Positions 1 through 64,000 of a stretch of 64,000 nt of DNA are shown here, one piece after another (position 1 is the first letter of the stretch; every line of letters starts with the position of its first letter). Source of the stretch: an uncultured Chitinophagales bacterium. GTDB taxonomy: Bacteria > Bacteroidota > Bacteroidia > Chitinophagales > S012-47. The translations under genes were made by a program, and so were the position numbers. The stretch is from NCBI GenBank assembly GCA_964471795.1, contig CAYYHM010000007.1, positions 1,221 to 65,220 on the forward strand, written 5' to 3'. Below the pieces are notes generated by a model, which worked only from the letters and a program-made list of their open reading frames with translations, made no database searches and was not told the DNA's origin.

Positions 1-1618
1 TTACCAGCACGGTGAGGTCCTTGATCTGGTACAGCTCCAGCGCCTGTCCACCAAACCAGAACACATCGCCCGGCTGCAGGCTGGAGATGAACCACTCTTC
101 TATGCTGCCCAGCCGTTTGCCGCTCAGCAGTTTCACCTGCATGCTTACATCGCCCACTATGGTGCCGATGCTCAACCGGTGGCGCATGGCAATGGCGCGG
201 CTGTTGACATGGTACAGGCCGTCTTCCACTACCACCTTGCGGTACTCGTCATACGCGTATAGGGAGTCTCCGCCGGTGGTGATGAACCGGAGCAGCCACT
301 GCCATTCTCGTTCGTCCAGACTTTCATAGGCGTAGGTGCTCTTTATCTCAGGCCATATCTCTTCAGGGCGGAATCCGTCGGATACCGCCAGTGTCACCAG
401 GTATTGCGCCAGCACATCAAAGGACCGGATATAGGGTATGCGGTCTTCGATTTCCTGTGTAGCTACGGCCTGCCGTAGTGCCGCCGCCTCGATGAGTTCG
501 AGCGCATGAGTAGGCACGAAGTGGATGGTGCTCACAGCGCCCGGCTGGTGACCGCTGCGGCCCGCCCGCTGCAGAAAACGCGCCACCCCTTTCGGTCCAC
601 CGATTTGTATTACTGTCTGTACCGGCCGAAAATCCACGCCCAGATCCAGGCTGGCCGTACAGATGACGGCTTTGAGGCTACCCTGGTGAAGTTGGTCCTC
701 CACCCATTCGCGCAGCTCCTTACTGATAGAGCCATGGTGCATGGCAATCTGCCCGGCCAGATCGGGGGCTACATCCAGCAACCGTTGATACCAGATCTCT
801 GCTTGTGCTCTTGTATTGGTGAAGATCAGGGTACTGGTGGAGTGTTCAATAACTGGCAGTACCTTTTCCAGTAGTTTGATGCCGAGGTGGCCGGCCCACG
901 GCAGTTCATCCACAGTATCGGGTAATACGGTAACCACCTCAATAGGCTTAGGCAAATGCGCCCGCACTACGGTGTGGGGCAGTTGGTGCCGCTGTGCGCC
1001 CAGTAGGATATCTACCGCTTCATCCAGGTTGCCGATGGTAGCTGAGATGCCCCAGATCCGCAGGTGTGGTGATATGGTTTTGAGGCGCGACAATGCCAGC
1101 TCCATCTGTACACCCCGTTTGCTGCCTACCAGCTCATGCCACTCGTCGGCTACGATGGCACGTAGTTTTGCAAAATAGTCGGCATAGCCCTTTTGTGCCA
1201 GCAGCAGGTGCAGGCTTTCGGGGGTGGTGATGAGCAGTTGCGGTGGTCGTTGTTTTTGCCGCTCCCGGTCTTTGGGGGAGGTGTCGCCATGCCGCACAGC
1301 TACCTCCCAGTCGAGCCCCAGCGATGCCAATGTGCGGGTAGTAGCCTGATAGATTTCTTTTGCCAGGGCACGGATAGGGGTAATCCAGATGGCCTGCAGC
1401 CCTGTAGCCTGTTTTCCCGTGTGGCGCCCTTCTGCAATGGCCTGTAGTGCAATGGCCATCCACAGGGCATAGGTCTTGCCGCTACCGGTAGGGGCATTCA
1501 GGAGGCCATGGTTGCCCGACAGATAGGCCTCCCACGTCTCTACCTGAAAAGGGAAAGGCTTCCAGCCTTGTTGGTGGAAATAGTGGAGGGCGGGATTTAT
1601 GTAGCTGTTTAGATTCAC
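1..1618 (-). CDS. Ligase-associated DNA damage response DEXH-box helicase (Lhr-like), N-terminal part; the 3' end runs off the window
   Basis: Absent from the ORF track because there is no stop in the window. My minus-strand translation from GTG at 1618 reads VNLNSYINPALHYFHQQGWKPFPFQVETWEAYLSGNHGLLNAPTGSGKTYALWMAIAL... It has a Walker A (APTGSGKT) and an in-frame DEWH (DEXH box) at 1147-1136. The + strand ORFs here are short and antisense. Ligase and exonuclease partner genes lie nearby. Confidence 0.8.
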   Translation of the reverse strand, partial: MNLNSYINPALHYFHQQGWKPFPFQVETWEAYLSGNHGLLNAPTGSGKTYALWMAIALQAIAEGRHTGKQATGLQAIWITPIRALAKEIYQATTRTLASLGLDWEVAVRHGDTSPKDRERQKQRPPQLLITTPESLHLLLAQKGYADYFAKLRAIVADEWHELVGSKRGVQMELALSRLKTISPHLRIWGISATIGNLDEAVDILLGAQRHQLPHTVVRAHLPKPIEVVTVLPDTVDELPWAGHLGIKLLEKVLPVIEHSTSTLIFTNTRAQAEIWYQRLLDVAPDLAGQIAMHHGSISKELREWVEDQLHQGSLKAVICTASLDLGVDFRPVQTVIQIGGPKGVARFLQRAGRSGHQPGAVSTIHFVPTHALELIEAAALRQAVATQEIEDRIPYIRSFDVLAQYLVTLAVSDGFRPEEIWPEIKSTYAYESLDEREWQWLLRFITTGGDSLYAYDEYRKVVVEDGLYHVNSRAIAMRHRLSIGTIVGDVSMQVKLLSGKRLGSIEEWFISSLQPGDVFWFGGQALELYQIKDLTVLV

Positions 1619-1694
1619 GATGTATTCTCCTTGGTGTGGCGGTATGACTCTCGCTTCATTGAAATTAACATAAATTAACAACTCCGATGAGTTT

Positions 1695-1706
1695 GGGGGG
1701 GGGGGG
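1695..1706. repeat. G12 homopolymer tract in the divergent intergenic region
   Basis: Twelve consecutive G counted at 1695-1706. The tract lies 77 nt upstream of the helicase GTG (minus strand) and 38 nt upstream of the ATG at 1745. Confidence 0.95.
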
Positions 1707-1707
1707 A

Positions 1708-1715
1708 TATATTTG
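1708..1715 (+). promoter_or_regulatory. Candidate Bacteroidota -7 promoter box (TATATTTG = TAnnTTTG) for the lipoprotein module
   Basis: TATATTTG matches the published Bacteroides -7 consensus TAnnTTTG. It sits 29 nt upstream of the ATG at 1745 and one base after the G12 tract. A TTTG at 1692-1695 lies on the other side of the tract. Confidence 0.3.
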
Positions 1716-1744
1716 CTAGTATTCTTAATCAAAAACTATAAAAC

Positions 1745-2119
1745 ATGAAAAATTTAATGCAATTAATGGTACTATTGTTGGTAGCGGCCTCTTGTGGCAA
1801 AACCCACTTGTCTGATGTGAAAATGGATGCACACCAAAACATCAGTTCTAAACAAGATGGTGATGTTGGGGTTTTATTTCAACTTGGACTTTTTAACAAA
1901 GATCCAATGACTAATGACAGATTAGATCCTTATGATTGTAACTATTGCTTAGAATGCGTTTGTTACATTCTTGTCAATGGAAATTCTGCAAATGCATTTT
2001 CTCAGGGAGATACTATTGATGCACTAATAATTGACGGTGCAGATACAGTGCAAAGGTCTGGTATTTTAAGAGTTTGGGATGGTAACAATTCACTAAATCA
2101 TGAAGTAGAGCTATTTTGA
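1745..2119 (+). CDS. Small Cys-rich lipoprotein, unknown function
   Basis: 124-aa ORF with signal peptide and lipobox MKNLMQLMVLLLVAASC. Cys cluster DPYDCNYCLECVC. Low-GC segment (a sampled line is about 33% GC). Confidence 0.55.
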   Translation: MKNLMQLMVLLLVAASCGKTHLSDVKMDAHQNISSKQDGDVGVLFQLGLFNKDPMTNDRLDPYDCNYCLECVCYILVNGNSANAFSQGDTIDALIIDGADTVQRSGILRVWDGNNSLNHEVELF

Positions 2120-3231
2120 TCCAGATGACTCGATTTATTATCATCCTCATAACATTGGTGTTCTTATCATGTGCGAAAAATTCGTACGATAAGGACACCA
2201 AATTTTTAAAAACAGCTGAATTCCTGATAGACGAATCCGAATATGTATTCATCAACAAGCCCAGAGATGTGCAGCCAATAGGAACAAGATGGCTAGTAGT
2301 AACTGCCGAAGGGGGCTTATTGGAGTATGATGAACAATGGAATTTTACTAAAACTCTCGAACCATTTACTGACAGCATTTATCAGCATTGCATCAATCTC
2401 ATCAACACAGTTTCTCCTAATCTCATCAACATTGATTCATCATCATTGCAGTTGTTGAAGCAGGTTGGAGCGAAATGTAACGCCATGCAATTATTCTTCG
2501 ATGAAACAGATTCAACATTATACCTTCAGTTCGATGTAGTTGGTATTACTACTATGACTCATGGAGAATATGGGGAAGGAAATGCAATAGTTGGGTATCA
2601 ATTTGTTACTGAATGGAATCCGGGTGAAAAGCAGGAGTTTGTGAATAGCAAGCTCTTGCCTTATACTGATTACTTGGAGAAAAAAGGGTTAATTATGAAT
2701 GCCTCAAAGGCGTTCATTGTCAATAAGGGAGATTTGTACGTCAATTTGTTGTGCTATCCGTATCAAACAGGTTTTCCCAAAGTAGCTTCCTTTTCACTAA
2801 CAGAAACCTCTGATACCGCCATTTTCAACAAATTGTACCTCCAACCAGTTCAACCAAAAAATCTTGAAGACATGTATCCGGGTGAGTTGGTTACTGTGCA
2901 GAAATTCTTCTTATCGCCACAAGGTGAAGTTCTTTATGTTAATGGTCAGTCTGTAACCAATTTATCGTCGGGAGAAATCGTATACATAGATTCTCATTCC
3001 AATCATATTCTGTATGATGCCGGATATATGGGTAATCAGTTGGTGGGATATGTATTGGTGAAAGATGACCAGCAAAGTACAACAGATATTTTCTTGATTG
3101 ATATACAATCTGGCAAAACACGATCACTGTCAACCGAGCACGATTTGGTTGGATTTTTTGCAAATGGATTCTTCTACAACCTCGTAAAAAGAGATGAGCA
3201 AGTATTTTGCGAAGTATATACTATTAGTTAG
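2116..3231 (+). CDS. Lipoprotein, unknown function (size and pattern compatible with a beta-propeller-type Bacteroidota lipoprotein)
   Basis: 371-aa ORF with lipobox ITLVFLSCAKN. The start is TTG 2116 (overlapping the upstream stop) or ATG 2125. Low GC. No catalytic motif recognised. Confidence 0.6.
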   Translation: MIQMTRFIIILITLVFLSCAKNSYDKDTKFLKTAEFLIDESEYVFINKPRDVQPIGTRWLVVTAEGGLLEYDEQWNFTKTLEPFTDSIYQHCINLINTVSPNLINIDSSSLQLLKQVGAKCNAMQLFFDETDSTLYLQFDVVGITTMTHGEYGEGNAIVGYQFVTEWNPGEKQEFVNSKLLPYTDYLEKKGLIMNASKAFIVNKGDLYVNLLCYPYQTGFPKVASFSLTETSDTAIFNKLYLQPVQPKNLEDMYPGELVTVQKFFLSPQGEVLYVNGQSVTNLSSGEIVYIDSHSNHILYDAGYMGNQLVGYVLVKDDQQSTTDIFLIDIQSGKTRSLSTEHDLVGFFANGFFYNLVKRDEQVFCEVYTIS

Positions 3232-3679
3232 CCTGGTTTTATTGGTGTGTGGCTGCCATGCAAAAATAAGCAGAGAAGAAGTGTGTGCATCGGTATGTCA
3301 AACCATGAATACTGATCTGAGTAGGACAGTTGAACATTGGGTTTTGGTGTATAGTCCTACGGATTGCATCAATTGTTATTTGTCTCTTCAAATGCTTTTT
3401 GAGGTAGCGCCAGAGATTCCCATTCAGGAGATAACGATAGTAACTGTAGCAATGCGGGAAGCTGAAAAGAAGGCAACTATAAAGAAATTGACGTTAAATG
3501 CACCACCATCCCTGGCCTACCATTTTGTATTTGAAGATGAATTATTTGAAGGTTTTACTGAATGTCTAGGTCAATCATCCACAAATCTTGTCTATTGGAA
3601 GGAGGATTGTGCTGAATGGAAATCAACAGACTTCAAGCAGCTACACATAGATGAGATAAAAGATTGGCCACAATTGTAA
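3194..3679 (+). CDS. Lipoprotein with a thioredoxin-like CxxC (CINC) motif
   Basis: 161-aa ORF with lipobox LVLLVCGC. WVLVYSPTDCINCY resembles the thioredoxin/TlpA-fold active-site context. Overlaps the upstream ORF by 38 nt, so the start is uncertain. Confidence 0.5.
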   Translation: MSKYFAKYILLVSLVLLVCGCHAKISREEVCASVCQTMNTDLSRTVEHWVLVYSPTDCINCYLSLQMLFEVAPEIPIQEITIVTVAMREAEKKATIKKLTLNAPPSLAYHFVFEDELFEGFTECLGQSSTNLVYWKEDCAEWKSTDFKQLHIDEIKDWPQL

Positions 3680-3685
3680 GCAAGG

Positions 3686-4189
3686 CTACAACCTCGTAAA
3701 CGATTTCCGCATCCGGCGCATGCGCATCTCACAGTCGTCTGTCACCAGCTCGAAAAACAAGGTATTCCAGTCGGGGGAGAAATAGACATCATAGGTGCCG
3801 GGCTGGTCGGTGCACATCAGCTGCGAGTTGCTGAGGAGGGTAATGCGGTTGCCCTGCATGGTAAACGAGCCTTCCACAGAGGGCCAGCCTTCGGCACTGA
3901 TGGTCATGGTGCCCCTGTCGGTGATGGTGATGGTAGTTGGCCTGCGAGCCTTGGTAGTCCAGTTGCCGGCCATTTTTTCATAGCCGGGAGAGATGGCCTT
4001 GCCGGGAGAAGCGGGCAGCTGAATGGGTACTTCAGTTGATGGCGTCTGATCATTGTTGGTAGCAGCACCTACTGCACTGATGACGGCTGTAGTGTCGACA
4101 GCCGTTGCATCCGGCATCGGAGGCGGAGGCGTGCTATCCGATTGGCAGGCGGCGATATACAGTATCAATGAGAAAAGTAGGATGCGCAT
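3686..4189 (-). CDS. Lipoprotein, unknown function
   Basis: 167-aa ORF with lipobox SLILYIAACQSD followed by a Pro/Thr-rich linker. Backbone-like GC. Starts 29 nt downstream of the ligase gene on the same strand. Confidence 0.6.
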   Translation of the reverse strand: MRILLFSLILYIAACQSDSTPPPPMPDATAVDTTAVISAVGAATNNDQTPSTEVPIQLPASPGKAISPGYEKMAGNWTTKARRPTTITITDRGTMTISAEGWPSVEGSFTMQGNRITLLSNSQLMCTDQPGTYDVYFSPDWNTLFFELVTDDCEMRMRRMRKSFTRL

Positions 4190-4218
4190 GGCTCAAAATT
4201 AGGATTTCGCTCCGTGAC

Positions 4219-5802
4219 TTACAGCAACGCCTTCAAATCTTCCAGCGTATTGGCTTCTTCCATGGGCTTATCCCTGCGCCAGCGATGGATGCGGGGAAAC
4301 CGTAAGGCGATACCCGACTTATGGCGGGGCGAGGTGGCAATTCCTTCAAAGGCGATCTCGAAAACGAGCTTAGGTACCACGCTGCGTACAGGCCCGAAGC
4401 GCTCCACAGTGTGTTGCTTAACGTATCGGTCTACTTCGCGCAGCTCGGCATCGGTGAGTCCGCTATAGGCTTTGGTGAACGGCACAAGCGTATCCCCATC
4501 CCACACGGCAAAGGTGTAGTCCGTAAATAGGTTGGCCCTGCGGCCATGTCCTTGCTGCGCATAGATGAGCACGGCATCCACTGTGTAGGGATCCACTTTC
4601 CACTTCCACCAGTCGCCTTTCTTGCGGCCGGTATGGTAGGTCGAGTCGAGGTGTTTCAGCATCAAGCCCTCGCTGAGTTGTTCCCGTGCCCGACTGCGCC
4701 ATTGCAGGGCTTCCTGCCAGGATGTAAACGGCACCACCGGCGACAGATGTAATGGTAGATAATCCGGCAATGCAGCCACGAGTACCTCCAGTTGTCGCCT
4801 GCGCTCCCGGAATGGCTTTTCCCGCCAGTCCGCTCCTTCCCATTCCAGCAAATCATATAGATACACAGCCACCGGTGCCTCCTTCAGTAGTTTGGCGCCA
4901 ACCTTCTTGCGGGTGATGCGGGTTTGCAGCAGTTGAAATGGTTGTATGCTACCATCTTTTACCACCAGTATTTCCCCATCCAGCACGGTGCCATCAGGAA
5001 GTGCAGTACGCAGGATGTCCAGTTCGGGGAATCGGTCGGTGAGCAGCTCCTCACCCCGGCTCCACACGTGTATTGCTCCTTTTCGTACAATCACCTGCCC
5101 GCGAATGCCGTCCCATTTCCATTCGGCCTGCCAGTTGTCGGGCGCCCCCAGCGCCTCAGGTTCTGTCTCCAGCGCATAGGCCAGGCAGAAGGGATAGGGC
5201 CGGGAATGGTCTTCTTGCTGATCGGCTTGCCATACCAGCTCATGAAAGGTGGTATCCTGTGGGCTCCAGTGCCCCATTAGGCGATGTGCCAGCAGGTTTT
5301 CATCCAGCCCTGTGTGTTTGGCCAATGCGCGGGTCATGAGCTTTTGGGAAACGCCGATGCGAAATCCTCCGGTAATGAACTTGTTGAACACAAATCGTTC
5401 GGTAGTATCCAGTTGTTGCCAGGCGTTGGCGACGGCTGTTTTACGATCCTCGTCGGGCAGTTGGTATAGTTGGATGAGCAGCTCCATCCAGTGGGTAAGG
5501 GAGGATTCCTGAAGGATAGCAGTGGGAGGTGGCAGCAGCAGGGCGATGGTTTCTGCCAGGTCGCCGACAATATGGTAGGTGTCCTCCAGCAGCCACAAAG
5601 GTAGCCCTGCCAATTCTGCTGCCCATTCGCGCAACTGTGTGGTGGTGATGGTGCGCTTTGGTCGGCGGTGCGACAGGATGGCGATGGTCCACAGCTTGTC
5701 GCTGTCGCTGGCGGCATCGAAATAGGCTGTCAACGCATCCACCCGCACGTTGGTTTTGGTGGTGCTGTCGAGTTCTTGTATCAGTTGGGCAAAGGCTCTC
5801 AT
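4219..5802 (-). CDS. ATP-dependent DNA ligase (ligase-associated DNA damage response type)
   Basis: 527 aa. Adenylation motif EWKWDGIRGQ (KxDG). The C-terminal OB-like region ends ...ALRFPRIHRWRRDKP. There is a 4-nt overlap with the exonuclease gene. Confidence 0.9.
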   Translation of the reverse strand: MRAFAQLIQELDSTTKTNVRVDALTAYFDAASDSDKLWTIAILSHRRPKRTITTTQLREWAAELAGLPLWLLEDTYHIVGDLAETIALLLPPPTAILQESSLTHWMELLIQLYQLPDEDRKTAVANAWQQLDTTERFVFNKFITGGFRIGVSQKLMTRALAKHTGLDENLLAHRLMGHWSPQDTTFHELVWQADQQEDHSRPYPFCLAYALETEPEALGAPDNWQAEWKWDGIRGQVIVRKGAIHVWSRGEELLTDRFPELDILRTALPDGTVLDGEILVVKDGSIQPFQLLQTRITRKKVGAKLLKEAPVAVYLYDLLEWEGADWREKPFRERRRQLEVLVAALPDYLPLHLSPVVPFTSWQEALQWRSRAREQLSEGLMLKHLDSTYHTGRKKGDWWKWKVDPYTVDAVLIYAQQGHGRRANLFTDYTFAVWDGDTLVPFTKAYSGLTDAELREVDRYVKQHTVERFGPVRSVVPKLVFEIAFEGIATSPRHKSGIALRFPRIHRWRRDKPMEEANTLEDLKALL

Positions 5803-6806
5803 CCTTCCACCTCCTCTTTGCTGTCGGCTTGTTCACCCTCATAGGCAGTAGCCAGCGGGTGTGCGTCCAACCCCTGTTCCCGCAGCCATTGGGAATAGAT
5901 GTCGCTGTAGCCATGGGTCACGAGCACCTGTTCTGCGCCTGTAGCGCGGATGGCGGCATTCAGCTCCTGCCAGTCAGCATGATCGCTCATCACGAAGCCT
6001 TTGTCTACAGCCCTTCGCCGCCGTGTTCCCCGCATTTGCATCCACCCACTGGCCATGGCAGTGGCGTACGGAGTGAATCGCTTCATCCAGCTACTACCCA
6101 GTGCGGCGGGTGGGGTAATCACTATAGCGCCGTTTATTTGCTCCTTAGCCATGTCAGCAGTTACTCGGGTAACAGCAGGTAAGGGTATCTCCAGTGATTG
6201 GTTCATCTCATCTACAGCACCATGCACCAGTATGGAGCCTATGGTGGGGTCAAGGAGGGACAGTATGCGCTGTGCCTTGCCGAGGGCATACGCTGCTACC
6301 ACACTGGTAATGCCTTGTGCCTGATTGTGCCGCCACCAGTTGTTCAGGTCATCGGCTACCTCTTGCTGTGTAGGCCACCGGAAAACCGGCAGGCCAAATG
6401 TGGATTCGGTAATGAAGGTATGACAGCGCACCGGCTCAAAAGGGGTGGAAATACCATCGGAATGCAGCTTATAGTCTCCTGACACCACCCATACCTCGCC
6501 CTTGTAGGCTACCCGGATTTGTGCCGACCCGGGGATGTGACCGGCCGGGTGGAAGGAAAATTCTACGCCATTGATGGTAAATGTCTCGCCATACCGGTAG
6601 GTGGTAATATCGATCTGCCCCAGCCTCTTCTGCAGGATGGGGGCTGACAGGGGCGTGCAAGCATAGTGTTGATGCCCCCACCGGGCATGGTCACTGTGGC
6701 CGTGGGTAATGAGGGCACGGGCTACCGGCCGCCAGGGATCGATGTACACATCGGCCTGCGGACAGTAGATACCGTGCTGATTGGTGGTAAGTAGTGGCAT
6801 AGGCAA
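5799..6806 (-). CDS. Ligase-associated DNA damage response exonuclease (metallo-beta-lactamase / beta-CASP fold)
   Basis: 335 aa. MBL motif ITHGHSDHA, with conserved His/Asp further on (VTHGYSD). Translationally coupled to the ligase gene. Confidence 0.85.
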   Translation of the reverse strand: MPMPLLTTNQHGIYCPQADVYIDPWRPVARALITHGHSDHARWGHQHYACTPLSAPILQKRLGQIDITTYRYGETFTINGVEFSFHPAGHIPGSAQIRVAYKGEVWVVSGDYKLHSDGISTPFEPVRCHTFITESTFGLPVFRWPTQQEVADDLNNWWRHNQAQGITSVVAAYALGKAQRILSLLDPTIGSILVHGAVDEMNQSLEIPLPAVTRVTADMAKEQINGAIVITPPAALGSSWMKRFTPYATAMASGWMQMRGTRRRRAVDKGFVMSDHADWQELNAAIRATGAEQVLVTHGYSDIYSQWLREQGLDAHPLATAYEGEQADSKEEVEG

Positions 6807-7063
6807 TTGGCCAGACGTGTTTTTTAGTAATCAAATTAGCAGTAATGAAAATTTAATCTCGTGTAACGCTCAATTCATTGGATGAATTTTTTATCTTTCA
6901 AACTCATAAACCAAAACCAAAACCATGTTCAGAACCATTCTCTTGGATTCCTCCAGCTAAGGCTGTCACCGGTATATCTCCTCTTTACTTTTCGTGATAC
7001 ACAAAGTGTCTTGCATACAAATGCGAGAAGCTACCTCTTGTTCCATATCCAAAACCCATTACC

Positions 7064-10000
7064 ATGAAGCGTATCCTTACCCTCATTGTAACCCTATTTT
7101 CTGCAATAAGTTGCATCTATGCGCAATCCTACGCACCCGTATTGGTAGAATCTACCCCTGTGCCGGGTGGTGTGCGACTCACCTGGACACCGGTGTCGTC
7201 TTCCAGTGCCTCCGGATATCACATCTACCGCAACGATGTGTTGATCGGTGTGACAGACGAGGTGATAGACAACGAATTCACCGACAGGAACCCGATTGCC
7301 GGTGCGGTGGTGACCTATTGTGTCACCTCCTATCAAGGGAGTACAGAATCTCCTTACCGCAACTGTATCATAGACTCGAGCTTCTACTACGGTGCCTTTC
7401 TGGCCTCAGATAGTGCCAGCGATGCCCGTATTGAGCTCACCTGGAGCATAGATGCAGGATGCCTGACAGTACCGGGGACGGACTCCATCTATCTGGAAGT
7501 AAAGAACGCTACCACCAACGAAGACGTTTTTGTACAGATCCTGCAGGCGGACAGTGTTCCTACCGCTTCGGAGGCCGTAGTGTCGGTAGCGCTTAGTGGC
7601 GGGAATCACCTGCTGTTGGATGCAGCCTACACCGGTGGGTCCTTGACGAGCACTTTTCTAACCGGCATTGGTCGGGCCATCGCTATTGATGGGAACAGAG
7701 CAGTCATTGGTGCGCCGCTGGCAGATGGAGGACTGGGAAAAGCGCATGTGTACGAGCGGGTAGGCAACGAGTGGGTAGAAACGGCTCAACTGGTGCCGGC
7801 CACAAGATCCATTACTGACAACTACGGGGAAAGTGTGGATATATATGGTGGTAAGATCATCGTTGGTGCTCCCGGTGGCAATGGTATAGCGTATGTGTTT
7901 GAGCTGTCCGGTGGTGTGTGGAGCGAGACGGGTCAGCTGACAGCAGATTTCCAGCAAGTCAATGATGATTTTGCCAAATCGGTGGTAATCGATACGCAGT
8001 TTGCACTGGTAGGTGCCCCCGCCAAATATGGTGCGCAGGGTGTGATATTCCTGTACATGAAGTCCGGCTCCACCTGGAATCGTATCGGGCGCATCTTTTC
8101 CCGATTCCCTGCCCCGGGTCAGCGGTTTGGTTACTCGCTGGACTTTGACGGCAGCATGTTGGCAGTGGGTTGTCCGGGCAACAGTGCAGGGCGAGGCAGT
8201 GCTTATCTGTTTCAAAAACTGGGCTTCAGCTTTATCTATAGAGCAGCGCTGAATCCCGGTACATTGGTGGTGAATGACCGGTTCGGGGAGTCGATATCCG
8301 TACAGGGGGGCAGAGCAGTAGTGGGTGCTCCGGGTTCCAACGGCAATAAAGGAAGGGTCTACGTGTTCCATCAACAGAATGCGTTCAACTGGCCATTGGC
8401 AGCCACGCTGGCTCCGGCAGAGTTGCAGGCCGGCGACAGGTTCGGTGAAGGGGTTGCTCATTATGGCGACTTGCTGTCAGGTGGTGCGCCCACACGCGCT
8501 GCCGACAATGGAGCCGTGTATTTCTACAGGTACAGCAGCAGCTGGCAGGCCAACGGAAAGGCAGTACGGCCTGCAGGTTCTGCCGGTGATGGATATGGGT
8601 TGGCGATGGATATGTGGACAGATGGATTGCTGGTAGGTGCCCCCTATGAGCAGGGTGGACAAAGCGCAGTGTATAAATATTTCCACAACGGCAACATCTG
8701 GAATGGAACGGGCACGATTGGCGGCATCAAGGGCCCGAGCAACACCCTGGAACTATGGGTACTTCGAAACGGTCCACAGGTAGGTAATGGCGCTTTGATA
8801 TCCGACGATTTTGTCTCGTTCAATATGACGTCACCAACTTTGGATCGGGTAAACTTTTCTACCGGTGCTGTGGTGTATCACTTCAACTATCAGGTGCCGA
8901 TGAATCGCTGGACGCACCTGGCACTGGTGAGTGATTCGTCAACTGGCAGGTCACGTTTGTATGCCAACGGAGCACTGGTGGATGAAAAACCGAATTTCTT
9001 CCTGTATGGTGTAGAGCGTGCCGGTTTCCAACCCGGACAAACACCGCCCAATCAGCTGCAGGCACAGATCCGGGATATCAGGTACTGGTCTGATGCCAGA
9101 ACCGGTCAAGAGATTGCCGACAACTTCGACCAGGTACTCACCGGCATGGAGCCGGACCTTACCGGATACTGGAAAGTATCGGAAGGAGCCGGTAACACGG
9201 CAGCCGACGCCACCGGTCACTATCCACCGGCAGTGTATCAAACCGGTAGCCCGGCGCCCTGGGTCATAGATTCCATCGCTCCGATTATCAGTGGTACAGC
9301 TACCGAGTGGGTAGGTGCCGATAAGGTGATGGCCTATACCCTCAACACATATTCCATAGGCTTTGGAACACCTTTGTGCCCGCCGACAAAACTGGATACC
9401 GGCAGCACACTGCCCTACAAAGTACCTGCAATCGTGGTTGACTCATCCCGGCCGGATCAGATGACCTTGTCGTGGGTAAATACATCAGAAGCGATTTCCT
9501 ATTATCGGGTTGTCCGCGATGGCCTATCACTGGGTTTGCTGGATTCAACGGCACTCAATTGGACTGATTCCTATCGCTATGGAGTGACCAACACCCTCAC
9601 GAATGGGCAGCCATACCGCTATTGTCTGGTTCCGTTTTCAACGTGGTTCCTCACCAACGGCCAGCCTACTGTGTATGACTCCATCTGCGTTCGTGGCAAT
9701 ACGCTGCCCATTGCATTCATGGCAGCAGACAACACAGCGCCGGCATCAGTTGACCTGACATGGAATGATATGTCGGCTTTTGGTGACTGGATAGAGATAT
9801 ACAGGGATGGCAGCTTCTTTGCCCAACTCGACAGTCAGGCAGTAGCCTACACAGATGCCAATCCGGTTCCCGGAAAGCGGCACGTGTACGAGTTTCGACT
9901 GCTGAATGACGGCGACATCGTGGTGGCAGCCACCGATACAGGTAGCATTCTGCCTGTGGGCGTTCTGGCAGGTCGGGTAATTACGCAATCCGGAGACTAC

Positions 10001-13000
10001 GCCCTGGCAGGGGTTGCCATCGAAGCAACGGCTATCGTAGAGGGAGACACGATGCGCTACCAAACGGTAACGGGTCTTGCAGGGGACTTCCACATGGACC
10101 AGGTATACTTTGGCACAACATCCAGCTACTCGGTAACAGCCACCGCACAGGCAGGGTACAACATTACGACACCGGCGCAAAATGTGGTGTTGAAGATCAG
10201 CGATCCTGAGCGGACCAACCTCGTATTCAAAGGCGATAAGGACATACAACCTACGGGTACGCAGGCATTGGCGCTAACTAACTTCCAGGCCACGGATTTG
10301 CCGGGACAGGACATGATCCAGCTGTCGTGGACCTACAGTAGTCCGGATACAACGTGGTTCAAGGTATACCGTGATGATGCACTACTGACGATATTGACAG
10401 ATACCGCTTCAGGAACGCTCACCTCATACAATGACCTCACGGGCGAACCCGGCACGAACTATCAATACGAGATACAAGCATATGTGTATGATAATGACAG
10501 TGTGGTAACAGAAGTGTCGGCCGGTGATGATGCCTCACTGAGTCTGTTGTCGGCAGTAGATACTTTTGATGCATCAGTAGTGGTCGGTGATGGGACCGTC
10601 CTACTCACCTGGTCACATTCATCAACCAACTTCGATGGCTTCGTGCTGTACCGTGATGGTGATGTGCTCGACACCATATCTGCCGCTGCGGCCTATTCCT
10701 TTGTAGATGAGCAGGGTATTCCCGGCAGGAACTACACCTACCGAATCCGCACCTTCGCCTCCCGAAACGATTCAACACACTATTCCGCCTACACGGATGG
10801 TGTTCCGTCGCCGGTGACCTATCCCGGCCTGCTTCCACCTGCTGTGGTAGATGCGACTGCAGTTGCTGCACAGGACCATGTGGTGATCACCTGGACCTAT
10901 CCTGTGACAGGGAATGCCAACTTCTTCGGGTTCGAAGTGTACCGCACGGCTTCCGGCAACACCGATACGCTCACGTTGTACCATAAGGACTTCTACACCG
11001 GTATATTGGGAGGATTCTATCAATACCAATACATCGATTACACCGGCATACCGGGATTGAACTACGAATATGGGGTTGCTTCCATCAAGCAAATGCCTTA
11101 CTTCGCCTCTACTGTAAATAGTGACACAGAGGTGTACCCTGCTGTATCCGAAGTGAGCGGGTTATCTGCCAGCACTACTTATACCGACCATGTGGAGCTC
11201 ACCTGGGCGGCAGGTAGCACCAACCACCAGGGCTATGAAGTGTGGCGCAATGGCAACAAAGTGGCTGCCCTCGGCAAGAGCGCCCGCAGCTACACGGATG
11301 CTGTTAATACGGCCTCTTCCGCCAGAAGCTTTGCCTACACCATAAAAGCCATCAGGGATATTGATGGTGCGATGTATACGTCAACAGGCGTTGCCGCAAC
11401 AGGCAGCACACTAGCACTTCCCAACGACGGACTGCAGATTCCGCTGAATTTTGTGGCCTCAGACCAATACACCAACCATGTACAACTCAGCTGGCAGTAT
11501 CCGCCATACGTACTGTCGAAGTTCTTCATCTACAAGGATGGTCAGCTTATCGATTCGCTGGACAACAGCTTGCGGTTCTATTTTGACACAGCCGTAGCAC
11601 CCGGCGATGTGCATACCTATGCCATTGAAGGCAGATGGATGGGCGACATCAGCGCTCGTGCCAGCGATGCCGGACGCCTTGGCTCACTGCTGCAGGTAGA
11701 AGGTATGGCTCAGTCTGACGAGGGGTATGGCATCCCCGGTGTGCGTGTGGCACTATCTGTTGGGGGCATCGAAACCGATGCTGCTTACACGGATGCTACC
11801 GGCTTCTACCGGATGCAAGGCGTAGCCAACGTGCCCGGCACTACAGTGACTGTTACTGCCAGCGGGCCGAATGCTGCCTTCCTGCAGCCTACCCAGCAGA
11901 TCACTATTTCTGCCGGTACAGATCGATATGTGGTCAACTTTACGGATACATTCTACCACAGGCTCATCCTGCCGGATAGCGACGTGGCCACGCCTGTTCC
12001 GTTCCTGGCCTCCATCGACAGGCTTACCAATCAGGTGGAGCTGCGGTGGAACGTAACCAATCCCAATTATTCCGGCTTCCGCATCTTCCGGGGACTGGCA
12101 CAGGCAGCCAATGTGCCTGCCGGACAGCCATTGAACTACCTGGATCCGTTTGCCTCACCCGGCTTCGACTATTACTACAGCATCTTCGCCTACTACTACA
12201 AACCAACCGGCACAGTACACTCCGACACCATCCACACCGGTATCTTTGTACCGAAGGTGCCACCGGTAGAAGGGCTGCAGGCATTGCCTGACTTTGATGA
12301 AGATGTGGTGAAGCTCTATTGGAGCCATCCTACAGACAAGCACACCTATTACGAGATACAGCGCAACGGCTCGGTAATTGCTACCGTACCGGCAGGGGAG
12401 CGCTTGTTCTTTGCCGATACCACCGGCAAGCCCGGGTATCTGTACCGCTACACGGTTACCTGTTACCTGGTGAATTCCGCAGGCTTCTTCAACTCCGATC
12501 CGGTAGTGGTGGAAACCAACTTCCCGGATGTAGCGCCTATTACCGAGCTGGCACTCACACCGGTTCCTGCCGATAACCGGGTAGACGTGAACTGGCGTCA
12601 CACCAGTGCCTACTACACCTATGCGCTGGTGTATCGCGACAACGTGGTGATTGACACCGTGTACCGCAACATGCCGTTGAAGCAGAGCCTCGACTACTGG
12701 GGGCGTCCCGGTATGGCTACCAGATATGCCGTACAGTCGGTCGTGCAAAAAGACAACACCTACTTCTTCTCCGATACAGTAGGCCTTTCTGTGGTTTATC
12801 CCACACTTTACACGCCTGTACTGGATGGCGACGTGGCTGGTGTGGATAGGCTTACCTTACAGGGCAGTTACCTGCCGGCAGATGGATACTCAGGCTTTGA
12901 GTTCTACCGAGACAACGACCAGCTGCCGGGAAGTCCACGTAGCGGCATCGCTGCCAGCTTTACTTTTGAAGATAATGATGGTGTGCCAGACTCGTCCTAC

Positions 13001-16000
13001 ACCTACAAGGTGCGCGCCTTCAAGGACGTGGATGTAACCTATTACTCACCCTATGCTACACGCACGGTGGCATTCCCGCCATTGGCACCGCCATTTGCCT
13101 GTGCAGCCTCCGATGGGGCATACTTCAACCACATTGAAATCACCTGGCAACATAGCTCCACTGCCAACGACGGGTTTATCCTGTACCGCGATAATGCGGC
13201 GATCGATACCCTGCCTGCCGGAGCCCGCAAGTACAAGGATATTGTGAACAGCAGCAGCAACTCCGGAGTGAATCCGGTGTACTTCCTGCGGGCGTACAAG
13301 GTGGACAATGGCAACTGGTATGTATCGGTGCCCAGCAACAGCGATGATGGGTATGCACTGATACAGCAGTTCAGCATTCTGAGCTCGTACACCGACAGTG
13401 TAGCCGGTGCCCATCTGGGATTGAACGTGGCGATCGGTGCCGACTTTGCGCTGGGAGGAACCGGCACATCCACACAGGTGGCCAAGACCTATGACCTCGA
13501 TGTTACGGGCAACTTCTCACCCGGTGCCGACCTTACACCTGATGCCGCCAGCGGCACGTCAACGGCTTTTGGCTATGATGTGGCGATTGCCGGCACACGG
13601 GCATTGGTGGGATCACCGTGGTCGTGGAACGCCAGTCCGTCGTCCCTGTTCTACCGGTCCGGTGAGGTATATGTGTACAACAAGCCAATCGGGCAGAACG
13701 TGTCGCTGGATACCATCCTGCGCAACTTCAACTTCCTGCCCACCATATTCCGCTCAGAGCATCGCCTGGGAACCCCCATCAACATGCAGCGGGTGGAATC
13801 CAACGCCTGGTCTACGTTCGTAGTCAATGATGTGACTACTTCGGTAGGACCAGCTGACACCTCAATCGGTACAGGTTCCGGTTTGACAAGTTTCGGTAAT
13901 CAGCTTTTCTTTGATGTTACCAACGATGTCGTACTGAATCAGGTGACCGTATATCCGCAGGACACCGGTGTGGTGAGTGTTACCATCCGGCCTGCTTCCG
14001 GAGGACCTATCTACAGCCAAAACTTCAACGTACAGCCTATAGCAGCGTATGCAGCAACTGTACTTACCTTGAATGCGGCCATTCCTCCCGGAACCGGGTA
14101 TAAGATCGATGCGCAAGGATCCAATAACATCGGTGCGCTTTACAGAAACAATGGCGGCGTATCCTACCCGTACACAGAGCCTGAAGGTGTGGTTTCCATC
14201 ACCGGTAGCAGTGCCGGGGGATCGTTCTACTATTACTTCTACGACTGGCAGGTGACTGTAAAAGATACCGTAGGTACGCGTGTACATGAACTGGCAACTT
14301 CATACACGGTAGATACTTTTAGCGCCACCTTTGCCGTAAATCTGCCGACAAACCACACCTATGGCACGGATATTCAGTTGGATACCGTGTGGGTGAGGAT
14401 GTCGAAGAATGGCTGGACACAGGGAACACGGGTAACCCTGGAGAACGTAACGCTGGAGAAAGTGGGTACCGGCTTCACCAAGACATTGTTCTCTACCAAT
14501 ACCAGCATCAGCTGTCCGCAAGACTCTATCGACATAGCACTGGTATCGACAGGTGGCAGCGGTCTGGTATCGGCCAACTGCTCCAACTCGGTTACGGGCG
14601 TGTTTACCAGTGCATCGAATTTTGCCGCATCCGGTATCACTACCAACGGCAATTACCGTCTTACATTCCGTGCCAGATTGCATGATCCTGTTGACACTGT
14701 CGCCAACGCGCTTACCGGACAGGTGATTGTAGATGAGGTGAAGTTGTCCTACTCCACGCTGGCAGGTGGCATCTACGCCAACGCACAATCTACAGGTGCT
14801 GAGATGGGCAGGGCAGTCGCGCTGAATGCGTCCATGATAGCAGGCGGAGGCCCGATTTTCAATACGCAGCGGGGTCTGGTTACCACTTTCATCCAGCGTG
14901 GCGACTGGGAGCCACTTGACACCCTGTTTGCGCCGACTACGGCAGCGCCGTTCTGTTCCTACACCGTATCGGTAAATGGCAACGGATACATGGATGAAAC
15001 GCAGTGGACCCTGCGCGACAACACCAATACCGTAATTGCCAGTGGTGGTCCCTACATCTTCGGTGGCGGTGGTTCCGTTACGGTAAACACAGCCAACGCC
15101 CCCTTGACTTTCTACATAGAAACACAAGGCACGTTCAATGATAACGTGGCCAGCTTCTCCATTGTCAGCAATGGTATAGTGATCCGCTCCGGTACGATCT
15201 TTGGCGGCCAGACCCGCACGGAGAACAACATCAACGGTACCTGTGCCGGCGCACAGTTCGGCTATTCTTTGGCGATGGGGCCTAACCGCATGATCGTGGG
15301 TATGCCACGGGAGGTGAATCCTGCCGACAACTTTGGCTCCAAAGGGGCTGTGTACTACTATGAGCTGGGTAGCGATGGCAACTGGGTACAGCGCCAGAAG
15401 ATTGCCATTCAACAGCCCGGACCTTCGGATGATCAGTTTGGGTTCTCGCTGGCACTGAGTGGCAACACGCTGGCCGTAGGCGCCAAAGGCGACGATTGGG
15501 ATGCCAACGCCAGCTTCTGGGATGCCGGTTCGGTGTCGCTGTACGAGTTCAACGTGAGCGCCAACGAATATCAATTCCAGCGGAAGATCTTCAATCCGGA
15601 CAATCCGCGGAAGACGTTCGAATTCTTCGGCAACGACATTGCCATTCAGGGCAACCTGATGGCCATTGGTGCGCCGGGTGTCAACAAGCTGGGATCAGGA
15701 TCCGTAACCAATGCCGGTGCAGTGTACTTGTATGAAAAAGATGAGAACGGCAACTGGCTGCTCAAGCAACGGTACTTTGCCGATGATGCACAGTCGGGTG
15801 GCCGCTTTGGCTCCAGTGTGGCCATCTCCGGTAACACCCTGATGATCGGCTCAGACGGCTATGATGCCGGTAGTGCTGCCGATGCCGGTAAGGTGTATTT
15901 CATCTACTTCCGCGATCAGATCGACTCCGTGGTAGCCAGCGACGGTACTGAGGGCACCAAAACCCGCATTGAGTGGGTGTATAACGGTGTACGTTCCAAC

Positions 16001-19000
16001 CTCAACAACTTCAACATATACCGAGATGGTGTACTGATCGCCGCAGCCAATCCAAACGAAAGCTTTGTGTTCGATTACGATGGCATACCGGGTAAGAAGT
16101 ATGTATATCAGGTAGCACCGGTATCGCTGGATAAGGTGGTAGGGGTTACCAAAGGCGACGAAGGATGGCGCGAAGAAAACGGCATCCTCGATGGTATCGT
16201 GCTGACCTTCGACGGACAGGTAGGTGTGCCGGGCATCAACATCGAAGCCTGGGCCATGGTGGAAGGGGAGCGTTTCTCCTACAGTACCATCACCGACCAG
16301 GAAGGTAAGTTCAAGATCAAGCGCATGTATTACAGCGATTCTACGCGCTACTTCGTACGTGCCTGGAAGCCCGGCCATGAGTTCAAGAAAGATACCATGG
16401 ATACAGAGTTCAACTTGCAGCAGTTCCAGCGTACCGTGGATCCGTTCTATGACCTTACAGCCTACGTGGTAACTGGTGTGGCTAAATATGAGAACACGGA
16501 CTGCCCCATCGACAGCATGGATGTAACGCAGTTCAAGATCCTGAATGACGGCACCGTGTTCAAAGAAACCCGTCAAACCAACAGCGAGGGCAGCTACACG
16601 TTCAACATCGAGCCATTCAATACCGATATCAACCGGTATGAATACCATATTGCCGGTGAGCGCTATCGAGTGTCTGACAGCAACTTGTTGGATACAGTCT
16701 ATTACCACTGGTCAGATAAGGTGAAAGTGCTGAACAACCCGGCTTCTGTCGGCAAAACCACTGTGCTGAGCGACTTTGTGGATACCACTACCTATCAGGT
16801 GCAGTTGTTTGTGCAGAACGTGTGTGGCCCTATTGGTCAAAACAGCTGGCAGGTGCAGGTGCAGTCTACCGATGGCTGTTACAACCAGCTGGTGAGCACC
16901 AACCTGAACGGCTTCCGCAACCTGTATCTGCCACCGAAGGACTACGTGTTCAGGGTGGTTGGCGTTGCCAGCCCCTCAGCGCAAACCTTGCCGGTGGTGG
17001 ATTACCTGAAGGTACGACCCAGAAGTCTGGATCTGATCGCCCTGCATGAGAGTCTGAATGGAGCCGTGTCTGATACACTGGTGCCGATGAACTTCGTGTT
17101 CCATGTAACGCCCAATATCGGCATCACCAACCTCACCGACTTCCTGTGTGATGATCCTACCTTGCCTGTGGTTGTCTCTACCGGAGATGTCAAGACCTAC
17201 AACGTAGTGGTAGGGGAGACATTTGATGGCATCACCTGTCCGGTTAACGAAGGCTTCCTCATCATTCGCAACAATGCCTCGGTAGAGGGAACCGTGCAGA
17301 TCGACTACGATCCGGCAACAGGCAGCTTCCCGCCGTACACCTTTACGGTGGGATCGCCCAACATCGTATCGCCGTATGTGAAGTTCATGTTTGTGGAGTA
17401 CCATACCGAAAGCGATGGCTTCCTGGGAAGCTATGCCGTAGCCTTCCTGATACAGGGTGTAGCCGGTGTGCCGGGCAACGACATCATCGTTACGCCGGCC
17501 TCTGAAAACGATCAGGTGCTGCTGCCACTGATGATCTTGCGTGATCCGCCGGGTGATGGCTCATTCGCACAGATCGACTCGGGTACTACCTTCGAGTCTA
17601 CCCTGTCTGTGCAGGACGAATACAAGTTCGGATTAGGACTGGGTATCGAGGTAAAGACCAAGGTGTTCGGCTCCGGCATTCAGCTGGATATCGCCGGCAA
17701 GGTAACGGGCGGTTTCGACAGAAATACGCAGTTCAAGGTTACGGCTACCACGTCAAAGACCATACAGACCTCTTCGGATAGTCAGGCCGATGCAGCCGAC
17801 CAGAGCAGCCGCTTTACCGGCGACAGAGCCGACGTGATTGTTGGTTCCGGCTTAGCCTTGCAGTATGGCATCGGTGTGGAGGTAAGTGTAGATGATACTT
17901 GCGGAGTTATCGTTGCCAACCGCATCACCACGGGTGCTGAGGTGCGCACCACCTGGATCTATGCGGTAGATCAGATCCGTCACCTGGTGAATGAATACAA
18001 CCGGAATATTGAGAACGCCCGCAATGGCACGTACACCATTGACACGCTGAGTGCGCAGGCTACAGAGGAATTCCTGGCATTGCGCCGCGACAACTGGAAT
18101 CAGATCCTCAACTATCATAGTGTAAAAACACTGCCGCACTATGCGTTCTGTGACCCGGCCAACTTTGCCCAGATTCCGGAGCCCTGGAAATCGGCAGCAG
18201 TAGCCTGGCGGACTGAAGGGTTCTGTACCCTGATCGGTAGCTACTCGCCCGATGGTCAAACATTCAACATGAATGAAGACATCGTGTGGGATGCCAACCT
18301 GATTGAGCGATACAACAAGGTGCGTCAGCAGGTGGGAGACATCGAAGACTATCTGAACTACAAGGGGCAGGTCATCTATGTAGAGTCTTTACTGGATCAG
18401 GTGCAGCTTGATCAGGCTTATCTGTCCTTGTATGGCCCCGATGCCAAGAACATCACCTTCTCCGGAGGTACGTCATTCTCCGAAGAGCGTGCCATTACCC
18501 GCGAGCGGGGAAGCTCCTTCAAGCAGAAGGTAGGTGGCGGCGCCAGTATTGCCGGTCAGACCATCGCTGCCGGTAAGGTTGTGACGTTCGTAGGTGCATG
18601 GGTAGGTTTCGGTGGTGGCGCCATGGGCGGTACTGTGCTGGAACTGACAGAGTTCGGCGTGTCGCTGAAGCCATCATTCGAGTTTGAGATCAACTACGAG
18701 CAGACGCAAGGATCTACGAACGGATTGCAGCAGAAGGTAAGCTACACACTCTCCGACGACGACCCGGGTGATCAGTATAGTGTGACCATCGTGCGGGGTG
18801 CACAGGCCAACCACACGCCTTACTTCTCCTTGCTGGGTGGACGTACCAGTTGCCCGACAGAGCCGGGTGCCATCTCCCGCGATATGCCGGATATCCAGCT
18901 GATGGGCCCCGGAGGTATGCCGGTGTCGCCGGTAACCTTCAATGCAGATCCGGATAAGCCGTTCATCATCCCGATACAACTGGCCAACCTGAATCCATTC

Positions 19001-21766
19001 GGAGAAGGGCGCTACTATGATGTGTACCTGACGGAGAACTCAAACCTGAATGGTGCCATCATCCGCGTAAATGGTCAGATTCTGGGGTACAACTCCGTAT
19101 CAACGGTATTCATCAACCCCGGACAACCGGTGTATGCCTACCTGATGCTCGACAGGAACCCATACTTCTACGATTATGAGGACATAGGCATCGGACTGCG
19201 CTCCAGCTGTGATCTCTATGTGTATGACGTGGCTACCTTCAGTGTACACTTCCGCCATCCTTGTTCGGATATCTCCATCAGCCAACCGTATGACAACTGG
19301 CTGATCAATGGCGATACCACATTGATGCCTGTGTACCTGACAGACTATGATCCATACAATCCGAAGCTGCAGAATGTGCAGCTGGTTTACCGTCGTATCG
19401 GCACGCCTGCGTGGGATACCATCGTAAGCCTGACCGCCGACTCCTTGCGGAACTATTTCGTTCGGTTCAGGCCTACCTATCCGGTGCCTACCTATCCGCA
19501 TGTGTGGGACATCTCTACGATTCCTGACCTGACGGACGGCGATTATGAGCTGATGGCCATTGCCAACTGTGCCACCAGTGGTGTGGTAACGTCGAATCGG
19601 GTACGAGGAACCATAGACCGCAGCACCTTCCGCTTGTTTGGTGTACCGCAGCCATCGGATGGATTGCTGAGTACAGGTGATGAGATATCGGTAAGCTTCA
19701 ACAAAGCCATCGACTGTCCGGTAAGTCAGGGTACAGCCGTGTACGAGTTCCGTGCTGATAGTGCCAATGGCCCGTTGGTGAATGCCTCGATGGCCTGCTT
19801 CGGCAACAAGATGGTGTTTTTGCTGGATAATCCGTTGTTGTATGAAGGCCGTATGGTCTATGCTACATTGAACGGCGTGTACGATGCAAGTGGCAACCTG
19901 CAGGCCGAAGAAGTAGCGTGGTCGTTCCGTGTGAGCAACAACCCGGTATATTGGCAGCCGATGCGCATAGAGGTGAGTGTGGAGAAAGGCACGCGTGGCC
20001 AGGTAACTGCTATGTTGCGCAATACAGGTGCCGGCAAGGACAATTACCAGCTGAGCTATACACAGGCATGGATGCGACCTTCGCCAATGGTGGGTCAGGT
20101 ACTTCCGGCAGGCATACCGGTAATGTTAGATCTGGATGCCACCAACCTGGAAGTAGGTACGTACAACGATGTAGTACGCGCAGCCATAGCCGGCTACACT
20201 ACCATCGATCTGCCGGTGACGATGCACGTCATCAAGCCATTGCCGGCGTGGAACGTAGATCCGGCTCAGTACCAGCATAGCCTCAACGTCATCGCCATCA
20301 ACTACATCGACTCGGTAGCTACTACCGATACCAACGATGTGATTACGGCCTGGGTGAATGGCACTCTGCGTGGTGTGGGCAAGATCCGTGAGGTGGCAGG
20401 GCCGCTGTACCGCAGCTATCTGACGGTTTACGGTAATGCCATCGATGCCGGTGCTATCATTGACTTCCGGGTATGGGATGCCAGCCGTGGCGCATTGTTC
20501 CAGGGTCATCCGGATAACGTGATGACTTTCGAGATCGATAACACCATCTATGGATCCACACCATCGCCTGAGAAGATCTGGGTGGACACAGACGTGGACT
20601 CATTCCGTATGATTCCGTTGAATCAGGGCTGGACATGGTTCTCCATCAACATTACTCAGCCGGATATGAGTGTGAACAACATCCTGCGTTCCATTTCTCC
20701 TGCCAATGGCGACATCATTATGGGCCAGGCGAAGAGTGCGGAATACCAGGTAGGTGTTGGCTGGACTACGTTGACCGGTTCGCCGGCCAACACGCTGCTG
20801 GATACCATCAGGCCTGTAGAAGGGTACATGATTCATCTGGCACAAGCAGACACCTTGTTGCTGACGGGCGAAGATGCACTGAACCAGCTGATTCCTGGCT
20901 TCAGCGGCTGGAACCTGATTGGTTACCTGCCGCAGGAAGCCCGTCCAATCAATGACGCATTCCTGACTACGGTAAGCTTTGCCGATGGTGATGTGCTGAA
21001 GAGCCAGACTGACTTTGCCATCTACAATGATGTAGATGCGGTGTGGGAAGGCAGTCTAACGGAGATGTCGCCCTATCAGGCCTACAAGCTGAAGTTGGGC
21101 AGTAACACAGGTGTGTACTACCGTGGTACGGGCCCGGCGGGCTGGAAGGTAGAGCCGTCGGCTTATGAGCATGCCATGCGTATGATGGCGGTGGTAAACG
21201 TGTTCGGCTTCGAGTTCAGGGATGAGGAGAGCATGGTAGCCGCCTTTATCAACGGAGAATGCCGCGGTGTTACCAAGCTGGTGTATGTGCCGCATCTGAA
21301 TCGCTATCTGGCGCCACTGTTCGTGTACAGCAACGAAGTAGGCGAAGAGGTGACATTCAAGATTTGGGACGGTATCATTGATACGCTATATGATGCTTCA
21401 CAGCGTATTGCGTTTAACCCGCAGGCACTACCCGGACGGATGCGGACGCCTTTTGTGGTGTCGCCACAAGGCACCAGTACAGGTACGGATGCAGGCATAG
21501 AGCCGGTACAACAGGCATTCAGTCTGCAGCCGAATCCATTCACCGAGCAGATGGTGCTGGAGATCACCGAGGAGATGGGCGACGACTACGAGGTAGTGAT
21601 GTACAACGCGATTGGCGAAGTAGTGTATCACCTAGATGCCAGCACCGTGAAAGGCAACAACCGCTTTGTGGTGAAGCCGCACAGAAAGTTGGATGCCGGC
21701 TTGTACATGGTGGTGATCCGCAATGGAGAACAGATGGTACAGCAGTTCAAGGTGGTGAAATTGTAA
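7064..21766 (+). CDS. Giant (4900 aa) T9SS-secreted mosaic cell-surface protein: FG-GAP/integrin-like propellers, LamG, Fn3 array, CarboxypepD_reg-like sandwiches, a long uncharacterised C-terminal region and a T9SS sorting domain
   Basis: Uninterrupted 14.7-kb ORF with signal peptide MKRILTLIVTLFSAISCIYAQ. Domain motifs are listed in the sub-features below. Every antisense ORF inside it is much shorter. Confidence 0.93.
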   Translation: MKRILTLIVTLFSAISCIYAQSYAPVLVESTPVPGGVRLTWTPVSSSSASGYHIYRNDVLIGVTDEVIDNEFTDRNPIAGAVVTYCVTSYQGSTESPYRNCIIDSSFYYGAFLASDSASDARIELTWSIDAGCLTVPGTDSIYLEVKNATTNEDVFVQILQADSVPTASEAVVSVALSGGNHLLLDAAYTGGSLTSTFLTGIGRAIAIDGNRAVIGAPLADGGLGKAHVYERVGNEWVETAQLVPATRSITDNYGESVDIYGGKIIVGAPGGNGIAYVFELSGGVWSETGQLTADFQQVNDDFAKSVVIDTQFALVGAPAKYGAQGVIFLYMKSGSTWNRIGRIFSRFPAPGQRFGYSLDFDGSMLAVGCPGNSAGRGSAYLFQKLGFSFIYRAALNPGTLVVNDRFGESISVQGGRAVVGAPGSNGNKGRVYVFHQQNAFNWPLAATLAPAELQAGDRFGEGVAHYGDLLSGGAPTRAADNGAVYFYRYSSSWQANGKAVRPAGSAGDGYGLAMDMWTDGLLVGAPYEQGGQSAVYKYFHNGNIWNGTGTIGGIKGPSNTLELWVLRNGPQVGNGALISDDFVSFNMTSPTLDRVNFSTGAVVYHFNYQVPMNRWTHLALVSDSSTGRSRLYANGALVDEKPNFFLYGVERAGFQPGQTPPNQLQAQIRDIRYWSDARTGQEIADNFDQVLTGMEPDLTGYWKVSEGAGNTAADATGHYPPAVYQTGSPAPWVIDSIAPIISGTATEWVGADKVMAYTLNTYSIGFGTPLCPPTKLDTGSTLPYKVPAIVVDSSRPDQMTLSWVNTSEAISYYRVVRDGLSLGLLDSTALNWTDSYRYGVTNTLTNGQPYRYCLVPFSTWFLTNGQPTVYDSICVRGNTLPIAFMAADNTAPASVDLTWNDMSAFGDWIEIYRDGSFFAQLDSQAVAYTDANPVPGKRHVYEFRLLNDGDIVVAATDTGSILPVGVLAGRVITQSGDYALAGVAIEATAIVEGDTMRYQTVTGLAGDFHMDQVYFGTTSSYSVTATAQAGYNITTPAQNVVLKISDPERTNLVFKGDKDIQPTGTQALALTNFQATDLPGQDMIQLSWTYSSPDTTWFKVYRDDALLTILTDTASGTLTSYNDLTGEPGTNYQYEIQAYVYDNDSVVTEVSAGDDASLSLLSAVDTFDASVVVGDGTVLLTWSHSSTNFDGFVLYRDGDVLDTISAAAAYSFVDEQGIPGRNYTYRIRTFASRNDSTHYSAYTDGVPSPVTYPGLLPPAVVDATAVAAQDHVVITWTYPVTGNANFFGFEVYRTASGNTDTLTLYHKDFYTGILGGFYQYQYIDYTGIPGLNYEYGVASIKQMPYFASTVNSDTEVYPAVSEVSGLSASTTYTDHVELTWAAGSTNHQGYEVWRNGNKVAALGKSARSYTDAVNTASSARSFAYTIKAIRDIDGAMYTSTGVAATGSTLALPNDGLQIPLNFVASDQYTNHVQLSWQYPPYVLSKFFIYKDGQLIDSLDNSLRFYFDTAVAPGDVHTYAIEGRWMGDISARASDAGRLGSLLQVEGMAQSDEGYGIPGVRVALSVGGIETDAAYTDATGFYRMQGVANVPGTTVTVTASGPNAAFLQPTQQITISAGTDRYVVNFTDTFYHRLILPDSDVATPVPFLASIDRLTNQVELRWNVTNPNYSGFRIFRGLAQAANVPAGQPLNYLDPFASPGFDYYYSIFAYYYKPTGTVHSDTIHTGIFVPKVPPVEGLQALPDFDEDVVKLYWSHPTDKHTYYEIQRNGSVIATVPAGERLFFADTTGKPGYLYRYTVTCYLVNSAGFFNSDPVVVETNFPDVAPITELALTPVPADNRVDVNWRHTSAYYTYALVYRDNVVIDTVYRNMPLKQSLDYWGRPGMATRYAVQSVVQKDNTYFFSDTVGLSVVYPTLYTPVLDGDVAGVDRLTLQGSYLPADGYSGFEFYRDNDQLPGSPRSGIAASFTFEDNDGVPDSSYTYKVRAFKDVDVTYYSPYATRTVAFPPLAPPFACAASDGAYFNHIEITWQHSSTANDGFILYRDNAAIDTLPAGARKYKDIVNSSSNSGVNPVYFLRAYKVDNGNWYVSVPSNSDDGYALIQQFSILSSYTDSVAGAHLGLNVAIGADFALGGTGTSTQVAKTYDLDVTGNFSPGADLTPDAASGTSTAFGYDVAIAGTRALVGSPWSWNASPSSLFYRSGEVYVYNKPIGQNVSLDTILRNFNFLPTIFRSEHRLGTPINMQRVESNAWSTFVVNDVTTSVGPADTSIGTGSGLTSFGNQLFFDVTNDVVLNQVTVYPQDTGVVSVTIRPASGGPIYSQNFNVQPIAAYAATVLTLNAAIPPGTGYKIDAQGSNNIGALYRNNGGVSYPYTEPEGVVSITGSSAGGSFYYYFYDWQVTVKDTVGTRVHELATSYTVDTFSATFAVNLPTNHTYGTDIQLDTVWVRMSKNGWTQGTRVTLENVTLEKVGTGFTKTLFSTNTSISCPQDSIDIALVSTGGSGLVSANCSNSVTGVFTSASNFAASGITTNGNYRLTFRARLHDPVDTVANALTGQVIVDEVKLSYSTLAGGIYANAQSTGAEMGRAVALNASMIAGGGPIFNTQRGLVTTFIQRGDWEPLDTLFAPTTAAPFCSYTVSVNGNGYMDETQWTLRDNTNTVIASGGPYIFGGGGSVTVNTANAPLTFYIETQGTFNDNVASFSIVSNGIVIRSGTIFGGQTRTENNINGTCAGAQFGYSLAMGPNRMIVGMPREVNPADNFGSKGAVYYYELGSDGNWVQRQKIAIQQPGPSDDQFGFSLALSGNTLAVGAKGDDWDANASFWDAGSVSLYEFNVSANEYQFQRKIFNPDNPRKTFEFFGNDIAIQGNLMAIGAPGVNKLGSGSVTNAGAVYLYEKDENGNWLLKQRYFADDAQSGGRFGSSVAISGNTLMIGSDGYDAGSAADAGKVYFIYFRDQIDSVVASDGTEGTKTRIEWVYNGVRSNLNNFNIYRDGVLIAAANPNESFVFDYDGIPGKKYVYQVAPVSLDKVVGVTKGDEGWREENGILDGIVLTFDGQVGVPGINIEAWAMVEGERFSYSTITDQEGKFKIKRMYYSDSTRYFVRAWKPGHEFKKDTMDTEFNLQQFQRTVDPFYDLTAYVVTGVAKYENTDCPIDSMDVTQFKILNDGTVFKETRQTNSEGSYTFNIEPFNTDINRYEYHIAGERYRVSDSNLLDTVYYHWSDKVKVLNNPASVGKTTVLSDFVDTTTYQVQLFVQNVCGPIGQNSWQVQVQSTDGCYNQLVSTNLNGFRNLYLPPKDYVFRVVGVASPSAQTLPVVDYLKVRPRSLDLIALHESLNGAVSDTLVPMNFVFHVTPNIGITNLTDFLCDDPTLPVVVSTGDVKTYNVVVGETFDGITCPVNEGFLIIRNNASVEGTVQIDYDPATGSFPPYTFTVGSPNIVSPYVKFMFVEYHTESDGFLGSYAVAFLIQGVAGVPGNDIIVTPASENDQVLLPLMILRDPPGDGSFAQIDSGTTFESTLSVQDEYKFGLGLGIEVKTKVFGSGIQLDIAGKVTGGFDRNTQFKVTATTSKTIQTSSDSQADAADQSSRFTGDRADVIVGSGLALQYGIGVEVSVDDTCGVIVANRITTGAEVRTTWIYAVDQIRHLVNEYNRNIENARNGTYTIDTLSAQATEEFLALRRDNWNQILNYHSVKTLPHYAFCDPANFAQIPEPWKSAAVAWRTEGFCTLIGSYSPDGQTFNMNEDIVWDANLIERYNKVRQQVGDIEDYLNYKGQVIYVESLLDQVQLDQAYLSLYGPDAKNITFSGGTSFSEERAITRERGSSFKQKVGGGASIAGQTIAAGKVVTFVGAWVGFGGGAMGGTVLELTEFGVSLKPSFEFEINYEQTQGSTNGLQQKVSYTLSDDDPGDQYSVTIVRGAQANHTPYFSLLGGRTSCPTEPGAISRDMPDIQLMGPGGMPVSPVTFNADPDKPFIIPIQLANLNPFGEGRYYDVYLTENSNLNGAIIRVNGQILGYNSVSTVFINPGQPVYAYLMLDRNPYFYDYEDIGIGLRSSCDLYVYDVATFSVHFRHPCSDISISQPYDNWLINGDTTLMPVYLTDYDPYNPKLQNVQLVYRRIGTPAWDTIVSLTADSLRNYFVRFRPTYPVPTYPHVWDISTIPDLTDGDYELMAIANCATSGVVTSNRVRGTIDRSTFRLFGVPQPSDGLLSTGDEISVSFNKAIDCPVSQGTAVYEFRADSANGPLVNASMACFGNKMVFLLDNPLLYEGRMVYATLNGVYDASGNLQAEEVAWSFRVSNNPVYWQPMRIEVSVEKGTRGQVTAMLRNTGAGKDNYQLSYTQAWMRPSPMVGQVLPAGIPVMLDLDATNLEVGTYNDVVRAAIAGYTTIDLPVTMHVIKPLPAWNVDPAQYQHSLNVIAINYIDSVATTDTNDVITAWVNGTLRGVGKIREVAGPLYRSYLTVYGNAIDAGAIIDFRVWDASRGALFQGHPDNVMTFEIDNTIYGSTPSPEKIWVDTDVDSFRMIPLNQGWTWFSINITQPDMSVNNILRSISPANGDIIMGQAKSAEYQVGVGWTTLTGSPANTLLDTIRPVEGYMIHLAQADTLLLTGEDALNQLIPGFSGWNLIGYLPQEARPINDAFLTTVSFADGDVLKSQTDFAIYNDVDAVWEGSLTEMSPYQAYKLKLGSNTGVYYRGTGPAGWKVEPSAYEHAMRMMAVVNVFGFEFRDEESMVAAFINGECRGVTKLVYVPHLNRYLAPLFVYSNEVGEEVTFKIWDGIIDTLYDASQRIAFNPQALPGRMRTPFVVSPQGTSTGTDAGIEPVQQAFSLQPNPFTEQMVLEITEEMGDDYEVVMYNAIGEVVYHLDASTVKGNNRFVVKPHRKLDAGLYMVVIRNGEQMVQQFKVVKL
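7670..8700 (+). other. Domain: seven FG-GAP (integrin-alpha-like) blades
   Basis: There are seven units of the type (F/Y)GxSVxIxGxxxxVGAPxxxxxGxAYVF. Examples are GESVDIYGGKIIVGAPGGNGIAYVF, FGYSLDFDGSMLAVGCPGNSAGRGSAYLF and FGESISVQGGRAVVGAPGSNGNKGRVYVF. Confidence 0.75.
8740..9200 (+). other. Domain: LamG / concanavalin-A-like lectin fold
   Basis: WTHLALVSDSSTGRSRLYANGALVDE and IRDIRYWSDARTGQEI are typical of Laminin_G_3-type domains. Confidence 0.6.
9430..13240 (+). repeat. Array of a dozen or more Fn3-like modules interspersed with CarboxypepD_reg-like beta-sandwiches
   Basis: Recurrent (L/I)(T/S)W...(G/N)(Y/F)x(V/I)YR(D/N)(G/D)...Y.Y.(V/I) units, about 85-95 aa each. Examples are LTWNDMSAFGDWIEIYRDG, LSWTYSSPDTTWFKVYRDD and LTWSHSSTNFDGFVLYRDG. 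Two segments look CarboxypepD_reg-like: AGRVITQSGDYALAGVAIEA... and GIPGVRVALSVGG...TGFYRM. Confidence 0.7.
15250..15910 (+). other. Domain: second block of FG-GAP blades
   Basis: FGYSLAMGPNRMIVGMP...GAVYYYE, FGFSLALSGNTLAVGAKGDD...GSVSLYEF, FGNDIAIQGNLMAIGAPG...GAVYLYE and FGSSVAISGNTLMIGSDG...GKVYFIYF. Isolated blades occur earlier at about 13330-13700 and 14800-14880. Confidence 0.7.
21518..21763 (+). other. Domain: T9SS (Por) C-terminal sorting domain of the giant protein
   Basis: FSLQPNPFTEQMVLEITEE...YNAIGEVVY...GLYMVVIRNGEQMVQQFKVVKL matches the usual type-A CTD pattern. Confidence 0.85.
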
Positions 21767-21820
21767 CCACCGCTGCTACCTGATAACTGATAAAGGGCTG
21801 CCGAAAGGCGGCCCTTTTTT
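21738..21820. repeat. 83-bp direct repeat, copy 1 (last 9 codons and stop of the giant gene, plus its terminator)
   Basis: Aligns without gaps to 25847-25929 at a constant offset of 4109 nt. 80 of 83 positions are identical; the mismatches are at 21772, 21791 and 21813. Confidence 0.95.
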
Positions 21821-21821
21821 T
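21792..21821 (+). terminator. Rho-independent terminator of the giant gene
   Basis: Hairpin AAAGGGCTGCC-GAAA-GGCGGCCCTTT followed by a T7 run. Confidence 0.8.
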
Positions 21822-21898
21822 GCAGATTAGCGAATAACTCATAACAAAAAAACAACATTCAGATATTGCATATTTAAAATTGGGTTTGTATACTTGTT

Positions 21899-24451
21899 TT
21901 GTTCTTCACCAAACACACCACTCATGAAGCTCAATACACCTTACCTTACCTTACCTTACTTGCTATCCTACAGTGCAGTAGCCAACTCTTGGCACAAAGC
22001 CATGCATTTGTTCCAAACAAAGGGCAATTGATAGATATGCAAGGAGACAGTGTGCCGGAATACAAGTACTACATGCAAGCGGGGCCAAATAGTACCTTTT
22101 TTACATCCAACGGGTATGATGTGGTGTACAGAAGACCAGATACAAGTGGTATTGCAGCAGACTCCATCATCCGCATCAACATGCATTTTGGGCAAACAGA
22201 TGCCTACCCCGATTTTGTACCCGGGGATTCATCAAGCTACGTATTGAACTATTACCTTCCGCAGGCAGATACCAACCTGAGTACAGGACTAAGGAGATAC
22301 AGCAGTATAACCGCAGAGAATATCTATCCAGGCATTAGCGTCACCTACATGGATAAGAATCCGGGTATTGGCATTCAGTTTACCATAGATACCTCCCAAC
22401 AGCCGGAGGTAATTGAGCTGGTATTTACGGGACAAGACAGCGTGCGGCTTGATACGGTTAGCGGCATATTGCGTATTGATACAAAGCTAGATCCTCTGTT
22501 ATACACCTTACCGGTAGCATGGCAGCAAAGTGGCTTGGTAGACGTAACGTATGATGTTGACAGCATTAATGTGGTTCGATTTGCAGTAGGCTCCTACAGG
22601 CTAGATGAAGAACTATACATAGAGATAGGTCAGGTAGAAGCCCTTACCGACCAGTGTGAAGGCAACCTGGCTTGGAGCACGTATTTGGGAGGGGAGAGTA
22701 CAAACGATTTGGTGCATGACATAATTATTGAACCAGGCTCCGGTAGTACAGATAAGTTGTTTGTAGGAGGAGAGCTCGGTAGCCCCAGCATACCCAATTA
22801 CACGGCTACGGGTAGTGTGTTGGCGTATGTGGGAGTGGTTGATGGCTTTGTAGCGGCATTTGACGTACAGGAAGGTGCAAATGGACTTGAGCATACCATG
22901 AAATGGTTGACGTACTATGGCAGCGGTGGAGTAGATCGTGTAAAGGCGGTGGAGTATGGCCGTTCATCTAGTTTTATGTATGCCTCAGGCGAGGTAGCAG
23001 GTAGTAACCTGCCCCTGCGCAAACCCAATAATGATGTGTATTGGAACGTACAGAACAACAGACGGCTATTTGTGGCAAGATTTGTGAAAAGTACTGGAAA
23101 ACTGAACTGGGGCACCTATTTTGGTGGTAATGATGCTGATGAAATCCATGATATGGAAATGAACCAGGCCAATGAAATATACATAGTAGGAAGAACAGAA
23201 AGTGTGAATTTTCCATTGCTTGACTTGAGTGATGGTAGTTATTACAAGGGCATACCTAAAACACCGGGAATTGCTTTTGTATCCATATTTGATAATGACC
23301 AAGGATTGCTACACAGCACCTGTTTTGGCACCTCTGAGACGGCGATACATGCTATAGCATTAAACTATGAAGGATCATTTTCATCATCTGTGTACATAAC
23401 AGGTGAAACCAATGCAGGTAATACCAGCGATTTTCTGGTAAAAGAAGTAAGTACAGGATTTGATAATGTAACCAATAGTTATGGTGGAGGAAATCTGGAT
23501 GCATTCATTACCAAGTTTCAACCCACTACAACGGCTAAGTTTCCCTTATCATGGTCATCCTACATAGGTGGAAGTGATGCGGACGCAGGCCTTACCATAG
23601 CTATTGCTTCAGAAGACGTGTATGTGGGAGGCTACACGGGTTCAGGAGATTTTCCGATTGAAGAAGATACATCGTCAGGCGCATTCAACCAAACTGCCAA
23701 ATACAATCAGGCTGATGGTTTCATTGGCCGCTTTACCAAACAGGGTGAGCAGCTGTGGACTACTTATTTTGGCAGCGATGGAATAGATGAAATCAGAACT
23801 ATTCTGGCACATCCACAACATGAAGATATTTACTTTATAGGTCATCAGATAAGCCCTACCGGCCCACGTGATATCAGTATAGCCAGTTTATCAAATGCAT
23901 GGAATCAACCCACCCCGTCCAGCATCAATAAGGAAGTATTCATAGGTTGGTTGATGCCGGACAACCGATTGAATTGGTCTTCCTACTTTGGTGGAGACAA
24001 TGATGATGAAGCCTACTCAGGCACCAGAAAAGCACAGGACTATTTTGTGATTGGAGGGATAACAAAGACCTCCCAGGATCCGCGCTCTTCTAGTGTTTTT
24101 CCACTTTGCAATCCACTGGATTATTATAGTGTAGTTCAAGTTCAAAATAATCTTAATGTTGAATATGGATTCTTGTCCAACTTTGAAGTGCGGGGGCTGA
24201 CTACAAATGTGGAAATTTTTGGTGACCAAATGGAAATCAAAGTTTTCCCTACCATAGCTGATGATTGGATTTGTATTGAGATGCTGGTAGACAACCTTAC
24301 AGACTATAGCTATATGCTATTGAATACAATTGGTCAACATGTTTTGGTAGGTGCCATTCATAACAGCTATCAACTGGTAGATGTAAGCAGTCTTCCTAAT
24401 GGCGTGTATTTGTTGTCCATAAGAAGCCTAGCTGGTGTTGAATCAACGTAG
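21899..24451 (+). CDS. T9SS cargo protein with SBBP-type beta-propeller repeats
   Basis: 850 aa. Repeated W(S/G/T)(T/S)Y(L/F/I)GG...D motifs: WSTYLGGESTND, WGTYFGGNDADE, WSSYIGGSDADA, WTTYFGSDGIDE and WSSYFGGDNDDE, with G.T.S.(D/N)FP-like segments. The C-terminal CTD is IKVFPTIADD...LPNGVYLLSIRS. The TTG start is uncertain. Low GC. Confidence 0.8.
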   Translation: MFFTKHTTHEAQYTLPYLTLLAILQCSSQLLAQSHAFVPNKGQLIDMQGDSVPEYKYYMQAGPNSTFFTSNGYDVVYRRPDTSGIAADSIIRINMHFGQTDAYPDFVPGDSSSYVLNYYLPQADTNLSTGLRRYSSITAENIYPGISVTYMDKNPGIGIQFTIDTSQQPEVIELVFTGQDSVRLDTVSGILRIDTKLDPLLYTLPVAWQQSGLVDVTYDVDSINVVRFAVGSYRLDEELYIEIGQVEALTDQCEGNLAWSTYLGGESTNDLVHDIIIEPGSGSTDKLFVGGELGSPSIPNYTATGSVLAYVGVVDGFVAAFDVQEGANGLEHTMKWLTYYGSGGVDRVKAVEYGRSSSFMYASGEVAGSNLPLRKPNNDVYWNVQNNRRLFVARFVKSTGKLNWGTYFGGNDADEIHDMEMNQANEIYIVGRTESVNFPLLDLSDGSYYKGIPKTPGIAFVSIFDNDQGLLHSTCFGTSETAIHAIALNYEGSFSSSVYITGETNAGNTSDFLVKEVSTGFDNVTNSYGGGNLDAFITKFQPTTTAKFPLSWSSYIGGSDADAGLTIAIASEDVYVGGYTGSGDFPIEEDTSSGAFNQTAKYNQADGFIGRFTKQGEQLWTTYFGSDGIDEIRTILAHPQHEDIYFIGHQISPTGPRDISIASLSNAWNQPTPSSINKEVFIGWLMPDNRLNWSSYFGGDNDDEAYSGTRKAQDYFVIGGITKTSQDPRSSSVFPLCNPLDYYSVVQVQNNLNVEYGFLSNFEVRGLTTNVEIFGDQMEIKVFPTIADDWICIEMLVDNLTDYSYMLLNTIGQHVLVGAIHNSYQLVDVSSLPNGVYLLSIRSLAGVEST

Positions 24452-24473
24452 AAGATTATCAAACAATAAGGTT

Positions 24474-25844
24474 ATGTTGGTAAAATATGTAATGAGCTTA
24501 CTAGCCTTATCTATTCTGTTGGCTGGTCAAGGAAGTGCGCAGTGGGTGGAACATTCACGCCTAATAAATCTGAATCAAAGACCTGACATTGCAATCAGCA
24601 TTTCTTTTATAACTAAAGATACGCTCGTACTAACTGAAACTCATAATGAAATTCTTACTTCTTATGATGGAGGTAAAACATGGAATTCGCGGATAATTGG
24701 AAGTAGTTTATTGTCTCAGTTATGCCGTGCTGTGTACTACGATCCTAGGCAAAAGCGCATCTGGGTAGGGTGTGAGAATGACCAACTGTGGATATCAGAT
24801 GATTTTGGCCGATCGTGGACGGATGTATGGCCCTTTTCCCTGACCAGCGTATTCAACTCCCTCTATTCATTCGATAAGGACCTGGTATTTTTTTCTGACC
24901 TGCATTCCGGATTCGGGTTCTATTCAGTAAGTGATGAAAATATATCCTGGGTAAATGATCGAATTATTCGACCAGATGGTGGTACTATGGGGTTTTTTAA
25001 TGCATATCAGGTTGATTTTGTCAATGACAGTGTAGGGTATCTGGTGCATGATAAAAAACACTCTAACGCACCCCCAAATATTTACAGAACAGAGGACGGT
25101 GGCTACACATGGCGGTTTGTAACAGGCAACGATCCGGCAGGAGTGAATGATAAGAATATTTACATCATACAGTTCATTACCGAAGAGATTGGCTATGGAG
25201 TAAGCAAGGGGTGGAGCAATCTGTACAAAACAGTAGATGGTGGCAAAACCTGGAACGAGGTTTTGGATGCACACGGGCAAATTGCAAGAAGTAGGTTTCT
25301 TACCCCTAATAACTTAAAGTGCTTTGATTTTGTAAATGAGGAGTTTGGGATGGTTGTAACTGACAATAATATATACCGAACATGTGATGGAGCGCAAACA
25401 TGGGAAATTGTCAACCCTGAAATAAAACATTATATAGCCATATTTGATGGGATAGACTGTTATGATGAAAGCAATTGTGTTGTTTTTGGATATGGCAAGC
25501 ATAATTCTACCGATATAGGCTATAACGCTATATGGCGCACAGAGAATGGTGGTGGCCCCGGTATCCCGCTATCGGTAGAGTCTGCACCTGCTGTACCACA
25601 GCTGGCAGCCAGAATACAGCCGGTACCTACGGGGGGTGATAGTCAGCTGCTACTATCTGCTATGGCACACAAGGAGGTAGAGGTGCGAGTAATGGATATT
25701 GCCGGCAAACTCGTTTATGATACCACACTGCAAGGCGTACACCAACATACCTTACCAAGTGCTGCCTGGGCCAGCGGTATGTACCTGGTACATGTAATTC
25801 CTGCCGGCCAGCCGGCACAGGTACTCAAAATGGTGCGGCAATAA
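24474..25844 (+). CDS. T9SS cargo protein with BNR/Asp-box repeats (sialidase/Ycf48-like beta-propeller)
   Basis: Asp-boxes SYDGGKTW, SDDFGRSW, TEDGGYTW, TVDGGKTW and TCDGAQTW. CTD ARIQPVPTGGDSQLLL...GMYLVHVIPAGQPAQVLKMVRQ. I prefer ATG 24474 (signal peptide MLVKYVMSLLALSILLAGQGSAQ) over the track start 24435, which overlaps the upstream gene. Confidence 0.8.
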   Translation: MLVKYVMSLLALSILLAGQGSAQWVEHSRLINLNQRPDIAISISFITKDTLVLTETHNEILTSYDGGKTWNSRIIGSSLLSQLCRAVYYDPRQKRIWVGCENDQLWISDDFGRSWTDVWPFSLTSVFNSLYSFDKDLVFFSDLHSGFGFYSVSDENISWVNDRIIRPDGGTMGFFNAYQVDFVNDSVGYLVHDKKHSNAPPNIYRTEDGGYTWRFVTGNDPAGVNDKNIYIIQFITEEIGYGVSKGWSNLYKTVDGGKTWNEVLDAHGQIARSRFLTPNNLKCFDFVNEEFGMVVTDNNIYRTCDGAQTWEIVNPEIKHYIAIFDGIDCYDESNCVVFGYGKHNSTDIGYNAIWRTENGGGPGIPLSVESAPAVPQLAARIQPVPTGGDSQLLLSAMAHKEVEVRVMDIAGKLVYDTTLQGVHQHTLPSAAWASGMYLVHVIPAGQPAQVLKMVRQ

Positions 25845-25846
25845 CA

Positions 25847-25929
25847 TACAGCAGTTCAAGGTGGTGAAATTGTAACCACCCCTGCTACCTGATAACTGAC
25901 AAAGGGCTGCCGAAAGGCGGCGCTTTTTT
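25847..25929. repeat. 83-bp direct repeat, copy 2 (non-coding relic of the giant-gene 3' end plus terminator)
   Basis: See copy 1. It begins 3 nt after the BNR gene stop. The hairpin AAAGGGCTGCC-GAAA-GGCGGCGCTTT plus T6 is retained. The T-tract overlaps the stop codon (25928-25930) of the convergent hydrolase gene. Confidence 0.95.
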
Positions 25930-26758
25930 ATGGAATCTGGGCTATGGCAGCTGTCACGGCTCTTGCCATGTCTTGAGGCAGTACAGCTTGCTTCCAGGGA
26001 TGCTTGCCGCCAAATGTGTGACCGGCATAGGGTAACAGCAGCAATTGACTGTTGGGCTGTGCTGCATGGAGTTGGTGGGCGGCTGCTACCGTAACGGCTT
26101 CATCAGCCGTGCCATGTATGATCAGCCAGGGGATGCTGATATGTGAGGCAAGTGTCAGTATGTCGAAACGGGCATGATGCGCCATGAAATCATCATACAA
26201 GGTGATGTACATCGGTAGTTGCTCACCGGTGCGGCTATTGACCACATATTGCACGCCATCACGCTGCCAGCGGGTGAGTAATGCCGGCGTCCAGAAGTGA
26301 TCGAAACTATGCACGGCTGCCCAGGTAACCAAACGAGTTACACGAGGGTCTTCTGCTGCCTTGCAAATGGCCAATCCACCACCCCGGCTATGACCCAACA
26401 AGGCAATACGTTTCCGGTCTACAGGTATTTCTGCCAGTCCCCAGTCCAGCACCCGACCCAGGTCGTCCAGTTCAATGGAAAACGTATTACGGCCAAAAGC
26501 CTCCGGGTCGGCAAAGGTGGTGAGGTGCTCCGGTGTGGTGCCATTGTGGCTGCCATTGAAACGCACTACCATACAGCCGGCTGCAGCCAACCGTTTTGCT
26601 ACCAGGGGGAAGGGCCCCCAATCCATGAAACCCTTGAAACCATGAATGAAGATCACCAACGGAAACGGCCCTTCACCATCGGGCATCGTTACCTTCACCG
26701 GTATCGGGCGATCATGATTGGGCTGGTACAGCAATTCGAAGCGGTCTTGGCGGGGCAT
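25928..26758 (-). CDS. Alpha/beta-fold hydrolase (dienelactone hydrolase / esterase-like)
   Basis: 276 aa. Nucleophile elbow GHSRGG. FIHGFKG and HGTAD...GH segments are typical of the fold. Confidence 0.8.
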   Translation of the reverse strand: MPRQDRFELLYQPNHDRPIPVKVTMPDGEGPFPLVIFIHGFKGFMDWGPFPLVAKRLAAAGCMVVRFNGSHNGTTPEHLTTFADPEAFGRNTFSIELDDLGRVLDWGLAEIPVDRKRIALLGHSRGGGLAICKAAEDPRVTRLVTWAAVHSFDHFWTPALLTRWQRDGVQYVVNSRTGEQLPMYITLYDDFMAHHARFDILTLASHISIPWLIIHGTADEAVTVAAAHQLHAAQPNSQLLLLPYAGHTFGGKHPWKQAVLPQDMARAVTAAIAQIP

Positions 26759-26829
26759 GTGGTATGTGGTTTCTCGTTTTTAGTTTATGGATTCGGTTAC
26801 CTAAAAATACCCGTTTCAGGCAACAGAGT

Positions 26830-26908
26830 GCCGTACAGTGATATGCGATGTGCGTACAGCGATATGCGATTTGCGTACAGCGATATGCGTACAGCGATTT
26901 GCGACAGC
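26830..26908. repeat. Degenerate tandem repeat (GCGTACAGCGATATGCGATTT-type units of 21 and 14 bp)
   Basis: gccgtacagtgatatgcgatgt / gcgtacagcgatatgcgattt / gcgtacagcgatat / gcgtacagcgattt / gcgacagc, read directly from the sequence. Intergenic. Confidence 0.85.
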
Positions 26909-27055
26909 AGAGGATCGACCAACCTTAAAAACGGTCAACGCTATTTAGGGATGGTCAGGCAACTGGCAACCCACAACTAAGGATTGATAATCCAATATAA
27001 CTGGGAGATTGCCATGCCTGAGGCGGACAAGCCACGGTCGTTCCTCCCTCGCAAT

Positions 27056-27145
27056 AAACCTTGAACCTTGAACCTTAAACCTTGAACCTACCTGCGGCAG
27101 GCAGGCTTGCTTTGAACCTTGAACCTTGAACCTTGAACTCCAAAC
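27056..27145. repeat. Heptamer microsatellite arrays (AACCTTG)n flanking the conserved core CCTACCTGCGGCAGGCAGGCTT
   Basis: aaaccttgaaccttgaaccttaaaccttgaaCCTACCTGCGGCAGGCAGGCTTgctttgaaccttgaaccttgaaccttgaactcc. The 11-mer GGCAGGCAGGC is at 27096-27106. The element lies about 85 nt upstream of the polyprenyl synthase start. Confidence 0.9.
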
Positions 27146-27229
27146 ATCCAACCTCAAATATCTAATATCCAACTTCCCCATCCAACTTCCCCTCCTCCCG
27201 TTTCGTTGTATCTTCGTGCAAACGATAAC

Positions 27230-28201
27230 ATGTCTGTAGTAGACGACATAAAAGCACCGGTGGTGCGTGAACTGGAGATCTTCGAGGAGCGATTCCGCGA
27301 CTCCATGCGCAGCCAGGTGCCCCTGCTCGATCGTATCACGCACTATATTGTAAAGCGGAAAGGCAAGCGCATCCGCCCCATTTTCGTCTTCCTCTCAGCC
27401 CGCCTGATAGGCGATGTTACCGATGCCACCTACCGGGGTGCTTCCCTCATCGAGTTGCTACACACCGCCACGTTGGTACATGATGACGTGGTTGACGATG
27501 CCTTTGAACGGAGGGGTTTCTTCTCTATCAATGCCTTGTGGAAGAACAAGATAGCCGTACTGGTGGGCGATTACCTGCTGTCGCGGGGGTTGCTGCTGTC
27601 ATTGGATAATAACGACTATGAGCTACTGCAGACCGTATCGGATGCAGTGCGGCAGATGAGTGAAGGGGAATTGCTGCAGATTGAAAAGGCACGCAGACTG
27701 GACATCAAAGAGGACATCTACTACGAGATTATCCGCCAAAAGACAGCCTCACTCATTGCTTCGGCTTGTAAGGTAGGCGCCCTCTCGGCAGGTGCCAATG
27801 CGGAGGAAGCAGCTCGGGTGAAGGATTTTGGTGAAAAAGTGGGCATGGCCTTCCAAATCAAAGATGATCTGTTCGATTATGGTGATGCCGTAGTGGGTAA
27901 GCCTACCCGCATCGACATACAGGAGCGTAAGATGACGCTACCCCTCATCTATACCCTGCAGCAAGCCGATAGCAGGGAAAAACGCTGGATCATCAATACC
28001 GTGAAAAACCACAACGAAGACAAACCCCGTGTAGAACAGCTGGTGCGTATGGTCATCGATAAGGGCGGCATCGACTATGCCACACAGGTAATGCATCGCT
28101 TCCGTGATGAAGCCTTGGCGGTGCTGGATACCTTCCCCGCCGGAGAGGCTCGCAGCAGCCTGCGGAAGCTGGTGGAGTACACTGTGGATAGGGAGAAATG
28201 A
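27230..28201 (+). CDS. Polyprenyl diphosphate synthase (trans-IPPS, IspB-like)
   Basis: First Asp-rich motif LVHDDVVDD and second motif QIKDDLFDYG. I prefer ATG 27230 (MSVVDDIKAPV...) over the track's TTG 27206. Confidence 0.88.
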   Translation: MSVVDDIKAPVVRELEIFEERFRDSMRSQVPLLDRITHYIVKRKGKRIRPIFVFLSARLIGDVTDATYRGASLIELLHTATLVHDDVVDDAFERRGFFSINALWKNKIAVLVGDYLLSRGLLLSLDNNDYELLQTVSDAVRQMSEGELLQIEKARRLDIKEDIYYEIIRQKTASLIASACKVGALSAGANAEEAARVKDFGEKVGMAFQIKDDLFDYGDAVVGKPTRIDIQERKMTLPLIYTLQQADSREKRWIINTVKNHNEDKPRVEQLVRMVIDKGGIDYATQVMHRFRDEALAVLDTFPAGEARSSLRKLVEYTVDREK

Positions 28202-28219
28202 CTTGTCAAGGGGAGAGGG

Positions 28220-28675
28220 GTGAATTAGAAAATCAGAAAATTAGAGGATTAGAAAATGGGCCGAGCCGTTGTGGCGCAGTATTGCTAAGCGTGCTGCGAT
28301 CTACGATTGGCCTGCTGCTAGTCAGGTTACTCAGAACGGATATCCGACAACCGAGAACGCTGAAATAGTGAATTAGAAAATCAGAAAATTAGAGGATTAG
28401 AAAATGGGCCGAGCCGCTGTGAGCGCAGTGTCGGTGTGCGTGCTGCGAACTACTATTGGCCTGCGGCCAGTCAGGTGATTCTTAACGGACAACCCACAAT
28501 ACCCAACCGAGAACGCTGAAATAGCGAATTAGAAAATCAGAAAATTAGAGGATTAGAAAATGGGCCGAGCCGCTGTGGCGCAGTGTAGGTGTGCGTGCTG
28601 CGATCTACAATTGGCCTACTGCTAGTCGGGTGACTTAAAACAGACAACCGACAACGGATAACGGACAACTTGAAA
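28220..28675. repeat. Three tandem copies of a ~148-156-bp intergenic repeat
   Basis: Units start at 28220, 28368 and 28524. Each begins G(T/C)GAATTAGAAAATCAGAAAATTAGAGGATTAGAAAATGGGCCGAGCCG (an 8-bp sub-periodicity TTAGAAAA). A GC-rich middle follows (..GCGCAG..GTGCTGCGA..TTGGCCT..GCTAGTC.GGT), then a CCGACAAC-type tail. Confidence 0.9.
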
Positions 28676-28705
28676 CCCTTACACTTCGACAAGCTTAGTG
28701 TGACA

Positions 28706-28742
28706 CCAACTTCGAACTTCGAACATTGAACATTGAACTCTG
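28706..28742. repeat. Short heptamer array (CTTCGAA/CATTGAA)
   Basis: ccaacttcgaacttcgaacattgaacattgaactct, immediately 3' of the membrane-fusion gene stop. Confidence 0.7.
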
Positions 28743-28751
28743 CACTACAGG

Positions 28752-30077
28752 CTACTCCTTCTTCACCGCAGCAGCCTTCCCATCCTCTTCCGAAATCGTT
28801 ACCTTATCACCACGTTGTAGGGTGCGTTGTACCGTGGTATACGGTCCACTAATGATGGTTTCTCCTTCGGCAATGCCTTCCAGCACTTCGATATACTTGT
28901 CGTCTTGAATGCCGGTCGTAACCTGCACAGGACGTACAGTCTTGTCGTCGTTCAAGCCGAATACTACCTCCACCAGATCGTCTTTCACATCTGCTTGGGT
29001 GGTGTCGCCAATCTGCTTGGGTGTGCGTGTGGTTACCGCTTCAATCGGAATACTCAACACCTCCGTTTTTACCTGCGTAATGATGTCCACCGAAGCCGAC
29101 ATACCCGGCAGGAACGGGAATTGTCCTTTTTCGGGGTTCAGCAGGTCGGCGTAGCTGGATTCCAACAGCCGGATGCGTACCGTAAAGTTGGTAGCGGTTT
29201 CGGTGGTCAGCTGGCGGTTGGCATTGGTGGCTGACGAGGATATCTGCGTAACGATGCCTTTGAATACACGGTCATCATAGGCTTCCACCTCAATCAATGC
29301 GGTATCGCCAATGGAAATGCGGAGGATATCGTTTTCACTCACGTCTACTCTGGCTTCCATCACCGACAAGTCGGAGATGCGCATCATTTCTGTGGCAGAG
29401 AATGTGTTGATGCCGCCCACCACTTTACCTTCTTCCACGTTCAGGCCGGTAACGATACCCGCCATAGGGGCGTACACTGTTGTACGGGCCAGATTGTTGC
29501 GGGCTTCCTGCAGGGTTGCCTCGGCACTTTGCACCTGGAAGGTGGCTGCCTTTACGCTCTCATCAGCAGCTTCCAATTCAGCCTCAGCTACCTTGAAGGC
29601 TGCCTCTGCGGCGTCAAATTCCGCTCTGGATATAACCTGTTGGTCAAACAGTTGCTTCTGGCGACCGAAGTCCAGTTTGGCACGCTCGTACTGCGCCTTG
29701 GCCTGTGCTGCACGAGCTTTTGTGTTTCCCAGATTGGCCTTGGCGGTGAGCACGGCCGCTTCTGTTCTTTTTAAGGCATCCTGGAAGATGTCGGGGTTGA
29801 TGCGTACCAGCACATCATCGCGCTGCACACTATCGCCATCCTGCACCATGAGTTCAATGATCTCGCCGGCTATTTCGGGGATGATGGCTACTTCATCTTC
29901 CGGATAGATCTTTCCCGAAGCTGACACCATTTCAGTGATGGTCCGTTTTTCCGGTTTGGTTGTTTCAACCTCGATACCGCCATCTCCTTTTTTGAAGAAA
30001 ATCGCTGCTACGATGAGGAGAATCACCGCCACGATGAGGATGGCGATTACCGGCCTTTTTTTCTTACCCTGTGCCAT
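28752..30077 (-). CDS. Efflux transporter periplasmic adaptor (membrane fusion protein, HlyD/MacA-like)
   Basis: 441 aa. N-terminal membrane anchor KKKRPVIAILIVAVILLIVAAIFF. A long coiled-coil hairpin (AKANLGNTKARAAQAKAQYERAKLDF...AEAELEAADESVKAATFQVQSAEATLQEARNNLARTTVYAPMAGIVT) is followed by beta-barrel segments. Confidence 0.85.
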   Translation of the reverse strand: MAQGKKKRPVIAILIVAVILLIVAAIFFKKGDGGIEVETTKPEKRTITEMVSASGKIYPEDEVAIIPEIAGEIIELMVQDGDSVQRDDVLVRINPDIFQDALKRTEAAVLTAKANLGNTKARAAQAKAQYERAKLDFGRQKQLFDQQVISRAEFDAAEAAFKVAEAELEAADESVKAATFQVQSAEATLQEARNNLARTTVYAPMAGIVTGLNVEEGKVVGGINTFSATEMMRISDLSVMEARVDVSENDILRISIGDTALIEVEAYDDRVFKGIVTQISSSATNANRQLTTETATNFTVRIRLLESSYADLLNPEKGQFPFLPGMSASVDIITQVKTEVLSIPIEAVTTRTPKQIGDTTQADVKDDLVEVVFGLNDDKTVRPVQVTTGIQDDKYIEVLEGIAEGETIISGPYTTVQRTLQRGDKVTISEEDGKAAAVKKE

Positions 30078-30080
30078 AGT

Positions 30081-31505
30081 CTATTTGAGTTGGAGTGGTT
30101 TGCCAATGTTGAAGTCCAGCACCTTCAGTGATAGCAGGTACTGGTATTTTGCCTGTGCCAGGTTGGCACGGGCAATGTTCAGGTTATTTTGTGCAATGGA
30201 GAAGTCGAAGGGCGTTACCACCCCTTGTTCTGCCCGCTTTTTCGTGTACTCGAAGGAGCGTTCAGTAGCGGTCAGGTTATTCTCTGCAGCAGCATAGCGT
30301 TTGGCTGCGGCTTGTGCATTCAGGTAGGCGGTGTAGATGTTATCGCGGAGTGTGTTTCTACGCTGTTCCAGTAGCAGTTGGCTGCTTTGCGCACCCAGGT
30401 TGGATTGTACCACCCCATTTTTTACCAGGTTGCGGTTGAAGATGGGGATTTGCAGCGATACACCCAGCTGCCGGTTGAGGTTATCGTTGAGCTGATCCAG
30501 ATAAGGGTATGGCAAAATCTCGGTCGTAAAGAAGGGCAGCGTAGATACTACGGGTGTGTTGGCACCCTGCACCAGTCCAATCACGGGGAAGGTGGCCTCG
30601 CCCTGTTCGAAGCGGCGGCGTGCGCTGGAGTGTGTAGTGCCCAGTCCGCCGTTGAGGCTCAGGGAGGGGAAGTAGCCGGCACGGGCAATGCGTACACCCA
30701 ATTCTGCGCTGCGGTATTGCTGTTCGGCATCCAGCATCAGCGGGTGGGTGCCGAGAGCCTGATTAAACAGGGCTGCTACATCGCCATACTGTTGCAGTGC
30801 CACTTCATCCACTTCACCGGTGAGGTTTTGGATGTTAAAGCCGGGTGTAGGCTCCATCAGCATGGTAAGCTGCAGCCGCAACAACGACAGGTCTACGTCG
30901 TTTTCTGCATTTACCACCTGCAGTTCGGCTTGCGCTACCTGCGCTTCCACTTCCAGCTGATTGCCTTCGGGCAATGTGCCGGCAGTCACGAATTTCTGGG
31001 TGATGGACAATTGCTGCTGTGCGTTGGCCAGCTGATCCTGTGCGATGCCCAGGTTTTCCTTGGCTACCAGCACAGTTAGGTAGGCTTGGGTGATGGTAAG
31101 GGCAATGGACAGTGCCGTATTGTCGCGGGCATACTCGCTGGCCGCCAGGTTGGCCTTGTTTTGTTCTATCGTGTTTCGGATGCGTCCACCGCTGAACAAG
31201 GTGACGCTGCTGTTCATGTTCAGCGTGGTAGTATTGGTAGCCTCCGTGATGAACTCGTTGGTGGTAGGGTCAATGAATCGCCCCCAGTTGAAGAACAGTC
31301 CACCACCGGCATTCAGGTTGGGCAGCATGCCGAAACGGGCCGTCTGCAACTGGCTGGCATTGGCCTGTATGTTGAGCTCACTCTGCTGAACGGTGATGTT
31401 GTTGTCTACCGCATATTGTATGCATTGCTCCAGCGACCACGACTGTGCATATTGCAGCCGGGGCAACGCCACAATAAGCAGAAGAAGACATAGTATAGGT
31501 TTCAT
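30081..31505 (-). CDS. TolC-family outer membrane efflux protein
   Basis: 474 aa. Signal peptide MKPILCLLLLIVALPRLQYAQ. Duplicated OEP-type halves (LSLEQCIQYAVDNNITVQQSELN... and ...AKYQYLLSLKVLDFNIGKPL). Lies 3 nt upstream of the adaptor gene. Confidence 0.85.
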   Translation of the reverse strand: MKPILCLLLLIVALPRLQYAQSWSLEQCIQYAVDNNITVQQSELNIQANASQLQTARFGMLPNLNAGGGLFFNWGRFIDPTTNEFITEATNTTTLNMNSSVTLFSGGRIRNTIEQNKANLAASEYARDNTALSIALTITQAYLTVLVAKENLGIAQDQLANAQQQLSITQKFVTAGTLPEGNQLEVEAQVAQAELQVVNAENDVDLSLLRLQLTMLMEPTPGFNIQNLTGEVDEVALQQYGDVAALFNQALGTHPLMLDAEQQYRSAELGVRIARAGYFPSLSLNGGLGTTHSSARRRFEQGEATFPVIGLVQGANTPVVSTLPFFTTEILPYPYLDQLNDNLNRQLGVSLQIPIFNRNLVKNGVVQSNLGAQSSQLLLEQRRNTLRDNIYTAYLNAQAAAKRYAAAENNLTATERSFEYTKKRAEQGVVTPFDFSIAQNNLNIARANLAQAKYQYLLSLKVLDFNIGKPLQLK

Positions 31506-31619
31506 GGTTTACTGCTAATTTTCCGACGGATAAAGTTAGGGATTAAAACAGGGGGCGCTCTTTTTTGCCCCGTAGCCTTACAGTATTTTAACATTTGATG
31601 CATTCTTATCAGATACTAC

Positions 31620-32075
31620 ATGTCTCTTATTCAGCCATTTGACGACACACATTACATGAAAGAGGCCCTGCGTGAGGCGCAGCGCGCCATGTCGGAGGAA
31701 GAGGTGCCGATTGGTGCTGTGGTGGTAGCCAACGGGCGCATCATTGCACGTGGGCATAACATGGTAGAAAAACTGCACGATGCTACGGCTCATGCGGAGA
31801 TGATAGCCATTACGGCTGCTTCGGAGCAGCTGCACAGCAAGTACCTGAAAGATTGTACCGTGTATGTAACCGTAGAGCCATGCCCCATGTGTGCTGCGGC
31901 ACTGAAGTGGGCGCAGGTAGCGCGTGTGGTGTATGGTGCACCGGAAGAAAAATGGGGTTATCGCCACATCAGCGAGGAGTTGCTGCATCCCAAAACGGCC
32001 GTCACCGCCGGCATCCTGGCCGATGACTGCAGAACCTTGATGCAGACTTTCTTCCGCAGCAAACGCGAGGACTAG
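31620..32075 (+). CDS. tadA: tRNA-specific adenosine deaminase
   Basis: 151 aa. CDA zinc motifs HAEMIAI and PCPMCAAAL. Confidence 0.9.
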   Translation: MSLIQPFDDTHYMKEALREAQRAMSEEEVPIGAVVVANGRIIARGHNMVEKLHDATAHAEMIAITAASEQLHSKYLKDCTVYVTVEPCPMCAAALKWAQVARVVYGAPEEKWGYRHISEELLHPKTAVTAGILADDCRTLMQTFFRSKRED

Positions 32076-32197
32076 TTTGTGGTTTATTGATTGTGGTGTT
32101 TAATTACCTCAACCTACAACCTACAATCCACAACAGATCGCCGACAACCGGCATCCGAGGTCAAACAACTGCAAACTTCAATATGCTTATTTGACGG

Positions 32198-32240
32198 CAA
32201 CTTTGAACTTTGAACCCTCAACCTTGAACCCCAAACCTCC
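32198..32240. repeat. Heptamer array (CTTTGAA/CCTTGAA type) upstream of the SOD gene
   Basis: caactttgaactttgaaccctcaaccttgaaccccaaacctcc, preceded at 32100-32135 by CAACCTA/CAACAG-type low-complexity units. Confidence 0.7.
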
Positions 32241-32329
32241 CCGCCAATTGAACTATTTTTGCATCCTCAGGTTTAGGAATACGAACTATCGACACAACTG
32301 TTTATTCACCCAAAAAAATAACGCATACC

Positions 32330-32935
32330 ATGGCTTTTCAATTACCCGATCTGCCCTATGCACACGATGCACTGGAGCCGAACATCGACACACTTACCAT
32401 GCAAATCCATCATGGGAAACACCATGCCGCTTACACTACGAACCTGAATAATGCTATCGCCGGCACCGAACTGGAGAGTCAATCAATTGAAGCTATCATT
32501 GCACATGCCGGAGCTCATGGAGCGGCTGTGCGCAACAATGGTGGCGGGTTTTATAACCACAACCTGTTTTGGACTGTGATGAGCCCCAACGGGGGAGGCC
32601 AGCCTGCCGGTGAGTTGGCTGAGGCCATCAATGCCGCTTTCGGTTCATTCGATGCATTCAAGGAAACCTTCGCCAAAGCAGCCGCTACTCGTTTCGGTTC
32701 CGGCTGGGCTTGGCTGATCGTACAGAACGGTACGCTGAAAGTAACGTCTACCCCCAACCAGGACAATCCCCTGATGGATGTGGCCGAAGAAAAAGGCACC
32801 CCCATCTTCGGCATCGATGTATGGGAACATGCCTACTACCTGCACTACCAGAACCGCCGTCCCGACTATATCTCCGCTTTCTGGAATGTAGCCGACTGGG
32901 ACGAAGTAGCCCGCAGGTACGCTGCCGCTAAATAA
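32330..32935 (+). CDS. Fe/Mn-family superoxide dismutase
   Basis: 201 aa. [31 protein letters not shown] and the DVWEHAYYL signature. Confidence 0.93.
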
Positions 32936-32959
32936 GCATTCAGCAATATCCAATCTACA

Positions 32960-32993
32960 AGAGCTGATCGGTTACCGGTCGGCTCTTTTTTTT
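32960..32993 (+). terminator. Rho-independent terminator of the SOD gene
   Basis: AGAGCTGATCGG-TTAC-CGGTCGGCTCT followed by a T8 run. Confidence 0.75.
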
Positions 32994-33249
32994 AGATGTC
33001 GGATATGAGATATGGGATTTTAGACATTTGATTTGCAATACCAGCCTGCAGCGGGTTCAATCAAATTGGTGAAGTAGCATCTACACCGGTGCAGGTAATC
33101 AACCCTGCAGTCGCAATACAAGGTACGGATATGAGCTACGGACCCTCACATTGGTGGACATAGTAATCAGGCATCACAACATCTGTTTTACTGCAACTTC
33201 TCTCCGGAATGGTTATTTTGGGCCATATTATTCATATAAAACAATCATA

Positions 33250-34785
33250 GTGATTACAAGTAAGCATGGCCTTTTGGCCCTATTGACAGTAACGGTCGTA
33301 TTGTTGGGCTGTAAGAAACAACGCCCTACCGGTGAACGCTTGAACTTTGAGGATATGTTGGCACAATCCGTGGCAATCACCGTTAACCCCTCCGGTAATG
33401 CGCCGCTATCGGCACTCCTTACATGCAGAACAGAAGAACCCTCTTTGTTGGAAATCACCGTACAAGGTGATGCGCCGTTGCAGCGTACTACTACTGAATA
33501 CCGCTTTGAGCAGCAGGTGCCTGTCATTGGCCTGTATCAGGGTAAAAACCAAGTGACCGTAAAAGTGATTGACGACCTGGGCAATTACGGGGAGCAGTCG
33601 TTCGATGTGGTAACCGATTCGCTCCCATCGTTCGTTCCCGACACCCGTATCATCGCTTATGATGAAACGCTGGCAGAACCCGGCTGGAATTTCTGCGAGG
33701 TAAGCATCGGCGCTGGCGGAGCGTTCAAGAGCTACCCGATAGTAGTAGATCAGTATGGTGAAATTCGCTGGGCGATGAATGCCTTCAGTTATCCGGATCT
33801 GTTGTTTCCGTGGAAACGCCTGCCCAATGGTAACCTGTTAACAGGAATTCACGAACAACTGTACGAATTCGATTGGCTGGGCAATGAGGTGCGGTCTATC
33901 GCCATTCCGGGTTACCATGCCCACCATGAAATTACTCCTATGCCCAACGGGAATATTCTGGTGGCTGTAGATAAACTGGGCCTGAATACGGTAGAAGACC
34001 ATATCATCGAAATTACTTCCTCGGGAATGATTGTGCAGGAATGGGATCTCCGGCAGATCTTGGATGTAGACCGATATGATCTGGTATTGGATAGTGTGGA
34101 TTGGTTCCATATGAATGCCATTTTTTACAGTGAGACTGACGATTGCTTGATCGTGTCCGGTAAGAACCAGGGAATCGTCAAGATTACCCGAGATAACCAG
34201 CTGGTTTGGATATTGGCACCACACAAAGGTTGGGGAAAAGCCGGCATGGACGGAACGGGATATGAAACTTCCGATTACTTGCTTACGGCTGTTAATGGAT
34301 CCGGCATGGCCTATCCGCAGGATGTGCAGGATGGTGTGGTTACCAATCCCGATTTTGACTGGACATGGGGACAACACGCGCCCATGCTGCTGCCCAATGG
34401 CAATCTGTTTGTGTTTGATAATGGCGGAGGGCGCAAATTTGACAACAACACCTTTACCTACTCACGTGCTGTAGAATACAGGATTGATGAAGCGAACCAA
34501 ACAATAGAGGAAGTGTGGCAATACGGTAAGGAGCGGGGGCTGGAGCTTTTTGCGCTCATTATCAGTGACGTAGATGCGCTCGCTGGTAGCAATCGCCTGA
34601 TGACTTCCGGCATTATGTTTGATCCCAACCAACCGTATGCACGCGTGGTGGAGGTGAGCTATCCGGGGAAAACGGTAGTGAGCGAGTTGTCTATTGACTT
34701 CCATAATGAATTGGGCGCAGGCACGTTTGCCTGGGGCGAATTCGACATCTGCTATCGAGCCGAACGCATGGATCTGTCGAAGTAA
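33250..34785 (+). CDS. Arylsulfotransferase (ASST)-family beta-propeller lipoprotein
   Basis: Motifs PGYHAHHEI, DWFHMNAI and WGQHAPMLLPNGNLFVFDNG resemble PF05935-type proteins. I prefer GTG 33250, which gives the lipoprotein signal (M)ITSKHGLLALLTVTVVLLGCKK, over the track start 33151. Confidence 0.7.
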   Translation: MITSKHGLLALLTVTVVLLGCKKQRPTGERLNFEDMLAQSVAITVNPSGNAPLSALLTCRTEEPSLLEITVQGDAPLQRTTTEYRFEQQVPVIGLYQGKNQVTVKVIDDLGNYGEQSFDVVTDSLPSFVPDTRIIAYDETLAEPGWNFCEVSIGAGGAFKSYPIVVDQYGEIRWAMNAFSYPDLLFPWKRLPNGNLLTGIHEQLYEFDWLGNEVRSIAIPGYHAHHEITPMPNGNILVAVDKLGLNTVEDHIIEITSSGMIVQEWDLRQILDVDRYDLVLDSVDWFHMNAIFYSETDDCLIVSGKNQGIVKITRDNQLVWILAPHKGWGKAGMDGTGYETSDYLLTAVNGSGMAYPQDVQDGVVTNPDFDWTWGQHAPMLLPNGNLFVFDNGGGRKFDNNTFTYSRAVEYRIDEANQTIEEVWQYGKERGLELFALIISDVDALAGSNRLMTSGIMFDPNQPYARVVEVSYPGKTVVSELSIDFHNELGAGTFAWGEFDICYRAERMDLSK

Positions 34786-34801
34786 CGTTACCGACCTGCA
34801 T

Positions 34802-34831
34802 AAAAAAAGACGCTTTCGAGCGTCTTTTTTT
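34802..34831. terminator. Bidirectional-type terminator hairpin
   Basis: A7-AGACGC-TTTCGA-GCGTCT-T7. Confidence 0.75.
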
Positions 34832-34905
34832 ATGGCCATAACTTATCAGCTTATCCGGCACTGCTATTCTGTCCCAATACGCTATACGTCTACCAAGCAC
34901 TCCCA

Positions 34906-35003
34906 ATCACCATTCATTGAAAATCAGCCCATTCAGTTGGCACATTCGTTTTTCCCCCTTTTCTTAGCAGCATGCTCTTCCGGACATGCATCGCGGTATG
35001 CTG
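34906..35003 (+). promoter_or_regulatory. Conserved leader element, copy A (5' of, and overlapping, the annotated start of the 207-aa secreted-protein gene)
   Basis: atcaccattcattgaaaatcagcccattcagttggcacattcgTTTTTCCCCCTTTTcttagcagcatgctcttccggacatgcatcgcggtatgctgg. By eye about 90% identical to copy C (37923-38020), apart from the homopolymer block. Confidence 0.7.
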
Positions 35004-35609
35004 GAGATTGTTTTGTTTACTACCTCCAAAAAACCCTTCACTATTAAACACCTTGTCCCCGCTATCACTCTTTTGCTGGCTTCTTTCTTTTTCACCTCAG
35101 TAACAGCTCAGAACTGGTACAATCCCGGTGAAACCTATGTGTTCCAATCGCTTAGTGGCCATGATTATGGCCAGGCAGTGCAGGTACAGATAGTGTTTGA
35201 TAGTGCCGGGGTAGCTACAGTTTCCCAATCCTACCATACTGGCTCCGGTACTGATCAAATCCGCGGCTATTTCCGTGGCCGGCAGGGAGACTGGTCGTTC
35301 AGTGATAACACCTTGTCCATTCCCGGTAATGCGCCTTCCTATTTCCTGCTAACCCTGGACGATTTGCGAGTGTATGCCATCAATGGTGGTGCCATTTCAC
35401 TCCACTGTGCTTGCAAGGCCGGCACCGATGAAGAGGCTACCTGCGAAGTCTCCCTTGTGGTAGCTGAGGGTGGGCACCATCTTAGTCTGGCCTGTAGGTC
35501 TGCCTTAGGGTGCAGTAGCTGTATCAAGCCGGTTGTTTCATCCACAGGCTTGGGCGATTTCTCACAAGGATTCCTGATAATGCAGGCCACTTCGGTGGTA
35601 ATTGAGTGA
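34986..35609 (+). CDS. Secreted protein, unknown function
   Basis: 207-aa ORF with signal-like segment LVPAITLLLASFFFTSVTAQ. The start codon is uncertain because the first ~6 codons lie inside the conserved leader. Cys-rich C-terminal half. Confidence 0.55.
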   Translation: MHRGMLEIVLFTTSKKPFTIKHLVPAITLLLASFFFTSVTAQNWYNPGETYVFQSLSGHDYGQAVQVQIVFDSAGVATVSQSYHTGSGTDQIRGYFRGRQGDWSFSDNTLSIPGNAPSYFLLTLDDLRVYAINGGAISLHCACKAGTDEEATCEVSLVVAEGGHHLSLACRSALGCSSCIKPVVSSTGLGDFSQGFLIMQATSVVIE

Positions 35610-35650
35610 GTTTCTATAGCGGTTGAGCGGGGCGATTTTCGTACCTTGTA

Positions 35651-36172
35651 GTGATGCGTCCGCTTCTGTTTCTTTTTTCCATAGGATGGCTGTTGGGTTG
35701 TAAATCATACCCGCCATTGCCCACTGTGGCATCGGTAGATTTAGAACAATATGCAGGTACCTGGTATGAGATAGCCAGCTTCCCTAGTCGTTTCCAGCGG
35801 GGGTGCCATTGTACCACAGCTACGTACACCTTGCATCCCAAAGGTTATGTGGTGGTAGAGAATCGCTGCAACCGCGATAGCACCACCGGCAAGGAGAGCT
35901 ACATCAAGGGCAAGGCGTTTGTGGTAAAGGGCAGTGGCAATGCCCGTCTCAAGGTGCAGTTCTTTTGGCCCTTCCGGGGCGACTACTACATCATCCATCT
36001 CGCCAGCGATTATCGCTATACCCTGGTAGGCTCACCCAGCCGCAATTACCTGTGGTTACTGAGTCGTACCCCGCAGCTGCCGGCATCCGACATCGACACA
36101 TTGCTACAAGCCGCCAAGGATGTAGGTTTCGATACCAGCCGATTGGTTTTTACGGTGCAGGAGGGGTGTTGA
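35651..36172 (+). CDS. blc: Bacterial lipocalin (Blc-like outer-membrane lipoprotein)
   Basis: 173 aa. Lipobox SIGWLLGC. Lipocalin signature YAGTWYEIASFPSRFQRGC. Confidence 0.85.
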   Translation: MMRPLLFLFSIGWLLGCKSYPPLPTVASVDLEQYAGTWYEIASFPSRFQRGCHCTTATYTLHPKGYVVVENRCNRDSTTGKESYIKGKAFVVKGSGNARLKVQFFWPFRGDYYIIHLASDYRYTLVGSPSRNYLWLLSRTPQLPASDIDTLLQAAKDVGFDTSRLVFTVQEGC

Positions 36173-36255
36173 GTGGTGAAATTGATCTTCTTCCTTGTAA
36201 TAAAAACGCCCCTTACGATAGGTAAGAGGCGCCTTGCATTTTTGGAGGTGGCGGA

Positions 36256-36345
36256 TCACAACTTCCCCACCATCTTTTCCGGCTACACTTAGCGGTCAAA
36301 TTCTTCTTCAGTCAGTAGCTCCAGTGCCAGGGTTGCTTCCTTTAA
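36256..36345 (-). pseudogene. Relic of a fumC 3' end (about the last 28-30 codons, with two internal stops)
   Basis: My minus-strand translation is ..[27 protein letters not shown], against the intact fumC C-terminus ..[29 protein letters not shown]. 36259-36283 is identical to 39331-39355 (25 nt) and the rest is diverged. A hairpin/T-run at about 36205-36245 precedes it, as at the intact gene. Confidence 0.8.
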
Positions 36346-36481
36346 AATTGATGGTACAAGTACTTATGTGAAGTGACAGTAATGGGTAAGGGATTGCCAT
36401 ACTAATGTTAAGAAAGTATTTAATCGACATTTGCGACTAAATAAATAGTGAAAAATATCCACATACTCTTGACAAAGTCAA

Positions 36482-36574
36482 TTTTTTTTTTTCACTTTAG
36501 TACCATGCTCTTCCGGAAATGCATCGCGGTATGCCGAAAAGCGAATAGAGTAGGCTCACTTAAACACCACAATC
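36482..36574 (+). promoter_or_regulatory. Conserved leader element, copy B (runs up to the ATG of the 171-aa lipoprotein gene)
   Basis: T11-cactttagtacCATGCTCTTCCGGAAATGCATCGCGGTATGCCGAAAAGCGAATAGAGTAGGCTCACTTAAACACCACAATC-ATG. Nearly identical to copy C over the last ~70 nt. Similarity stops at the start codon. Confidence 0.7.
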
Positions 36575-37090
36575 ATGAAAGTATCAATTATTTTGATTGC
36601 CCTTTTAGTTGGATTAACAGTGGGATGTAAAAAGGAAGATATTGGAGCTTCCACAAATAACCAGTCTCAATCCAACAAATTCAATGCACCTGTTTATGAG
36701 AAGATCAAATTCTGCGTAAAGCATAGTGGCAATTCTCAATGTTACGTTACGCCATGTTCGCCATGTGATTGTCCTTTAGGTATATGTTTAATTAGGACAA
36801 GGCGGTATGGATCAGGCTTAAGTGTAGATGAAATTCAGGATGGGTATGGAACAGGTAATGCCTATTTTGATACTACCTATAACGAGGTAATGATAGTTTT
36901 TGACCAGGCTACTGCATTACCGGATTCGACAATTCCTGTTACTACTAATAATCGGGTATGGGATCAAAACAATGATATTGTTCAAAATTTCGGTTATGAT
37001 TCAATAGTGTTTGATGTTGGCTCTTATCCAGTGAACTTTGACAGCTTACCATACGGTTTTGTGATTCTGCCATATGTGGCTTATAAGTGA
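36575..37090 (+). CDS. Small Cys-rich lipoprotein, unknown function
   Basis: 171 aa. Lipobox LVGLTVGCKKE. Cys cluster CYVTPCSPCDCPLGIC. Low GC (a sampled line is about 37%). Confidence 0.6.
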   Translation: MKVSIILIALLVGLTVGCKKEDIGASTNNQSQSNKFNAPVYEKIKFCVKHSGNSQCYVTPCSPCDCPLGICLIRTRRYGSGLSVDEIQDGYGTGNAYFDTTYNEVMIVFDQATALPDSTIPVTTNNRVWDQNNDIVQNFGYDSIVFDVGSYPVNFDSLPYGFVILPYVAYK

Positions 37091-37122
37091 GTTATCGGAT
37101 TTCCTTACACTTTAAAATTTCT

Positions 37123-37155
37123 CATCCATAGAAGCTATGATAGCTTCTATGGATG
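37123..37155. terminator. Perfect 15-bp-stem hairpin (terminator-like, no T-run)
   Basis: CATCCATAGAAGCTA-tga-TAGCTTCTATGGATG. Confidence 0.5.
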
Positions 37156-37165
37156 GGCTTTCGAT

Positions 37166-37819
37166 ATGATGTCAAGACTGTTAATCGTTCTCGTACTTCT
37201 CAATGTTGCCTCGTGTAGGCCCATTCAACAATGGGTATTTGGTTTTAGGATCATTACCGAATTTGAGCCTGAGAAAAGCGTCACCTTCATGCAGAAAATG
37301 GGGATTGACCAGCCGCTTATCTATGTAGATGCCGATTTATACAATCAATACCAAAAGGAGCAGCAGTACAATTGGTTGGCTATGGATAGGTCAATGCAGC
37401 CGATGCAGATGCGTATGTACAATCAGCAAGGTGACTTAGTAGGCTACACGGTAAATTGTGTTACCGGCATGGATCAAAACAGGAAGCTTGATTGGTTCAA
37501 GGACTACCATAGCGAATGTGTGTTGGACAGTTTTGGACAGGAAGCTTATGTAGGGTTCACGCCACCGCCTACCCTTCAGGAAGAAGTGAGATACTGGGTG
37601 GCTGAGGAGCCAATTGTCATTGATTCCTCCAAGCAGCATGTAGTTGTCTATTATTCCAGGGTAGTCATGAAACAGAATATACACTTGGTAGAGGAGGTGA
37701 AACGTAGGTTTGGGCATTGTGAGGACGTGAACATTATCTACGTATCCCTTGAAGAGGTGATAGCTAAGTGGTTTTCTGATACGTTGGAGTATTATCCCCC
37801 AGTGGAGGATGACAAGTAA
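37166..37819 (+). CDS. Lipoprotein, unknown function
   Basis: 217 aa. Lipobox VLLNVASCRP. No catalytic motif recognised. Confidence 0.55.
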   Translation: MMSRLLIVLVLLNVASCRPIQQWVFGFRIITEFEPEKSVTFMQKMGIDQPLIYVDADLYNQYQKEQQYNWLAMDRSMQPMQMRMYNQQGDLVGYTVNCVTGMDQNRKLDWFKDYHSECVLDSFGQEAYVGFTPPPTLQEEVRYWVAEEPIVIDSSKQHVVVYYSRVVMKQNIHLVEEVKRRFGHCEDVNIIYVSLEEVIAKWFSDTLEYYPPVEDDK

Positions 37820-37922
37820 TGAGAAGAACAGCTTATGCCTAATGAATGTGTAAGCGAGGGATAGGTACAACGTACGCTGGGGCCTGCTTCCTCATTGCAT
37901 AGTCACACATCGCTGTACTTAC

Positions 37923-38054
37923 ATCACCACTCATTGAAAATCAACCAATTCATTTGGCACATTCGTTTTTTTTTCTTAGCGACATGCTCTTCCGGAAAAT
38001 GCATCGCGGTATGCCGAAAAGCGCATAGAGTAGGCTCACTTAAACACCACAATT
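37923..38054 (+). promoter_or_regulatory. Conserved leader element, copy C (full length, runs up to the ATG of the 146-aa lipoprotein gene)
   Basis: atcaccactcattgaaaatcaaccaattcatttggcacattcg-T9-cttagcgaCATGCTCTTCCGGAAAATGCATCGCGGTATGCCGAAAAGCGCATAGAGTAGGCTCACTTAAACACCACAATT-ATG. The upstream half matches copy A and the downstream half matches copy B. Confidence 0.7.
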
Positions 38055-38495
38055 ATGAGAAATTTACCATTCTTGCTACTCATTTTTTTAGCGATTATCG
38101 CATTTGGATGCAATAAGGCAACCACTGAATTAGATTCAGAATCAACCATAATCAGTGGAAAGAAAAAAGCAGTTGATATCACTATTACATCCAACGAAGG
38201 TTGCCTGATCCGGATTCAAGGAGATGTTGAGTTTACTATATTGCCACCAGAAATTACAGGATTTACGGGTACAATTACATTCTTAGGGGGTGGGGCGAAT
38301 TGTCCAACAGGAGTGCTTACGTTTGGTATGATTTCTAGTGGTCAAGATCTGACCATAAGCTTGGATAATTCCAATCCATGTTTAGCCACAGTAATTACAT
38401 GGTCGGGTTCATTCAGTCAAGAGATTCAAATCCTTCAGCAACTCAATATTCAGAATACCTTGCTGGCTGAGTTTGAGGCAATAACTGATTGCTAG
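38055..38495 (+). CDS. Small lipoprotein, unknown function
   Basis: 146 aa. Lipobox LAIIAFGCNKA. Confidence 0.6.
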   Translation: MRNLPFLLLIFLAIIAFGCNKATTELDSESTIISGKKKAVDITITSNEGCLIRIQGDVEFTILPPEITGFTGTITFLGGGANCPTGVLTFGMISSGQDLTISLDNSNPCLATVITWSGSFSQEIQILQQLNIQNTLLAEFEAITDC

Positions 38496-38508
38496 AAATC
38501 AACCGCAT

Positions 38509-39204
38509 ATGCTACACAGGATTATCATTTTCTTGTTTGTGACCAGCTGGGCGATTCTACCCGGCTGGTCGCAAATCTATTCTGCCACCTATCGATACAC
38601 GTTCAACACATTGGAAGAATTGATAGAACAGGTGAAAGAACCACAACAAGCAGCCACGTTTGTACTCCCTCTAAAGCTGGTTGTGGACTACACGGTGATT
38701 ACTGATGGAAGCAAGTACCTCGTCTCAGGCAAGCAAATATCTGCCGAAGGTTTGGGACTCGGATTCCATCAGCAAGGCCCCATTCGTGCTTTTGCCGATA
38801 TTTCTTCGGGTAAGGTAGTGTTGCAAGCAGATGATGGTCATTTTGGTGCCCCATCGTGGCTGTATAGCTATATGGTGGGGAAGCAACTTCCATCTGACCC
38901 AAATCACATCACCTACCAACTAGCAGCACCCGATAGTGGGTATACCGTTACTTTTTGTGATACCATTCCTCCAGCCATTCATCCGGTTACGCCTATTAGA
39001 GGCGCCACGGGAGGAGTTACGGCTATCCGGTCACAATTAGTGGAATGGGATCTGATGGGTTGGCAGAGGATACAGCGATTTCCTGCTCCCTGGCCAGACT
39101 TCCCAATGGGCAAGCCTGCTACTGACCAATTTTTCAAAATGCTTCCAGACGAAGCCACCATGTGGCAAAAAGTGAAAGCCGACTGGCAAAATGGTCAGCG
39201 GTAG
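38509..39204 (+). CDS. Secreted protein, unknown function (weak resemblance to the GLPGLI family)
   Basis: 231 aa. Signal peptide MLHRIIIFLFVTSWAILPGWSQ. The segment TFCDTIPPAIHPVTPIRGATGGVTAI is only loosely like the AWF..IP...GP..F.GLPGLI region. Confidence 0.5.
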   Translation: MLHRIIIFLFVTSWAILPGWSQIYSATYRYTFNTLEELIEQVKEPQQAATFVLPLKLVVDYTVITDGSKYLVSGKQISAEGLGLGFHQQGPIRAFADISSGKVVLQADDGHFGAPSWLYSYMVGKQLPSDPNHITYQLAAPDSGYTVTFCDTIPPAIHPVTPIRGATGGVTAIRSQLVEWDLMGWQRIQRFPAPWPDFPMGKPATDQFFKMLPDEATMWQKVKADWQNGQR

Positions 39205-39281
39205 GCAGTTGTGAGAGTGATCACTTTGGCTATCCTCATGTGGTCGTCAATACGATAAGTGATTATGCTGTCACCAAAAGC

Positions 39282-39318
39282 AAAAGGCCCTTCACCAGGG
39301 CCTTTTGCGCATTTTTTA
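39282..39318. terminator. Bidirectional terminator between the island and fumC
   Basis: AAAAGGCCCT-TCACC-AGGGCCTTTT followed by GCGCATTTTTTA. Confidence 0.75.
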
Positions 39319-39328
39319 TGGCTGTAGT

Positions 39329-40726
39329 TTACAACTTCCCCACCATCTTTTCCGGTATTACTATCCGGTCGAATTCTTCCTCCGTCAACAGGCCCAATTG
39401 CAGGGCGGCTGCTTTCAGGGACGTGCCTTCGGCATGGGCTGTCTTGGCTATCTTGGCCGCATTGTCGTACCCAATGTGGGTGTTCAGGGCCGTTACCAGC
39501 ATCAGTGAATTGTTGAGGTGTTCCTTGATGCGCGCATAGTTGGGCTGTATGCCAATAGCGCAGTGGTCGTTGAACGACACACAAGCATCCCCAATTAAGC
39601 GGGCACTGTGCAGGAAGTTGTAGATCATCATCGGCTTGAACACGTTCAGCTCAAAGTGGCCGGTGGCGCCACCCACGTTGATGGCTACATCGTTGCCCAG
39701 CACTTGCGCACACACCATGGTCAAGGCTTCTGATTGGGTAGGGTTCACCTTACCCGGCATGATGGAGCTGCCCGGCTCATTCTCAGGGATGATGATTTCA
39801 CCAATGCCACTGCGAGGGCCGCTGCTTAGCATGCGGATGTCGTTACCGATCTTCATCAGGCTCACGGCCAGCGTCTTTAAGGCACCATGTGCTTCCACAA
39901 TGGCGTCATGTGCTGCCAGGGCCTCGTACTTGTTGGCCGCACTGCGGAAGGGAAGTCCTGTCAGGTCGGCAATATGAGCCGCCACCTTGTCGGCATAGCC
40001 TTCCGGTGTGTTGATGCCTGTGCCTACGGCCGTGCCACCCAGTGCCAGTTCGCTCAGGTGATCCAGCGTGTTGCGCAGGGCTTTCATGCCGTGGTCCAGC
40101 TGCGCCACATAGCCGCTGAACTCCTGCCCCAGGGTAAGCGGAGTAGCATCCATGAAGTGGGTACGGCCAATCTTCACCACCTTCCAAAATTCTTGGCTCT
40201 TGGCTGCCAGCGTATCGCGCAGCAGCTGCACACCCGGCAGGGTGGTCTCCACCACCATTTTGTAGGCGGCTATGTGCATGGCAGTAGGGAAAGTATCATT
40301 GCTGCTCTGGCTCTTGTTCACATCATCGTTGGGGTGGAGGGTCTTGCCGCCATCACCCAGGGTGCCGCCATTGAGTACGTGGGCGCGGTTGGCAATCACT
40401 TCATTCACGTTCATGTTGCTCTGCGTGCCGGAGCCGGTTTGCCACACCACCAGCGGAAACTGGTCATTCCACTGACCTGCCAATATTTCGTCACACACCT
40501 TACCAATCAGCGTGGCTTTTTCTGCCGGCAACACACCACAGTCGCGGTTGGCCAGGGCGGCAGCTTTCTTCAGATAGGCAAATGCCTCCACGATTTCCTG
40601 TGGCATACGCTGACGTTCGCCACCAATCTTGAAATTCTCCAGGCTGCGCTGTGTCTGTGCGGCCCAATACTTGTCGGCAGGTACCTGCACCTGCCCCATG
40701 GTGTCTTTTTCTATTCTGTAGCTCAT
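39329..40726 (-). CDS. fumC: Class II fumarate hydratase
   Basis: Signature [16 protein letters not shown]. The N-terminus [28 protein letters not shown] is typical. The start is set at ATG 40726; the track's 40852 start adds 42 non-homologous residues that overlap the neighbouring gene. Confidence 0.95.
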
Positions 40727-40739
40727 GATATGCGGTTGG

Positions 40740-41519
40740 TTATTTTCCGGTGAATTGTGCTTTTCGTTTCTCCAAAAAGGCGGTAGTGCCCTCGCGGAAG
40801 TCAGCCGTATCGAAGCTTTTACCGAAGAGGGTGATCTCGCGCTGCATGCCATCCTCTTCTTTGTCGAAGTAGGCGTTCACGCAGTCGATGATCTTAGCCA
40901 GCGCCAAGGGACCCTTGCCCAGCATGGTGTGCAGCATCTTCTCGGCTGCGGGCAGCAGATCGGCTGCGGGTACCACCGCGTTGGCCAACCCAATGCGATG
41001 GGCTTCCTCAGCAGTTACCATGTTGCCGGTGAGGAGCAGTTCCAGCGCCTTGCCTTTGCCGGCCAGTTGCACCAGTCGCTGTGTGCCGCCATAGCCAGGT
41101 ATCAGACCCAGGTTCACCTCCGGCTGTCCAAAGCGGGCGTTATCGCTAGCAATGCGGATGTGGCATGCCATGGCCAGTTCGCAGCCTCCACCCAGGGCAA
41201 AGCCGTTCACAGCGGCAATTACCGGTTTGGGGCAGGCCTCTATCTTGTTGAAGATGTGGTGACCATCCTGCGCCATGGCAGCTCCCTGTTCTCCATCAAA
41301 ATCGGCAAACTCGGCAATGTCGGCACCGGCCGCAAAAGCCTTGTCACCGGCACCGGTGAGGATTACCCCGCGGATGTCGCTGTTGCCATACACCTCATCC
41401 ATCACCTGGTCCAGCTCGCTGAGTAGCATCAGGTTCAGGGCGTTCATTTTGTCGGGCCGGTTGAGGGTGATGTACAGGATGTGGTTGTCGAGTCGCGTCA
41501 GCAGGGTTTGATAGCTCAT
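40740..41519 (-). CDS. Enoyl-CoA hydratase/isomerase (crotonase) family protein
   Basis: Only the last 259 aa of the 671-aa track ORF are crotonase-like: [29 protein letters not shown]...[13 protein letters not shown]...[21 protein letters not shown]. The start is at ATG 41519. Confidence 0.9.
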
Positions 41520-41612
41520 GGCGTGATATTTATGGGCGATAGGATGACGTTTATCATGTGAAAGGCTACGATGGGTTGTGTATTTTAGCGCAAACCAACC
41601 ATCCCCGCAACC

Positions 41613-42746
41613 ATGAGCGAAAATACCAATAAAGAGCCTTTGTTTGCCGAATTTCCCGCTGTTTCCAAAGCGCAATGGCTGGAATTGATACAGAAAGACC
41701 TGAAGGGAGCCGACTTCCACGACACGCTGGTGTGGGACACGCCCGAGGGCTTTGCCGTGCAGCCGGTGTATACGGCAGAAGACGTGCACGAGACCGTCCA
41801 ATTTTCCTTTGCCACCAACGAGTGGGCCATGCGGCAAAACTACCTCGTGTTTTCCGTGGAGGAAGCCCGGCAGAAGCTGGAAGCGCTGGTGAAACAGGAT
41901 TTTACCCAGGCCGGACTGGTGCTGGATAATCCACAGTTGATTCACCACCTGGGTGAATTGGCCTTCCTCGGTGCCGAAATGGGGGTGTCGCTGTTTTTGA
42001 GCGCGCCCAGCCACCGCAACGAGCTGGCAATGGCATTCGCCCAATGGATCCGCAACAATCCCGATGGCTCGGAGCATATAGCCGGCATCGAGACTGACTG
42101 GGCGCACCTGCACACCGATGCCAAGCTGGCACTGGCGGAGTTGGTGCCCAAATATGGTGGTACGCTGTTCTATATCGATGGACACCTGATCCACCAGGAG
42201 GCCGGCAACAACACTGAAGAGCTGAGCCGATTGCTCATGCGGTTCGATGAGATGATGGAGGAGGTGAGTGGCAGTGGCGTGTCTGTAGCCGATATGCTGC
42301 CCCGCATGAAGGTGACGCTGGCTGTGGGGCCTGATTATTTCATGGAAATGGCCAAGATACGGGCTGCCCGCCTGCTGCTGGCCAACATCCTGCACATCTA
42401 CGATCCCCAATTGCGGCATCCCGATCAGCTGCACATCCATGCGGTGAACTCGTTCCGCTACCACGATGCAGAAGACCCGGACCGCAACCTGCTGCAAAGT
42501 ACCACCGAAGCCATGTCGGCCATATCGGCAGGGGTGCAGAGCCTCAGCCTGGATACGCAGGACCACACGCCCGAGCGTGACGTAGCCTTCTACGAGCGCA
42601 TCACCCGCAACATACAATTGCTGCTGAAGCATGAATCGCACCTCGGCAAGGTACACGACCCGGCAGGTGGCGCCTACTACGTGGAAACCCTCACCCACCA
42701 ACTCGCCCAACAGGCCTGGAACGCATTCCGCACCATGGCCTCCTGA
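41613..42746 (+). CDS. Methylmalonyl-CoA mutase small (beta) subunit-like protein
   Basis: 377 aa. The N-terminus [48 protein letters not shown] is typical of MutA-type subunits. Lies directly upstream of the large-subunit gene. Confidence 0.8.
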
Positions 42747-42763
42747 CCCAAACACCCATTACC

Positions 42764-44899
42764 ATGGAAAGAAAGAACATTGCCCAACTCGACTATAGCC
42801 GGCTACAAAAAGACTTTGCAGCAACCGATTCGCAAAACGTGTGGACGGCACCTGAGGAAATCGACATCCTGAACCGGTATTCGCCTGCGCTGCTCAGGGA
42901 CTTGCAGCACCTGCACTATGCGGCCGGTATTCCGCCCTTTTTGCGAGGGCCTTACAGCACCATGTACGTCATCCGTCCGTGGACCATCCGCCAGTATGCA
43001 GGATTCAGCACAGCCGAAGAGAGCAACGCCTTTTACAGGCGCAACCTCGCAGCCGGACAGAAGGGCCTCAGCGTAGCATTCGACCTGCCTACGCACCGGG
43101 GGTACGACTCCGACAATCCGCGGGTGGTGGGCGATGTGGGCAAGGCCGGAGTAGCCATCGACTCCATCCTCGACATGAAGGTGCTGTTCGACAGCATACC
43201 CCTCGACCAGATGAGTGTGAGCATGACCATGAACGGGGCGGTGATACCCATCATGTCCTTTTACATTTTGGCAGCGGAAGAACAAGGCGTGAAGCCGGAG
43301 CAGCTTAGCGGCACCATACAAAACGACATCCTGAAGGAGTTCATGGTGCGGAACACCTACATCTATCCGCCCGGTCCGTCCATGCGCCTCATTGCCGACA
43401 TCTTCCGGTACACGGCCAAGCACATGCCGCGCTTCAACTCCATCTCCATCAGTGGCTACCACATGCACGAAGCGGGTGCTCCGGCCCATGTGGAGCTGGC
43501 CTACACCCTGGCCGATGGCTTGGAGTATGTGCGTACCGGACTAGCTGCCGGCTTGTCCATTGACGAGTTTGCCCCGCGGCTATCCTTCTTTTGGGGCATC
43601 GGCATGAACCACTACATGGAGGTAGCCAAGATGCGGGCCGGCCGGTTGTTGTGGGCCAAGGTGATTCAGCAGTTCAACCCCCAAAGCGACAAATCCCTGG
43701 CCTTGCGTACCCACAGCCAAACCAGCGGCTGGAGCCTCACCGAGCAGGATCCCTTCAACAACGTGGCGCGTACCTGCATAGAAGCCCTGGCAGCTGCGCT
43801 GGGCCACACGCAAAGCCTGCATACCAACGCGCTGGACGAGGCCATTGCGCTGCCTACCGACTTCTCGGCACGCATTGCGCGGGAAACGCAGTTGTATTTG
43901 CAGAAAAAGACCAACATCACCCGCACGGTGGATCCGCTGGGTGGTTCGCGGTATGTGGAATACCTCACCGATCAGCTGGTACGTAAGGCGTGGGCGCTGA
44001 TACAGGAGGTAGAAGAGCTGGGTGGTATGGCCAAGGCCATTGAAAGTGGGGTGCCCAAGATGCGCATTGAAGAAGCCGCTGCCCGCAAGCAAGCCCGCAT
44101 TGATGCCGGCAAGGAGGTGATTGTGGGAGTCAACCGCTATCGCCCTGAATCGGAAGCCGAGATACCGATATTGGAGGTGGACAATTCGGCAGTGCGGGAG
44201 AAGCAGATAGCCAGGCTGCAGGAGCTGCGTGCCCAACGCAACGAAGCGGAGGTACAAGCTGCCCTGCAAGCCATCACCGAGGGAGCCCAAACCACCGAGG
44301 CCAACTTGCTGGAACTGGCGCTGGATGCGGCCCGTAAGCGTGCTTCCTTGGGCGAGATCAGCGATGCCATGGAGAAAGTATTCGGTAGATTTACCGCAAC
44401 TACACGTTCCATTTCGGGTGTATATGCAGCGGAGATGAACCACGAAGAAGCATTTGACGAAGTACGGGCGCTGGCCGACCGCTTTGCAGAACTGCAAGGT
44501 CGCAGGCCGCGCATCATGGTAGCCAAGATGGGGCAGGATGGCCACGACCGGGGCGCCAAAGTGATTGGCACCTCCTTTGCCGATCTGGGCTTTGATGTAG
44601 ACATAGGGCCACTGTTCCAAACCCCTGCCGAGGTAGCGCGCCAGGCAGCGGAGAATGATGTGCACCTGATTGGTGTGTCATCCTTGGCAGCAGGGCATAA
44701 GACCTTGGTGCCGCAGCTGATAGAAGAACTGAAAAAGATAGGCCGCGAAGACATCCTTGTGATTGTAGGGGGCGTGATCCCCCACCAGGATTATGACTTC
44801 CTCTTCAAGGCTGGTGTGGTAGGTGTATTCGGCCCGGGTACCCGCATTCCCGATGCGGCTGCGGAGATACTAGAGACTTTGATGAAGCGGGTGGAGTAG
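42764..44899 (+). CDS. scpA: Methylmalonyl-CoA mutase large subunit (B12-dependent)
   Basis: 711 aa. [58 protein letters not shown]-terminal B12-binding domain [24 protein letters not shown]. Confidence 0.95.
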
Positions 44900-44916
44900 A
44901 TGGAATGAGTTGAAGA

Positions 44917-44966
44917 GCCTGCCTGCCGTTAGGTCGGCCTGCCTGCCATCATGCCTACAGGCAGGC
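44917..44966. repeat. GCCTGCCTGCC motif cluster and hairpin downstream of the mutase gene
   Basis: GCCTGCCTGCC at 44917-44927 and 44937-44947. The inverted partial copy CAGGCAGGC at 44958-44966 can pair with 44937-44945. The same 11-mer (as GGCAGGCAGGC) forms the core of the heptamer elements at 27096 and 57933. Confidence 0.8.
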
Positions 44967-45028
44967 TAAAGAGGAGAGTAGGAGCTCATTAAAAATAGTC
45001 TGCTAGAAAAGTGCTGATAGCTGTAGAC

Positions 45029-45107
45029 CTGACAGGTTTTCAAAACCTGTCAGGTCTACAGCTATCCAAAATAAACCTCCAAGGTTTCAAAAACCTTGGA
45101 GGTTTGC
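45029..45107. repeat. 79-bp double-hairpin element, copy 1
   Basis: CCTGACAGGTTTTCAAAACCTGTCAGG...AAACCTCCAAGGTTTCAAAAACCTTGGAGGTTT. 74 of 79 positions are identical, without gaps, to 54851-54929. In this copy the first palindrome extends to 45025-45059 (17-bp arms). Confidence 0.95.
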
Positions 45108-45364
45108 CACCAAGTATATCCCTAAGCGGTGTCTTTTCCGAACCGAGCAGGGTAGTCATTTAACCGTTTTGAATCCTGGGCGAGTACCTGGCGCCTTGGG
45201 TATCTCTTAGGCAATAGATAGGAAGGCACTTGGTGGTATAATTTACAGGTTTGGTGTTGTGCTGGTGTAGTTCCCTTCATTCATTGTCCGTTCTCCCTGT
45301 CACCTACATGTTACTTCTTACCGATAGACTTGCATATCAATGAAAAATTCAATTTCTTCATAAC

Positions 45365-46390
45365 ATGAAACACCTCATCCTCACCCTATTACTTGGCTGC
45401 ACTGGCCAACTCACCTTCAGCCAAACCAATAACTGGGCTCCGGTAGGAGCGAAGTGGATGTACAATTACATCTATTGTAATACTGACCCTTACTGTGGAT
45501 ATGCCATTTTTGAATCCATTGGGGATACTACTATTCTGGGTAAAACTTGTCGGAAGGTTCGTAGAGAAGAGGTTTTACTTGACTCAAACGATACCTTTTG
45601 GGCCACAGGCTCTTCTTTTTATTCGGACTCAATTCTTTTTATTTATGAGGATAGTGGGCAAGTGAATGTGTATGACAAAGTCAACAGCGAATTCTTTACC
45701 CTGTATGATTTTAGTTTAGGCGCTGGTGACTCATTAATTATAGCTGATACATTGACCAGCAGAGGCTTTGTAGGAGCGCATTGCAATCCAGCCTGGCCCG
45801 AAAAGAATGTAAGGTTTTGTTACCCCATAGCCTATAAGATTGAAAGGGATACACAGGTGATGATCAATGGTACCAGTCATTATGCGCAAATTCCGGCTCG
45901 TGATGCTTCATATCAGGGGAAACAAAGTGGATTGGGTTTCGGGGAAAATTTTTTACTTGTTGAAGGTATTGGTGCTACTGGTCCCAACTTATTTGGATAC
46001 GATCCTAATAGTCTATTATTATATCCTATGGCTCCAGGCCGCCTTTTATGCTATACCATTAAAGATTCTGTGGTATGGAATGATCCTGCAGTCGATTGTC
46101 TGAATTTAACTACCGTACCTACAATAGAGCAAAAATCAGCTATTGTGGAAGTGTTTCCCAATCCCAACAACGGCACTTTCCAGTTGGTGCTTGAAGAAGA
46201 GGTACTACAAAAGGCGCAGGGCAAAATAGGTTATAAAGTATTGGATAGCACCGGGCGTACAGTCCATACGGGGAATATTTCCTCTATAGAAACCACTGTT
46301 AGTTTACCGGCATTGCCGGCAGGGGTGTATTTATTGCACTTTCCAAGTACAGCCTACAATACTACACCAATTATTATTCAATACCCATAA
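45365..46390 (+). CDS. T9SS cargo protein, unknown function
   Basis: 341 aa. Signal peptide MKHLILTLLLGCTGQLTFSQ. CTD VFPNPNNGTFQLVLEEE...LPAGVYLLHFPSTAYNTTPIIIQYP. Low GC (a sampled line is about 40%). Confidence 0.75.
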   Translation: MKHLILTLLLGCTGQLTFSQTNNWAPVGAKWMYNYIYCNTDPYCGYAIFESIGDTTILGKTCRKVRREEVLLDSNDTFWATGSSFYSDSILFIYEDSGQVNVYDKVNSEFFTLYDFSLGAGDSLIIADTLTSRGFVGAHCNPAWPEKNVRFCYPIAYKIERDTQVMINGTSHYAQIPARDASYQGKQSGLGFGENFLLVEGIGATGPNLFGYDPNSLLLYPMAPGRLLCYTIKDSVVWNDPAVDCLNLTTVPTIEQKSAIVEVFPNPNNGTFQLVLEEEVLQKAQGKIGYKVLDSTGRTVHTGNISSIETTVSLPALPAGVYLLHFPSTAYNTTPIIIQYP

Positions 46391-46402
46391 GAAACACATT
46401 TC

Positions 46403-47995
46403 ATGAAAAACCTTTCTTATATCACCTGGCTCCTACTATCCCTTCAGATCATTCTAAGTGCGCAGGTGCAGGCCCAGCCACATCTTACCAAAACTGATTT
46501 CTTCGGTGGAAGCGGCTATGATGGGATATTTACAGGCTATCCTACTGCCGAGGGATGGCTATTGGTAGCTACCACTACCAGCACTGATGGTACGGTTTCC
46601 TGCACCAATACCAGTGTACGAGGGCATACCTGGGTGATACAATTAGACACTGCTGATCAGGTGGTATGGCAGCAGTGCTACCCACAAAATGAGGGTACAG
46701 TGCCTTGGTTTATTGAGCCTTATGGTGATGGTACGTACATTATTTTTGGCGAAAGCCGGGAAGATACCACCCTATTGCCCTGCCACAAAGGCTCAGATGA
46801 CCTCTGGCTGCTGCATATCGATAGCCTGGGGCAGCAAATCAGCCAACATTGCTTTGGGGGTAGTGCTATTGAAAAGGTATACGACTTCAGGAAAACTAGT
46901 CAAGGTACATACATAGTGGCTGCCCGAAGTCATAGTTCTGATGGTGATTTATCCCCATACTACGCGTCTACCTTTGTAGAAGATGCCTGGGTGTTTGAGT
47001 TGGACAGCTTCTTCAATATCACCTGGTCCTTGCAATGGGGCGGTACTTCCTACGACCAGGCCAATGCCATAGCCGAACATCCACACGGTGGCTATGTGGT
47101 GGCAGCTAATAGCAACTCCAGTGATGGCGATGTATCCACCAATACCGGGAAATCAGACCCCTGGCTATTGCGGTTAGACACAGCCGGGCAGGTAGTATGG
47201 CAAAAGCACTATGGCAAGCCTACCCATGAAGACAATCTGCACCTGCTCGTTGACAGTGCCGGTTATAGCTACCTGGCCATGGAGTCCGATCCGATACAAG
47301 GGGTGAAGGGCGGAGCCGATATCCGGCTAATGAAAATAGACACACAAGGCAATGTAGTATATGATACCTACGTAGGCGGCAACTGGGAGGAGCGTATTGA
47401 TGACTTTAAGTGGCTCGAAGGTAATCTGTTGATTGCAGGGGGTAGTAATTCTACCGGGGATGGTGTACCCGGAAATTATGGTGGACAGGATATATGGTTG
47501 GCCGTTGTTGATACCCAATTGCAGGTGTTACGATCAAATCATTATGGGGGGAGTTCCTCAGACAGAGTTTACAGTATACAAATACAGGAGAACAGAGTTA
47601 AATCATTCGGGTTTACGAAATCGGTTGATTATGATTTTTCAAGTAATCCTTTCAATATTGGACCCAGTGGCAAATGGGTAGGTATATTTTGCGAATGGAT
47701 TTCTTACCCGGTCGGTATTCCCATACCAGATAAGCAAGAATCTATTGGCGTACAGCTATACCCCAATCCCAGTAACGGCACATTCCAATTGGTGCTTGAT
47801 GAAGAGGTACTACAAAAGGCTCACGGGAAAGTAGACTATCAAGTATTGGATAGTACTGGTCGTACTGTCCATACTGGGAATATTTCCTCTATAGTAACCT
47901 CTGTTAATTTACCCGCATTGCCGGCAGGGGTGTATTTATTGGACTTTCCAAGGACAGCTTACCATGCTATACCAATTCTTATTCAATACCCATAA
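46403..47995 (+). CDS. T9SS cargo protein with ~55-60-aa beta-propeller-like repeats
   Basis: 530 aa with a signal peptide. Repeats of the type GG(S/T)xxDxxxxI...GGYxxA..S.SSDGDVS...G..D.WLL.LD..GQVVW. The CTD is 62/79 identical (my count) to that of the upstream gene. Confidence 0.75.
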   Translation: MKNLSYITWLLLSLQIILSAQVQAQPHLTKTDFFGGSGYDGIFTGYPTAEGWLLVATTTSTDGTVSCTNTSVRGHTWVIQLDTADQVVWQQCYPQNEGTVPWFIEPYGDGTYIIFGESREDTTLLPCHKGSDDLWLLHIDSLGQQISQHCFGGSAIEKVYDFRKTSQGTYIVAARSHSSDGDLSPYYASTFVEDAWVFELDSFFNITWSLQWGGTSYDQANAIAEHPHGGYVVAANSNSSDGDVSTNTGKSDPWLLRLDTAGQVVWQKHYGKPTHEDNLHLLVDSAGYSYLAMESDPIQGVKGGADIRLMKIDTQGNVVYDTYVGGNWEERIDDFKWLEGNLLIAGGSNSTGDGVPGNYGGQDIWLAVVDTQLQVLRSNHYGGSSSDRVYSIQIQENRVKSFGFTKSVDYDFSSNPFNIGPSGKWVGIFCEWISYPVGIPIPDKQESIGVQLYPNPSNGTFQLVLDEEVLQKAHGKVDYQVLDSTGRTVHTGNISSIVTSVNLPALPAGVYLLDFPRTAYHAIPILIQYP

Positions 47996-48005
47996 ATCAC
48001 CAATT

Positions 48006-51000
48006 ATGCAAAACGTACTGCTTACCATTTCAGTTATCATGGCTGTTGCCCTGAGCACAACAGCGCAAACCTGGCACACGCTGATGGCCAACCCGGAATT
48101 AGACTATGATTCTGTTGCATCCATCATGAATACCTATTTCACAGAACCACCGGACTCCAGCATACTGGAAGCTCCGGAAAGTGGTGGCACCGGCCCTGCC
48201 AGTTGGGAGAGTGAGGCCACCCATTACTCCCGGTGGCAATGGTTCTGGGAAACTCGTTTAGGCGTTGTAGATAGTCAACCCAGGCAGTTTCAGCCGCTTG
48301 CCGAGGCCATTTTTGACTGGGTAGACAATTATCCAACAATGAATTGTGCTTCGGATATTTTTCAAGCAGATTGGCAATGTATCGGTCCTTTTGAACATGA
48401 GCACCAGCGAATGGGCAGGATAGAAGCCATCTGGGTGGACCCTGCTGACCAAAATAACATCCTGGCGGCCAGCAACAGCGGAGGCCTTTGGCGATACAAT
48501 GCGGCTGGGCCGGTAAACTGGGAATGTATCACCGATGGATCTGGCATACCTGCTTTAGGTATCAACAAGATACTGGTAGATCAATCAGGTGCTGAAGATC
48601 ACATCATTTGCGGTACCGGTTTCAATGCGCAGGGAGCCAATTATTACGGGGTGGGTATAATAGAGTCCACCGATGGTGGAGATACCTGGAGTATAGATGA
48701 AGGATTTAGGGACGTGCTGGTTAGCACTGGTATCGGAAAGCGATTCCGGCAATATTATCCTACCGTAGAAGATGTGGAGTTTTTGCCTGGAAGTAATCAA
48801 CTAATAGCCACCTGTAGAAATCACATTCTCATCAAAGATGCCAATGGCAATTGGAGCCGTGTGTATAGTCATTATGATATAGATGGTAATGGAGATACCA
48901 ATCGATTAGTGGTAAGGTTGCATGATATTGAAATAGTACCTGGTACCAATGGCCAAACTATTTTGATTGGGAGTGCGGATGAGAATGGAAATGGTGGAGG
49001 AGCGGTCTTATTAAAATCAACTAATGGAGGCCAAAATTGGAATCGCGTAATCCTGCCTTCCAGTGCAAGTGAGATGTTGGGTTCTAACAGGGATTTCGAG
49101 TTTCAGTATGGGACAACACCGCCAACACCGCCATATTTTGTTAATTGGTTTGAAGACCCAAATTGGGGGACATCAGGTTGGGAGCACTGGCAGTCGTCAA
49201 CTATCGGAGGCAATAGGGTAGCTTCAATCGCTCCCTTGAATAATGGGAACAATGCAAAACTCATTCGAGGATTTAATAAAGCCATCTTACATGGAGTAGA
49301 GTATTTGCTGGAGTTCGACTATGATATTCCTGTTGATTGCCGATTGGAAATATATTTAACCAAGAAAGACAACCAAGGCCATTATACCCATACCTATTAT
49401 GATGAGTTGGCTTCTGGAAATGGCAGAGCAGAGATTGTCCTTAAGCATTTTGATGGCAATGTCAATACGGGTTATTACTTCTTTAGTCTTCAGCCTGTTT
49501 ATGATGGCTCCCAGGCACAATCGCCAGATAATGTGTGGGTTGATAATTTTAGTCTCAAGTCCAATGTGGCTCAACTGATTTCCATTGAAACACCGGGATC
49601 AGAAAACTGGTTTGTTGCACAGTCCATGGTTGGCTCAGGAAGTGGCATTATAGAATACAATGATTTCGGAAATGGTTATAAGTGGGATGTGATTGCCACT
49701 AATGTTGGAATAGGAAAATTTGCAAGGTATGCGGTAAACACCAGCAATCCCGATATCATGTACCTCGGGAATGTTTATATAACTAAATCAACTAATCGAG
49801 GAAACAACTTTACATCTATCCACCCATCTGGGAATAAATCCGTTCATGTAGATATACGACATTTATCTGTTTATGCAGCTTCGACTGATGGTTTATCGGA
49901 CAAAATATACATGGGTACAGATGGTGGCGTTTCTTATTCGGCACATGGAGGTGCTGTAAACCAATGGATAGATATGAATGGCAACGGATTGGCCATTAGC
50001 CAGTTTTACGGATTTGCCAACCATGAACAAGATGCCAGTAAGATTCTTGGAGGCACCCAAGATAACGGCACTGTCATTACCTATGACAAACTGGAGTGGG
50101 ACATTAAGACAGAGAGTGACGCTTATGAAGGGGTAATGAAACGAAGCGATAATTCCATTTGGTTTATGGAAAAAGGGCCGGGGTGGGACAGGTCTAACCT
50201 TTATAGAACAGACCTTCCAGGTGAAAGAGATCCACCTAACATAAGTAATGAAAATATTCCAGATTTTAGCCTTAACGTAAAGCCTATCGATTACCATTTA
50301 CAACTACAAGACAAATTATTTATTGGTTATCACCGATTTTTTAGGAGCAATGACGATGCTGAAACACCTGCTGGATGGGTAGAATTGAATGCGGATAAAT
50401 CTAAGCCCCTCAAAACCTTTGCACTCGACACCTACAATCCCGATGCGGATAAGTATTATGTGGGATATAAAAGGAGGAGTGATAATGGTGTACTATTGCT
50501 TGGTGAAGGATTTCCAAATCCTGATTGGTCCAATGGAGATAGGTCTTCAGGCTTACCGACTAAATGGTACCCAATTACCGGCATCGCAACAGATCCTTAC
50601 AACTTTGACCGGGTGTGGGTGTCATTTGGAGATATTTCATACAATGAGCATCCGGACGGGGGATTTCGTGGCCGGGTGTCCTACTCTGCCACAGGAGGTG
50701 CGAATGGGGATTGGACGGATATGTCGCAAGGATTGCCACAGTTCCCGGTGAATAAGATCATTTATCTTGAAAATAGCGATGACATACTTTTTGCTGCAAC
50801 TGATGTAGGGGTTTATATATGGAATAAAAATGCAGGGACAAATGGAATGTGGGAGTGTTTTAACCAGGGTATGCCTACTGCCTTGATTACCGACCTCGAA
50901 GTTAATTATTGTACTGGCACATTGCGTGCGGCTACGTATGGAAGAGGAATTTGGGAAACACCTTTACCCAATTTAGATCTGCAAGTCAAAGAGGTAACTA

Positions 51001-53309
51001 CGAACACAGTTTGGAATTTAAAAATGAATTTCCCAACTGATTTAATCATCAAATCCGGCCAAACCCTCACCCTTGGCAGCGATGCCGTACTGAACATGGC
51101 CCCGGGCACCAGGATCATAGTAGAGCGTGGTGGAAAATTGATTGTGGATGGCGCTACCCTTACCAATACCTGTGGCAATTTCTGGACCGGCATCGAAGTA
51201 CACGGCCATGCAGACCAGCCGCACTACAGCCATTATGCTACACAAATAGCCCTGGGCACCTACCCGGTAGATAGCAATGACCACGGGGTGGTGGTAATTA
51301 AAAATGGGGGTACCATAGAAAATGCCCATGTTGGCATTACCAATGTAAAGAAGAATAATGGCGCTATATTGACCCATAGTGGAGGCATCATCATAGCCGA
51401 GGAGGCCAACTTTATCAACTGTTGGAAGGGCGTGGAGATGTACCAGTTTCGCCCCGATAAAGCGGGTTCAGCCTCCAACCCCAAACAAAACATCAGCCGC
51501 TTTACCAACTGCACCTTCAAAACCACCAGCGATTACTTTCATGATGACTATCCACCCACCGATTTTGTCACGCTGTGGGACGTACATGATGTACAATTTT
51601 CCGGCTGTACATTTGAAAATGAAGCCTATGCCGACTTTTTAGTGGACGATAGAGGCAATGGTATCACCTCCATTGATGCCACCTACCAACTGAAAGGCCG
51701 CTGCACAGCTTTTGATACAGACGGCAAGTGTACCACCTATCAGCGCAACAGCTTCTCTCACCTCACCGAGGGTATCAGCTATACGGCTTCTCTGGGGCAG
51801 CCCTTTATCACCTGGATAGACCGCACTGACTTTACCGGCAACGCCATAGGTGTACAGGCCAAAGGTACCCACCACGACTTCCGCGTAACACGCAGCCACT
51901 TTACCTTACCGACCAGTGCCAGTGTGAACAACCGCAGGTGTGCAGGGATAGAGTTACTGGGCAGCACCGGCTTTACAGTGGAAGACAACACCTTTGAGCA
52001 GTCGGCTACTTTTACCGGAAGTGAAAGTAGTGCGGGTATAAGAATAGGTGTATCGGGCCAAAAGGCCAACCGCATCTACCGCAATACCTTTACCAACATC
52101 ACCAACGGTATCTGGGCCGATGACGACAACCGTGGGCTACAGATCAAATGCAACACCTTTACCACTGGCACCATCCACAAGCACGATGTGATTGTATGTG
52201 GCAACTCGACACGCGATGGAATTGCTAAATTACAAGGAGAGTGCAGGCAAGATATATCTGACTTCGACTACTTCTCCGCCCCTGCGGGTAACCTCTTCAG
52301 CCAAAGCCAGGGGGTACAATACAGTGATTGGTACAATGCCACTGCCTTGCCTACCACGAAATACCACCATCATTTTACCAGCACAAGTAATGATCCGCTA
52401 GAGTTGGTTTACAAAAACAATGCTACAAACGAAGAGTGTGTAGCGGAATATGACGCAACTAAGGCCTGTCCGCTAAATCCCATCCTGGATGACGGTAAAG
52501 GCCCCAACCAGCAGATTAGTGAGCTGCGCACCCGCATGGCCGACATCCACACCGAACTGGATGGAGCTCCGGGAGGCGATTATGAAAAATACCTGAACAC
52601 CGAGCGGGAGCTGGCCTTATCCGAAGGTTACAAGCTATACCTGACGCACGACAGCCTGTATGGCCTTGACAGTGCGCGCTACTGGTTGGAGCAAGATACC
52701 AGTGACCTGGCCAAAGCCTTGTTGGTGGCACTCTATGTGCAAGAGGGAGACTATACCCTGGCAGACCAGGCGCTCGACTCCATTACCGACCTGGCCTACA
52801 CGGAAAACACCGGCAAGAGCTATCTGGATAAGCTGATCACCATTAAAAGCACCGATTGGCACTATAGCAGTACGGACAGCACCACCTTAGCGCAGGTAGC
52901 CGCCCTGGCCAACGATAGTACCACCTACGGTTGGCAAGCTTACGGTATGCTGGCGAGTGCCGGCTATCTGGAGTACCCGGTACCGGAGCCGCCTTGTGGC
53001 CCCGGTGCAGTGATCGGCTCCGGCAAGCGGGCTATGGACACGCTGACCGAAGCACCTGCCGCAAAAACTTTCCTGACCTTGCAGCCTAACCCCACCAGTG
53101 GAGGTGTTACCCTTACCTGGGATAGTGAAGGTGAACAAATAGACCTGCGGGTACTGACCCCTCAGGGCAAGGTAGTGTACCAGGCGCAAAGCTGGCCGGG
53201 TAGCGGTACGAGGCAAATAGCCACCCCTTGGCCGTCCGGTATGTACTTCATTGTACTCACCGATGATCAGGGCAAACAGCACAGCACCTCCTTACTGCTC
53301 ACCAAATGA
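48006..53309 (+). CDS. Large T9SS cargo protein: BNR/Asp-box propeller-like N-terminal part plus a probable right-handed beta-helix region
   Basis: Start at ATG 48006 (signal MQNVLLTISVIMAVALSTTAQT). Asp-box-like STDGGDTW, STNGGQNW and TDGGVSYS. Later NxxGI/NTF-type repeats (TFENEAY.., TFEQSAT.., TFTNITNGIWADDDNRGLQIKCNTF) suggest a parallel beta-helix. CTD FLTLQPNPTSGGVTLTW...SGMYFIVLTDDQGKQHSTSLLLTK. Confidence 0.8.
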   Translation: MQNVLLTISVIMAVALSTTAQTWHTLMANPELDYDSVASIMNTYFTEPPDSSILEAPESGGTGPASWESEATHYSRWQWFWETRLGVVDSQPRQFQPLAEAIFDWVDNYPTMNCASDIFQADWQCIGPFEHEHQRMGRIEAIWVDPADQNNILAASNSGGLWRYNAAGPVNWECITDGSGIPALGINKILVDQSGAEDHIICGTGFNAQGANYYGVGIIESTDGGDTWSIDEGFRDVLVSTGIGKRFRQYYPTVEDVEFLPGSNQLIATCRNHILIKDANGNWSRVYSHYDIDGNGDTNRLVVRLHDIEIVPGTNGQTILIGSADENGNGGGAVLLKSTNGGQNWNRVILPSSASEMLGSNRDFEFQYGTTPPTPPYFVNWFEDPNWGTSGWEHWQSSTIGGNRVASIAPLNNGNNAKLIRGFNKAILHGVEYLLEFDYDIPVDCRLEIYLTKKDNQGHYTHTYYDELASGNGRAEIVLKHFDGNVNTGYYFFSLQPVYDGSQAQSPDNVWVDNFSLKSNVAQLISIETPGSENWFVAQSMVGSGSGIIEYNDFGNGYKWDVIATNVGIGKFARYAVNTSNPDIMYLGNVYITKSTNRGNNFTSIHPSGNKSVHVDIRHLSVYAASTDGLSDKIYMGTDGGVSYSAHGGAVNQWIDMNGNGLAISQFYGFANHEQDASKILGGTQDNGTVITYDKLEWDIKTESDAYEGVMKRSDNSIWFMEKGPGWDRSNLYRTDLPGERDPPNISNENIPDFSLNVKPIDYHLQLQDKLFIGYHRFFRSNDDAETPAGWVELNADKSKPLKTFALDTYNPDADKYYVGYKRRSDNGVLLLGEGFPNPDWSNGDRSSGLPTKWYPITGIATDPYNFDRVWVSFGDISYNEHPDGGFRGRVSYSATGGANGDWTDMSQGLPQFPVNKIIYLENSDDILFAATDVGVYIWNKNAGTNGMWECFNQGMPTALITDLEVNYCTGTLRAATYGRGIWETPLPNLDLQVKEVTTNTVWNLKMNFPTDLIIKSGQTLTLGSDAVLNMAPGTRIIVERGGKLIVDGATLTNTCGNFWTGIEVHGHADQPHYSHYATQIALGTYPVDSNDHGVVVIKNGGTIENAHVGITNVKKNNGAILTHSGGIIIAEEANFINCWKGVEMYQFRPDKAGSASNPKQNISRFTNCTFKTTSDYFHDDYPPTDFVTLWDVHDVQFSGCTFENEAYADFLVDDRGNGITSIDATYQLKGRCTAFDTDGKCTTYQRNSFSHLTEGISYTASLGQPFITWIDRTDFTGNAIGVQAKGTHHDFRVTRSHFTLPTSASVNNRRCAGIELLGSTGFTVEDNTFEQSATFTGSESSAGIRIGVSGQKANRIYRNTFTNITNGIWADDDNRGLQIKCNTFTTGTIHKHDVIVCGNSTRDGIAKLQGECRQDISDFDYFSAPAGNLFSQSQGVQYSDWYNATALPTTKYHHHFTSTSNDPLELVYKNNATNEECVAEYDATKACPLNPILDDGKGPNQQISELRTRMADIHTELDGAPGGDYEKYLNTERELALSEGYKLYLTHDSLYGLDSARYWLEQDTSDLAKALLVALYVQEGDYTLADQALDSITDLAYTENTGKSYLDKLITIKSTDWHYSSTDSTTLAQVAALANDSTTYGWQAYGMLASAGYLEYPVPEPPCGPGAVIGSGKRAMDTLTEAPAAKTFLTLQPNPTSGGVTLTWDSEGEQIDLRVLTPQGKVVYQAQSWPGSGTRQIATPWPSGMYFIVLTDDQGKQHSTSLLLTK

Positions 53310-54814
53310 GGATAGTAATGCGGATTATTGGATTACTCATGTTCTACCTGGGGCTGGGCATCACACTCCATGCCCAGCAACCCTTTGCCTATCCCATAGA
53401 CTTTGAAGATAATGTGGAGACAGCAGGGCAAATGACCATATATAATGATACAGTCTATTTTTTATCAAAGGGTTGGTCGCAAACGGATACACTGCGAAGG
53501 CGAAAAATGGTTCTACAGGCCTGTGATTTGGAGGGGCAGGTGATTTTTCAGCAAAAGCTATTTGGAGACGATATGCATAGCTATCAACCCGCCCCCTTCA
53601 ATGAACTACCGGTAACCAATGACGGTCACTTTCTGGTAGTAGGTATGCGAAATGATTTGATCAGCCCCACCCATCAGGCGGACATCTTTGTGGCGAAGGT
53701 GACCCGGCAGGGCGATACGGTGTGGACGAAGACCTACCCGCGGTACAACACCAGCGAGTGGCCCTTTGCTATTGGGTATAGCCCCAATGGGATGCTCATT
53801 ATCACCGGTGCCCGTAACAAACCGGGTGGTGACCTGGATGGTATGATTGTAGCCATTGATACCGCTACAGGTCAGTTTTTATGGGAGAATTATATTGACT
53901 ATGGAGAGCATGATGGATTTTCCGATTTGGAATTTGATTCTACAGCCATGGAAATCATTGTTAGTGGAGGTACACTGGCCTCTGGTATGAGTGGTTTTAA
54001 AGGTATGTTATGGTATTTTGATTATAGTGGGAAGTTTTTGCGTTCTAAGATGCTTTCCGGTCTGGAAGCTGGAGGTATTTCTCATTTGGCAAAGGCATTT
54101 GGAGGTCATGTTTCATTACAAAAAACACTCACCAATACTTTCGAGTACTATCCCCATCGCATCAGAAAATATAACCAAAACTGGAATGTACAATGGACCA
54201 CTATGATAGATGACCTGGGTGACGATTCAGAAATTGCTGAGGTATTTACCCTACCAGATGGGTCGATATGGATGGTAGGCTGGGCGTACACCAGTACCCA
54301 GCAGTATGCACAGGCGCTGAAGCTGGACAGTACCGGTACCATTGTGTGGCACAGGCGCTACTTCAGCAAGGATGTCACCGGCAGTAGTCCGCTCATCAAC
54401 TACGCCAACTACTACCCCGGCCCCAATGCCGTGTATGCAGTGGGTACCGTTACCGGTCCCGGGCAGAACAACAGCGACTCCTGGCTGGTGCGCTTCGATA
54501 GCATGGGCTGCCTGGTCCCCGGCTGCGATACGCTTTACACCGGCACGGCTCCCATGCCTTTCCAACCTGCCACCCTCCACATCTACCCCAACCCCGGCAC
54601 CACACAACTCACCATCGACCTGCCACCGGATTGGATCACCACCGCCACCCACCTACAGCTCCGCAACCTGCGCGGACAGATCGTCCACCACCAAGCCACA
54701 CAAGGCAACCTCCGTCAAACCGTAGCTACAGGTCATCTGCCTGCCGGCCTCTACCTCGTAGAGGTATGGAGTTCGGATGGTATGCTGGGCAGGGAGAAGT
54801 GGGTGAAATTGTGA
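53306..54814 (+). CDS. T9SS cargo protein with beta-propeller-like repeats
   Basis: 502 aa. The ATGA start/stop overlap with the upstream gene suggests translational coupling. Repeats are of the type D.FVAKVTRQGDTVWTKTY, DGMIVAIDTATGQFLWENY and DSWLVRFDSMGCLV. CTD LHIYPNPGTTQLTIDL...LPAGLYLVEVWSSDG. Confidence 0.75.
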   Translation: MRIVMRIIGLLMFYLGLGITLHAQQPFAYPIDFEDNVETAGQMTIYNDTVYFLSKGWSQTDTLRRRKMVLQACDLEGQVIFQQKLFGDDMHSYQPAPFNELPVTNDGHFLVVGMRNDLISPTHQADIFVAKVTRQGDTVWTKTYPRYNTSEWPFAIGYSPNGMLIITGARNKPGGDLDGMIVAIDTATGQFLWENYIDYGEHDGFSDLEFDSTAMEIIVSGGTLASGMSGFKGMLWYFDYSGKFLRSKMLSGLEAGGISHLAKAFGGHVSLQKTLTNTFEYYPHRIRKYNQNWNVQWTTMIDDLGDDSEIAEVFTLPDGSIWMVGWAYTSTQQYAQALKLDSTGTIVWHRRYFSKDVTGSSPLINYANYYPGPNAVYAVGTVTGPGQNNSDSWLVRFDSMGCLVPGCDTLYTGTAPMPFQPATLHIYPNPGTTQLTIDLPPDWITTATHLQLRNLRGQIVHHQATQGNLRQTVATGHLPAGLYLVEVWSSDGMLGREKWVKL

Positions 54815-54850
54815 GACTTTCAAAAATTGTTGATTTATAGGGTTATAAGT

Positions 54851-54929
54851 CCTGACAGGTTTTCGAAACCTGTCAGGTCTGACGATATCCAAAATAAACC
54901 TCCAAGGTTTCAAAAACCTTGGAGGTTTG
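54851..54929. repeat. 79-bp double-hairpin element, copy 2
   Basis: CCTGACAGGTTTTCGAAACCTGTCAGG...AAACCTCCAAGGTTTCAAAAACCTTGGAGGTTT. See copy 1. Starts 36 nt after the stop of the last T9SS gene. Confidence 0.95.
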
Positions 54930-55169
54930 AGCATAAGATAATCTATTATTTAATACCCATACTTAGCCTCACTGCGCCATGCTCCTCACGATATGACATA
55001 GCTTGCAGGTAAGAACTGATTTTATTTCAAGAATAAGATTATTTTCGATCCCTGTTTCGGCCATTGGAAGGATGGTGATAAAGTCCAACTCTTCAGTTCG
55101 ACATCCATTTCCTTGTTGTGGACCGCTTCAGGTGCAGCGTATCTTACTGGTAATGTAAACTAATTAGAT

Positions 55170-56189
55170 ATGTTTGACTATCTGAAGCGAAAAGTATTGT
55201 CCAACCGCAAGCTGCGAAAGGCCATCATCAGGGTACTGCGTCAGCAGCAATTATCCACTTTCTCCATCCACAAGTTTACGGTCTACGACTCGTTCAGGAA
55301 GGACAATGGTCGAGACATCGATCTATATAAAGGGCTCCGGTCGTTTGTGAATCCCGATTGGGAAAAGATGTTCCAGGCGCAAAAGGATACCGCTGATATC
55401 CCCTTTGATGCAGATATAGATTTGTTGACCAAGGAGTCCATGCTGTACTTCCTCTACTTCGAGAAGGTACTCATGTCATACGATATTTCCATGCAGGGTA
55501 GAAAGCTGTTGGAAATTGGGGCCGGCAACATGTTGCTATCCTGCCTGATGGCGAAAAAGTACCCGGATACGGAGATAGTAGCCAGTGGCGTGGATAGTTA
55601 CTACGATGATCTGGGAAAGGGTGCAGCCATTCAGGAAGCACGCAAAAAAGTGATGAACCATTTTGGTGTTTCTCTACCGTATGTGGCCGACAGTATCACC
55701 AGCAGTTCCTTTGAGGATGCTTCTTTCGATGTCCTTTTCAGTAACACCGTTTTGGAACATGTAGACGACATCAATGCCTGCTTCAATGAGATGAAAAGGA
55801 TACTGAAGCCGGGTGGTATCGGGTTCCATTTTTACAATCCCTTTTTCAGCTACAATGGTGGCCATACCAGCTGTAGTACCGATCATCCCTGGGGGCATTG
55901 TGTGCTCAGTGAGGCTGAATATTTGCGTTACCTCAAGGAAAAGGATGCCGCGAATGTAGACATCTCCATCACCTTTTACCGGAATGATTTGAACAAGAAA
56001 AGCCTGAAAGAATTCCGGGATGCCTTGGCTGCAGCAGGGTTTTCGCAGTACTCCATGATTCCGGAGACCAATTTCAATGTGAGCCAGTTGTTGCTGCCCT
56101 TCACGCTGCAGGAAACCAGGCAACACTATCCATTGATCACCCTGGAGGATCTGCTGACCAACTCGGTGTTGGTGGTTTTCCAAAAGTGA
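55170..56189 (+). CDS. Class I SAM-dependent methyltransferase
   Basis: 339 aa. Motif I-like LLEIGAGNMLLS and a Methyltransf_11-like FDVLFSNTVLEHVDD...LKPGG. Confidence 0.75.
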   Translation: MFDYLKRKVLSNRKLRKAIIRVLRQQQLSTFSIHKFTVYDSFRKDNGRDIDLYKGLRSFVNPDWEKMFQAQKDTADIPFDADIDLLTKESMLYFLYFEKVLMSYDISMQGRKLLEIGAGNMLLSCLMAKKYPDTEIVASGVDSYYDDLGKGAAIQEARKKVMNHFGVSLPYVADSITSSSFEDASFDVLFSNTVLEHVDDINACFNEMKRILKPGGIGFHFYNPFFSYNGGHTSCSTDHPWGHCVLSEAEYLRYLKEKDAANVDISITFYRNDLNKKSLKEFRDALAAAGFSQYSMIPETNFNVSQLLLPFTLQETRQHYPLITLEDLLTNSVLVVFQK

Positions 56190-56199
56190 TTACGGGCTA

Positions 56200-56226
56200 C
56201 CGGAAGCAAGACTCTTCTTGTTCCGG
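56200..56226 (+). terminator. Hairpin between the methyltransferase and pnuC (terminator or attenuator candidate)
   Basis: CCGGAAGCAAGA-ctc-TCTTGTTCCGG (11 bp with one bulged G). There is no clear T-run. Its presence argues for the pnuC start at ATG 56245. Confidence 0.4.
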
Positions 56227-56244
56227 TATCTATCTTTGCGTGCC

Positions 56245-56877
56245 ATGTGGCAAACCGTAATTGATTTCCTGATAGCGCCCTACGAAGGCACTGCCACGTA
56301 CCTCATCGTGCTGGAAGCCATTGCGGTTGTGTTTGGTATTGCTTCGGTGTATTTCGCCAAGCAGCAGAACATCCTCGTGTATCCTACCGGCATTGTCAGC
56401 ACGTTGATCTATGTCTACATCCTGGCCATAGGGGCCTTCTTTGGCGATATGATGATCAACGGCTACTACACCATCATGAGTGTGTACGGGTGGGTGGTAT
56501 GGAGTAGGGTGGGCACGGATCATGCACCTCTCAAGGTAAGCTGGACCACACCACGAGAGCGTTGGATAGCATTGGGATTGTTTGCCATTACGGCCATCGT
56601 AGTATTTGTAGTGTACCAGGTGTATGGCAAGTTTGGTGCCTGGTACGATTATACCGATATGTTCACCACAGGCGTATTCTTTGCCGGCATGTGGCTGATG
56701 GCGAGGAAGAAGATCGAGAACTGGCACCTGTGGCTGATCGGAGATGTGGTTTCCATTCCGCTGTACTATGTGAAAGGCTATGGGATATCCATGTTGCAGT
56801 ATGCTGTATTTTTAGTGTTGGCTTGGCAAGGATTCCAGGCATGGAAGAAAAGCTATTACATAGCTAGTGATACATAG
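56245..56877 (+). CDS. pnuC: Nicotinamide riboside transporter PnuC
   Basis: Multi-TM protein with VYFAKQQNILVYPTGIVSTLIYVYI and WLIGDVVSIPLYYVKG, typical of PnuC. The track start TTG 56218 is possible but would overlap the hairpin. Confidence 0.85.
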   Translation: MWQTVIDFLIAPYEGTATYLIVLEAIAVVFGIASVYFAKQQNILVYPTGIVSTLIYVYILAIGAFFGDMMINGYYTIMSVYGWVVWSRVGTDHAPLKVSWTTPRERWIALGLFAITAIVVFVVYQVYGKFGAWYDYTDMFTTGVFFAGMWLMARKKIENWHLWLIGDVVSIPLYYVKGYGISMLQYAVFLVLAWQGFQAWKKSYYIASDT

Positions 56878-56894
56878 AGAAAGGCCTAACTGAA

Positions 56895-57083
56895 TCAAGA
56901 AAATGCCAGACAAGCGCTGATATGGATATCAGTGATTTCCGGAAAGTCTGCTTTGATTTCTTCTCGTGTCATACCGGACGCCAGCCAACTTAACACATCA
57001 TACACAGAAATTCTGGTTCCTTTGATGCAAGGTTTTCCAAAGCGTTTGTCCGGATTGATTACGATATAAGCTGAATAGTCCAT
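56895..57083 (-). CDS. DUF433 domain protein (antitoxin-like HTH), no partner gene
   Basis: MDYSAYIVINPDKRFGKPCIKGTRISVYDVLSWLASGMTREEIKADFPEITDIHISACLAF is the typical DUF433 pattern. The start is set at the second ATG (57083). Confidence 0.75.
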   Translation of the reverse strand: MDYSAYIVINPDKRFGKPCIKGTRISVYDVLSWLASGMTREEIKADFPEITDIHISACLAFS

Positions 57084-57201
57084 GATTGTTTTTGTGGGTG
57101 TTCCAAATATAAGTGGAATGGCCGTAATAAAATTCATAACACATCTGTACGGAATGGGAGTAGCATGGACGCATCCTTGAGTTGATTACCTTTGAAGACC
57201 C

Positions 57202-57774
57202 ATGGCATCCCTGCTTCATCAAGAAAAGATTCCAGAGCTCATCAGAGTAGTCCTGTACGGCCCGGAAAGTACCGGTAAAACCACGATGGCGAGGCTGTTG
57301 GCCATGCACTACGATACCGAATGGGTACCCGAATACGCACGGGAATACCTGGAGGAGAAGATGATACGTACCGGTGTCAACTGCCTGCTGGAAGATATCC
57401 TGCCCATCGCCATTGGGCAGCAGCAGTTGGAGAATCAATTAGCTCTCCAAGCGCGCCACCACCTGTTGGTCTGCGATACCGACTTGCTCACCACCAAAGC
57501 CTACTCCGACCTGTTTTATGGGGAAAGTCCGCCCGAACTGAATGCAGCCATTCCTCACCTGTACCACGACTTATACCTGCTCACCGACATTGATGTGCCC
57601 TGGCAAGCTGATGCCATCCGCGACAGGCCGGATAGTCGTGCTGTCATGTTGGCTTATTTCGAGGAACTGCTGCACCGATATGGTAAACGCTATGTGAAGA
57701 TATCCGGCAACGTAGAGGAGCGTTTACAACAAGCCATACCCATCATTGACGAACTGTTGGGTAAACCCGTTTGA
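57202..57774 (+). CDS. NadR-type nicotinamide riboside kinase / AAA ATPase domain protein
   Basis: 190 aa. P-loop VVLYGPESTGKTTMARLLA and EWVPEYAREYL resemble the NadR C-terminal RNK domain. Genomic association with pnuC. Confidence 0.75.
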   Translation: MASLLHQEKIPELIRVVLYGPESTGKTTMARLLAMHYDTEWVPEYAREYLEEKMIRTGVNCLLEDILPIAIGQQQLENQLALQARHHLLVCDTDLLTTKAYSDLFYGESPPELNAAIPHLYHDLYLLTDIDVPWQADAIRDRPDSRAVMLAYFEELLHRYGKRYVKISGNVEERLQQAIPIIDELLGKPV

Positions 57775-57872
57775 GTTGTTCATTTGGTGGAAAAAGAATG
57801 ATGATGACTAACTGCCTTCCTGTTATTTTGGATGCCGGACATTGGATGTTGGACGTTTGACAATTGACCGAC

Positions 57873-57977
57873 AACTTTGAACTTTAAACTTTAAACTTTA
57901 AACTTTAAACTTTGAACCTTGAACCTACCTACGGCAGGCAGGCTTTGAACCTTGAACTTTCAACTTTGAACTTGCAC
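57873..57977. repeat. Heptamer microsatellite arrays (AACTTTA/AACTTTG/AACCTTG) flanking the core CCTACCTACGGCAGGCAGGCTT
   Basis: aactttgaactttaaactttaaactttaaactttaaactttgaaccttgaaCCTACCTACGGCAGGCAGGCTTtgaaccttgaactttcaactttgaacttgc. The 11-mer is at 57933-57943. The element overlaps the track's 5' end of meaB. Confidence 0.9.
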
Positions 57978-58970
57978 CCCCCCTCCACTGACCAACTCAT
58001 AGCCGGCATCCGTGCCGGAGACAGGTTTTTGCTCAGCCGGGCCATTACCCTGGTGGAGAGTACGTTGCCCAAACACCAGGCGGAAGCGCAAGCCATTGTG
58101 GAGGCATGTCTGCAGGTGCCAAGCCAAGCTGTCCGCGTGGGCATCACCGGAGTGCCGGGAGTGGGGAAAAGTACGTTCATCGAGGCATTGGGTACATTGC
58201 TTACAGCACGTGGACTAAAAGTGGCAGTGCTGGCGGTGGATCCCAGCAGTAGCGTTACCGGTGGCAGCATTTTGGGTGATAAGACACGCATGGAAAAGCT
58301 GTCCAACGATCCGTTGGCCTACATCCGTCCCAGTCCTTCAGGTAGTACAGTAGGGGGTGTGGCACGGAAGACCCGCGAAACCATCTTTTTGTGTGAGGCA
58401 GCCGGCTTCGATGTGATATTGGTGGAGACGGTAGGCGTAGGGCAAAGCGGAACTGCCGTGCATTCTATGGTCGATTTCTTTCTATTGCTGATGCTGGCCG
58501 GTGCGGGTGATGAACTACAAGGCGTAAAGCGGGGCATCATGGAGATGGCCGATGCCGTGGTAATCAACAAAGCCGATGGTGACAATGAGCGGCCTGCCGA
58601 ACAAGCCCGCATGCAATACAAGCAAGCGCTTCACCTGTTCCCTGCTACTGAATCGGGCTGGACACCCCAAGTACTTACCTGCTCGTCCTTGACAGGGAAA
58701 AGCATCGATACGGTTTGGAAAGTGGTGGAAGACTACCTGGCTACCACGAAAGAAAATGGCTACCACGACAGCCAACGGAAAGAACAGAATGCCTTCTGGC
58801 TGCACGAAACCATCGACCAACGGTTGCGGGATTGGTTTTATGGGAACGAGGCGGTGAAGCAGTCATTTCAAGAGCTGAAACAACAAGTAAAAGAAGGAAA
58901 CATCAGCTCGTTCCACGCAGCCGATCAACTGATGGTGCTATTTATTGAATCAGTGAAGAAGGGTGACTAG
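57912..58970 (+). CDS. meaB: Methylmalonyl-CoA mutase-associated GTPase MeaB (ArgK family)
   Basis: LIAGIRAGDRFLLSRAITLVES, P-loop GITGVPGVGKSTFIE, DELQGVKRGIMEMADAVVINKADGDN. The true start is probably downstream of 57912 (in-frame TTG at 57966 or 57972), since the first ~20 codons are the heptamer array. Confidence 0.9.
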   Translation: MNLEPTYGRQALNLELSTLNLHPPSTDQLIAGIRAGDRFLLSRAITLVESTLPKHQAEAQAIVEACLQVPSQAVRVGITGVPGVGKSTFIEALGTLLTARGLKVAVLAVDPSSSVTGGSILGDKTRMEKLSNDPLAYIRPSPSGSTVGGVARKTRETIFLCEAAGFDVILVETVGVGQSGTAVHSMVDFFLLLMLAGAGDELQGVKRGIMEMADAVVINKADGDNERPAEQARMQYKQALHLFPATESGWTPQVLTCSSLTGKSIDTVWKVVEDYLATTKENGYHDSQRKEQNAFWLHETIDQRLRDWFYGNEAVKQSFQELKQQVKEGNISSFHAADQLMVLFIESVKKGD

Positions 58971-59185
58971 CACGCTTTGTCTCAAATCAGATACCTGCCT
59001 GGTACTTGCTGCTGTCATTGGATAACCTCCGAAGAAGCTGTAACGTATGCGGTAAATGCCTAACCTAGTAATTGATGCTTAGTGCAATCCTGAGTAATAC
59101 CCGCTAAAAAACCCAACCCAGTATACTTCGATAGCAACTCACTCATTTTCTCATTTTCTAATCACCTGATTATCAAATTATTATC

Positions 59186-59515
59186 TTATTCCTCCTCGCC
59201 ATCCTCCTCCTCAAAATCCCCCTCTTCCTCTTCGCGACCTGCTGATTCCTCATCATCCAATGGGCCATTCCAGTACTTTTCGTCCTTATAGGTGTTCTGG
59301 AACTCGCCCTCCTTGGTGATATCATCCCTGTCTACCAGCTTCTTGTCTTCCACCTCCCGATTCAGGAACTTGTTGATCTTATCGATGTCGTATGAGGTTA
59401 CGATTTGTCCGAACTCGTTGATGGTGATATCCAGGCCTTCCAGTTCCTTGTTTACCTTGGGCAGGCCGTGCATAGGCTTCTTCTTAGGCATAGCGTTGGT
59501 TTTACGGTGATACAA
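59186..59515 (-). CDS. Small acidic protein, unknown function
   Basis: 109-aa ORF (or from MPKKKP at the second ATG) ending in EEEEGDFEEEDGEEE. No recognised domain. Confidence 0.45.
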   Translation of the reverse strand: MYHRKTNAMPKKKPMHGLPKVNKELEGLDITINEFGQIVTSYDIDKINKFLNREVEDKKLVDRDDITKEGEFQNTYKDEKYWNGPLDDEESAGREEEEGDFEEEDGEEE

Positions 59516-59580
59516 CAGTCATTTCACCGATTGTAGTTCCATCCGTAAGTTACGATACACCGGGATGATAGACAATGATA

Positions 59581-61278
59581 TTACTTGGCAGCTTCTTTTG
59601 CCCAGGTATCGCGCAAACCTACCGTTCGGTTGAAGATCAGTTTCTCGCCAGTAGAATACTTGTCTACACAGAAGTAGCCCAACCGCTGGAACTGAAAGGT
59701 GTCACCGGGTTTGGCCGCTTGTAGACTCAGTTCCAACTTGCAGTCCGGTAGAATTTGCAGGGAGTCCGGATTCAAGAATTCCTTGAAGCTCTTCTCCTCA
59801 TCTGCTTCGGGGTCCTCTACTGAGAACAATCGGTCGTATTGCCTTACCTCTGCTGTGATGTGGTGAGAAGCCGACACCCAGTGCAGGGTGCCCTTTACCT
59901 TGCGCTCGCTTTCAGGTGTACCACTACCACTGCGGCTCAACGGATCGTAGGTGCAGTGGATCTCGGTGATGTGGCCATCGGCATCCTTTACCACACTATC
60001 GGCTTTTACAATGTAGGCACCTTTCAAGCGTACTTCATTGCCCAGCGACAGGCGGAAGAACTTCTTGGGTGCCTCTTCCATGAAATCTTCCCGCTCAATG
60101 TACAGCTCGCGGGAAAAGACCATCTCGCGAACGCCGGCTGTGGGATCTTCCGGGTTGTTTTCCGTCACTACCGTTTCGGCCTGGCCTTCGGGATAGTTGG
60201 TCAACACCACCTTCACCGGATTCAATACGGCCATCACGCGGTTGGTGGATTTGTTCAGGTCTTCGCGGATGCAGGACTCCAGCAACGCCACGTCAATGAT
60301 GTTCTCTCTTTTTGATACACCAACTACCTCTATAAACTGCCGGATAGCTGCTGCCGTATATCCCCTTCTTCGCAATCCGGAGATGGTGGGCATACGTGGA
60401 TCATCCCAGCCATCTACCACTCCTTCTTCCACCAGTTGCAGCAGCTTGCGCTTGCTCATGATGGTATAGTTGAGGTTGAGGCGGGCAAACTCACGCTGTT
60501 TGGGCGGTTGTGGCCATTGGTTGTCATCGAATACCTCCTGTACAAACCAATCATACAGCTCCCGGTGTGGCATGAACTCCAGCGAGCACAGTGAGTGGGA
60601 AATCTGCTCCAGGTAATCACTTTGGCCATGTGCCCAGTCGTATAAGGGGTAGATGCACCATTTGTCACCCGTACGGTGGTGGTGCTTGTACATGATGCGG
60701 TACATCAACGGATCGCGCATCAGCATGTTGGGGTGTGCCATGTCGATCTTGGCACGCAGTACATGTTCGCCCTCCTTGAATTTGCCGTCGCGCATACCAT
60801 AGAAAAGCTCCAGGTTTTCCTCCACAGAACGGTTGCGGAACGGGCTGTTGGTGCCCGGACTGGTGGGCGTACCCTTCTGGGTGGCCATGGCTTCGGAAGT
60901 CTGTGAGTCTACATACGCCTTGCCTTTCTGGATCAGTGCCACGGCCCAGTCGAACAACTGCTGGAAGTAGTCAGACGCATAGCATTCCTTGTCCCACGAG
61001 AAGCCCATCCAGGCCAGGTCTTCGCGGATGGCATCCACGTAGCGCTGTTCTTCCTTGGTAGGGTTGGTGTCGTCGAAGCGTAGGTTCACACGTGCGTTGT
61101 AAGCTTCTCCTAAGCCGAAGTTGAGGCAGAACGCCTTGGCATGGCCGATGTGCAGATAGCCATTCGGCTCCGGCGGAAACCGGAAGCGCAGGCGATCTGC
61201 CGGCAGACCACTTTTCAGGTCCTCTTCAATGATTTGTTCTATGAAGTTGAGGGAACGTTTTTCGTTGATTGGTTCCAT
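59581..61278 (-). CDS. glnS: Glutamine--tRNA ligase
   Basis: 565 aa. HIGH motif PEPNGYLHIGHAKA and KMSKS variant IMSKRKL. C-terminal GlnRS anticodon-binding beta-barrels (FQFQRLGYFCVD). Confidence 0.93.
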   Translation of the reverse strand: MEPINEKRSLNFIEQIIEEDLKSGLPADRLRFRFPPEPNGYLHIGHAKAFCLNFGLGEAYNARVNLRFDDTNPTKEEQRYVDAIREDLAWMGFSWDKECYASDYFQQLFDWAVALIQKGKAYVDSQTSEAMATQKGTPTSPGTNSPFRNRSVEENLELFYGMRDGKFKEGEHVLRAKIDMAHPNMLMRDPLMYRIMYKHHHRTGDKWCIYPLYDWAHGQSDYLEQISHSLCSLEFMPHRELYDWFVQEVFDDNQWPQPPKQREFARLNLNYTIMSKRKLLQLVEEGVVDGWDDPRMPTISGLRRRGYTAAAIRQFIEVVGVSKRENIIDVALLESCIREDLNKSTNRVMAVLNPVKVVLTNYPEGQAETVVTENNPEDPTAGVREMVFSRELYIEREDFMEEAPKKFFRLSLGNEVRLKGAYIVKADSVVKDADGHITEIHCTYDPLSRSGSGTPESERKVKGTLHWVSASHHITAEVRQYDRLFSVEDPEADEEKSFKEFLNPDSLQILPDCKLELSLQAAKPGDTFQFQRLGYFCVDKYSTGEKLIFNRTVGLRDTWAKEAAK

Positions 61279-61360
61279 GATATCGCTTTTCTTTCATGAA
61301 TGCCCGGGGGCAGCCATGAATGGGGATACAAAAGTACAGAGTTATAAGGTCTTGAAGGGG

Positions 61361-62875
61361 TTACTGTGCCAGTTGCTGCAGGCCTTTCTCCAGTCGCTGC
61401 AGACATTCTTGCTGACCCAAAACCTCCATGGTATCGAATAGTCCGGGGCCACCACCCATACCGGTAAGTAACAGGCGAAGTGGAGCCATCCCGGATTTCA
61501 GACCCAGTCCTTTCCCTTCCAGGTATTGCTTGAAAGTAGCTTCCAGCTCAGCAGCACGCCACTCCTGTTGCCGGAAGGCAGCCATAAGGTCTGTGACGAT
61601 GCCCGGCGATTCATCCGCTTTCCACATCTTCTTCACCAGCTCTTTATCAAGCGTTTCCGGTGCTGTGAAGAAGAAAGCCCCTTGCACCGGTATGTCTTTT
61701 ACAAAGGTACACCGCTCCTTCATGAGGTCGCAGATGCGGCTAAGCTGTTGGTGATTATACTTGGTTTCGATGAAATCCTGCAGTTGGTAAGCCAATACAC
61801 TTCCATCCCGCTTATGCAGGTATTGTGCGTTGAACCACTTAGCCTTGTCAGGGTCGAATCGGGCGCCCGACTTACCCACGCGGTCCAGTGAGAACACGGC
61901 AGCCAACTCATCCAGTGAAAATAGTTCCTGCTCAGAGCCCGGGTTCCATCCCAGTAGTGCCAGCATGTTGATGAAGGCGTCAGGGAAGTAGCCGTCTTCA
62001 CGGTAGCCGCTGGATATTTCGCCACTCTCCGGATCTTGCCATTGCAGTGGGAATACAGGGAATCCCAGCCTGTCGCCATCGCGCTTGCTGAGCTTACCCT
62101 TGCCTTCAGGCTTCAGGATGAGGGGCAGGTGGGCAAATTCAGGCATCGACCACCCGAACGATTGATACAGGAATACGTGTAATGGGGTAGAGGGGAGCCA
62201 CTCTTCACCGCGGATCACATGGCTGATTTGCATCAGGTAGTCATCCACCACATTGGCCAGGTGATAGGTGGGCATGCCATCGGATTTATACAGCACCTTG
62301 TCGTCCAGCTCCGAAGCCTGAAACGATACCTCGCCACGGATAGCGTCAGTAAACGAGATGGTTTCATCGGCCGGCAGCATTGCTCGGATTACGTATGCGT
62401 CGCCCGCAGCAATCCGGTCCTGCACCTCCTGATGTGTCATCGTTAGTGCATTACGCATGCCGGTGCGGGTGTGGCTGTCATATTTCGGGGTGTGGTCACC
62501 GGCCAGCTTGCGCTCCTCCCGCCATGCATCCAGTTCTTCGGGCGTGTCAAATGCATAGTAGGCCTTACCCACCGATACCAGTTCTTCTGCATACTGCCGG
62601 TAGATGGCTTTGCGTTCACTCTGTCGGTAGGGACCATAAGTGCCGCCTTCCTGAATGCCCTCATCAATAGTGAGACCGGCCCAGCGTAAGGAGTCAATGA
62701 TGTATTGTTCGGCTCCGGGCACATAGCGCGTCTGGTCGGTATCTTCGATTCTGAGGATGAAAGTGCCCTTGTGTCTGCGGGCAAACAGGTAGTTATACAG
62801 AGCTGTTCTAACGCCCCCAATGTGCAGTGGGCCTGTAGGACTAGGCGCAAATCGAACCCTTACCGGACGAGTCAT
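61361..62875 (-). CDS. gltX: Glutamate--tRNA ligase
   Basis: 504 aa. RFAPSPTGPLHIGGVRTALYNYLFA and KLSKRDG. Confidence 0.93.
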   Translation of the reverse strand: MTRPVRVRFAPSPTGPLHIGGVRTALYNYLFARRHKGTFILRIEDTDQTRYVPGAEQYIIDSLRWAGLTIDEGIQEGGTYGPYRQSERKAIYRQYAEELVSVGKAYYAFDTPEELDAWREERKLAGDHTPKYDSHTRTGMRNALTMTHQEVQDRIAAGDAYVIRAMLPADETISFTDAIRGEVSFQASELDDKVLYKSDGMPTYHLANVVDDYLMQISHVIRGEEWLPSTPLHVFLYQSFGWSMPEFAHLPLILKPEGKGKLSKRDGDRLGFPVFPLQWQDPESGEISSGYREDGYFPDAFINMLALLGWNPGSEQELFSLDELAAVFSLDRVGKSGARFDPDKAKWFNAQYLHKRDGSVLAYQLQDFIETKYNHQQLSRICDLMKERCTFVKDIPVQGAFFFTAPETLDKELVKKMWKADESPGIVTDLMAAFRQQEWRAAELEATFKQYLEGKGLGLKSGMAPLRLLLTGMGGGPGLFDTMEVLGQQECLQRLEKGLQQLAQ

Positions 62876-63007
62876 TCTCTTTGGATTTTAGTGAATCAGA
62901 ACTGCAAAGCTATAAAAACACGAAGCCCTTACTTTGCTAAAATTGCTATATTCATCGCCCGTTGTTTGCATGATTACCCGATTACACCACCCACAAAAGC
63001 CGACCGC

Positions 63008-63643
63008 ATGTACTTTGTCAATATGTATTTGACTAAGACTACCTCGATAATCAAGCAATTCTATCGTGATTATGTGTGGTCCATCGATACGAAGCAGAAG
63101 GAGCTGTTTCTGACGTTCGATGATGGGCCGCATCCTGAGATAACTCCGTTTGTGTTAGATACCCTTGCCGAATATGGCGCTAAGGCTACATTCTTCTGCA
63201 TAGGCAAGAACATCGAAGCACACCCTCACGTGTTTCAGCGCATCCTTCAAGAAGGACATGCTGTAGGCAACCACACCTACAATCACCTCAACGGCTGGGA
63301 AACCGGCAATATGCAGTACTGGCGCAACGTGTTGCAGACGGAGCGATTGATGACCTCTAATCTGTTCCGCCCGCCGTACGGGAAAATCAGGCGGTCGCAG
63401 GCAAAAGCGCTGAAGAGCAGGTACCACCTGGTGATGTGGGATGTGCTTACGTGGGATTTTCAGCAGGACAATTCCCCGGAGCAGGTGCTTAACAATGCTG
63501 TCAACCATGCCGAGCAGGGAAGCATCATCGTGTTCCACGACAGTGAGAAGGCCTGGAACAACATGTCGTATGCGTTGCCTCGGGTGTTGCGTCACTTTAC
63601 CGAAAAAGGGTACTCCTTTCCGGCGATTCAACTGGCTCGATAA
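63008..63643 (+). CDS. Polysaccharide deacetylase (NodB homology domain) family protein
   Basis: LTFDDGPHPEITPFVLDTLAEYGAKATFFCIG and HAVGNHTYNH motifs. The start is set at ATG 63008 (or 63023), because the track start 62705 overlaps gltX. Confidence 0.85.
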   Translation: MYFVNMYLTKTTSIIKQFYRDYVWSIDTKQKELFLTFDDGPHPEITPFVLDTLAEYGAKATFFCIGKNIEAHPHVFQRILQEGHAVGNHTYNHLNGWETGNMQYWRNVLQTERLMTSNLFRPPYGKIRRSQAKALKSRYHLVMWDVLTWDFQQDNSPEQVLNNAVNHAEQGSIIVFHDSEKAWNNMSYALPRVLRHFTEKGYSFPAIQLAR

Positions 63644-63658
63644 GCTACCTTTGCCCCC

Positions 63659-64000
63659 ATGTTAGCGGATACGCATGCTCATTTGTATGCTGCAGAGTTT
63701 GCAGAAGATCGTGATGCCATGATGGCGAGGGCGCTGGAGGCTGGTGTGGATTATTTCTTTTTGCCAAACATCGACGGCGGGTCTATTCAGGGAATGCACG
63801 CACTGTCGGCAGCATTTCCGGGAAAGGTATTTTCGATGATGGGGTTGCATCCATGCTACGTAAAGGAGGACTACCTCATAGTGCTCGACGAGATGGAAGC
63901 ATTGCTGTCGGAAAGGGGCTATGTAGGCATTGGGGAGACGGGATTGGATTACTATTGGGATACTACCTTCAAAGAAGCGCAACAGGTATCGCTGAAGCGC
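63659..64000 (+). CDS. TatD-family metal-dependent hydrolase (partial, runs off the window)
   Basis: Absent from the ORF track because there is no stop in the window. My translation from ATG 63659 reads MLADTHAHLYAAEFAEDRDAMMARALEAGVDYFFLPNIDGG...GIGETGLDYYW. DTHAHL and GE(T/I)GLD are TatD motifs. Confidence 0.85.
   Translation, partial: MLADTHAHLYAAEFAEDRDAMMARALEAGVDYFFLPNIDGGSIQGMHALSAAFPGKVFSMMGLHPCYVKEDYLIVLDEMEALLSERGYVGIGETGLDYYWDTTFKEAQQVSLKR

Follow-up and report, generated by a model that had tools for sequence, protein, structure and literature searches.

A block of lipoprotein gene cassettes between an intact fumC and the remnant of a foreign fumC allele: probable joints of a recombinase-less insertion in a Saprospiraceae-like bacterium

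Introduction

Among the described elements closest to the locus considered here, e14 and phage 21 integrate into the icd gene of E. coli and leave behind a displaced pseudogene fragment of its 3' end; there the crossover marks the 5' limit of the duplication, the new 3' end is contributed by the element, and both elements encode their own integrase. The IMEX, in turn, are integrative elements that exploit the host Xer recombinases at the 28-bp dif site. A further precedent is Campbell-type or homology-facilitated illegitimate recombination, in which the insert lies between direct copies of the stretch of homology, each copy being a chimera of donor and recipient; natural cases that start from a circularised chromosomal fragment and no more than ~25 nt of identity are, to our knowledge, unusual. 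We know of no ICE or IME with specificity for fumC. Finally, in the streptococci, CIMEs and ICE/IME elements integrate in the 3' end of the housekeeping genes fda, rpsI, rpmG and rplL; the CIMEs, which range from 1.2 to 13 kb, are defined as having kept their att sites while losing all recombination and transfer genes (PMC7563491).

In the window (the whole 64-kb stretch of DNA that was analyzed), four orphan genes for lipoproteins or secreted proteins form an AT-rich block of 3 kb lodged between the end of the resident fumC and an 87-base fumC fragment, hereinafter the relic. Overall, this looks like an architecture already known among genome islands, here in a recombinase-less form. The CIMEs offer one parallel: the block is a small cargo-only island with direct repeats at the 3' end of an intact conserved metabolic gene, and it combines att-like repeats with the absence of integrase, relaxase and conjugation genes. 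However, it resides in a Saprospiraceae-like bacterium of the Bacteroidota, its far repeat is extended by a 60-nt arm taken from a foreign fumC allele, and its cargo consists of leader-driven lipoprotein cassettes that also shuffle internally. With integrative islands in general (GI, ICE, IME) it shares direct repeats that include the target 3' end and an intact target gene, but differs in having no integrase or recombinase gene inside. As in the icd/e14 case, a TCA-cycle gene is the target, is entered at its 3' end and stays functional, with a diverged second 3' end at the far edge; in contrast to that case, the identity block is formed by the last 25 nt of fumC with the similarity extending 5' of it, and where the repeat begins on its 5' side, near 36342/39415, the alignment shows no identity. 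The IMEX likeness lies in an element devoid of its own recombinase gene with joints at a short conserved chromosomal site, albeit one that is a gene end rather than dif, and the Campbell-type likeness in a duplicated anchor that flanks the insert in chimeric copies.

Results and Discussion

Organization of the locus

The features of the locus are collected in Table 1. Both gene ends and both terminators are confirmed and fumC is intact, which upholds the topology given in the preliminary description: gene 3' end, terminator, island, second 3' end, terminator. The hairpins with T-runs that it reported after both copies were likewise recovered by folding. The two in-frame stops of the relic were confirmed too, and its minus-strand translation shows 27 protein letters. 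The relic-side hairpin is probably the native fumC/blc terminator. The 12-mer GTGGTGAAATTG is an exact match to the motif at the end of the giant gene of the window, and is inverted with respect to the GTGGGGAAGTTG of the relic, which lies across the hairpin from it. Independent Logan assemblies of two samples (L081 and L082) reproduce the layout at 99.97-100% identity; hence, it is not an assembly artefact. Their contigs run unbroken through both copies of the 25-nt core, suggesting that no empty-site or circle variant is abundant in those samples.

Table 1. Features of the fumC-blc interval and its flanks, in window positions
Feature	Position	Strand	Remarks
Third leader copy, preceding secreted-protein ORF 34986-35609 and lying outside the repeat-bounded block	34906..35001	+	
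blc, lipocalin lipoprotein gene, flank outside the putative insert	35651..36172	+	Pfam Lipocalin_2, E = 1e-46; GC3 0.62
12-mer GTGGTGAAATTG, immediately past the blc stop codon	36173..36184	+	
Relic-side bidirectional terminator hairpin, common to blc and relic	36203..36235		-23.6 kcal/mol, z -3.0; T-run on minus strand
Relic, final 29 codons and stop codon from a second fumC allele	36256-36345	-	Two in-frame stops (TAA, TAG)
Exact 25-nt block, copy 1, putative crossover region	36258-36282		Exact-match search
Leader 1 (promoter/5' UTR repeat), upstream of isl1	36430..36574	+	With DUF805b-like hairpin 36523-36556
isl1, 171-aa lipoprotein	36575..37090	+	Lipobox LTVGC; no Pfam/NCBIfam family
isl2, 217-aa lipoprotein	37166..37819	+	Lipobox VASC; small family with QPLQ...NC...W motifs
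Leader 2, upstream of isl3	37923..38054	+	
isl3, 146-aa lipoprotein	38055..38495	+	Lipobox AFGC; no family
isl4, 231-aa secreted protein	38509..39204	+	Signal-peptide-like N-terminus
Resident-side bidirectional terminator hairpin, common to isl4 and resident fumC	39280..39308		-27.9 kcal/mol, z -3.8
Exact 25-nt block, copy 2, last 8 codons plus first stop-codon base of resident fumC	39331-39355		
Resident fumC, intact, 465 aa	39329..40726	-	Pfam Lyase_1 and FumaraseC_C, complete coverage

A sharp identity block at the end of a diverged repeat

A repeat search recovered a direct repeat of 107 nt (36236-36342 and 39309-39415; 72% identity, 3073 nt spacing). Within it lies the 25-mer ACAACTTCCCCACCATCTTTTCCGG, of which there are exactly two copies in the window against none expected from 100 shuffles; the preliminary description had seen this identity, with the relic copy set one base off (36259-36283 instead of 36258-36282). 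The formal alignment proposed there finds significant similarity past the 25-mer in the coding arm, with a local alignment z of 12.6 and a score attained in 0/2000 shuffles. Downstream of their stop codons, local alignment finds no similarity between relic and resident gene (z = 0.8), which have only AAAAATGC in common, and the relic-side and resident-side hairpins are unrelated in sequence. Such a lack of relationship is to be expected if the two sides of a crossover stem from different parents.

These figures also dispose of the notion that the similarity arose by chance or that the relic sits within a functional ORF or ncRNA. Short ORFs do overlap it (36234-36371, plus strand, 45 aa; 36308-36430, minus strand, 40 aa), but one of these is the antisense of the fumC reading frame, no Rfam family falls over the relic, and its frame and register are exactly those of the FumC C-terminus. 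Given a 25-mer with zero expected matches, the z of the arm and the codon-position bias detailed below, this reading is effectively refuted, with a residual probability that we regard as negligible.

The core is identical at 25/25 positions as against 63% identity in the adjoining 63-nt coding arm, and the nine codons preceding it encode LLTEEEFDR in both copies with 6/9 differing synonymously; a codon-level Fisher test of core versus arm, done by hand from the codon counts, gives a p of only ~0.01. Further, the counterpart of the 25-mer is 24/25 identical in the fumC of the island-free locus L088 and 22/24 in that of L092. Thus, conservation of the core is a property of the clade, and its identity between relic and resident gene could in part reflect this. 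The preliminary description read the identical core as the classic att picture: the sharp identity block with its diverged flanks is real, but clade conservation weakens the reading, and a 25-mer so conserved would not alone prove an att core. Its conservation fits a conserved attB, or simply the sole stretch open to a RecA crossover. The search for the core elsewhere that had been suggested yielded no match in viral and metagenome contig collections, the block between the repeats matched no plasmid or phage record, and no fumC-specific ICE or IME was found. None of 77 other Bacteroidota fumC loci carries a duplicate of its own 3' end downstream of the gene. The collections searched contain no relative close enough for the empty-site comparison that had been proposed, the nearest fumC being 82% identical at the protein level.

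The relic arm belongs to a different fumC allele

The preliminary description took the relic to be a decayed copy of the resident 3' end, which the arm contradicts. Relic and resident arms are 63% identical, while the resident arm and its ortholog from another organism (L088) are 65% identical; relic-resident identity at codon positions 1, 2 and 3 is 70%, 80% and 50%, respectively, the differences being mostly synonymous. This ortholog-level divergence, with its concentration at third positions, indicates that the arm is a piece of another fumC allele that was once part of a working gene, i.e., it is xenologous. The closest match to the relic arm, over the 48 nt on which this affinity rests, is the fumC end of L092, with agreement at 20/25 positions in the arm and 42/48 overall; the resident arm matches it at 15/25 and 37/47 positions. 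In L092, an independent metagenome contig, homologs of isl1 and isl2 are convergent on the fumC end and abut it. The TAA of the relic is one step from the TAC (Tyr) codon of L092 and L088.

The direction of import could in principle be the reverse, with the relic as the original 3' end of the host gene and the present 3' part or whole of fumC having arrived with the cassettes by homology-facilitated illegitimate recombination. Such a history calls for a homologous crossover on the upstream side, within fumC or past it, and for an illegitimate joint ~90 nt short of the former stop codon; the topology is compatible with it. The relic-side terminator is shared with blc and looks native, and the relic keeps the clade-typical Tyr-derived codon (TAA from TAC); the resident protein instead ends in an atypical FDRIVI tail, without the Trp/Tyr of nearly all 80 other loci and of L088 and L092 (L037 has Val). 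Against this, resident GC3 is 0.70, uniform along the gene and like that of the neighbors ech and mcm, and identity profiles against six relatives reveal no mosaic breakpoint in it. Moreover, the resident arm, which would be the donor DNA, is further than the relic from the cassette-adjacent fumC of L092, and the exact 25-nt identity is not predicted and would fall to clade conservation, at an estimated chance of roughly 2-10%. We therefore deem this history improbable.

A comparably low probability attaches to the relic being what remains of an entire second fumC, whether paralog or xenolog, that was deleted from between blc and the cassettes; it would then lie at the edge by coincidence and owe its 25-nt identity to clade-wide conservation only. 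That the arm diverged under purifying selection does place it once in a working gene, and the synteny around fumC is rearranged compared with relatives: sod, a divergently oriented direct neighbor of fumC in 9 Saprospiraceae loci, is here 6.4 kb away. Farther upstream, a weak in-frame resemblance in collinear order (KCRLNTFLTLVWQSLTH to a 17-letter peptide) could be taken as more of such a gene, but 760/2000 shuffles do as well and it is not significant. This account also leaves to chance an exact core beside six of nine synonymously changed codons, and offers no explanation for the similar blocks between repeats elsewhere in the window.

Cargo of strain-variable, leader-driven cassettes

The composition of the block departs from that of the host. 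GC3 of isl1, isl2, isl3 and isl4 is 0.30, 0.54, 0.34 and 0.48, compared with 0.56-0.73 for the flanking housekeeping genes, and GC is 0.36-0.44 over 36150-38500, rising to 0.48-0.50 across isl4. The ~37% GC initially attributed to the island holds for its first gene (0.37), not for the other three (0.44, 0.39 and 0.49 in order), while the account of four small genes with signal peptides or lipoboxes is sustained by three lipoboxes and the N-terminus of isl4. None of the four ORFs belongs to a Pfam or NCBIfam family. Homologs of isl1 always adjoin homologs of isl2, the AF2 model of which (pLDDT 79) has no fold match in the PDB; isl3 has no relative in viral contigs; a word-index search with isl4 returned only itself, and the loci L093 and L094 encode a 71-75% homolog.

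The block is made up of two leader-driven cassettes whose order and content vary between strains. Over 62 nt, leader 2 matches leader 1 at 97% identity; its match to the leader of ORF 34986 spans 48 nt at 92%. In a 97% variant of the locus (L084) a different gene follows leader 2; in L093 and L094 the order is an isl4 homolog, an isl1 remnant and an isl2 homolog; in L095 an isl2 homolog is followed by a leader of the ORF 34986 type; and in L090/91 an isl1-isl2 pair occurs in a non-fumC setting. Thus, these cassettes are mobile between lineages. The leaders resemble the DUF805b RNA (Rfam RF02914) in their 34-nt hairpin and AGAGUAGGC tail. The copy at 36523-36556 scores 35.6 bits, exactly the gathering score, and that at 38003-38036 scores 31.6 bits; the L084 and L085 leader copies score 27.4 bits, below threshold. 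In contrast to that RNA, they precede orphan lipoprotein genes (isl1 and isl3, without Pfam match) and not DUF805 genes.

Origin of the joints

We propose that the relic and the resident fumC end represent the two joints of an insertion of ~3.07 kb, made by a reciprocal crossover within the 25-nt block that runs into the fumC stop codon. Read in window order, the locus would comprise blc, the native terminator, the 25-mer, an imported fumC-like arm, leader-isl1-isl2, leader-isl3-isl4, an imported terminator, the 25-mer again and the native fumC. The insert would consist of two cassettes out of a strain-variable pool of leader-driven lipoprotein genes in a Saprospiraceae-like clade, and would have come with part of the fumC from a related donor, where cassettes of this kind already abutted that gene. 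To the joint-level claim, namely a crossover inside the 25-mer core together with import of the fumC-like arm, we assign a probability of about 0.65.

As for the agent, the joints are probably of the attL/attR type, with the crossover in the 25-mer and made in trans, most likely by a sequence-specific recombinase acting at a short stop-codon site; the block would thereby be a passive island of the CIME or IMEX kind. The full reading, which adds such a trans-acting site-specific enzyme to the joint-level claim, is more tentative and falls somewhat short of even odds. A site-specific model neither needs nor by itself explains the fumC-like arm 5' of the crossover. Also counting against the proposal are the lack of a recombinase gene in the window, the nearly identical core of the island-free L088, the want of a duplicated 3' end in the 77 other fumC loci, and the negative searches of viral, metagenome, plasmid and phage collections. 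Its main rival is a RecA-mediated single crossover of the Campbell type, whereby a circularised chromosomal fragment of a related bacterium, with the 3' part of the donor fumC, its terminator and the neighboring cassettes, entered at the last 25 nt of the host gene, which are conserved across the clade and form the sole long stretch of identity, and any extra donor fumC was later deleted. On these terms the synonymously diverged relic arm needs no extra assumptions, the core seen in L088 and L092 would be shared by donor and recipient, no recombinase is required and none was found, L092 displays the donor arrangement with cassettes convergent on fumC, and the permuted order of L093 and L094 fits circular or tandem intermediates. 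Nevertheless, a circular intermediate and recombination over just 25 nt of identity are required, and both the resemblance of gene ends within the window and the presence there of three similarly repeat-flanked blocks are left unexplained; we thus consider this route unlikely, though less so than the two alternative histories of the relic weighed above.

The search for a recombinase covered 34 ORFs across the window, in which the Pfam scan detected no recombinase or transposase domain, in agreement with the preliminary description; nor is there a tRNA gene in the window. The resemblances in question begin with two more AT-rich secreted-protein blocks flanked by direct repeats of 82-83 nt. One pair, at the giant gene (21738-21820 and 25847-25929; 83 nt), is 96% identical, supporting the matching architecture claimed for that gene from the outset; the other (45025-45106 and 54848-54929) is 93% identical. 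Over their final 16 nt, fumC and the giant gene agree in register at 14/16 positions, the best non-paralog pair among 595 pairs of gene ends, and this 16-nt motif is absent from the third repeat pair (45025/54848). The 12-mer GTGGKGAARTTG recurs at three gene ends: it has just two copies in 91 loci from other genomes, and five in the window against 0.01 expected, one of them directly after the blc stop codon.

A second fumC 3' end and the block it bounds

The intact fumC gene (the resident) is accompanied in the window by a second fumC 3' end (the relic), and between the two lie four plus-strand genes, isl1 to isl4 (36575-39204), three of which bear lipoboxes (isl1-isl3) and one a signal peptide (isl4). 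A repeat search of the window recovered a direct repeat of 107 nt with 72% identity spanning both fumC ends, and the homology of the copies is clear in the coding part upstream of their shared exact 25-mer (the arm, scored with the 25-mer left out; z = 12.6, 0 of 2000 shuffles). Chance similarity, or a functional ORF or ncRNA at the relic, is effectively excluded. The block deviates in composition from its housekeeping surroundings, with a GC3 of 0.30, 0.54, 0.34 and 0.48 for isl1 to isl4, while the neighboring housekeeping genes range from 0.56 to 0.73, and the entire layout was recovered at 99.97-100% identity in independent assemblies from two samples. The register, core, repeat and independent assemblies thus bear out the preliminary description in its central observation, namely a second fumC 3' end with a block between the copies, and also in its placing of a hairpin and T-run after each end; its 25-mer is indeed identical in both copies, but the relic coordinates had been shifted by one base. 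Beyond the stop codon, relic and resident show no similarity, with AAAAATGC alone in common, and homology of the two terminators was rejected, the sequences 3' of the stop codons being unrelated. A collinear, in-frame extension of the relic upstream to ~36432 was likewise discarded as not significant.

Coordinates of the fumC copies, leaders, repeats and shared motif
Feature	Position	Strand	Remarks
fumC (resident)	39329-40726	-	465 aa; Pfam Lyase_1 + FumaraseC_C
fumC relic	36256-36345	-	exact register with resident C-terminus; ~3.07 kb from resident
25-mer core ACAACTTCCCCACCATCTTTTCCGG	36258-36282; 39331-39355		no other window copies; 0 expected by chance
Hairpin + T-run, relic side	36203-36235		strong; 3' of relic copy
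Hairpin + T-run, resident side	39280-39308		strong; 3' of resident fumC copy
Leader (~100-150 nt)	34906-35001; 36430-36578; 37923-38058		upstream of ORF 34986, isl1 and isl3, respectively
Direct repeat, 83 nt	21738-21820; 25847-25929		96% identity; last 29 nt of 4900-aa giant T9SS gene + terminator
Direct repeat, 82 nt	45025-45106; 54848-54929		93% identity; two perfect 13-bp hairpins
12-mer GTGGKGAARTTG	21752-21763; 25861-25872; 36173-36184	+	
12-mer GTGGKGAARTTG	36259-36270; 39332-39343	-	

Origin of the relic arm and meaning of the core

The relic had been taken for a decayed copy of the resident 3' end, a view that the arm contradicts. Over its 63 nt, relic and resident are 63% identical, which is about the distance between the fumC genes of different organisms: the resident and L088, an island-free ortholog, share 65%, and L088 and the relic 67%. 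Identity between relic and resident at codon positions 1, 2 and 3 is 70%, 80% and 50%, and the peptide LLTEEEFDR is conserved in both copies despite synonymous change in six of its nine codons; therefore, the arm diverged inside a working fumC. Decay in the relic is confined to truncation and two stop codons, and a single base change separates the TAA stop from the TAC (Tyr) codon that occupies this position in L088 and in L092, a metagenome contig with isl1 and isl2 homologs. As a separate observation, the two relic stops coincide exactly with the resident's two ATA codons; at resident codons 455-457 (39356-39370) an aromatic residue has given way to Ile (ATA), and the aromatic residue near the FumC end is Trp in nearly all of 80 scanned loci (Val in L037) and Tyr in L088 and L092.

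The contig L092 ends in a fumC 3' end (...EEFDRYVRPERMVGKLHQL, then the stop) convergent on its isl2 homolog, and cassettes therefore adjoin fumC in a second lineage. Its fumC end matches the relic at 42/48 and the resident at 37/47 positions (20/25 against 15/25 in the arm), with only 48 nt compared; within this small sample, the relic arm appears to have its affinity with the L092 lineage. Neither GC3 along the gene nor identity profiles reveal a mosaic breakpoint in the resident fumC, and this uniformity fits the resident being native. It speaks against the converse model, in which the relic would be the native copy and the 3' part of fumC would have been imported, and which we regard as very unlikely. 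That the relic is the leftover of a deleted second fumC, bearing no connection to the insertion, is likewise very unlikely.

The island-free L088 matches the core at 24/25 positions and L092 at 22/24. Because the core is conserved in both, an identical core with diverged arms is simply the look of any two fumC ends in this clade. The proposed att-type core is hence qualified: the far sides are unrelated and core identity exceeds the prediction from adjacent synonymous divergence (codon-level Fisher p ~0.01, worked by hand from codon counts), but the core is clade-conserved and present in an island-free ortholog. More generally, a clade-conserved core alone can mimic an att site, and island-free orthologs need checking before such a call is made. 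Most simply, a native and an imported fumC end would have undergone a reciprocal crossover within the core. The fumC side would then carry the imported terminator, the core and the native gene, and the side of blc, the lipocalin gene beyond the relic, the native terminator, the core and the imported arm. The empty-site junction is predicted to read ...GGAGGTGGCGGATCACAACTTCCCCACCATCTTTTCCGGTATTACTATCCGGTCG... and the circle junction ...GGCTGTAGTTTACAACTTCCCCACCATCTTTTCCGGCTACACTTAGCGGTC.... Overall, the earlier interpretation as an island is supported in part.

Relatives and the fumC neighborhood

The host belongs to the Bacteroidota and is Saprospiraceae-like. Its nearest non-self FumC is 82% identical in a search of 5.8 billion proteins, which also found the source itself, and a scan of genome contigs yielded 80 FumC loci, with the best GTDB representative at 81%. 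In none of these 80 loci do blc, the arylsulfotransferase, ORF 34986 (a secreted-protein gene at 34986-35609, outside the block) or the island proteins occur near fumC. When blc, sod, isl1 and isl4 were looked up for an empty site, the hits were all same-strain contigs that contain the island. In nine Saprospiraceae loci (L001, L004, L020, L021, L047, L067, L070, L078, L089) sod is the adjacent upstream neighbor of fumC and is transcribed divergently, whereas in the window it lies at 32330-32935, 6.4 kb past the 3' end of fumC, whose immediate upstream neighbor is an enoyl-CoA hydratase gene; so the neighborhood has been rearranged.

Variable cassettes and their leaders

Protein searches matched isl4 to itself alone, isl1 to one 56% homolog and isl2 to a small family; the metagenome and viral scans gave no matches to the island proteins, and no paralogy was detected among these and their neighbors. 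The isl2 family comprises lipoproteins of ~200 aa with an invariant lipobox Cys and common QPLQ, NC and L-W motifs (P0124-P0137), and the AF2 model of isl2 (37166-37819; pLDDT 79, pTM 0.76) has no PDB match by Foldseek. The genes isl1 and isl2 co-occur as a 97% variant in L084 and L085, as a 60%-protein variant in L092, and as a distant pair beside a different gene in a 36%-GC contig (L090, L091). A perfect 16-nt palindrome without a T-run lies between them (37123-37155; CATCCATAGAAGCTAT / ATAGCTTCTATGGATG).

A leader precedes isl1 (leader 1), isl3 (leader 2) and ORF 34986, the last outside the repeat-bounded block, and is also present in L084, L085, L092 and L095. Its hairpin and AGAGUAGGC tail match Rfam DUF805b at 35.6 and 31.6 bits, at or slightly under the threshold. 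We also observed a 93% match to 28 nt of the hairpin region, in Aquirufa nivalisilvae of another order (L033 7071-7098), which fits a widespread Bacteroidota motif, and short-read contigs that end at the leader, with flanking cassettes varying by strain. After leader 2, L084 (1494-1610) has a different gene (MLNLLLSL...); L093 (1-1264) and L094 (1-918) carry isl4', a 39-nt isl1 remnant and isl2' with an internal stop; and in L095 (1-589) isl2' is followed by a leader of the ORF 34986 type. Thus, cassette content and order differ between lineages, and the genes belong to a variable accessory pool of the clade. A single import from a distant taxon was rejected, as related lineages carry variant cassettes.

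How the joint was made

The earlier remark that a recombinase gene is absent holds for the block and for 34 scanned ORFs of the 64-kb window. A second copy of the gene's own 3' end was absent from all 77 other Bacteroidota fumC loci, the core 25-mer has no matches in viral or metagenome contigs, and the island DNA has none in plasmid or phage collections. Together, these results argue against a widespread fumC-targeting element.

The window contains two further AT-rich blocks of secreted-protein genes between direct repeats. The 83-nt repeats, which include the end of the giant T9SS gene, enclose 4.1 kb of AT-rich sequence (GC3 0.39-0.41) with two genes, one having DUF7948 and the other BNR and Por_Secre_tail domains, and the second copy begins directly after the stop codon of the latter. 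The 82-nt repeats enclose 9.8 kb downstream of methylmalonyl-CoA mutase, where four Por_Secre_tail genes show lowered GC3 (0.38-0.57). Aligned in register, fumC and the giant gene agree at 14 of their final 16 nt, the top result for a non-paralog pair among 595 gene-end pairs. The 12-mer GTGGKGAARTTG within the window (five copies against 0.01 expected) marks the stop codons of both genes, their duplicates and the bases that immediately follow the blc stop; the terminator hairpin lies between the blc and relic copies, which are inverted relative to each other and stand 23-24 nt from it on either side. In 91 fetched loci of other genomes it occurs only twice.

We rank first, with a probability of roughly 40%, a joint made by a trans-acting, sequence-specific recombinase, because the repeat blocks and the motif recurrence are hard to explain by RecA alone; on this view, the block would be a passive island resembling a CIME or IMEX. 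Second, and rather unlikely, is a RecA-mediated event of the Campbell type.

In streptococci, ICE and IME elements use the 3' ends of fda, rpsI, rpmG and rplL as integration sites (PMC7563491), and the closest known systems are these and the cargo-only, att-flanked CIMEs of streptococci (PMC7563491), whose structure the fumC block shares. Membership in any integrase-bearing family is excluded for an island without an integrase. The outcome resembles the icd/e14 case, but at fumC the identity block lies at the 3', not the 5', boundary of the duplication. The locus is of a known kind, a repeat-flanked islet that lacks a recombinase and adjoins the 3' end of a housekeeping gene; a xenologous arm is the informative twist.

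A bolder and distinctly unlikely extension of the trans-acting recombinase is that one sequence-specific system, encoded elsewhere, loads gene ends with AT-rich blocks that code for surface proteins (lipoproteins, T9SS cargo). Its recognition site would be ~16 nt long and overlap the stop codon, with the sequence GGTGG(T/G)GAA(A/G)TTGT(A/G)A; the three blocks with flanking repeats in the 64 kb, the 14/16 gene-end match and the motif after blc would be the footprints of the system, and the conserved DUF805b-like leaders would delimit cassettes internally, so that these could be shuffled among strains. Such motif-directed loading is an unproven hint; if true, an uncultured Saprospiraceae lineage would possess an integron-like cassette economy with no integrase linked to it.

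If the preferred reading holds, the locus illustrates a route of surface-lipoprotein variation in an uncultured Saprospiraceae-like bacterium: small cargo-only blocks would enter a conserved housekeeping gene at its last codons and leave it unharmed, and a conserved leader would then be the place where their cassettes are reshuffled between strains. The analysis yields exact junction sequences that can be searched for in metagenome reads and a candidate 16-nt attachment motif. Read sets of the same strain are SRR14492177/188/199/200, those of the 97% variant SRR24907605 and SRR33375173, and that of L092 SRR10018916.

Other repeats were seen in the window. Arrays of a 7-nt unit (AACCTTG / AACTTTG) occupy several intergenic regions (27042-27154, 28700-28747, 32191-32257 and 57865-57972), and a 138-nt unit occurs three times at ~150-nt spacing with 60-88% identity (28222-28663), between the polyprenyl synthetase and HlyD-family genes.

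What the first reader, a model, noticed from the sequence alone, without database searches (positions are those of the whole stretch)
45029..54929. A 79-bp double-hairpin element in direct orientation flanks the 9.7-kb four-gene T9SS-cargo cluster
45029-45107 and 54851-54929 align without gaps, 74/79 identical. Each copy carries two near-perfect palindromes built on the same centre (AGGTTTTCAAAACCT and AGGTTTCAAAAACCT): CCTGACAGGTTTTC(A/G)AAACCTGTCAGG and AAACCTCCAAGGTTTCAAAAACCTTGGAGGTTT.

Everything between the copies is T9SS cargo: four consecutive genes with signal peptides and CTDs, the first three clearly low-GC. The cluster separates scpA from the rest of the locus.

The element could be a REP/MITE-like repeat acting as a terminator. 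It could also be the duplicated homology left by insertion of the cluster, which would be a third instance of the terminator-repeat / island / repeat topology in this window.
Basis: partly seen in the sequence, partly recalled or inferred. Interest (0 to 1): 0.6.

Follow-up and report, generated by a model that had tools for sequence, protein, structure and literature searches.

The report
REP hairpin doublets, not insertion scars
The two 79-bp repeats are pairs of small mobile DNA palindromes (REP elements), spread by a known class of domesticated transposase and found widely in Bacteroidota and related phyla, that sit at the ends of two transcription units; they are an ordinary repeat family, not the scars of the secreted-protein gene cluster's insertion.

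Summary
The units at 45028-45106 and 54851-54929 are 74/79 identical, and each holds two 33-nt perfect or near-perfect palindromes (hp1 and hp2).

Both palindromes belong to one widespread family, A[A/G]ACCT-N4-GGTTT-loop-AAACC-N4'-AGGT[T/C]T. It occurs in many Bacteroidota, Balneolales and Ignavibacteria genomes, mostly just after stop codons.

In other genomes these hairpins flank a ~200-aa HUH/Y1 protein, and often sit in frame inside its gene. That protein's best matches are the REP-associated tyrosine transposase model and E. coli TnpAREP (4ER8). Among its 120 best homologues, 68 carry the hp2-encoded peptide and 13 the hp1-encoded peptide at the same site. This matches the published TnpAREP subclass 2.4.

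The element is therefore a REP doublet, most likely acting as a 3'-end RNA hairpin (terminator or stabiliser; inferred).

The insertion-scar reading is not supported:
- Two relatives have scpA adjoining meaB (directly in one, one 110-aa ORF between in the other), so the insert is about 13 kb and copy B lies inside it.
- A related contig carries cargo genes 1 and 4 elsewhere, with no upstream copy.
- The homology between the copies stops exactly at the hairpin bases.

Copy number and a RAYT gene in the source genome could not be checked. Verdict: new member of a known kind, low-to-moderate interest.

The parts
45016..45066 (.). Copy A, hairpin 1. The 33-nt REP core AGACCTGACAGGTTTTCAAAACCTGTCAGGTCT is at 45025-45057. 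Here it extends to a perfect 51-nt palindrome with GTAG...CTAC directly outside the core.
   Evidence: I3: 25-nt arms, 100% complementary; 24-bp stem in the RNA fold.
45058..45072 (+). Copy A spacer (ACAGCTATCCAAAAT). Its first 9 nt also form the outer stem of the extended hp1.
   Evidence: It is 11/15 identical to the copy B spacer.
45073..45105 (.). Copy A, hairpin 2: the 33-nt REP AAACCTCCAAGGTTTCAAAAACCTTGGAGGTTT, with 15-bp arms and a 3-nt loop.
   Evidence: (I2). The same 33-mer consensus was found in at least 118 loci of other genomes.
54848..54880 (.). Copy B, hairpin 1 (AGTCCTGACAGGTTTTCGAAACCTGTCAGGTCT). It has one stem mismatch and one loop change relative to copy A, and no outer extension.
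54881..54895 (+). Copy B spacer (GACGATATCCAAAAT).
54896..54928 (.). Copy B, hairpin 2, identical to copy A hairpin 2.
42764..44899 (+). scpA (methylmalonyl-CoA mutase large subunit). Copy A hp1 in its extended form begins 117 nt after the stop codon.
   Evidence: PF01642 E = 1e-226, PF02310.
45365..54814 (+). Four T9SS-CTD cargo genes (45365-46390, 46403-47995, 47964-53309, 53306-54814). Copy B begins 34 nt after the last stop codon.
   Evidence: PF18962 in all four; GC, N-termini. Logan contig L120 equals this block and breaks at the repeats.
44900..57911 (.). About 13 kb that is absent between scpA and meaB in relatives. It holds REP doublet A, the cargo cluster, REP doublet B, a methyltransferase (55170-56189), pnuC (56218-56877) and an AAA_28/NadR-like gene (57202-57774).
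   Evidence: L133; L135.
57912..58970 (+). meaB, the ancestral downstream neighbour of scpA.
   Evidence: PF03308 E = 1e-106.

Best explanation
Each 79-82-bp unit is a doublet of two REP (repetitive extragenic palindrome) elements, hp1 and hp2, separated by a 15-nt spacer.

hp1 and hp2 are two sequence variants of a single 33-nt palindrome family: A[A/G]ACCT-N4-GGTTT-loop-AAACC-N4'-AGGT[T/C]T. They differ by compensatory changes in the stem. In other genomes this family is the cognate repeat of a RAYT/TnpAREP-type HUH-Y1 transposase.

Shown:
- The family is widespread and sits mostly at 3' ends of genes.
- In other genomes it flanks the RAYT-like gene and is embedded in frame inside it.
- Both hairpin types occupy the same site in different RAYT homologues.

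Inferred:
- The two copies in this window arrived, or were kept, as ordinary members of that family. One lies at the 3' end of the mutA-scpA unit and one at the 3' end of the cargo operon.
- On the transcript they form very stable hairpins that end or protect the 3' end, as described for E. coli REP/BIME elements.
- They were spread by RAYT acting on single-stranded DNA hairpins.

They do not delimit the inserted DNA and are not a by-product of its insertion.
For: 1. Family and distribution. Most are from Bacteroidota, Balneolales and Ignavibacteria. The conserved unit is exactly 33 nt with a free loop, and there is no conservation beyond the stem base. Stem variants keep complementarity: CTCCAA, CTTCAA, CCCCAA, CTGTCA and others. 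hp1 and hp2 differ at 10 of 33 positions: eight are four compensated stem pairs and two lie at the loop (sequence).

2. Position. Among the 81 instances between two called ORFs, 27 are between convergent genes and 6 between divergent genes (p = 1.6e-4). In tandem contexts the median distance to the upstream stop codon is 38.5 nt.

3. RAYT link.
- The most recurrent protein next to the hairpins (9 loci) is about 200 aa with PNH[LF]H and YIH[NL]NP motifs.
- It hits NCBIfam REP_Tyr_transpos at E = 1e-18 (65-67 bits, below the 80-bit cut-off) and Pfam Y1_Tnp weakly.
- Its only PDB match is E. coli TnpAREP, 4ER8.
- JGI names its homologues 'REP element-mobilizing transposase RayT'.
- Its genes are flanked by hairpins on both sides in L001, L061, L090 and L111. 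[quoted passage not shown]
- Of the 120 best homologues, 68 carry the hp2-encoded LQGFxNLGG peptide and 13 the hp1-encoded LTGFxNLSG peptide at the same site.
- L130 has hp2 in its 5' flank, and half an hp2 plus a full hp1 inside the gene.

4. Doublets. hp1-spacer-hp2 doublets recur in other organisms with unrelated spacers.

5. Literature. Quentin et al. 2018 (PMC6006769) describe TnpAREP subclass 2.4, equal to Bertels group 4. It is found in Cyanobacteria and Bacteroidetes, has the motifs NH[IFV]H and YIxNNP, averages about 194 aa, and uniquely has REPs inserted in frame within tnpAREP between HuH and Y. It also has 'double foot' GT[AG]G...C[TC]AC REPs. Copy A hp1 has exactly such GTAG/CTAC feet.

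6. Against an insertion scar.
Against: - No RAYT gene lies in the 64-kb window. The rest of the source genome could not be searched, so neither high copy number nor a cognate RAYT is shown for this organism. Only two doublets are seen, and both are in the same 13-kb insert.
- The two copies share a related spacer (11/15), unlike doublets elsewhere. They do have a common doublet ancestor within this lineage.
- The family lacks the conserved GTAG/CGTC foot of canonical REPs.
- The RAYT-like proteins score below the curated cut-offs of both the NCBIfam and the Pfam model.
- On the + strand the hairpins are followed by only three U residues, so they are not canonical intrinsic terminators. The scan flagged hp2 only on the - strand.
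- No transcript data are available.
Confidence: 0.78

Rival explanations
1. Insertion footprint. The cargo cluster entered between scpA and the downstream genes by recombination at, or duplication of, the 79-bp element, so the two direct copies are the junctions of a 9.8-kb island.
For: - The two copies are in direct orientation and bracket exactly the four cargo genes.
- Their spacers are related (11/15), whereas doublets in other organisms have unrelated spacers.
- The cargo genes have lower GC than scpA.
- The cluster is found in other flanks in L134, so it is rearranged between genomes.
- The window/L134 homology ends 4 nt after the hp1 right arm.
Against: - Relatives L133 and L135 have scpA followed by meaB (directly in L135, one 110-aa ORF between in L133). 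The insert is about 13 kb and extends 3 kb beyond copy B. Low GC also continues beyond copy B.
- L134 has no element upstream of cargo gene 1. Homology starts only about 40 nt before its ATG, 258 nt downstream of copy A.
- The repeat boundaries coincide with the hairpin bases, as expected for discrete REP units rather than arbitrary recombination homology.
- The spacer is about 27% diverged against about 3% for the hairpins.
- The same hairpins are dispersed in many unrelated genomes.
Confidence: 0.08
2. Purely endogenous terminators. The hairpins are ordinary host-encoded intrinsic terminators, similar only because of convergent selection for a stable A-tract/stem/U-tract hairpin, with no mobility and no transposase involved.
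For: - The family sits at 3' ends: 27 convergent against 6 divergent sites, and a median of 38.5 nt after stop codons.
- The stems are very stable.
- The AAA...TTT bases of the stem resemble a bidirectional terminator. hp2 was flagged on the - strand.
Against: - Near-identical 33-nt stem sequence across several phyla while the loop is free.
- Hairpins flanking and embedded in RAYT-like genes.
- In-frame copies inside other genes.
- Tandem arrays: at least 66 copies in 61 kb of an Ekhidna MAG.
- Only three U residues follow the hairpins on the coding strand here.
Confidence: 0.07
3. MITE. The 82-bp unit is a non-autonomous DNA transposon with terminal inverted repeats, moved by a DDE transposase.
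For: Its size is discrete with sharp ends. The two ends are partly inverted copies of each other (ACCT..GGTTT against AAACC..AGGT).
Against: - There is no target-site duplication at either copy.
- Each half is a self-contained palindrome that also occurs alone.
- The associated protein in other genomes is HUH/Y1, not DDE.
Confidence: 0.03

Closest known systems
REP elements with RAYT/TnpAREP (REPtrons), especially TnpAREP subclass 2.4 of Quentin et al. 2018 (PMC6006769), equal to RAYT group 4 of Bertels et al.
   Same: - Short (33 nt) extragenic palindromes, multi-copy, mostly at 3' ends of genes.
- The transposase gene is flanked by the palindromes.
[quoted passage not shown]
- The HUH motif is NHxH, the Y motif is YIxxNP, and the protein is about 200 aa.
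- It occurs in Bacteroidetes.
- Copy A hp1 has GTAG...CTAC 'double feet'.
   Different: - The family as a whole has no conserved GTAG/CGTC foot, and no run of three G-C pairs at the stem base. The base is A-T.
- The stem sequence is nearly identical across phyla, whereas REPs are usually lineage-specific.
- The proteins score below the NCBIfam and Pfam cut-offs, and I could not assign the subclass formally. The motifs fit 2.4 or 2.6.
- No RAYT has been seen in the source organism.
E. coli BIMEs (bacterial interspersed mosaic elements: pairs of REPs with a defined spacer)
   Same: Two REP variants side by side with a short spacer, in 3' untranslated or intergenic positions. From established knowledge of E. 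coli, their roles include mRNA stabilisation and termination.
   Different: Here each REP is a perfect self-palindrome, so orientation within the pair is undefined. No IHF or gyrase-type spacer motifs are known. The function is untested.
REPINs (Bertels & Rainey 2011: two inverted REPs that fold into one long hairpin and move as a unit)
   Same: A doublet of REPs that seems to be copied as a unit within this lineage; the spacer is shared by copies A and B.
   Different: hp1 and hp2 are not complementary to each other and fold separately. No super-hairpin forms.
Rickettsia palindromic elements (RPEs)
   Same: Palindromic repeats that can sit in frame inside protein-coding genes. The 33-nt unit is 11 codons and, apart from its variable loop, has no stop codon in any frame.
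   Different: RPEs are 100-150 bp, restricted to Rickettsia, and have no known transposase.

Membership tests
REP / RAYT (REPtron) | Short (about 20-40 nt) palindromic unit able to form a stem-loop | tested here: met
   The units are 33 nt with 15-16-bp arms.
REP / RAYT (REPtron) | Many dispersed, mostly extragenic copies within one genome | tested here: inconclusive
   The source genome shows only 2 doublets (4 hairpins) in 64 kb; the rest could not be searched. In other genomes, 3-8 separate loci per assembly were seen despite a truncated scan, and at least 66 hairpins in 61 kb of an Ekhidna MAG.
REP / RAYT (REPtron) | A cognate Y1/HUH transposase gene (RAYT) flanked by the REPs | tested here: inconclusive
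   Met in other genomes: 9 loci from the genome scan plus 2 metagenome loci (L129, L130).
REP / RAYT (REPtron) | Conserved GTAG or CGTC tetranucleotide at the foot of the hairpin (Di Nocera 2013, PMC3733652; E. coli TnpAREP guide sequence) | tested here: not met
   There is no conserved tetranucleotide outside the 33-mer in 108 instances. GTAG/CTAC is present only at copy A hp1.
TnpAREP subclass 2.4 (Quentin 2018) | [quoted passage not shown] | tested here: met
   81 of the 120 best homologues carry an hp1- or hp2-encoded peptide at about residues 76-104. The motifs are PNH[LFIV]H and YIH[NL]NP (paper). Formal assignment with the authors' profiles was not done.
REPIN | Two REPs in inverted orientation that pair with each other into one long hairpin | tested here: not met
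   The minimum-free-energy fold shows two independent hairpins, and the arms of hp1 and hp2 differ in the central 4 nt.
MITE | Terminal inverted repeats plus target-site duplications | tested here: not met
   The flanks of copies A and B share no duplicated bases.
Intrinsic (Rho-independent) terminator | GC-rich stem followed by a U-run on the transcribed strand, with 3' ends mapping there | tested here: inconclusive
   The stems are strong. On the + strand only UUU follows, and it is part of the stem. The scan flagged hp2 only on the - strand. There are no transcript data.
Island att-type direct repeats | Repeats mark both ends of the DNA that is absent from relatives | tested here: not met
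   The DNA absent from L133 and L135 spans about 44.9-57.9 kb, and copy B is internal to it. L134 has the cargo genes with no upstream copy.

The most novel reading that the evidence does not exclude
REP hairpins of this family may act as recombination joints that shuffle T9SS-cargo cassettes between loci.

Three observations fit this reading:
- The doublets sit at module boundaries inside a 13-kb insertion.
- The homology between the window and a related cluster (L134) ends 4 nt after the hp1 right arm.
- L134 carries there a chimeric hairpin, with an hp2-type left arm and an hp1-type right arm. This is the product expected from strand exchange at the conserved GGTTT-loop-AAACC apex of two different REPs.

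If RAYT, or recombination at REPs, does this, a domesticated transposase would be driving cassette exchange of secreted proteins in Bacteroidota.
Probability: 0.1. Interest if true: 0.6.

Novelty: new member of a known kind. Interest (0 to 1): 0.3.

Why it matters
The result removes a tempting but wrong reading of two direct repeats as island boundaries. It replaces that reading with a checkable one: the repeats are REP doublets of a RAYT-linked family.

It has practical value for annotation:
- The 33-nt palindromes (ACCTCCAAGGTTT... and ACCTGWCAGGTTT...) break short-read assemblies. The Logan contigs end exactly in them.
- They can sit in frame inside genes, giving peptides such as NLQGFxNLGG.
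- They mark the 3' ends of transcription units in many Bacteroidota, Balneolales and Ignavibacteria.

Near-identity of the stem across phyla, with two variants both found embedded in the transposase gene itself, is a convenient natural system for studying REP-RAYT co-evolution. The principle, however, is already published.

Tried and rejected
- **Rfam.** Nothing at the gathering threshold. At E <= 1 there were only generic miRNA- or snoRNA-like hairpin matches, far below cut-off.
- **Structured leader.** The stretch between copy A and cargo gene 1 (45104-45245, CCACCAAGT...ACTTGGTGG) folds no better than shuffles (z = -1.3).
- **Literature search by sequence strings.** Only unrelated primers were returned. 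The supplements of Quentin 2018 held as text do not contain the motifs.
- **Plasmids.** No match.
- **Viral contigs.** The hp2 core gave none. hp1 gave 10 contigs. This does not argue for a phage origin.
- **Metagenome scan.** It found doublets in other organisms but no close copy of this window's composite.
- **Source genome.** Exact look-ups of scpA, the 1781-aa protein and the NCBI-called 498-aa protein found no record. So there is no genome-wide count and no RAYT search for this organism.
- **A relative lacking only the cluster.** The nearest scpA relative (85%, L132) ends 100 nt after scpA. The nearest methyltransferase homologue (66%) lies in an unrelated glycosylation locus.
- **Integron attC sites.** Considered by eye only and rejected: no RYYYAAC/GTTRRRY cores.
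- **Sequestration of Shine-Dalgarno and anti-Shine-Dalgarno sequences** (GGAGG and CCTCC in hp2). Rejected because hp1 lacks them.
- **Polarity of the doublet relative to the upstream gene.** Not consistent in other genomes.
Full report
**1. The observation**

The repeat exists. The repeat finder gives 45025-45106 against 54848-54929, 82 nt at 93% identity.

Each copy contains two 33-nt palindromes:
- hp1: AGACCTGACAGGTTTTCAAAACCTGTCAGGTCT, at 45025-45057 and 54848-54880.
- hp2: AAACCTCCAAGGTTTCAAAAACCTTGGAGGTTT, at 45073-45105 and 54896-54928.
- A 15-nt spacer separates them.

In copy A, hp1 is extended by the flank into a perfect palindrome with 25-nt arms (45016-45066), with GTAG...CTAC directly outside the core.

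The shared core occurs four times against 0.01 expected, and there are no further copies or half-sites in the window. The RNA folds are far more stable than shuffles: -65.9 and -47 kcal/mol, z = -16 and -7.

- mutA and scpA (42764-44899).
- Four proteins with the T9SS C-terminal domain (45365-54814).
- A methyltransferase, pnuC and an AAA_28/NadR-like gene.
- meaB (57912-58970).

**2. The hairpins are not local inventions**

Most are from Bacteroidota (Cytophagales, Flavobacteriales, Bacteroidales, Saprospiraceae), Balneolales and Ignavibacteria.

The conserved unit is exactly the 33-mer A[A/G]ACCTCCAAGGTTT-nnn-AAACCTTGGAGGT[T/C]T. The loop is free and nothing is conserved outside it. Other stem variants keep complementarity.

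hp1 and hp2 differ at 10 of 33 positions. Eight form four compensated stem pairs and two lie at the loop. They are two variants of one family.

hp1-type palindromes occur next to hp2 in other genomes and metagenomes, with unrelated spacers. hp1 also occurs in 10 IMG/VR contigs.

With crude ORF calls, the 131 hp2-core matches fall as follows:

| Context | Count |
|---|---|
| Between convergent genes | 27 |
| Between tandem genes | 48 (median 38.5 nt after the upstream stop) |
| Between divergent genes | 6 (convergent vs divergent p = 1.6e-4) |
| Inside ORFs | 24 |
| At locus edges | 26 |

**3. The associated protein**

I clustered all ORFs within 2 kb of the hairpins. The most recurrent family (9 loci) is a protein of about 200 aa with PNH[LF]H and YIH[NL]NP motifs.

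Its identity rests on these results:
- It hits the NCBIfam model 'REP-associated tyrosine transposase' at E = 1e-18. The score of 65-67 bits is below the 80-bit equivalog cut-off.
- It hits Pfam Y1_Tnp weakly.
- Its only match among solved structures is E. coli TnpAREP, 4ER8.
- JGI names its homologues 'REP element-mobilizing transposase RayT'.

The genes are flanked by the hairpins in L001, L061, L111 and L090, the last with arrays on both sides. [quoted passage not shown]

Among the 120 best database homologues, 68 carry the hp2-encoded peptide LQGFx[NT]L[GE][GE]. Another 13 carry the hp1-encoded peptide L[TS]GFxNL[ST]G at the same place. In metagenome locus L130 the gene has hp2 in its 5' flank, and half an hp2 plus a full hp1 inside.

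Both hairpins of the window's element are therefore cognate repeats of one RAYT family.

**4. Comparison with what is known**

Quentin et al. 2018 (PMC6006769) describe TnpAREP subclass 2.4, equal to Bertels group 4:
- Its motifs are NH[IFV]H and YIxNNP, and it averages about 194 aa.
- Its 'unique feature' is REP sequences inserted in frame within tnpAREP between HuH and Y.
- It also has 'double foot' REPs carrying GT[AG]G and C[TC]AC.

That is what I see, including the GTAG/CTAC feet on copy A hp1.

The differences are:
- The family as a whole has no conserved foot.
- The stem base is A-T rather than three G-C pairs.
- The stem sequence is unusually constant across phyla.

I infer that the in-gene copy travels with the transposase gene and keeps the repeat and enzyme matched. 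This is not shown.

I did not find the specific sequences in the searchable literature.

**5. Is the cluster 'flanked' in a meaningful sense?**

Two relatives (scpA 77-78% identical) have the order scpA, meaB, one or two small genes, then a class-I tRNA synthetase. In L135 meaB follows scpA directly; in L133 a single 110-aa ORF lies between them. The same order occurs at the outer edges of the window's region.

The DNA absent from these relatives is therefore about 13 kb (about 44.9-57.9 kb). It includes the methyltransferase, pnuC and the NadR-like gene. Copy B is internal to it, and GC stays at 0.47-0.53 beyond copy B.

A Logan contig from another sample (L134) carries cargo gene 1 (95.5% nt identity) and cargo gene 4 (87.6%). 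An S8 peptidase replaces genes 2 and 3, and the flanks are entirely different:
- Homology starts only about 40 nt before the ATG of gene 1, with no element upstream.
- Homology ends 4 nt after the hp1 right arm.
- There L134 has a chimeric hairpin, with an hp2-type left arm and an hp1-type right arm, followed by a small GGCC...GGCC-TTTT hairpin.

The homology between copies A and B ends exactly at the hairpin bases. Their spacer is 4/15 diverged while the hairpins are 2/66 diverged. All of this fits discrete REP units under constraint, not a duplication made by insertion.

The shared spacer does show that A and B descend from one doublet within this lineage. Whether that happened by REPIN-like copying of the doublet or by some local event cannot be decided without the rest of the genome.

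**6. How it most likely works**

Shown:
- Membership of a RAYT-linked palindrome family.
- Position at 3' ends of genes.
- Very stable folds.

Inferred from established REP/BIME biology:
- The doublets form RNA hairpins at the ends of the mutA-scpA and cargo transcripts, which terminate transcription or block 3' exonucleases.
- At the DNA level they are substrates of a RAYT acting on single-stranded hairpins.

They are not canonical intrinsic terminators on the + strand, because only three U residues follow.

**7. What could not be done**

The genome-wide copy count and a RAYT search in the source organism were not possible. No relative lacking only the cluster was found. The Logan contigs L119-L121 break exactly in the hairpins. 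Two copies alone would cause that, so it says nothing about further copies.

**8. Verdict**

The insertion-scar half is not supported. This is a new member of a known kind and of low-to-moderate interest.

The least ordinary residue is the chimeric hairpin at the homology breakpoint in L134. It leaves a small chance that these REPs take part in cassette exchange.

Noticed in passing
window 44900-57911, compared with L133 and L135: Relatives have scpA followed by meaB: directly in L135, with one 110-aa ORF between in L133. The window has about 13 kb between them: 4 T9SS cargo genes, a rare methyltransferase (only 11 homologues at E <= 1e-20), pnuC and a NadR-like AAA_28 gene. The nearest methyltransferase homologue (66%) sits in an unrelated glycosylation locus (L147).
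   Followed up: partly
window 44917-44948 (+), 27042-27139 and 57865-57972: A second repeat family: runs of a 7-nt unit (GAACCTT/GAACTTT) around ACCTRCGGCAGGCAGGC. The motif GCCTGCCTGCCG occurs just after scpA (+ strand), and in inverted orientation just before meaB and at 27095. The inverted pair 44917/57932 brackets the whole 13-kb insert. The 85% scpA relative L132 has the 7-nt repeats directly after scpA.
   Followed up: partly
L134 5675-5703 (Logan SRR19514075): A chimeric hairpin, AGACCTCCAAG-TTTTTAGAAACCTGTCAGGTCT, with an hp2-type left arm and an hp1-type right arm. It lies at the point where homology to the window ends. L124 and L131 hold another non-complementary hp1/hp2 fusion, whose in-frame translation reads like a T9SS C-terminal domain.
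   Followed up: partly
L134 2004-3914 against window 46403-53309: In the related cluster an S8 peptidase (636 aa) plus a 91-aa CTD fragment replaces cargo genes 2 and 3. The cluster's content is variable between close relatives.
   Followed up: no
window 46157-46390 and 47762-47995: The C-terminal sorting domains of cargo genes 1 and 2 are 88% identical over 234 nt. This suggests recent duplication or gene conversion.
   Followed up: no
RAYT homologues P0136-P0255; loci L001, L005, L054, L090, L112, L129, L130: 81 of the 120 best RAYT homologues carry an in-frame REP at the same site. It is either hp2-type (LQGFxNLGG) or hp1-type (LTGFxNLSG), as if these were two alleles of the embedded repeat.
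   Followed up: yes
L002 7019, L020 3162, L065 2390: The 33-nt REP lies at the same position inside homologous long ORFs in three Balneolaceae/Balneola-type genomes. The flanking sequence resembles a sensor-kinase ATPase region; this reading was by eye, with no domain search. The unit is 11 codons and, apart from its variable loop, has no stop codon in any frame.
   Followed up: partly
L076, L090, L028 (Ekhidna MAG JACONI01); L143 12950-13080: Dense tandem arrays of the hairpins. There are at least 66 copies in 61 kb of the Ekhidna loci, including both sides of its RAYT gene. A GC-rich IMG/VR contig holds three hp1 copies at a 51-nt period.
   Followed up: no
window 21738-21820 and 25847-25929; 34906-38058; 28222-28663: Other repeats in the window:
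- An 83-nt direct repeat (96%) ending in a canonical GC-stem/T-run terminator.
- Several 33-62-nt repeats spaced about 1.5 or 3 kb apart (1479-3017 bp) around a DUF805b RNA hit (36523-36556, at its gathering score).
- Three tandem copies of about 150 nt.
   Followed up: no
window 40740-42755 (-): The 671-aa GTG ORF is probably over-extended. Only residues 424-670 match enoyl-CoA hydratase, relatives encode 235-259 aa, and the rest overlaps mutA on the other strand.
   Followed up: no
L006, L052, L082, L084, L099, L104: Another recurrent intergenic motif, GAGGCTGTCCAAAAAGT, and its complement lie beside the REPs in several Balneolales and Bacteroidota genomes.
   Followed up: no
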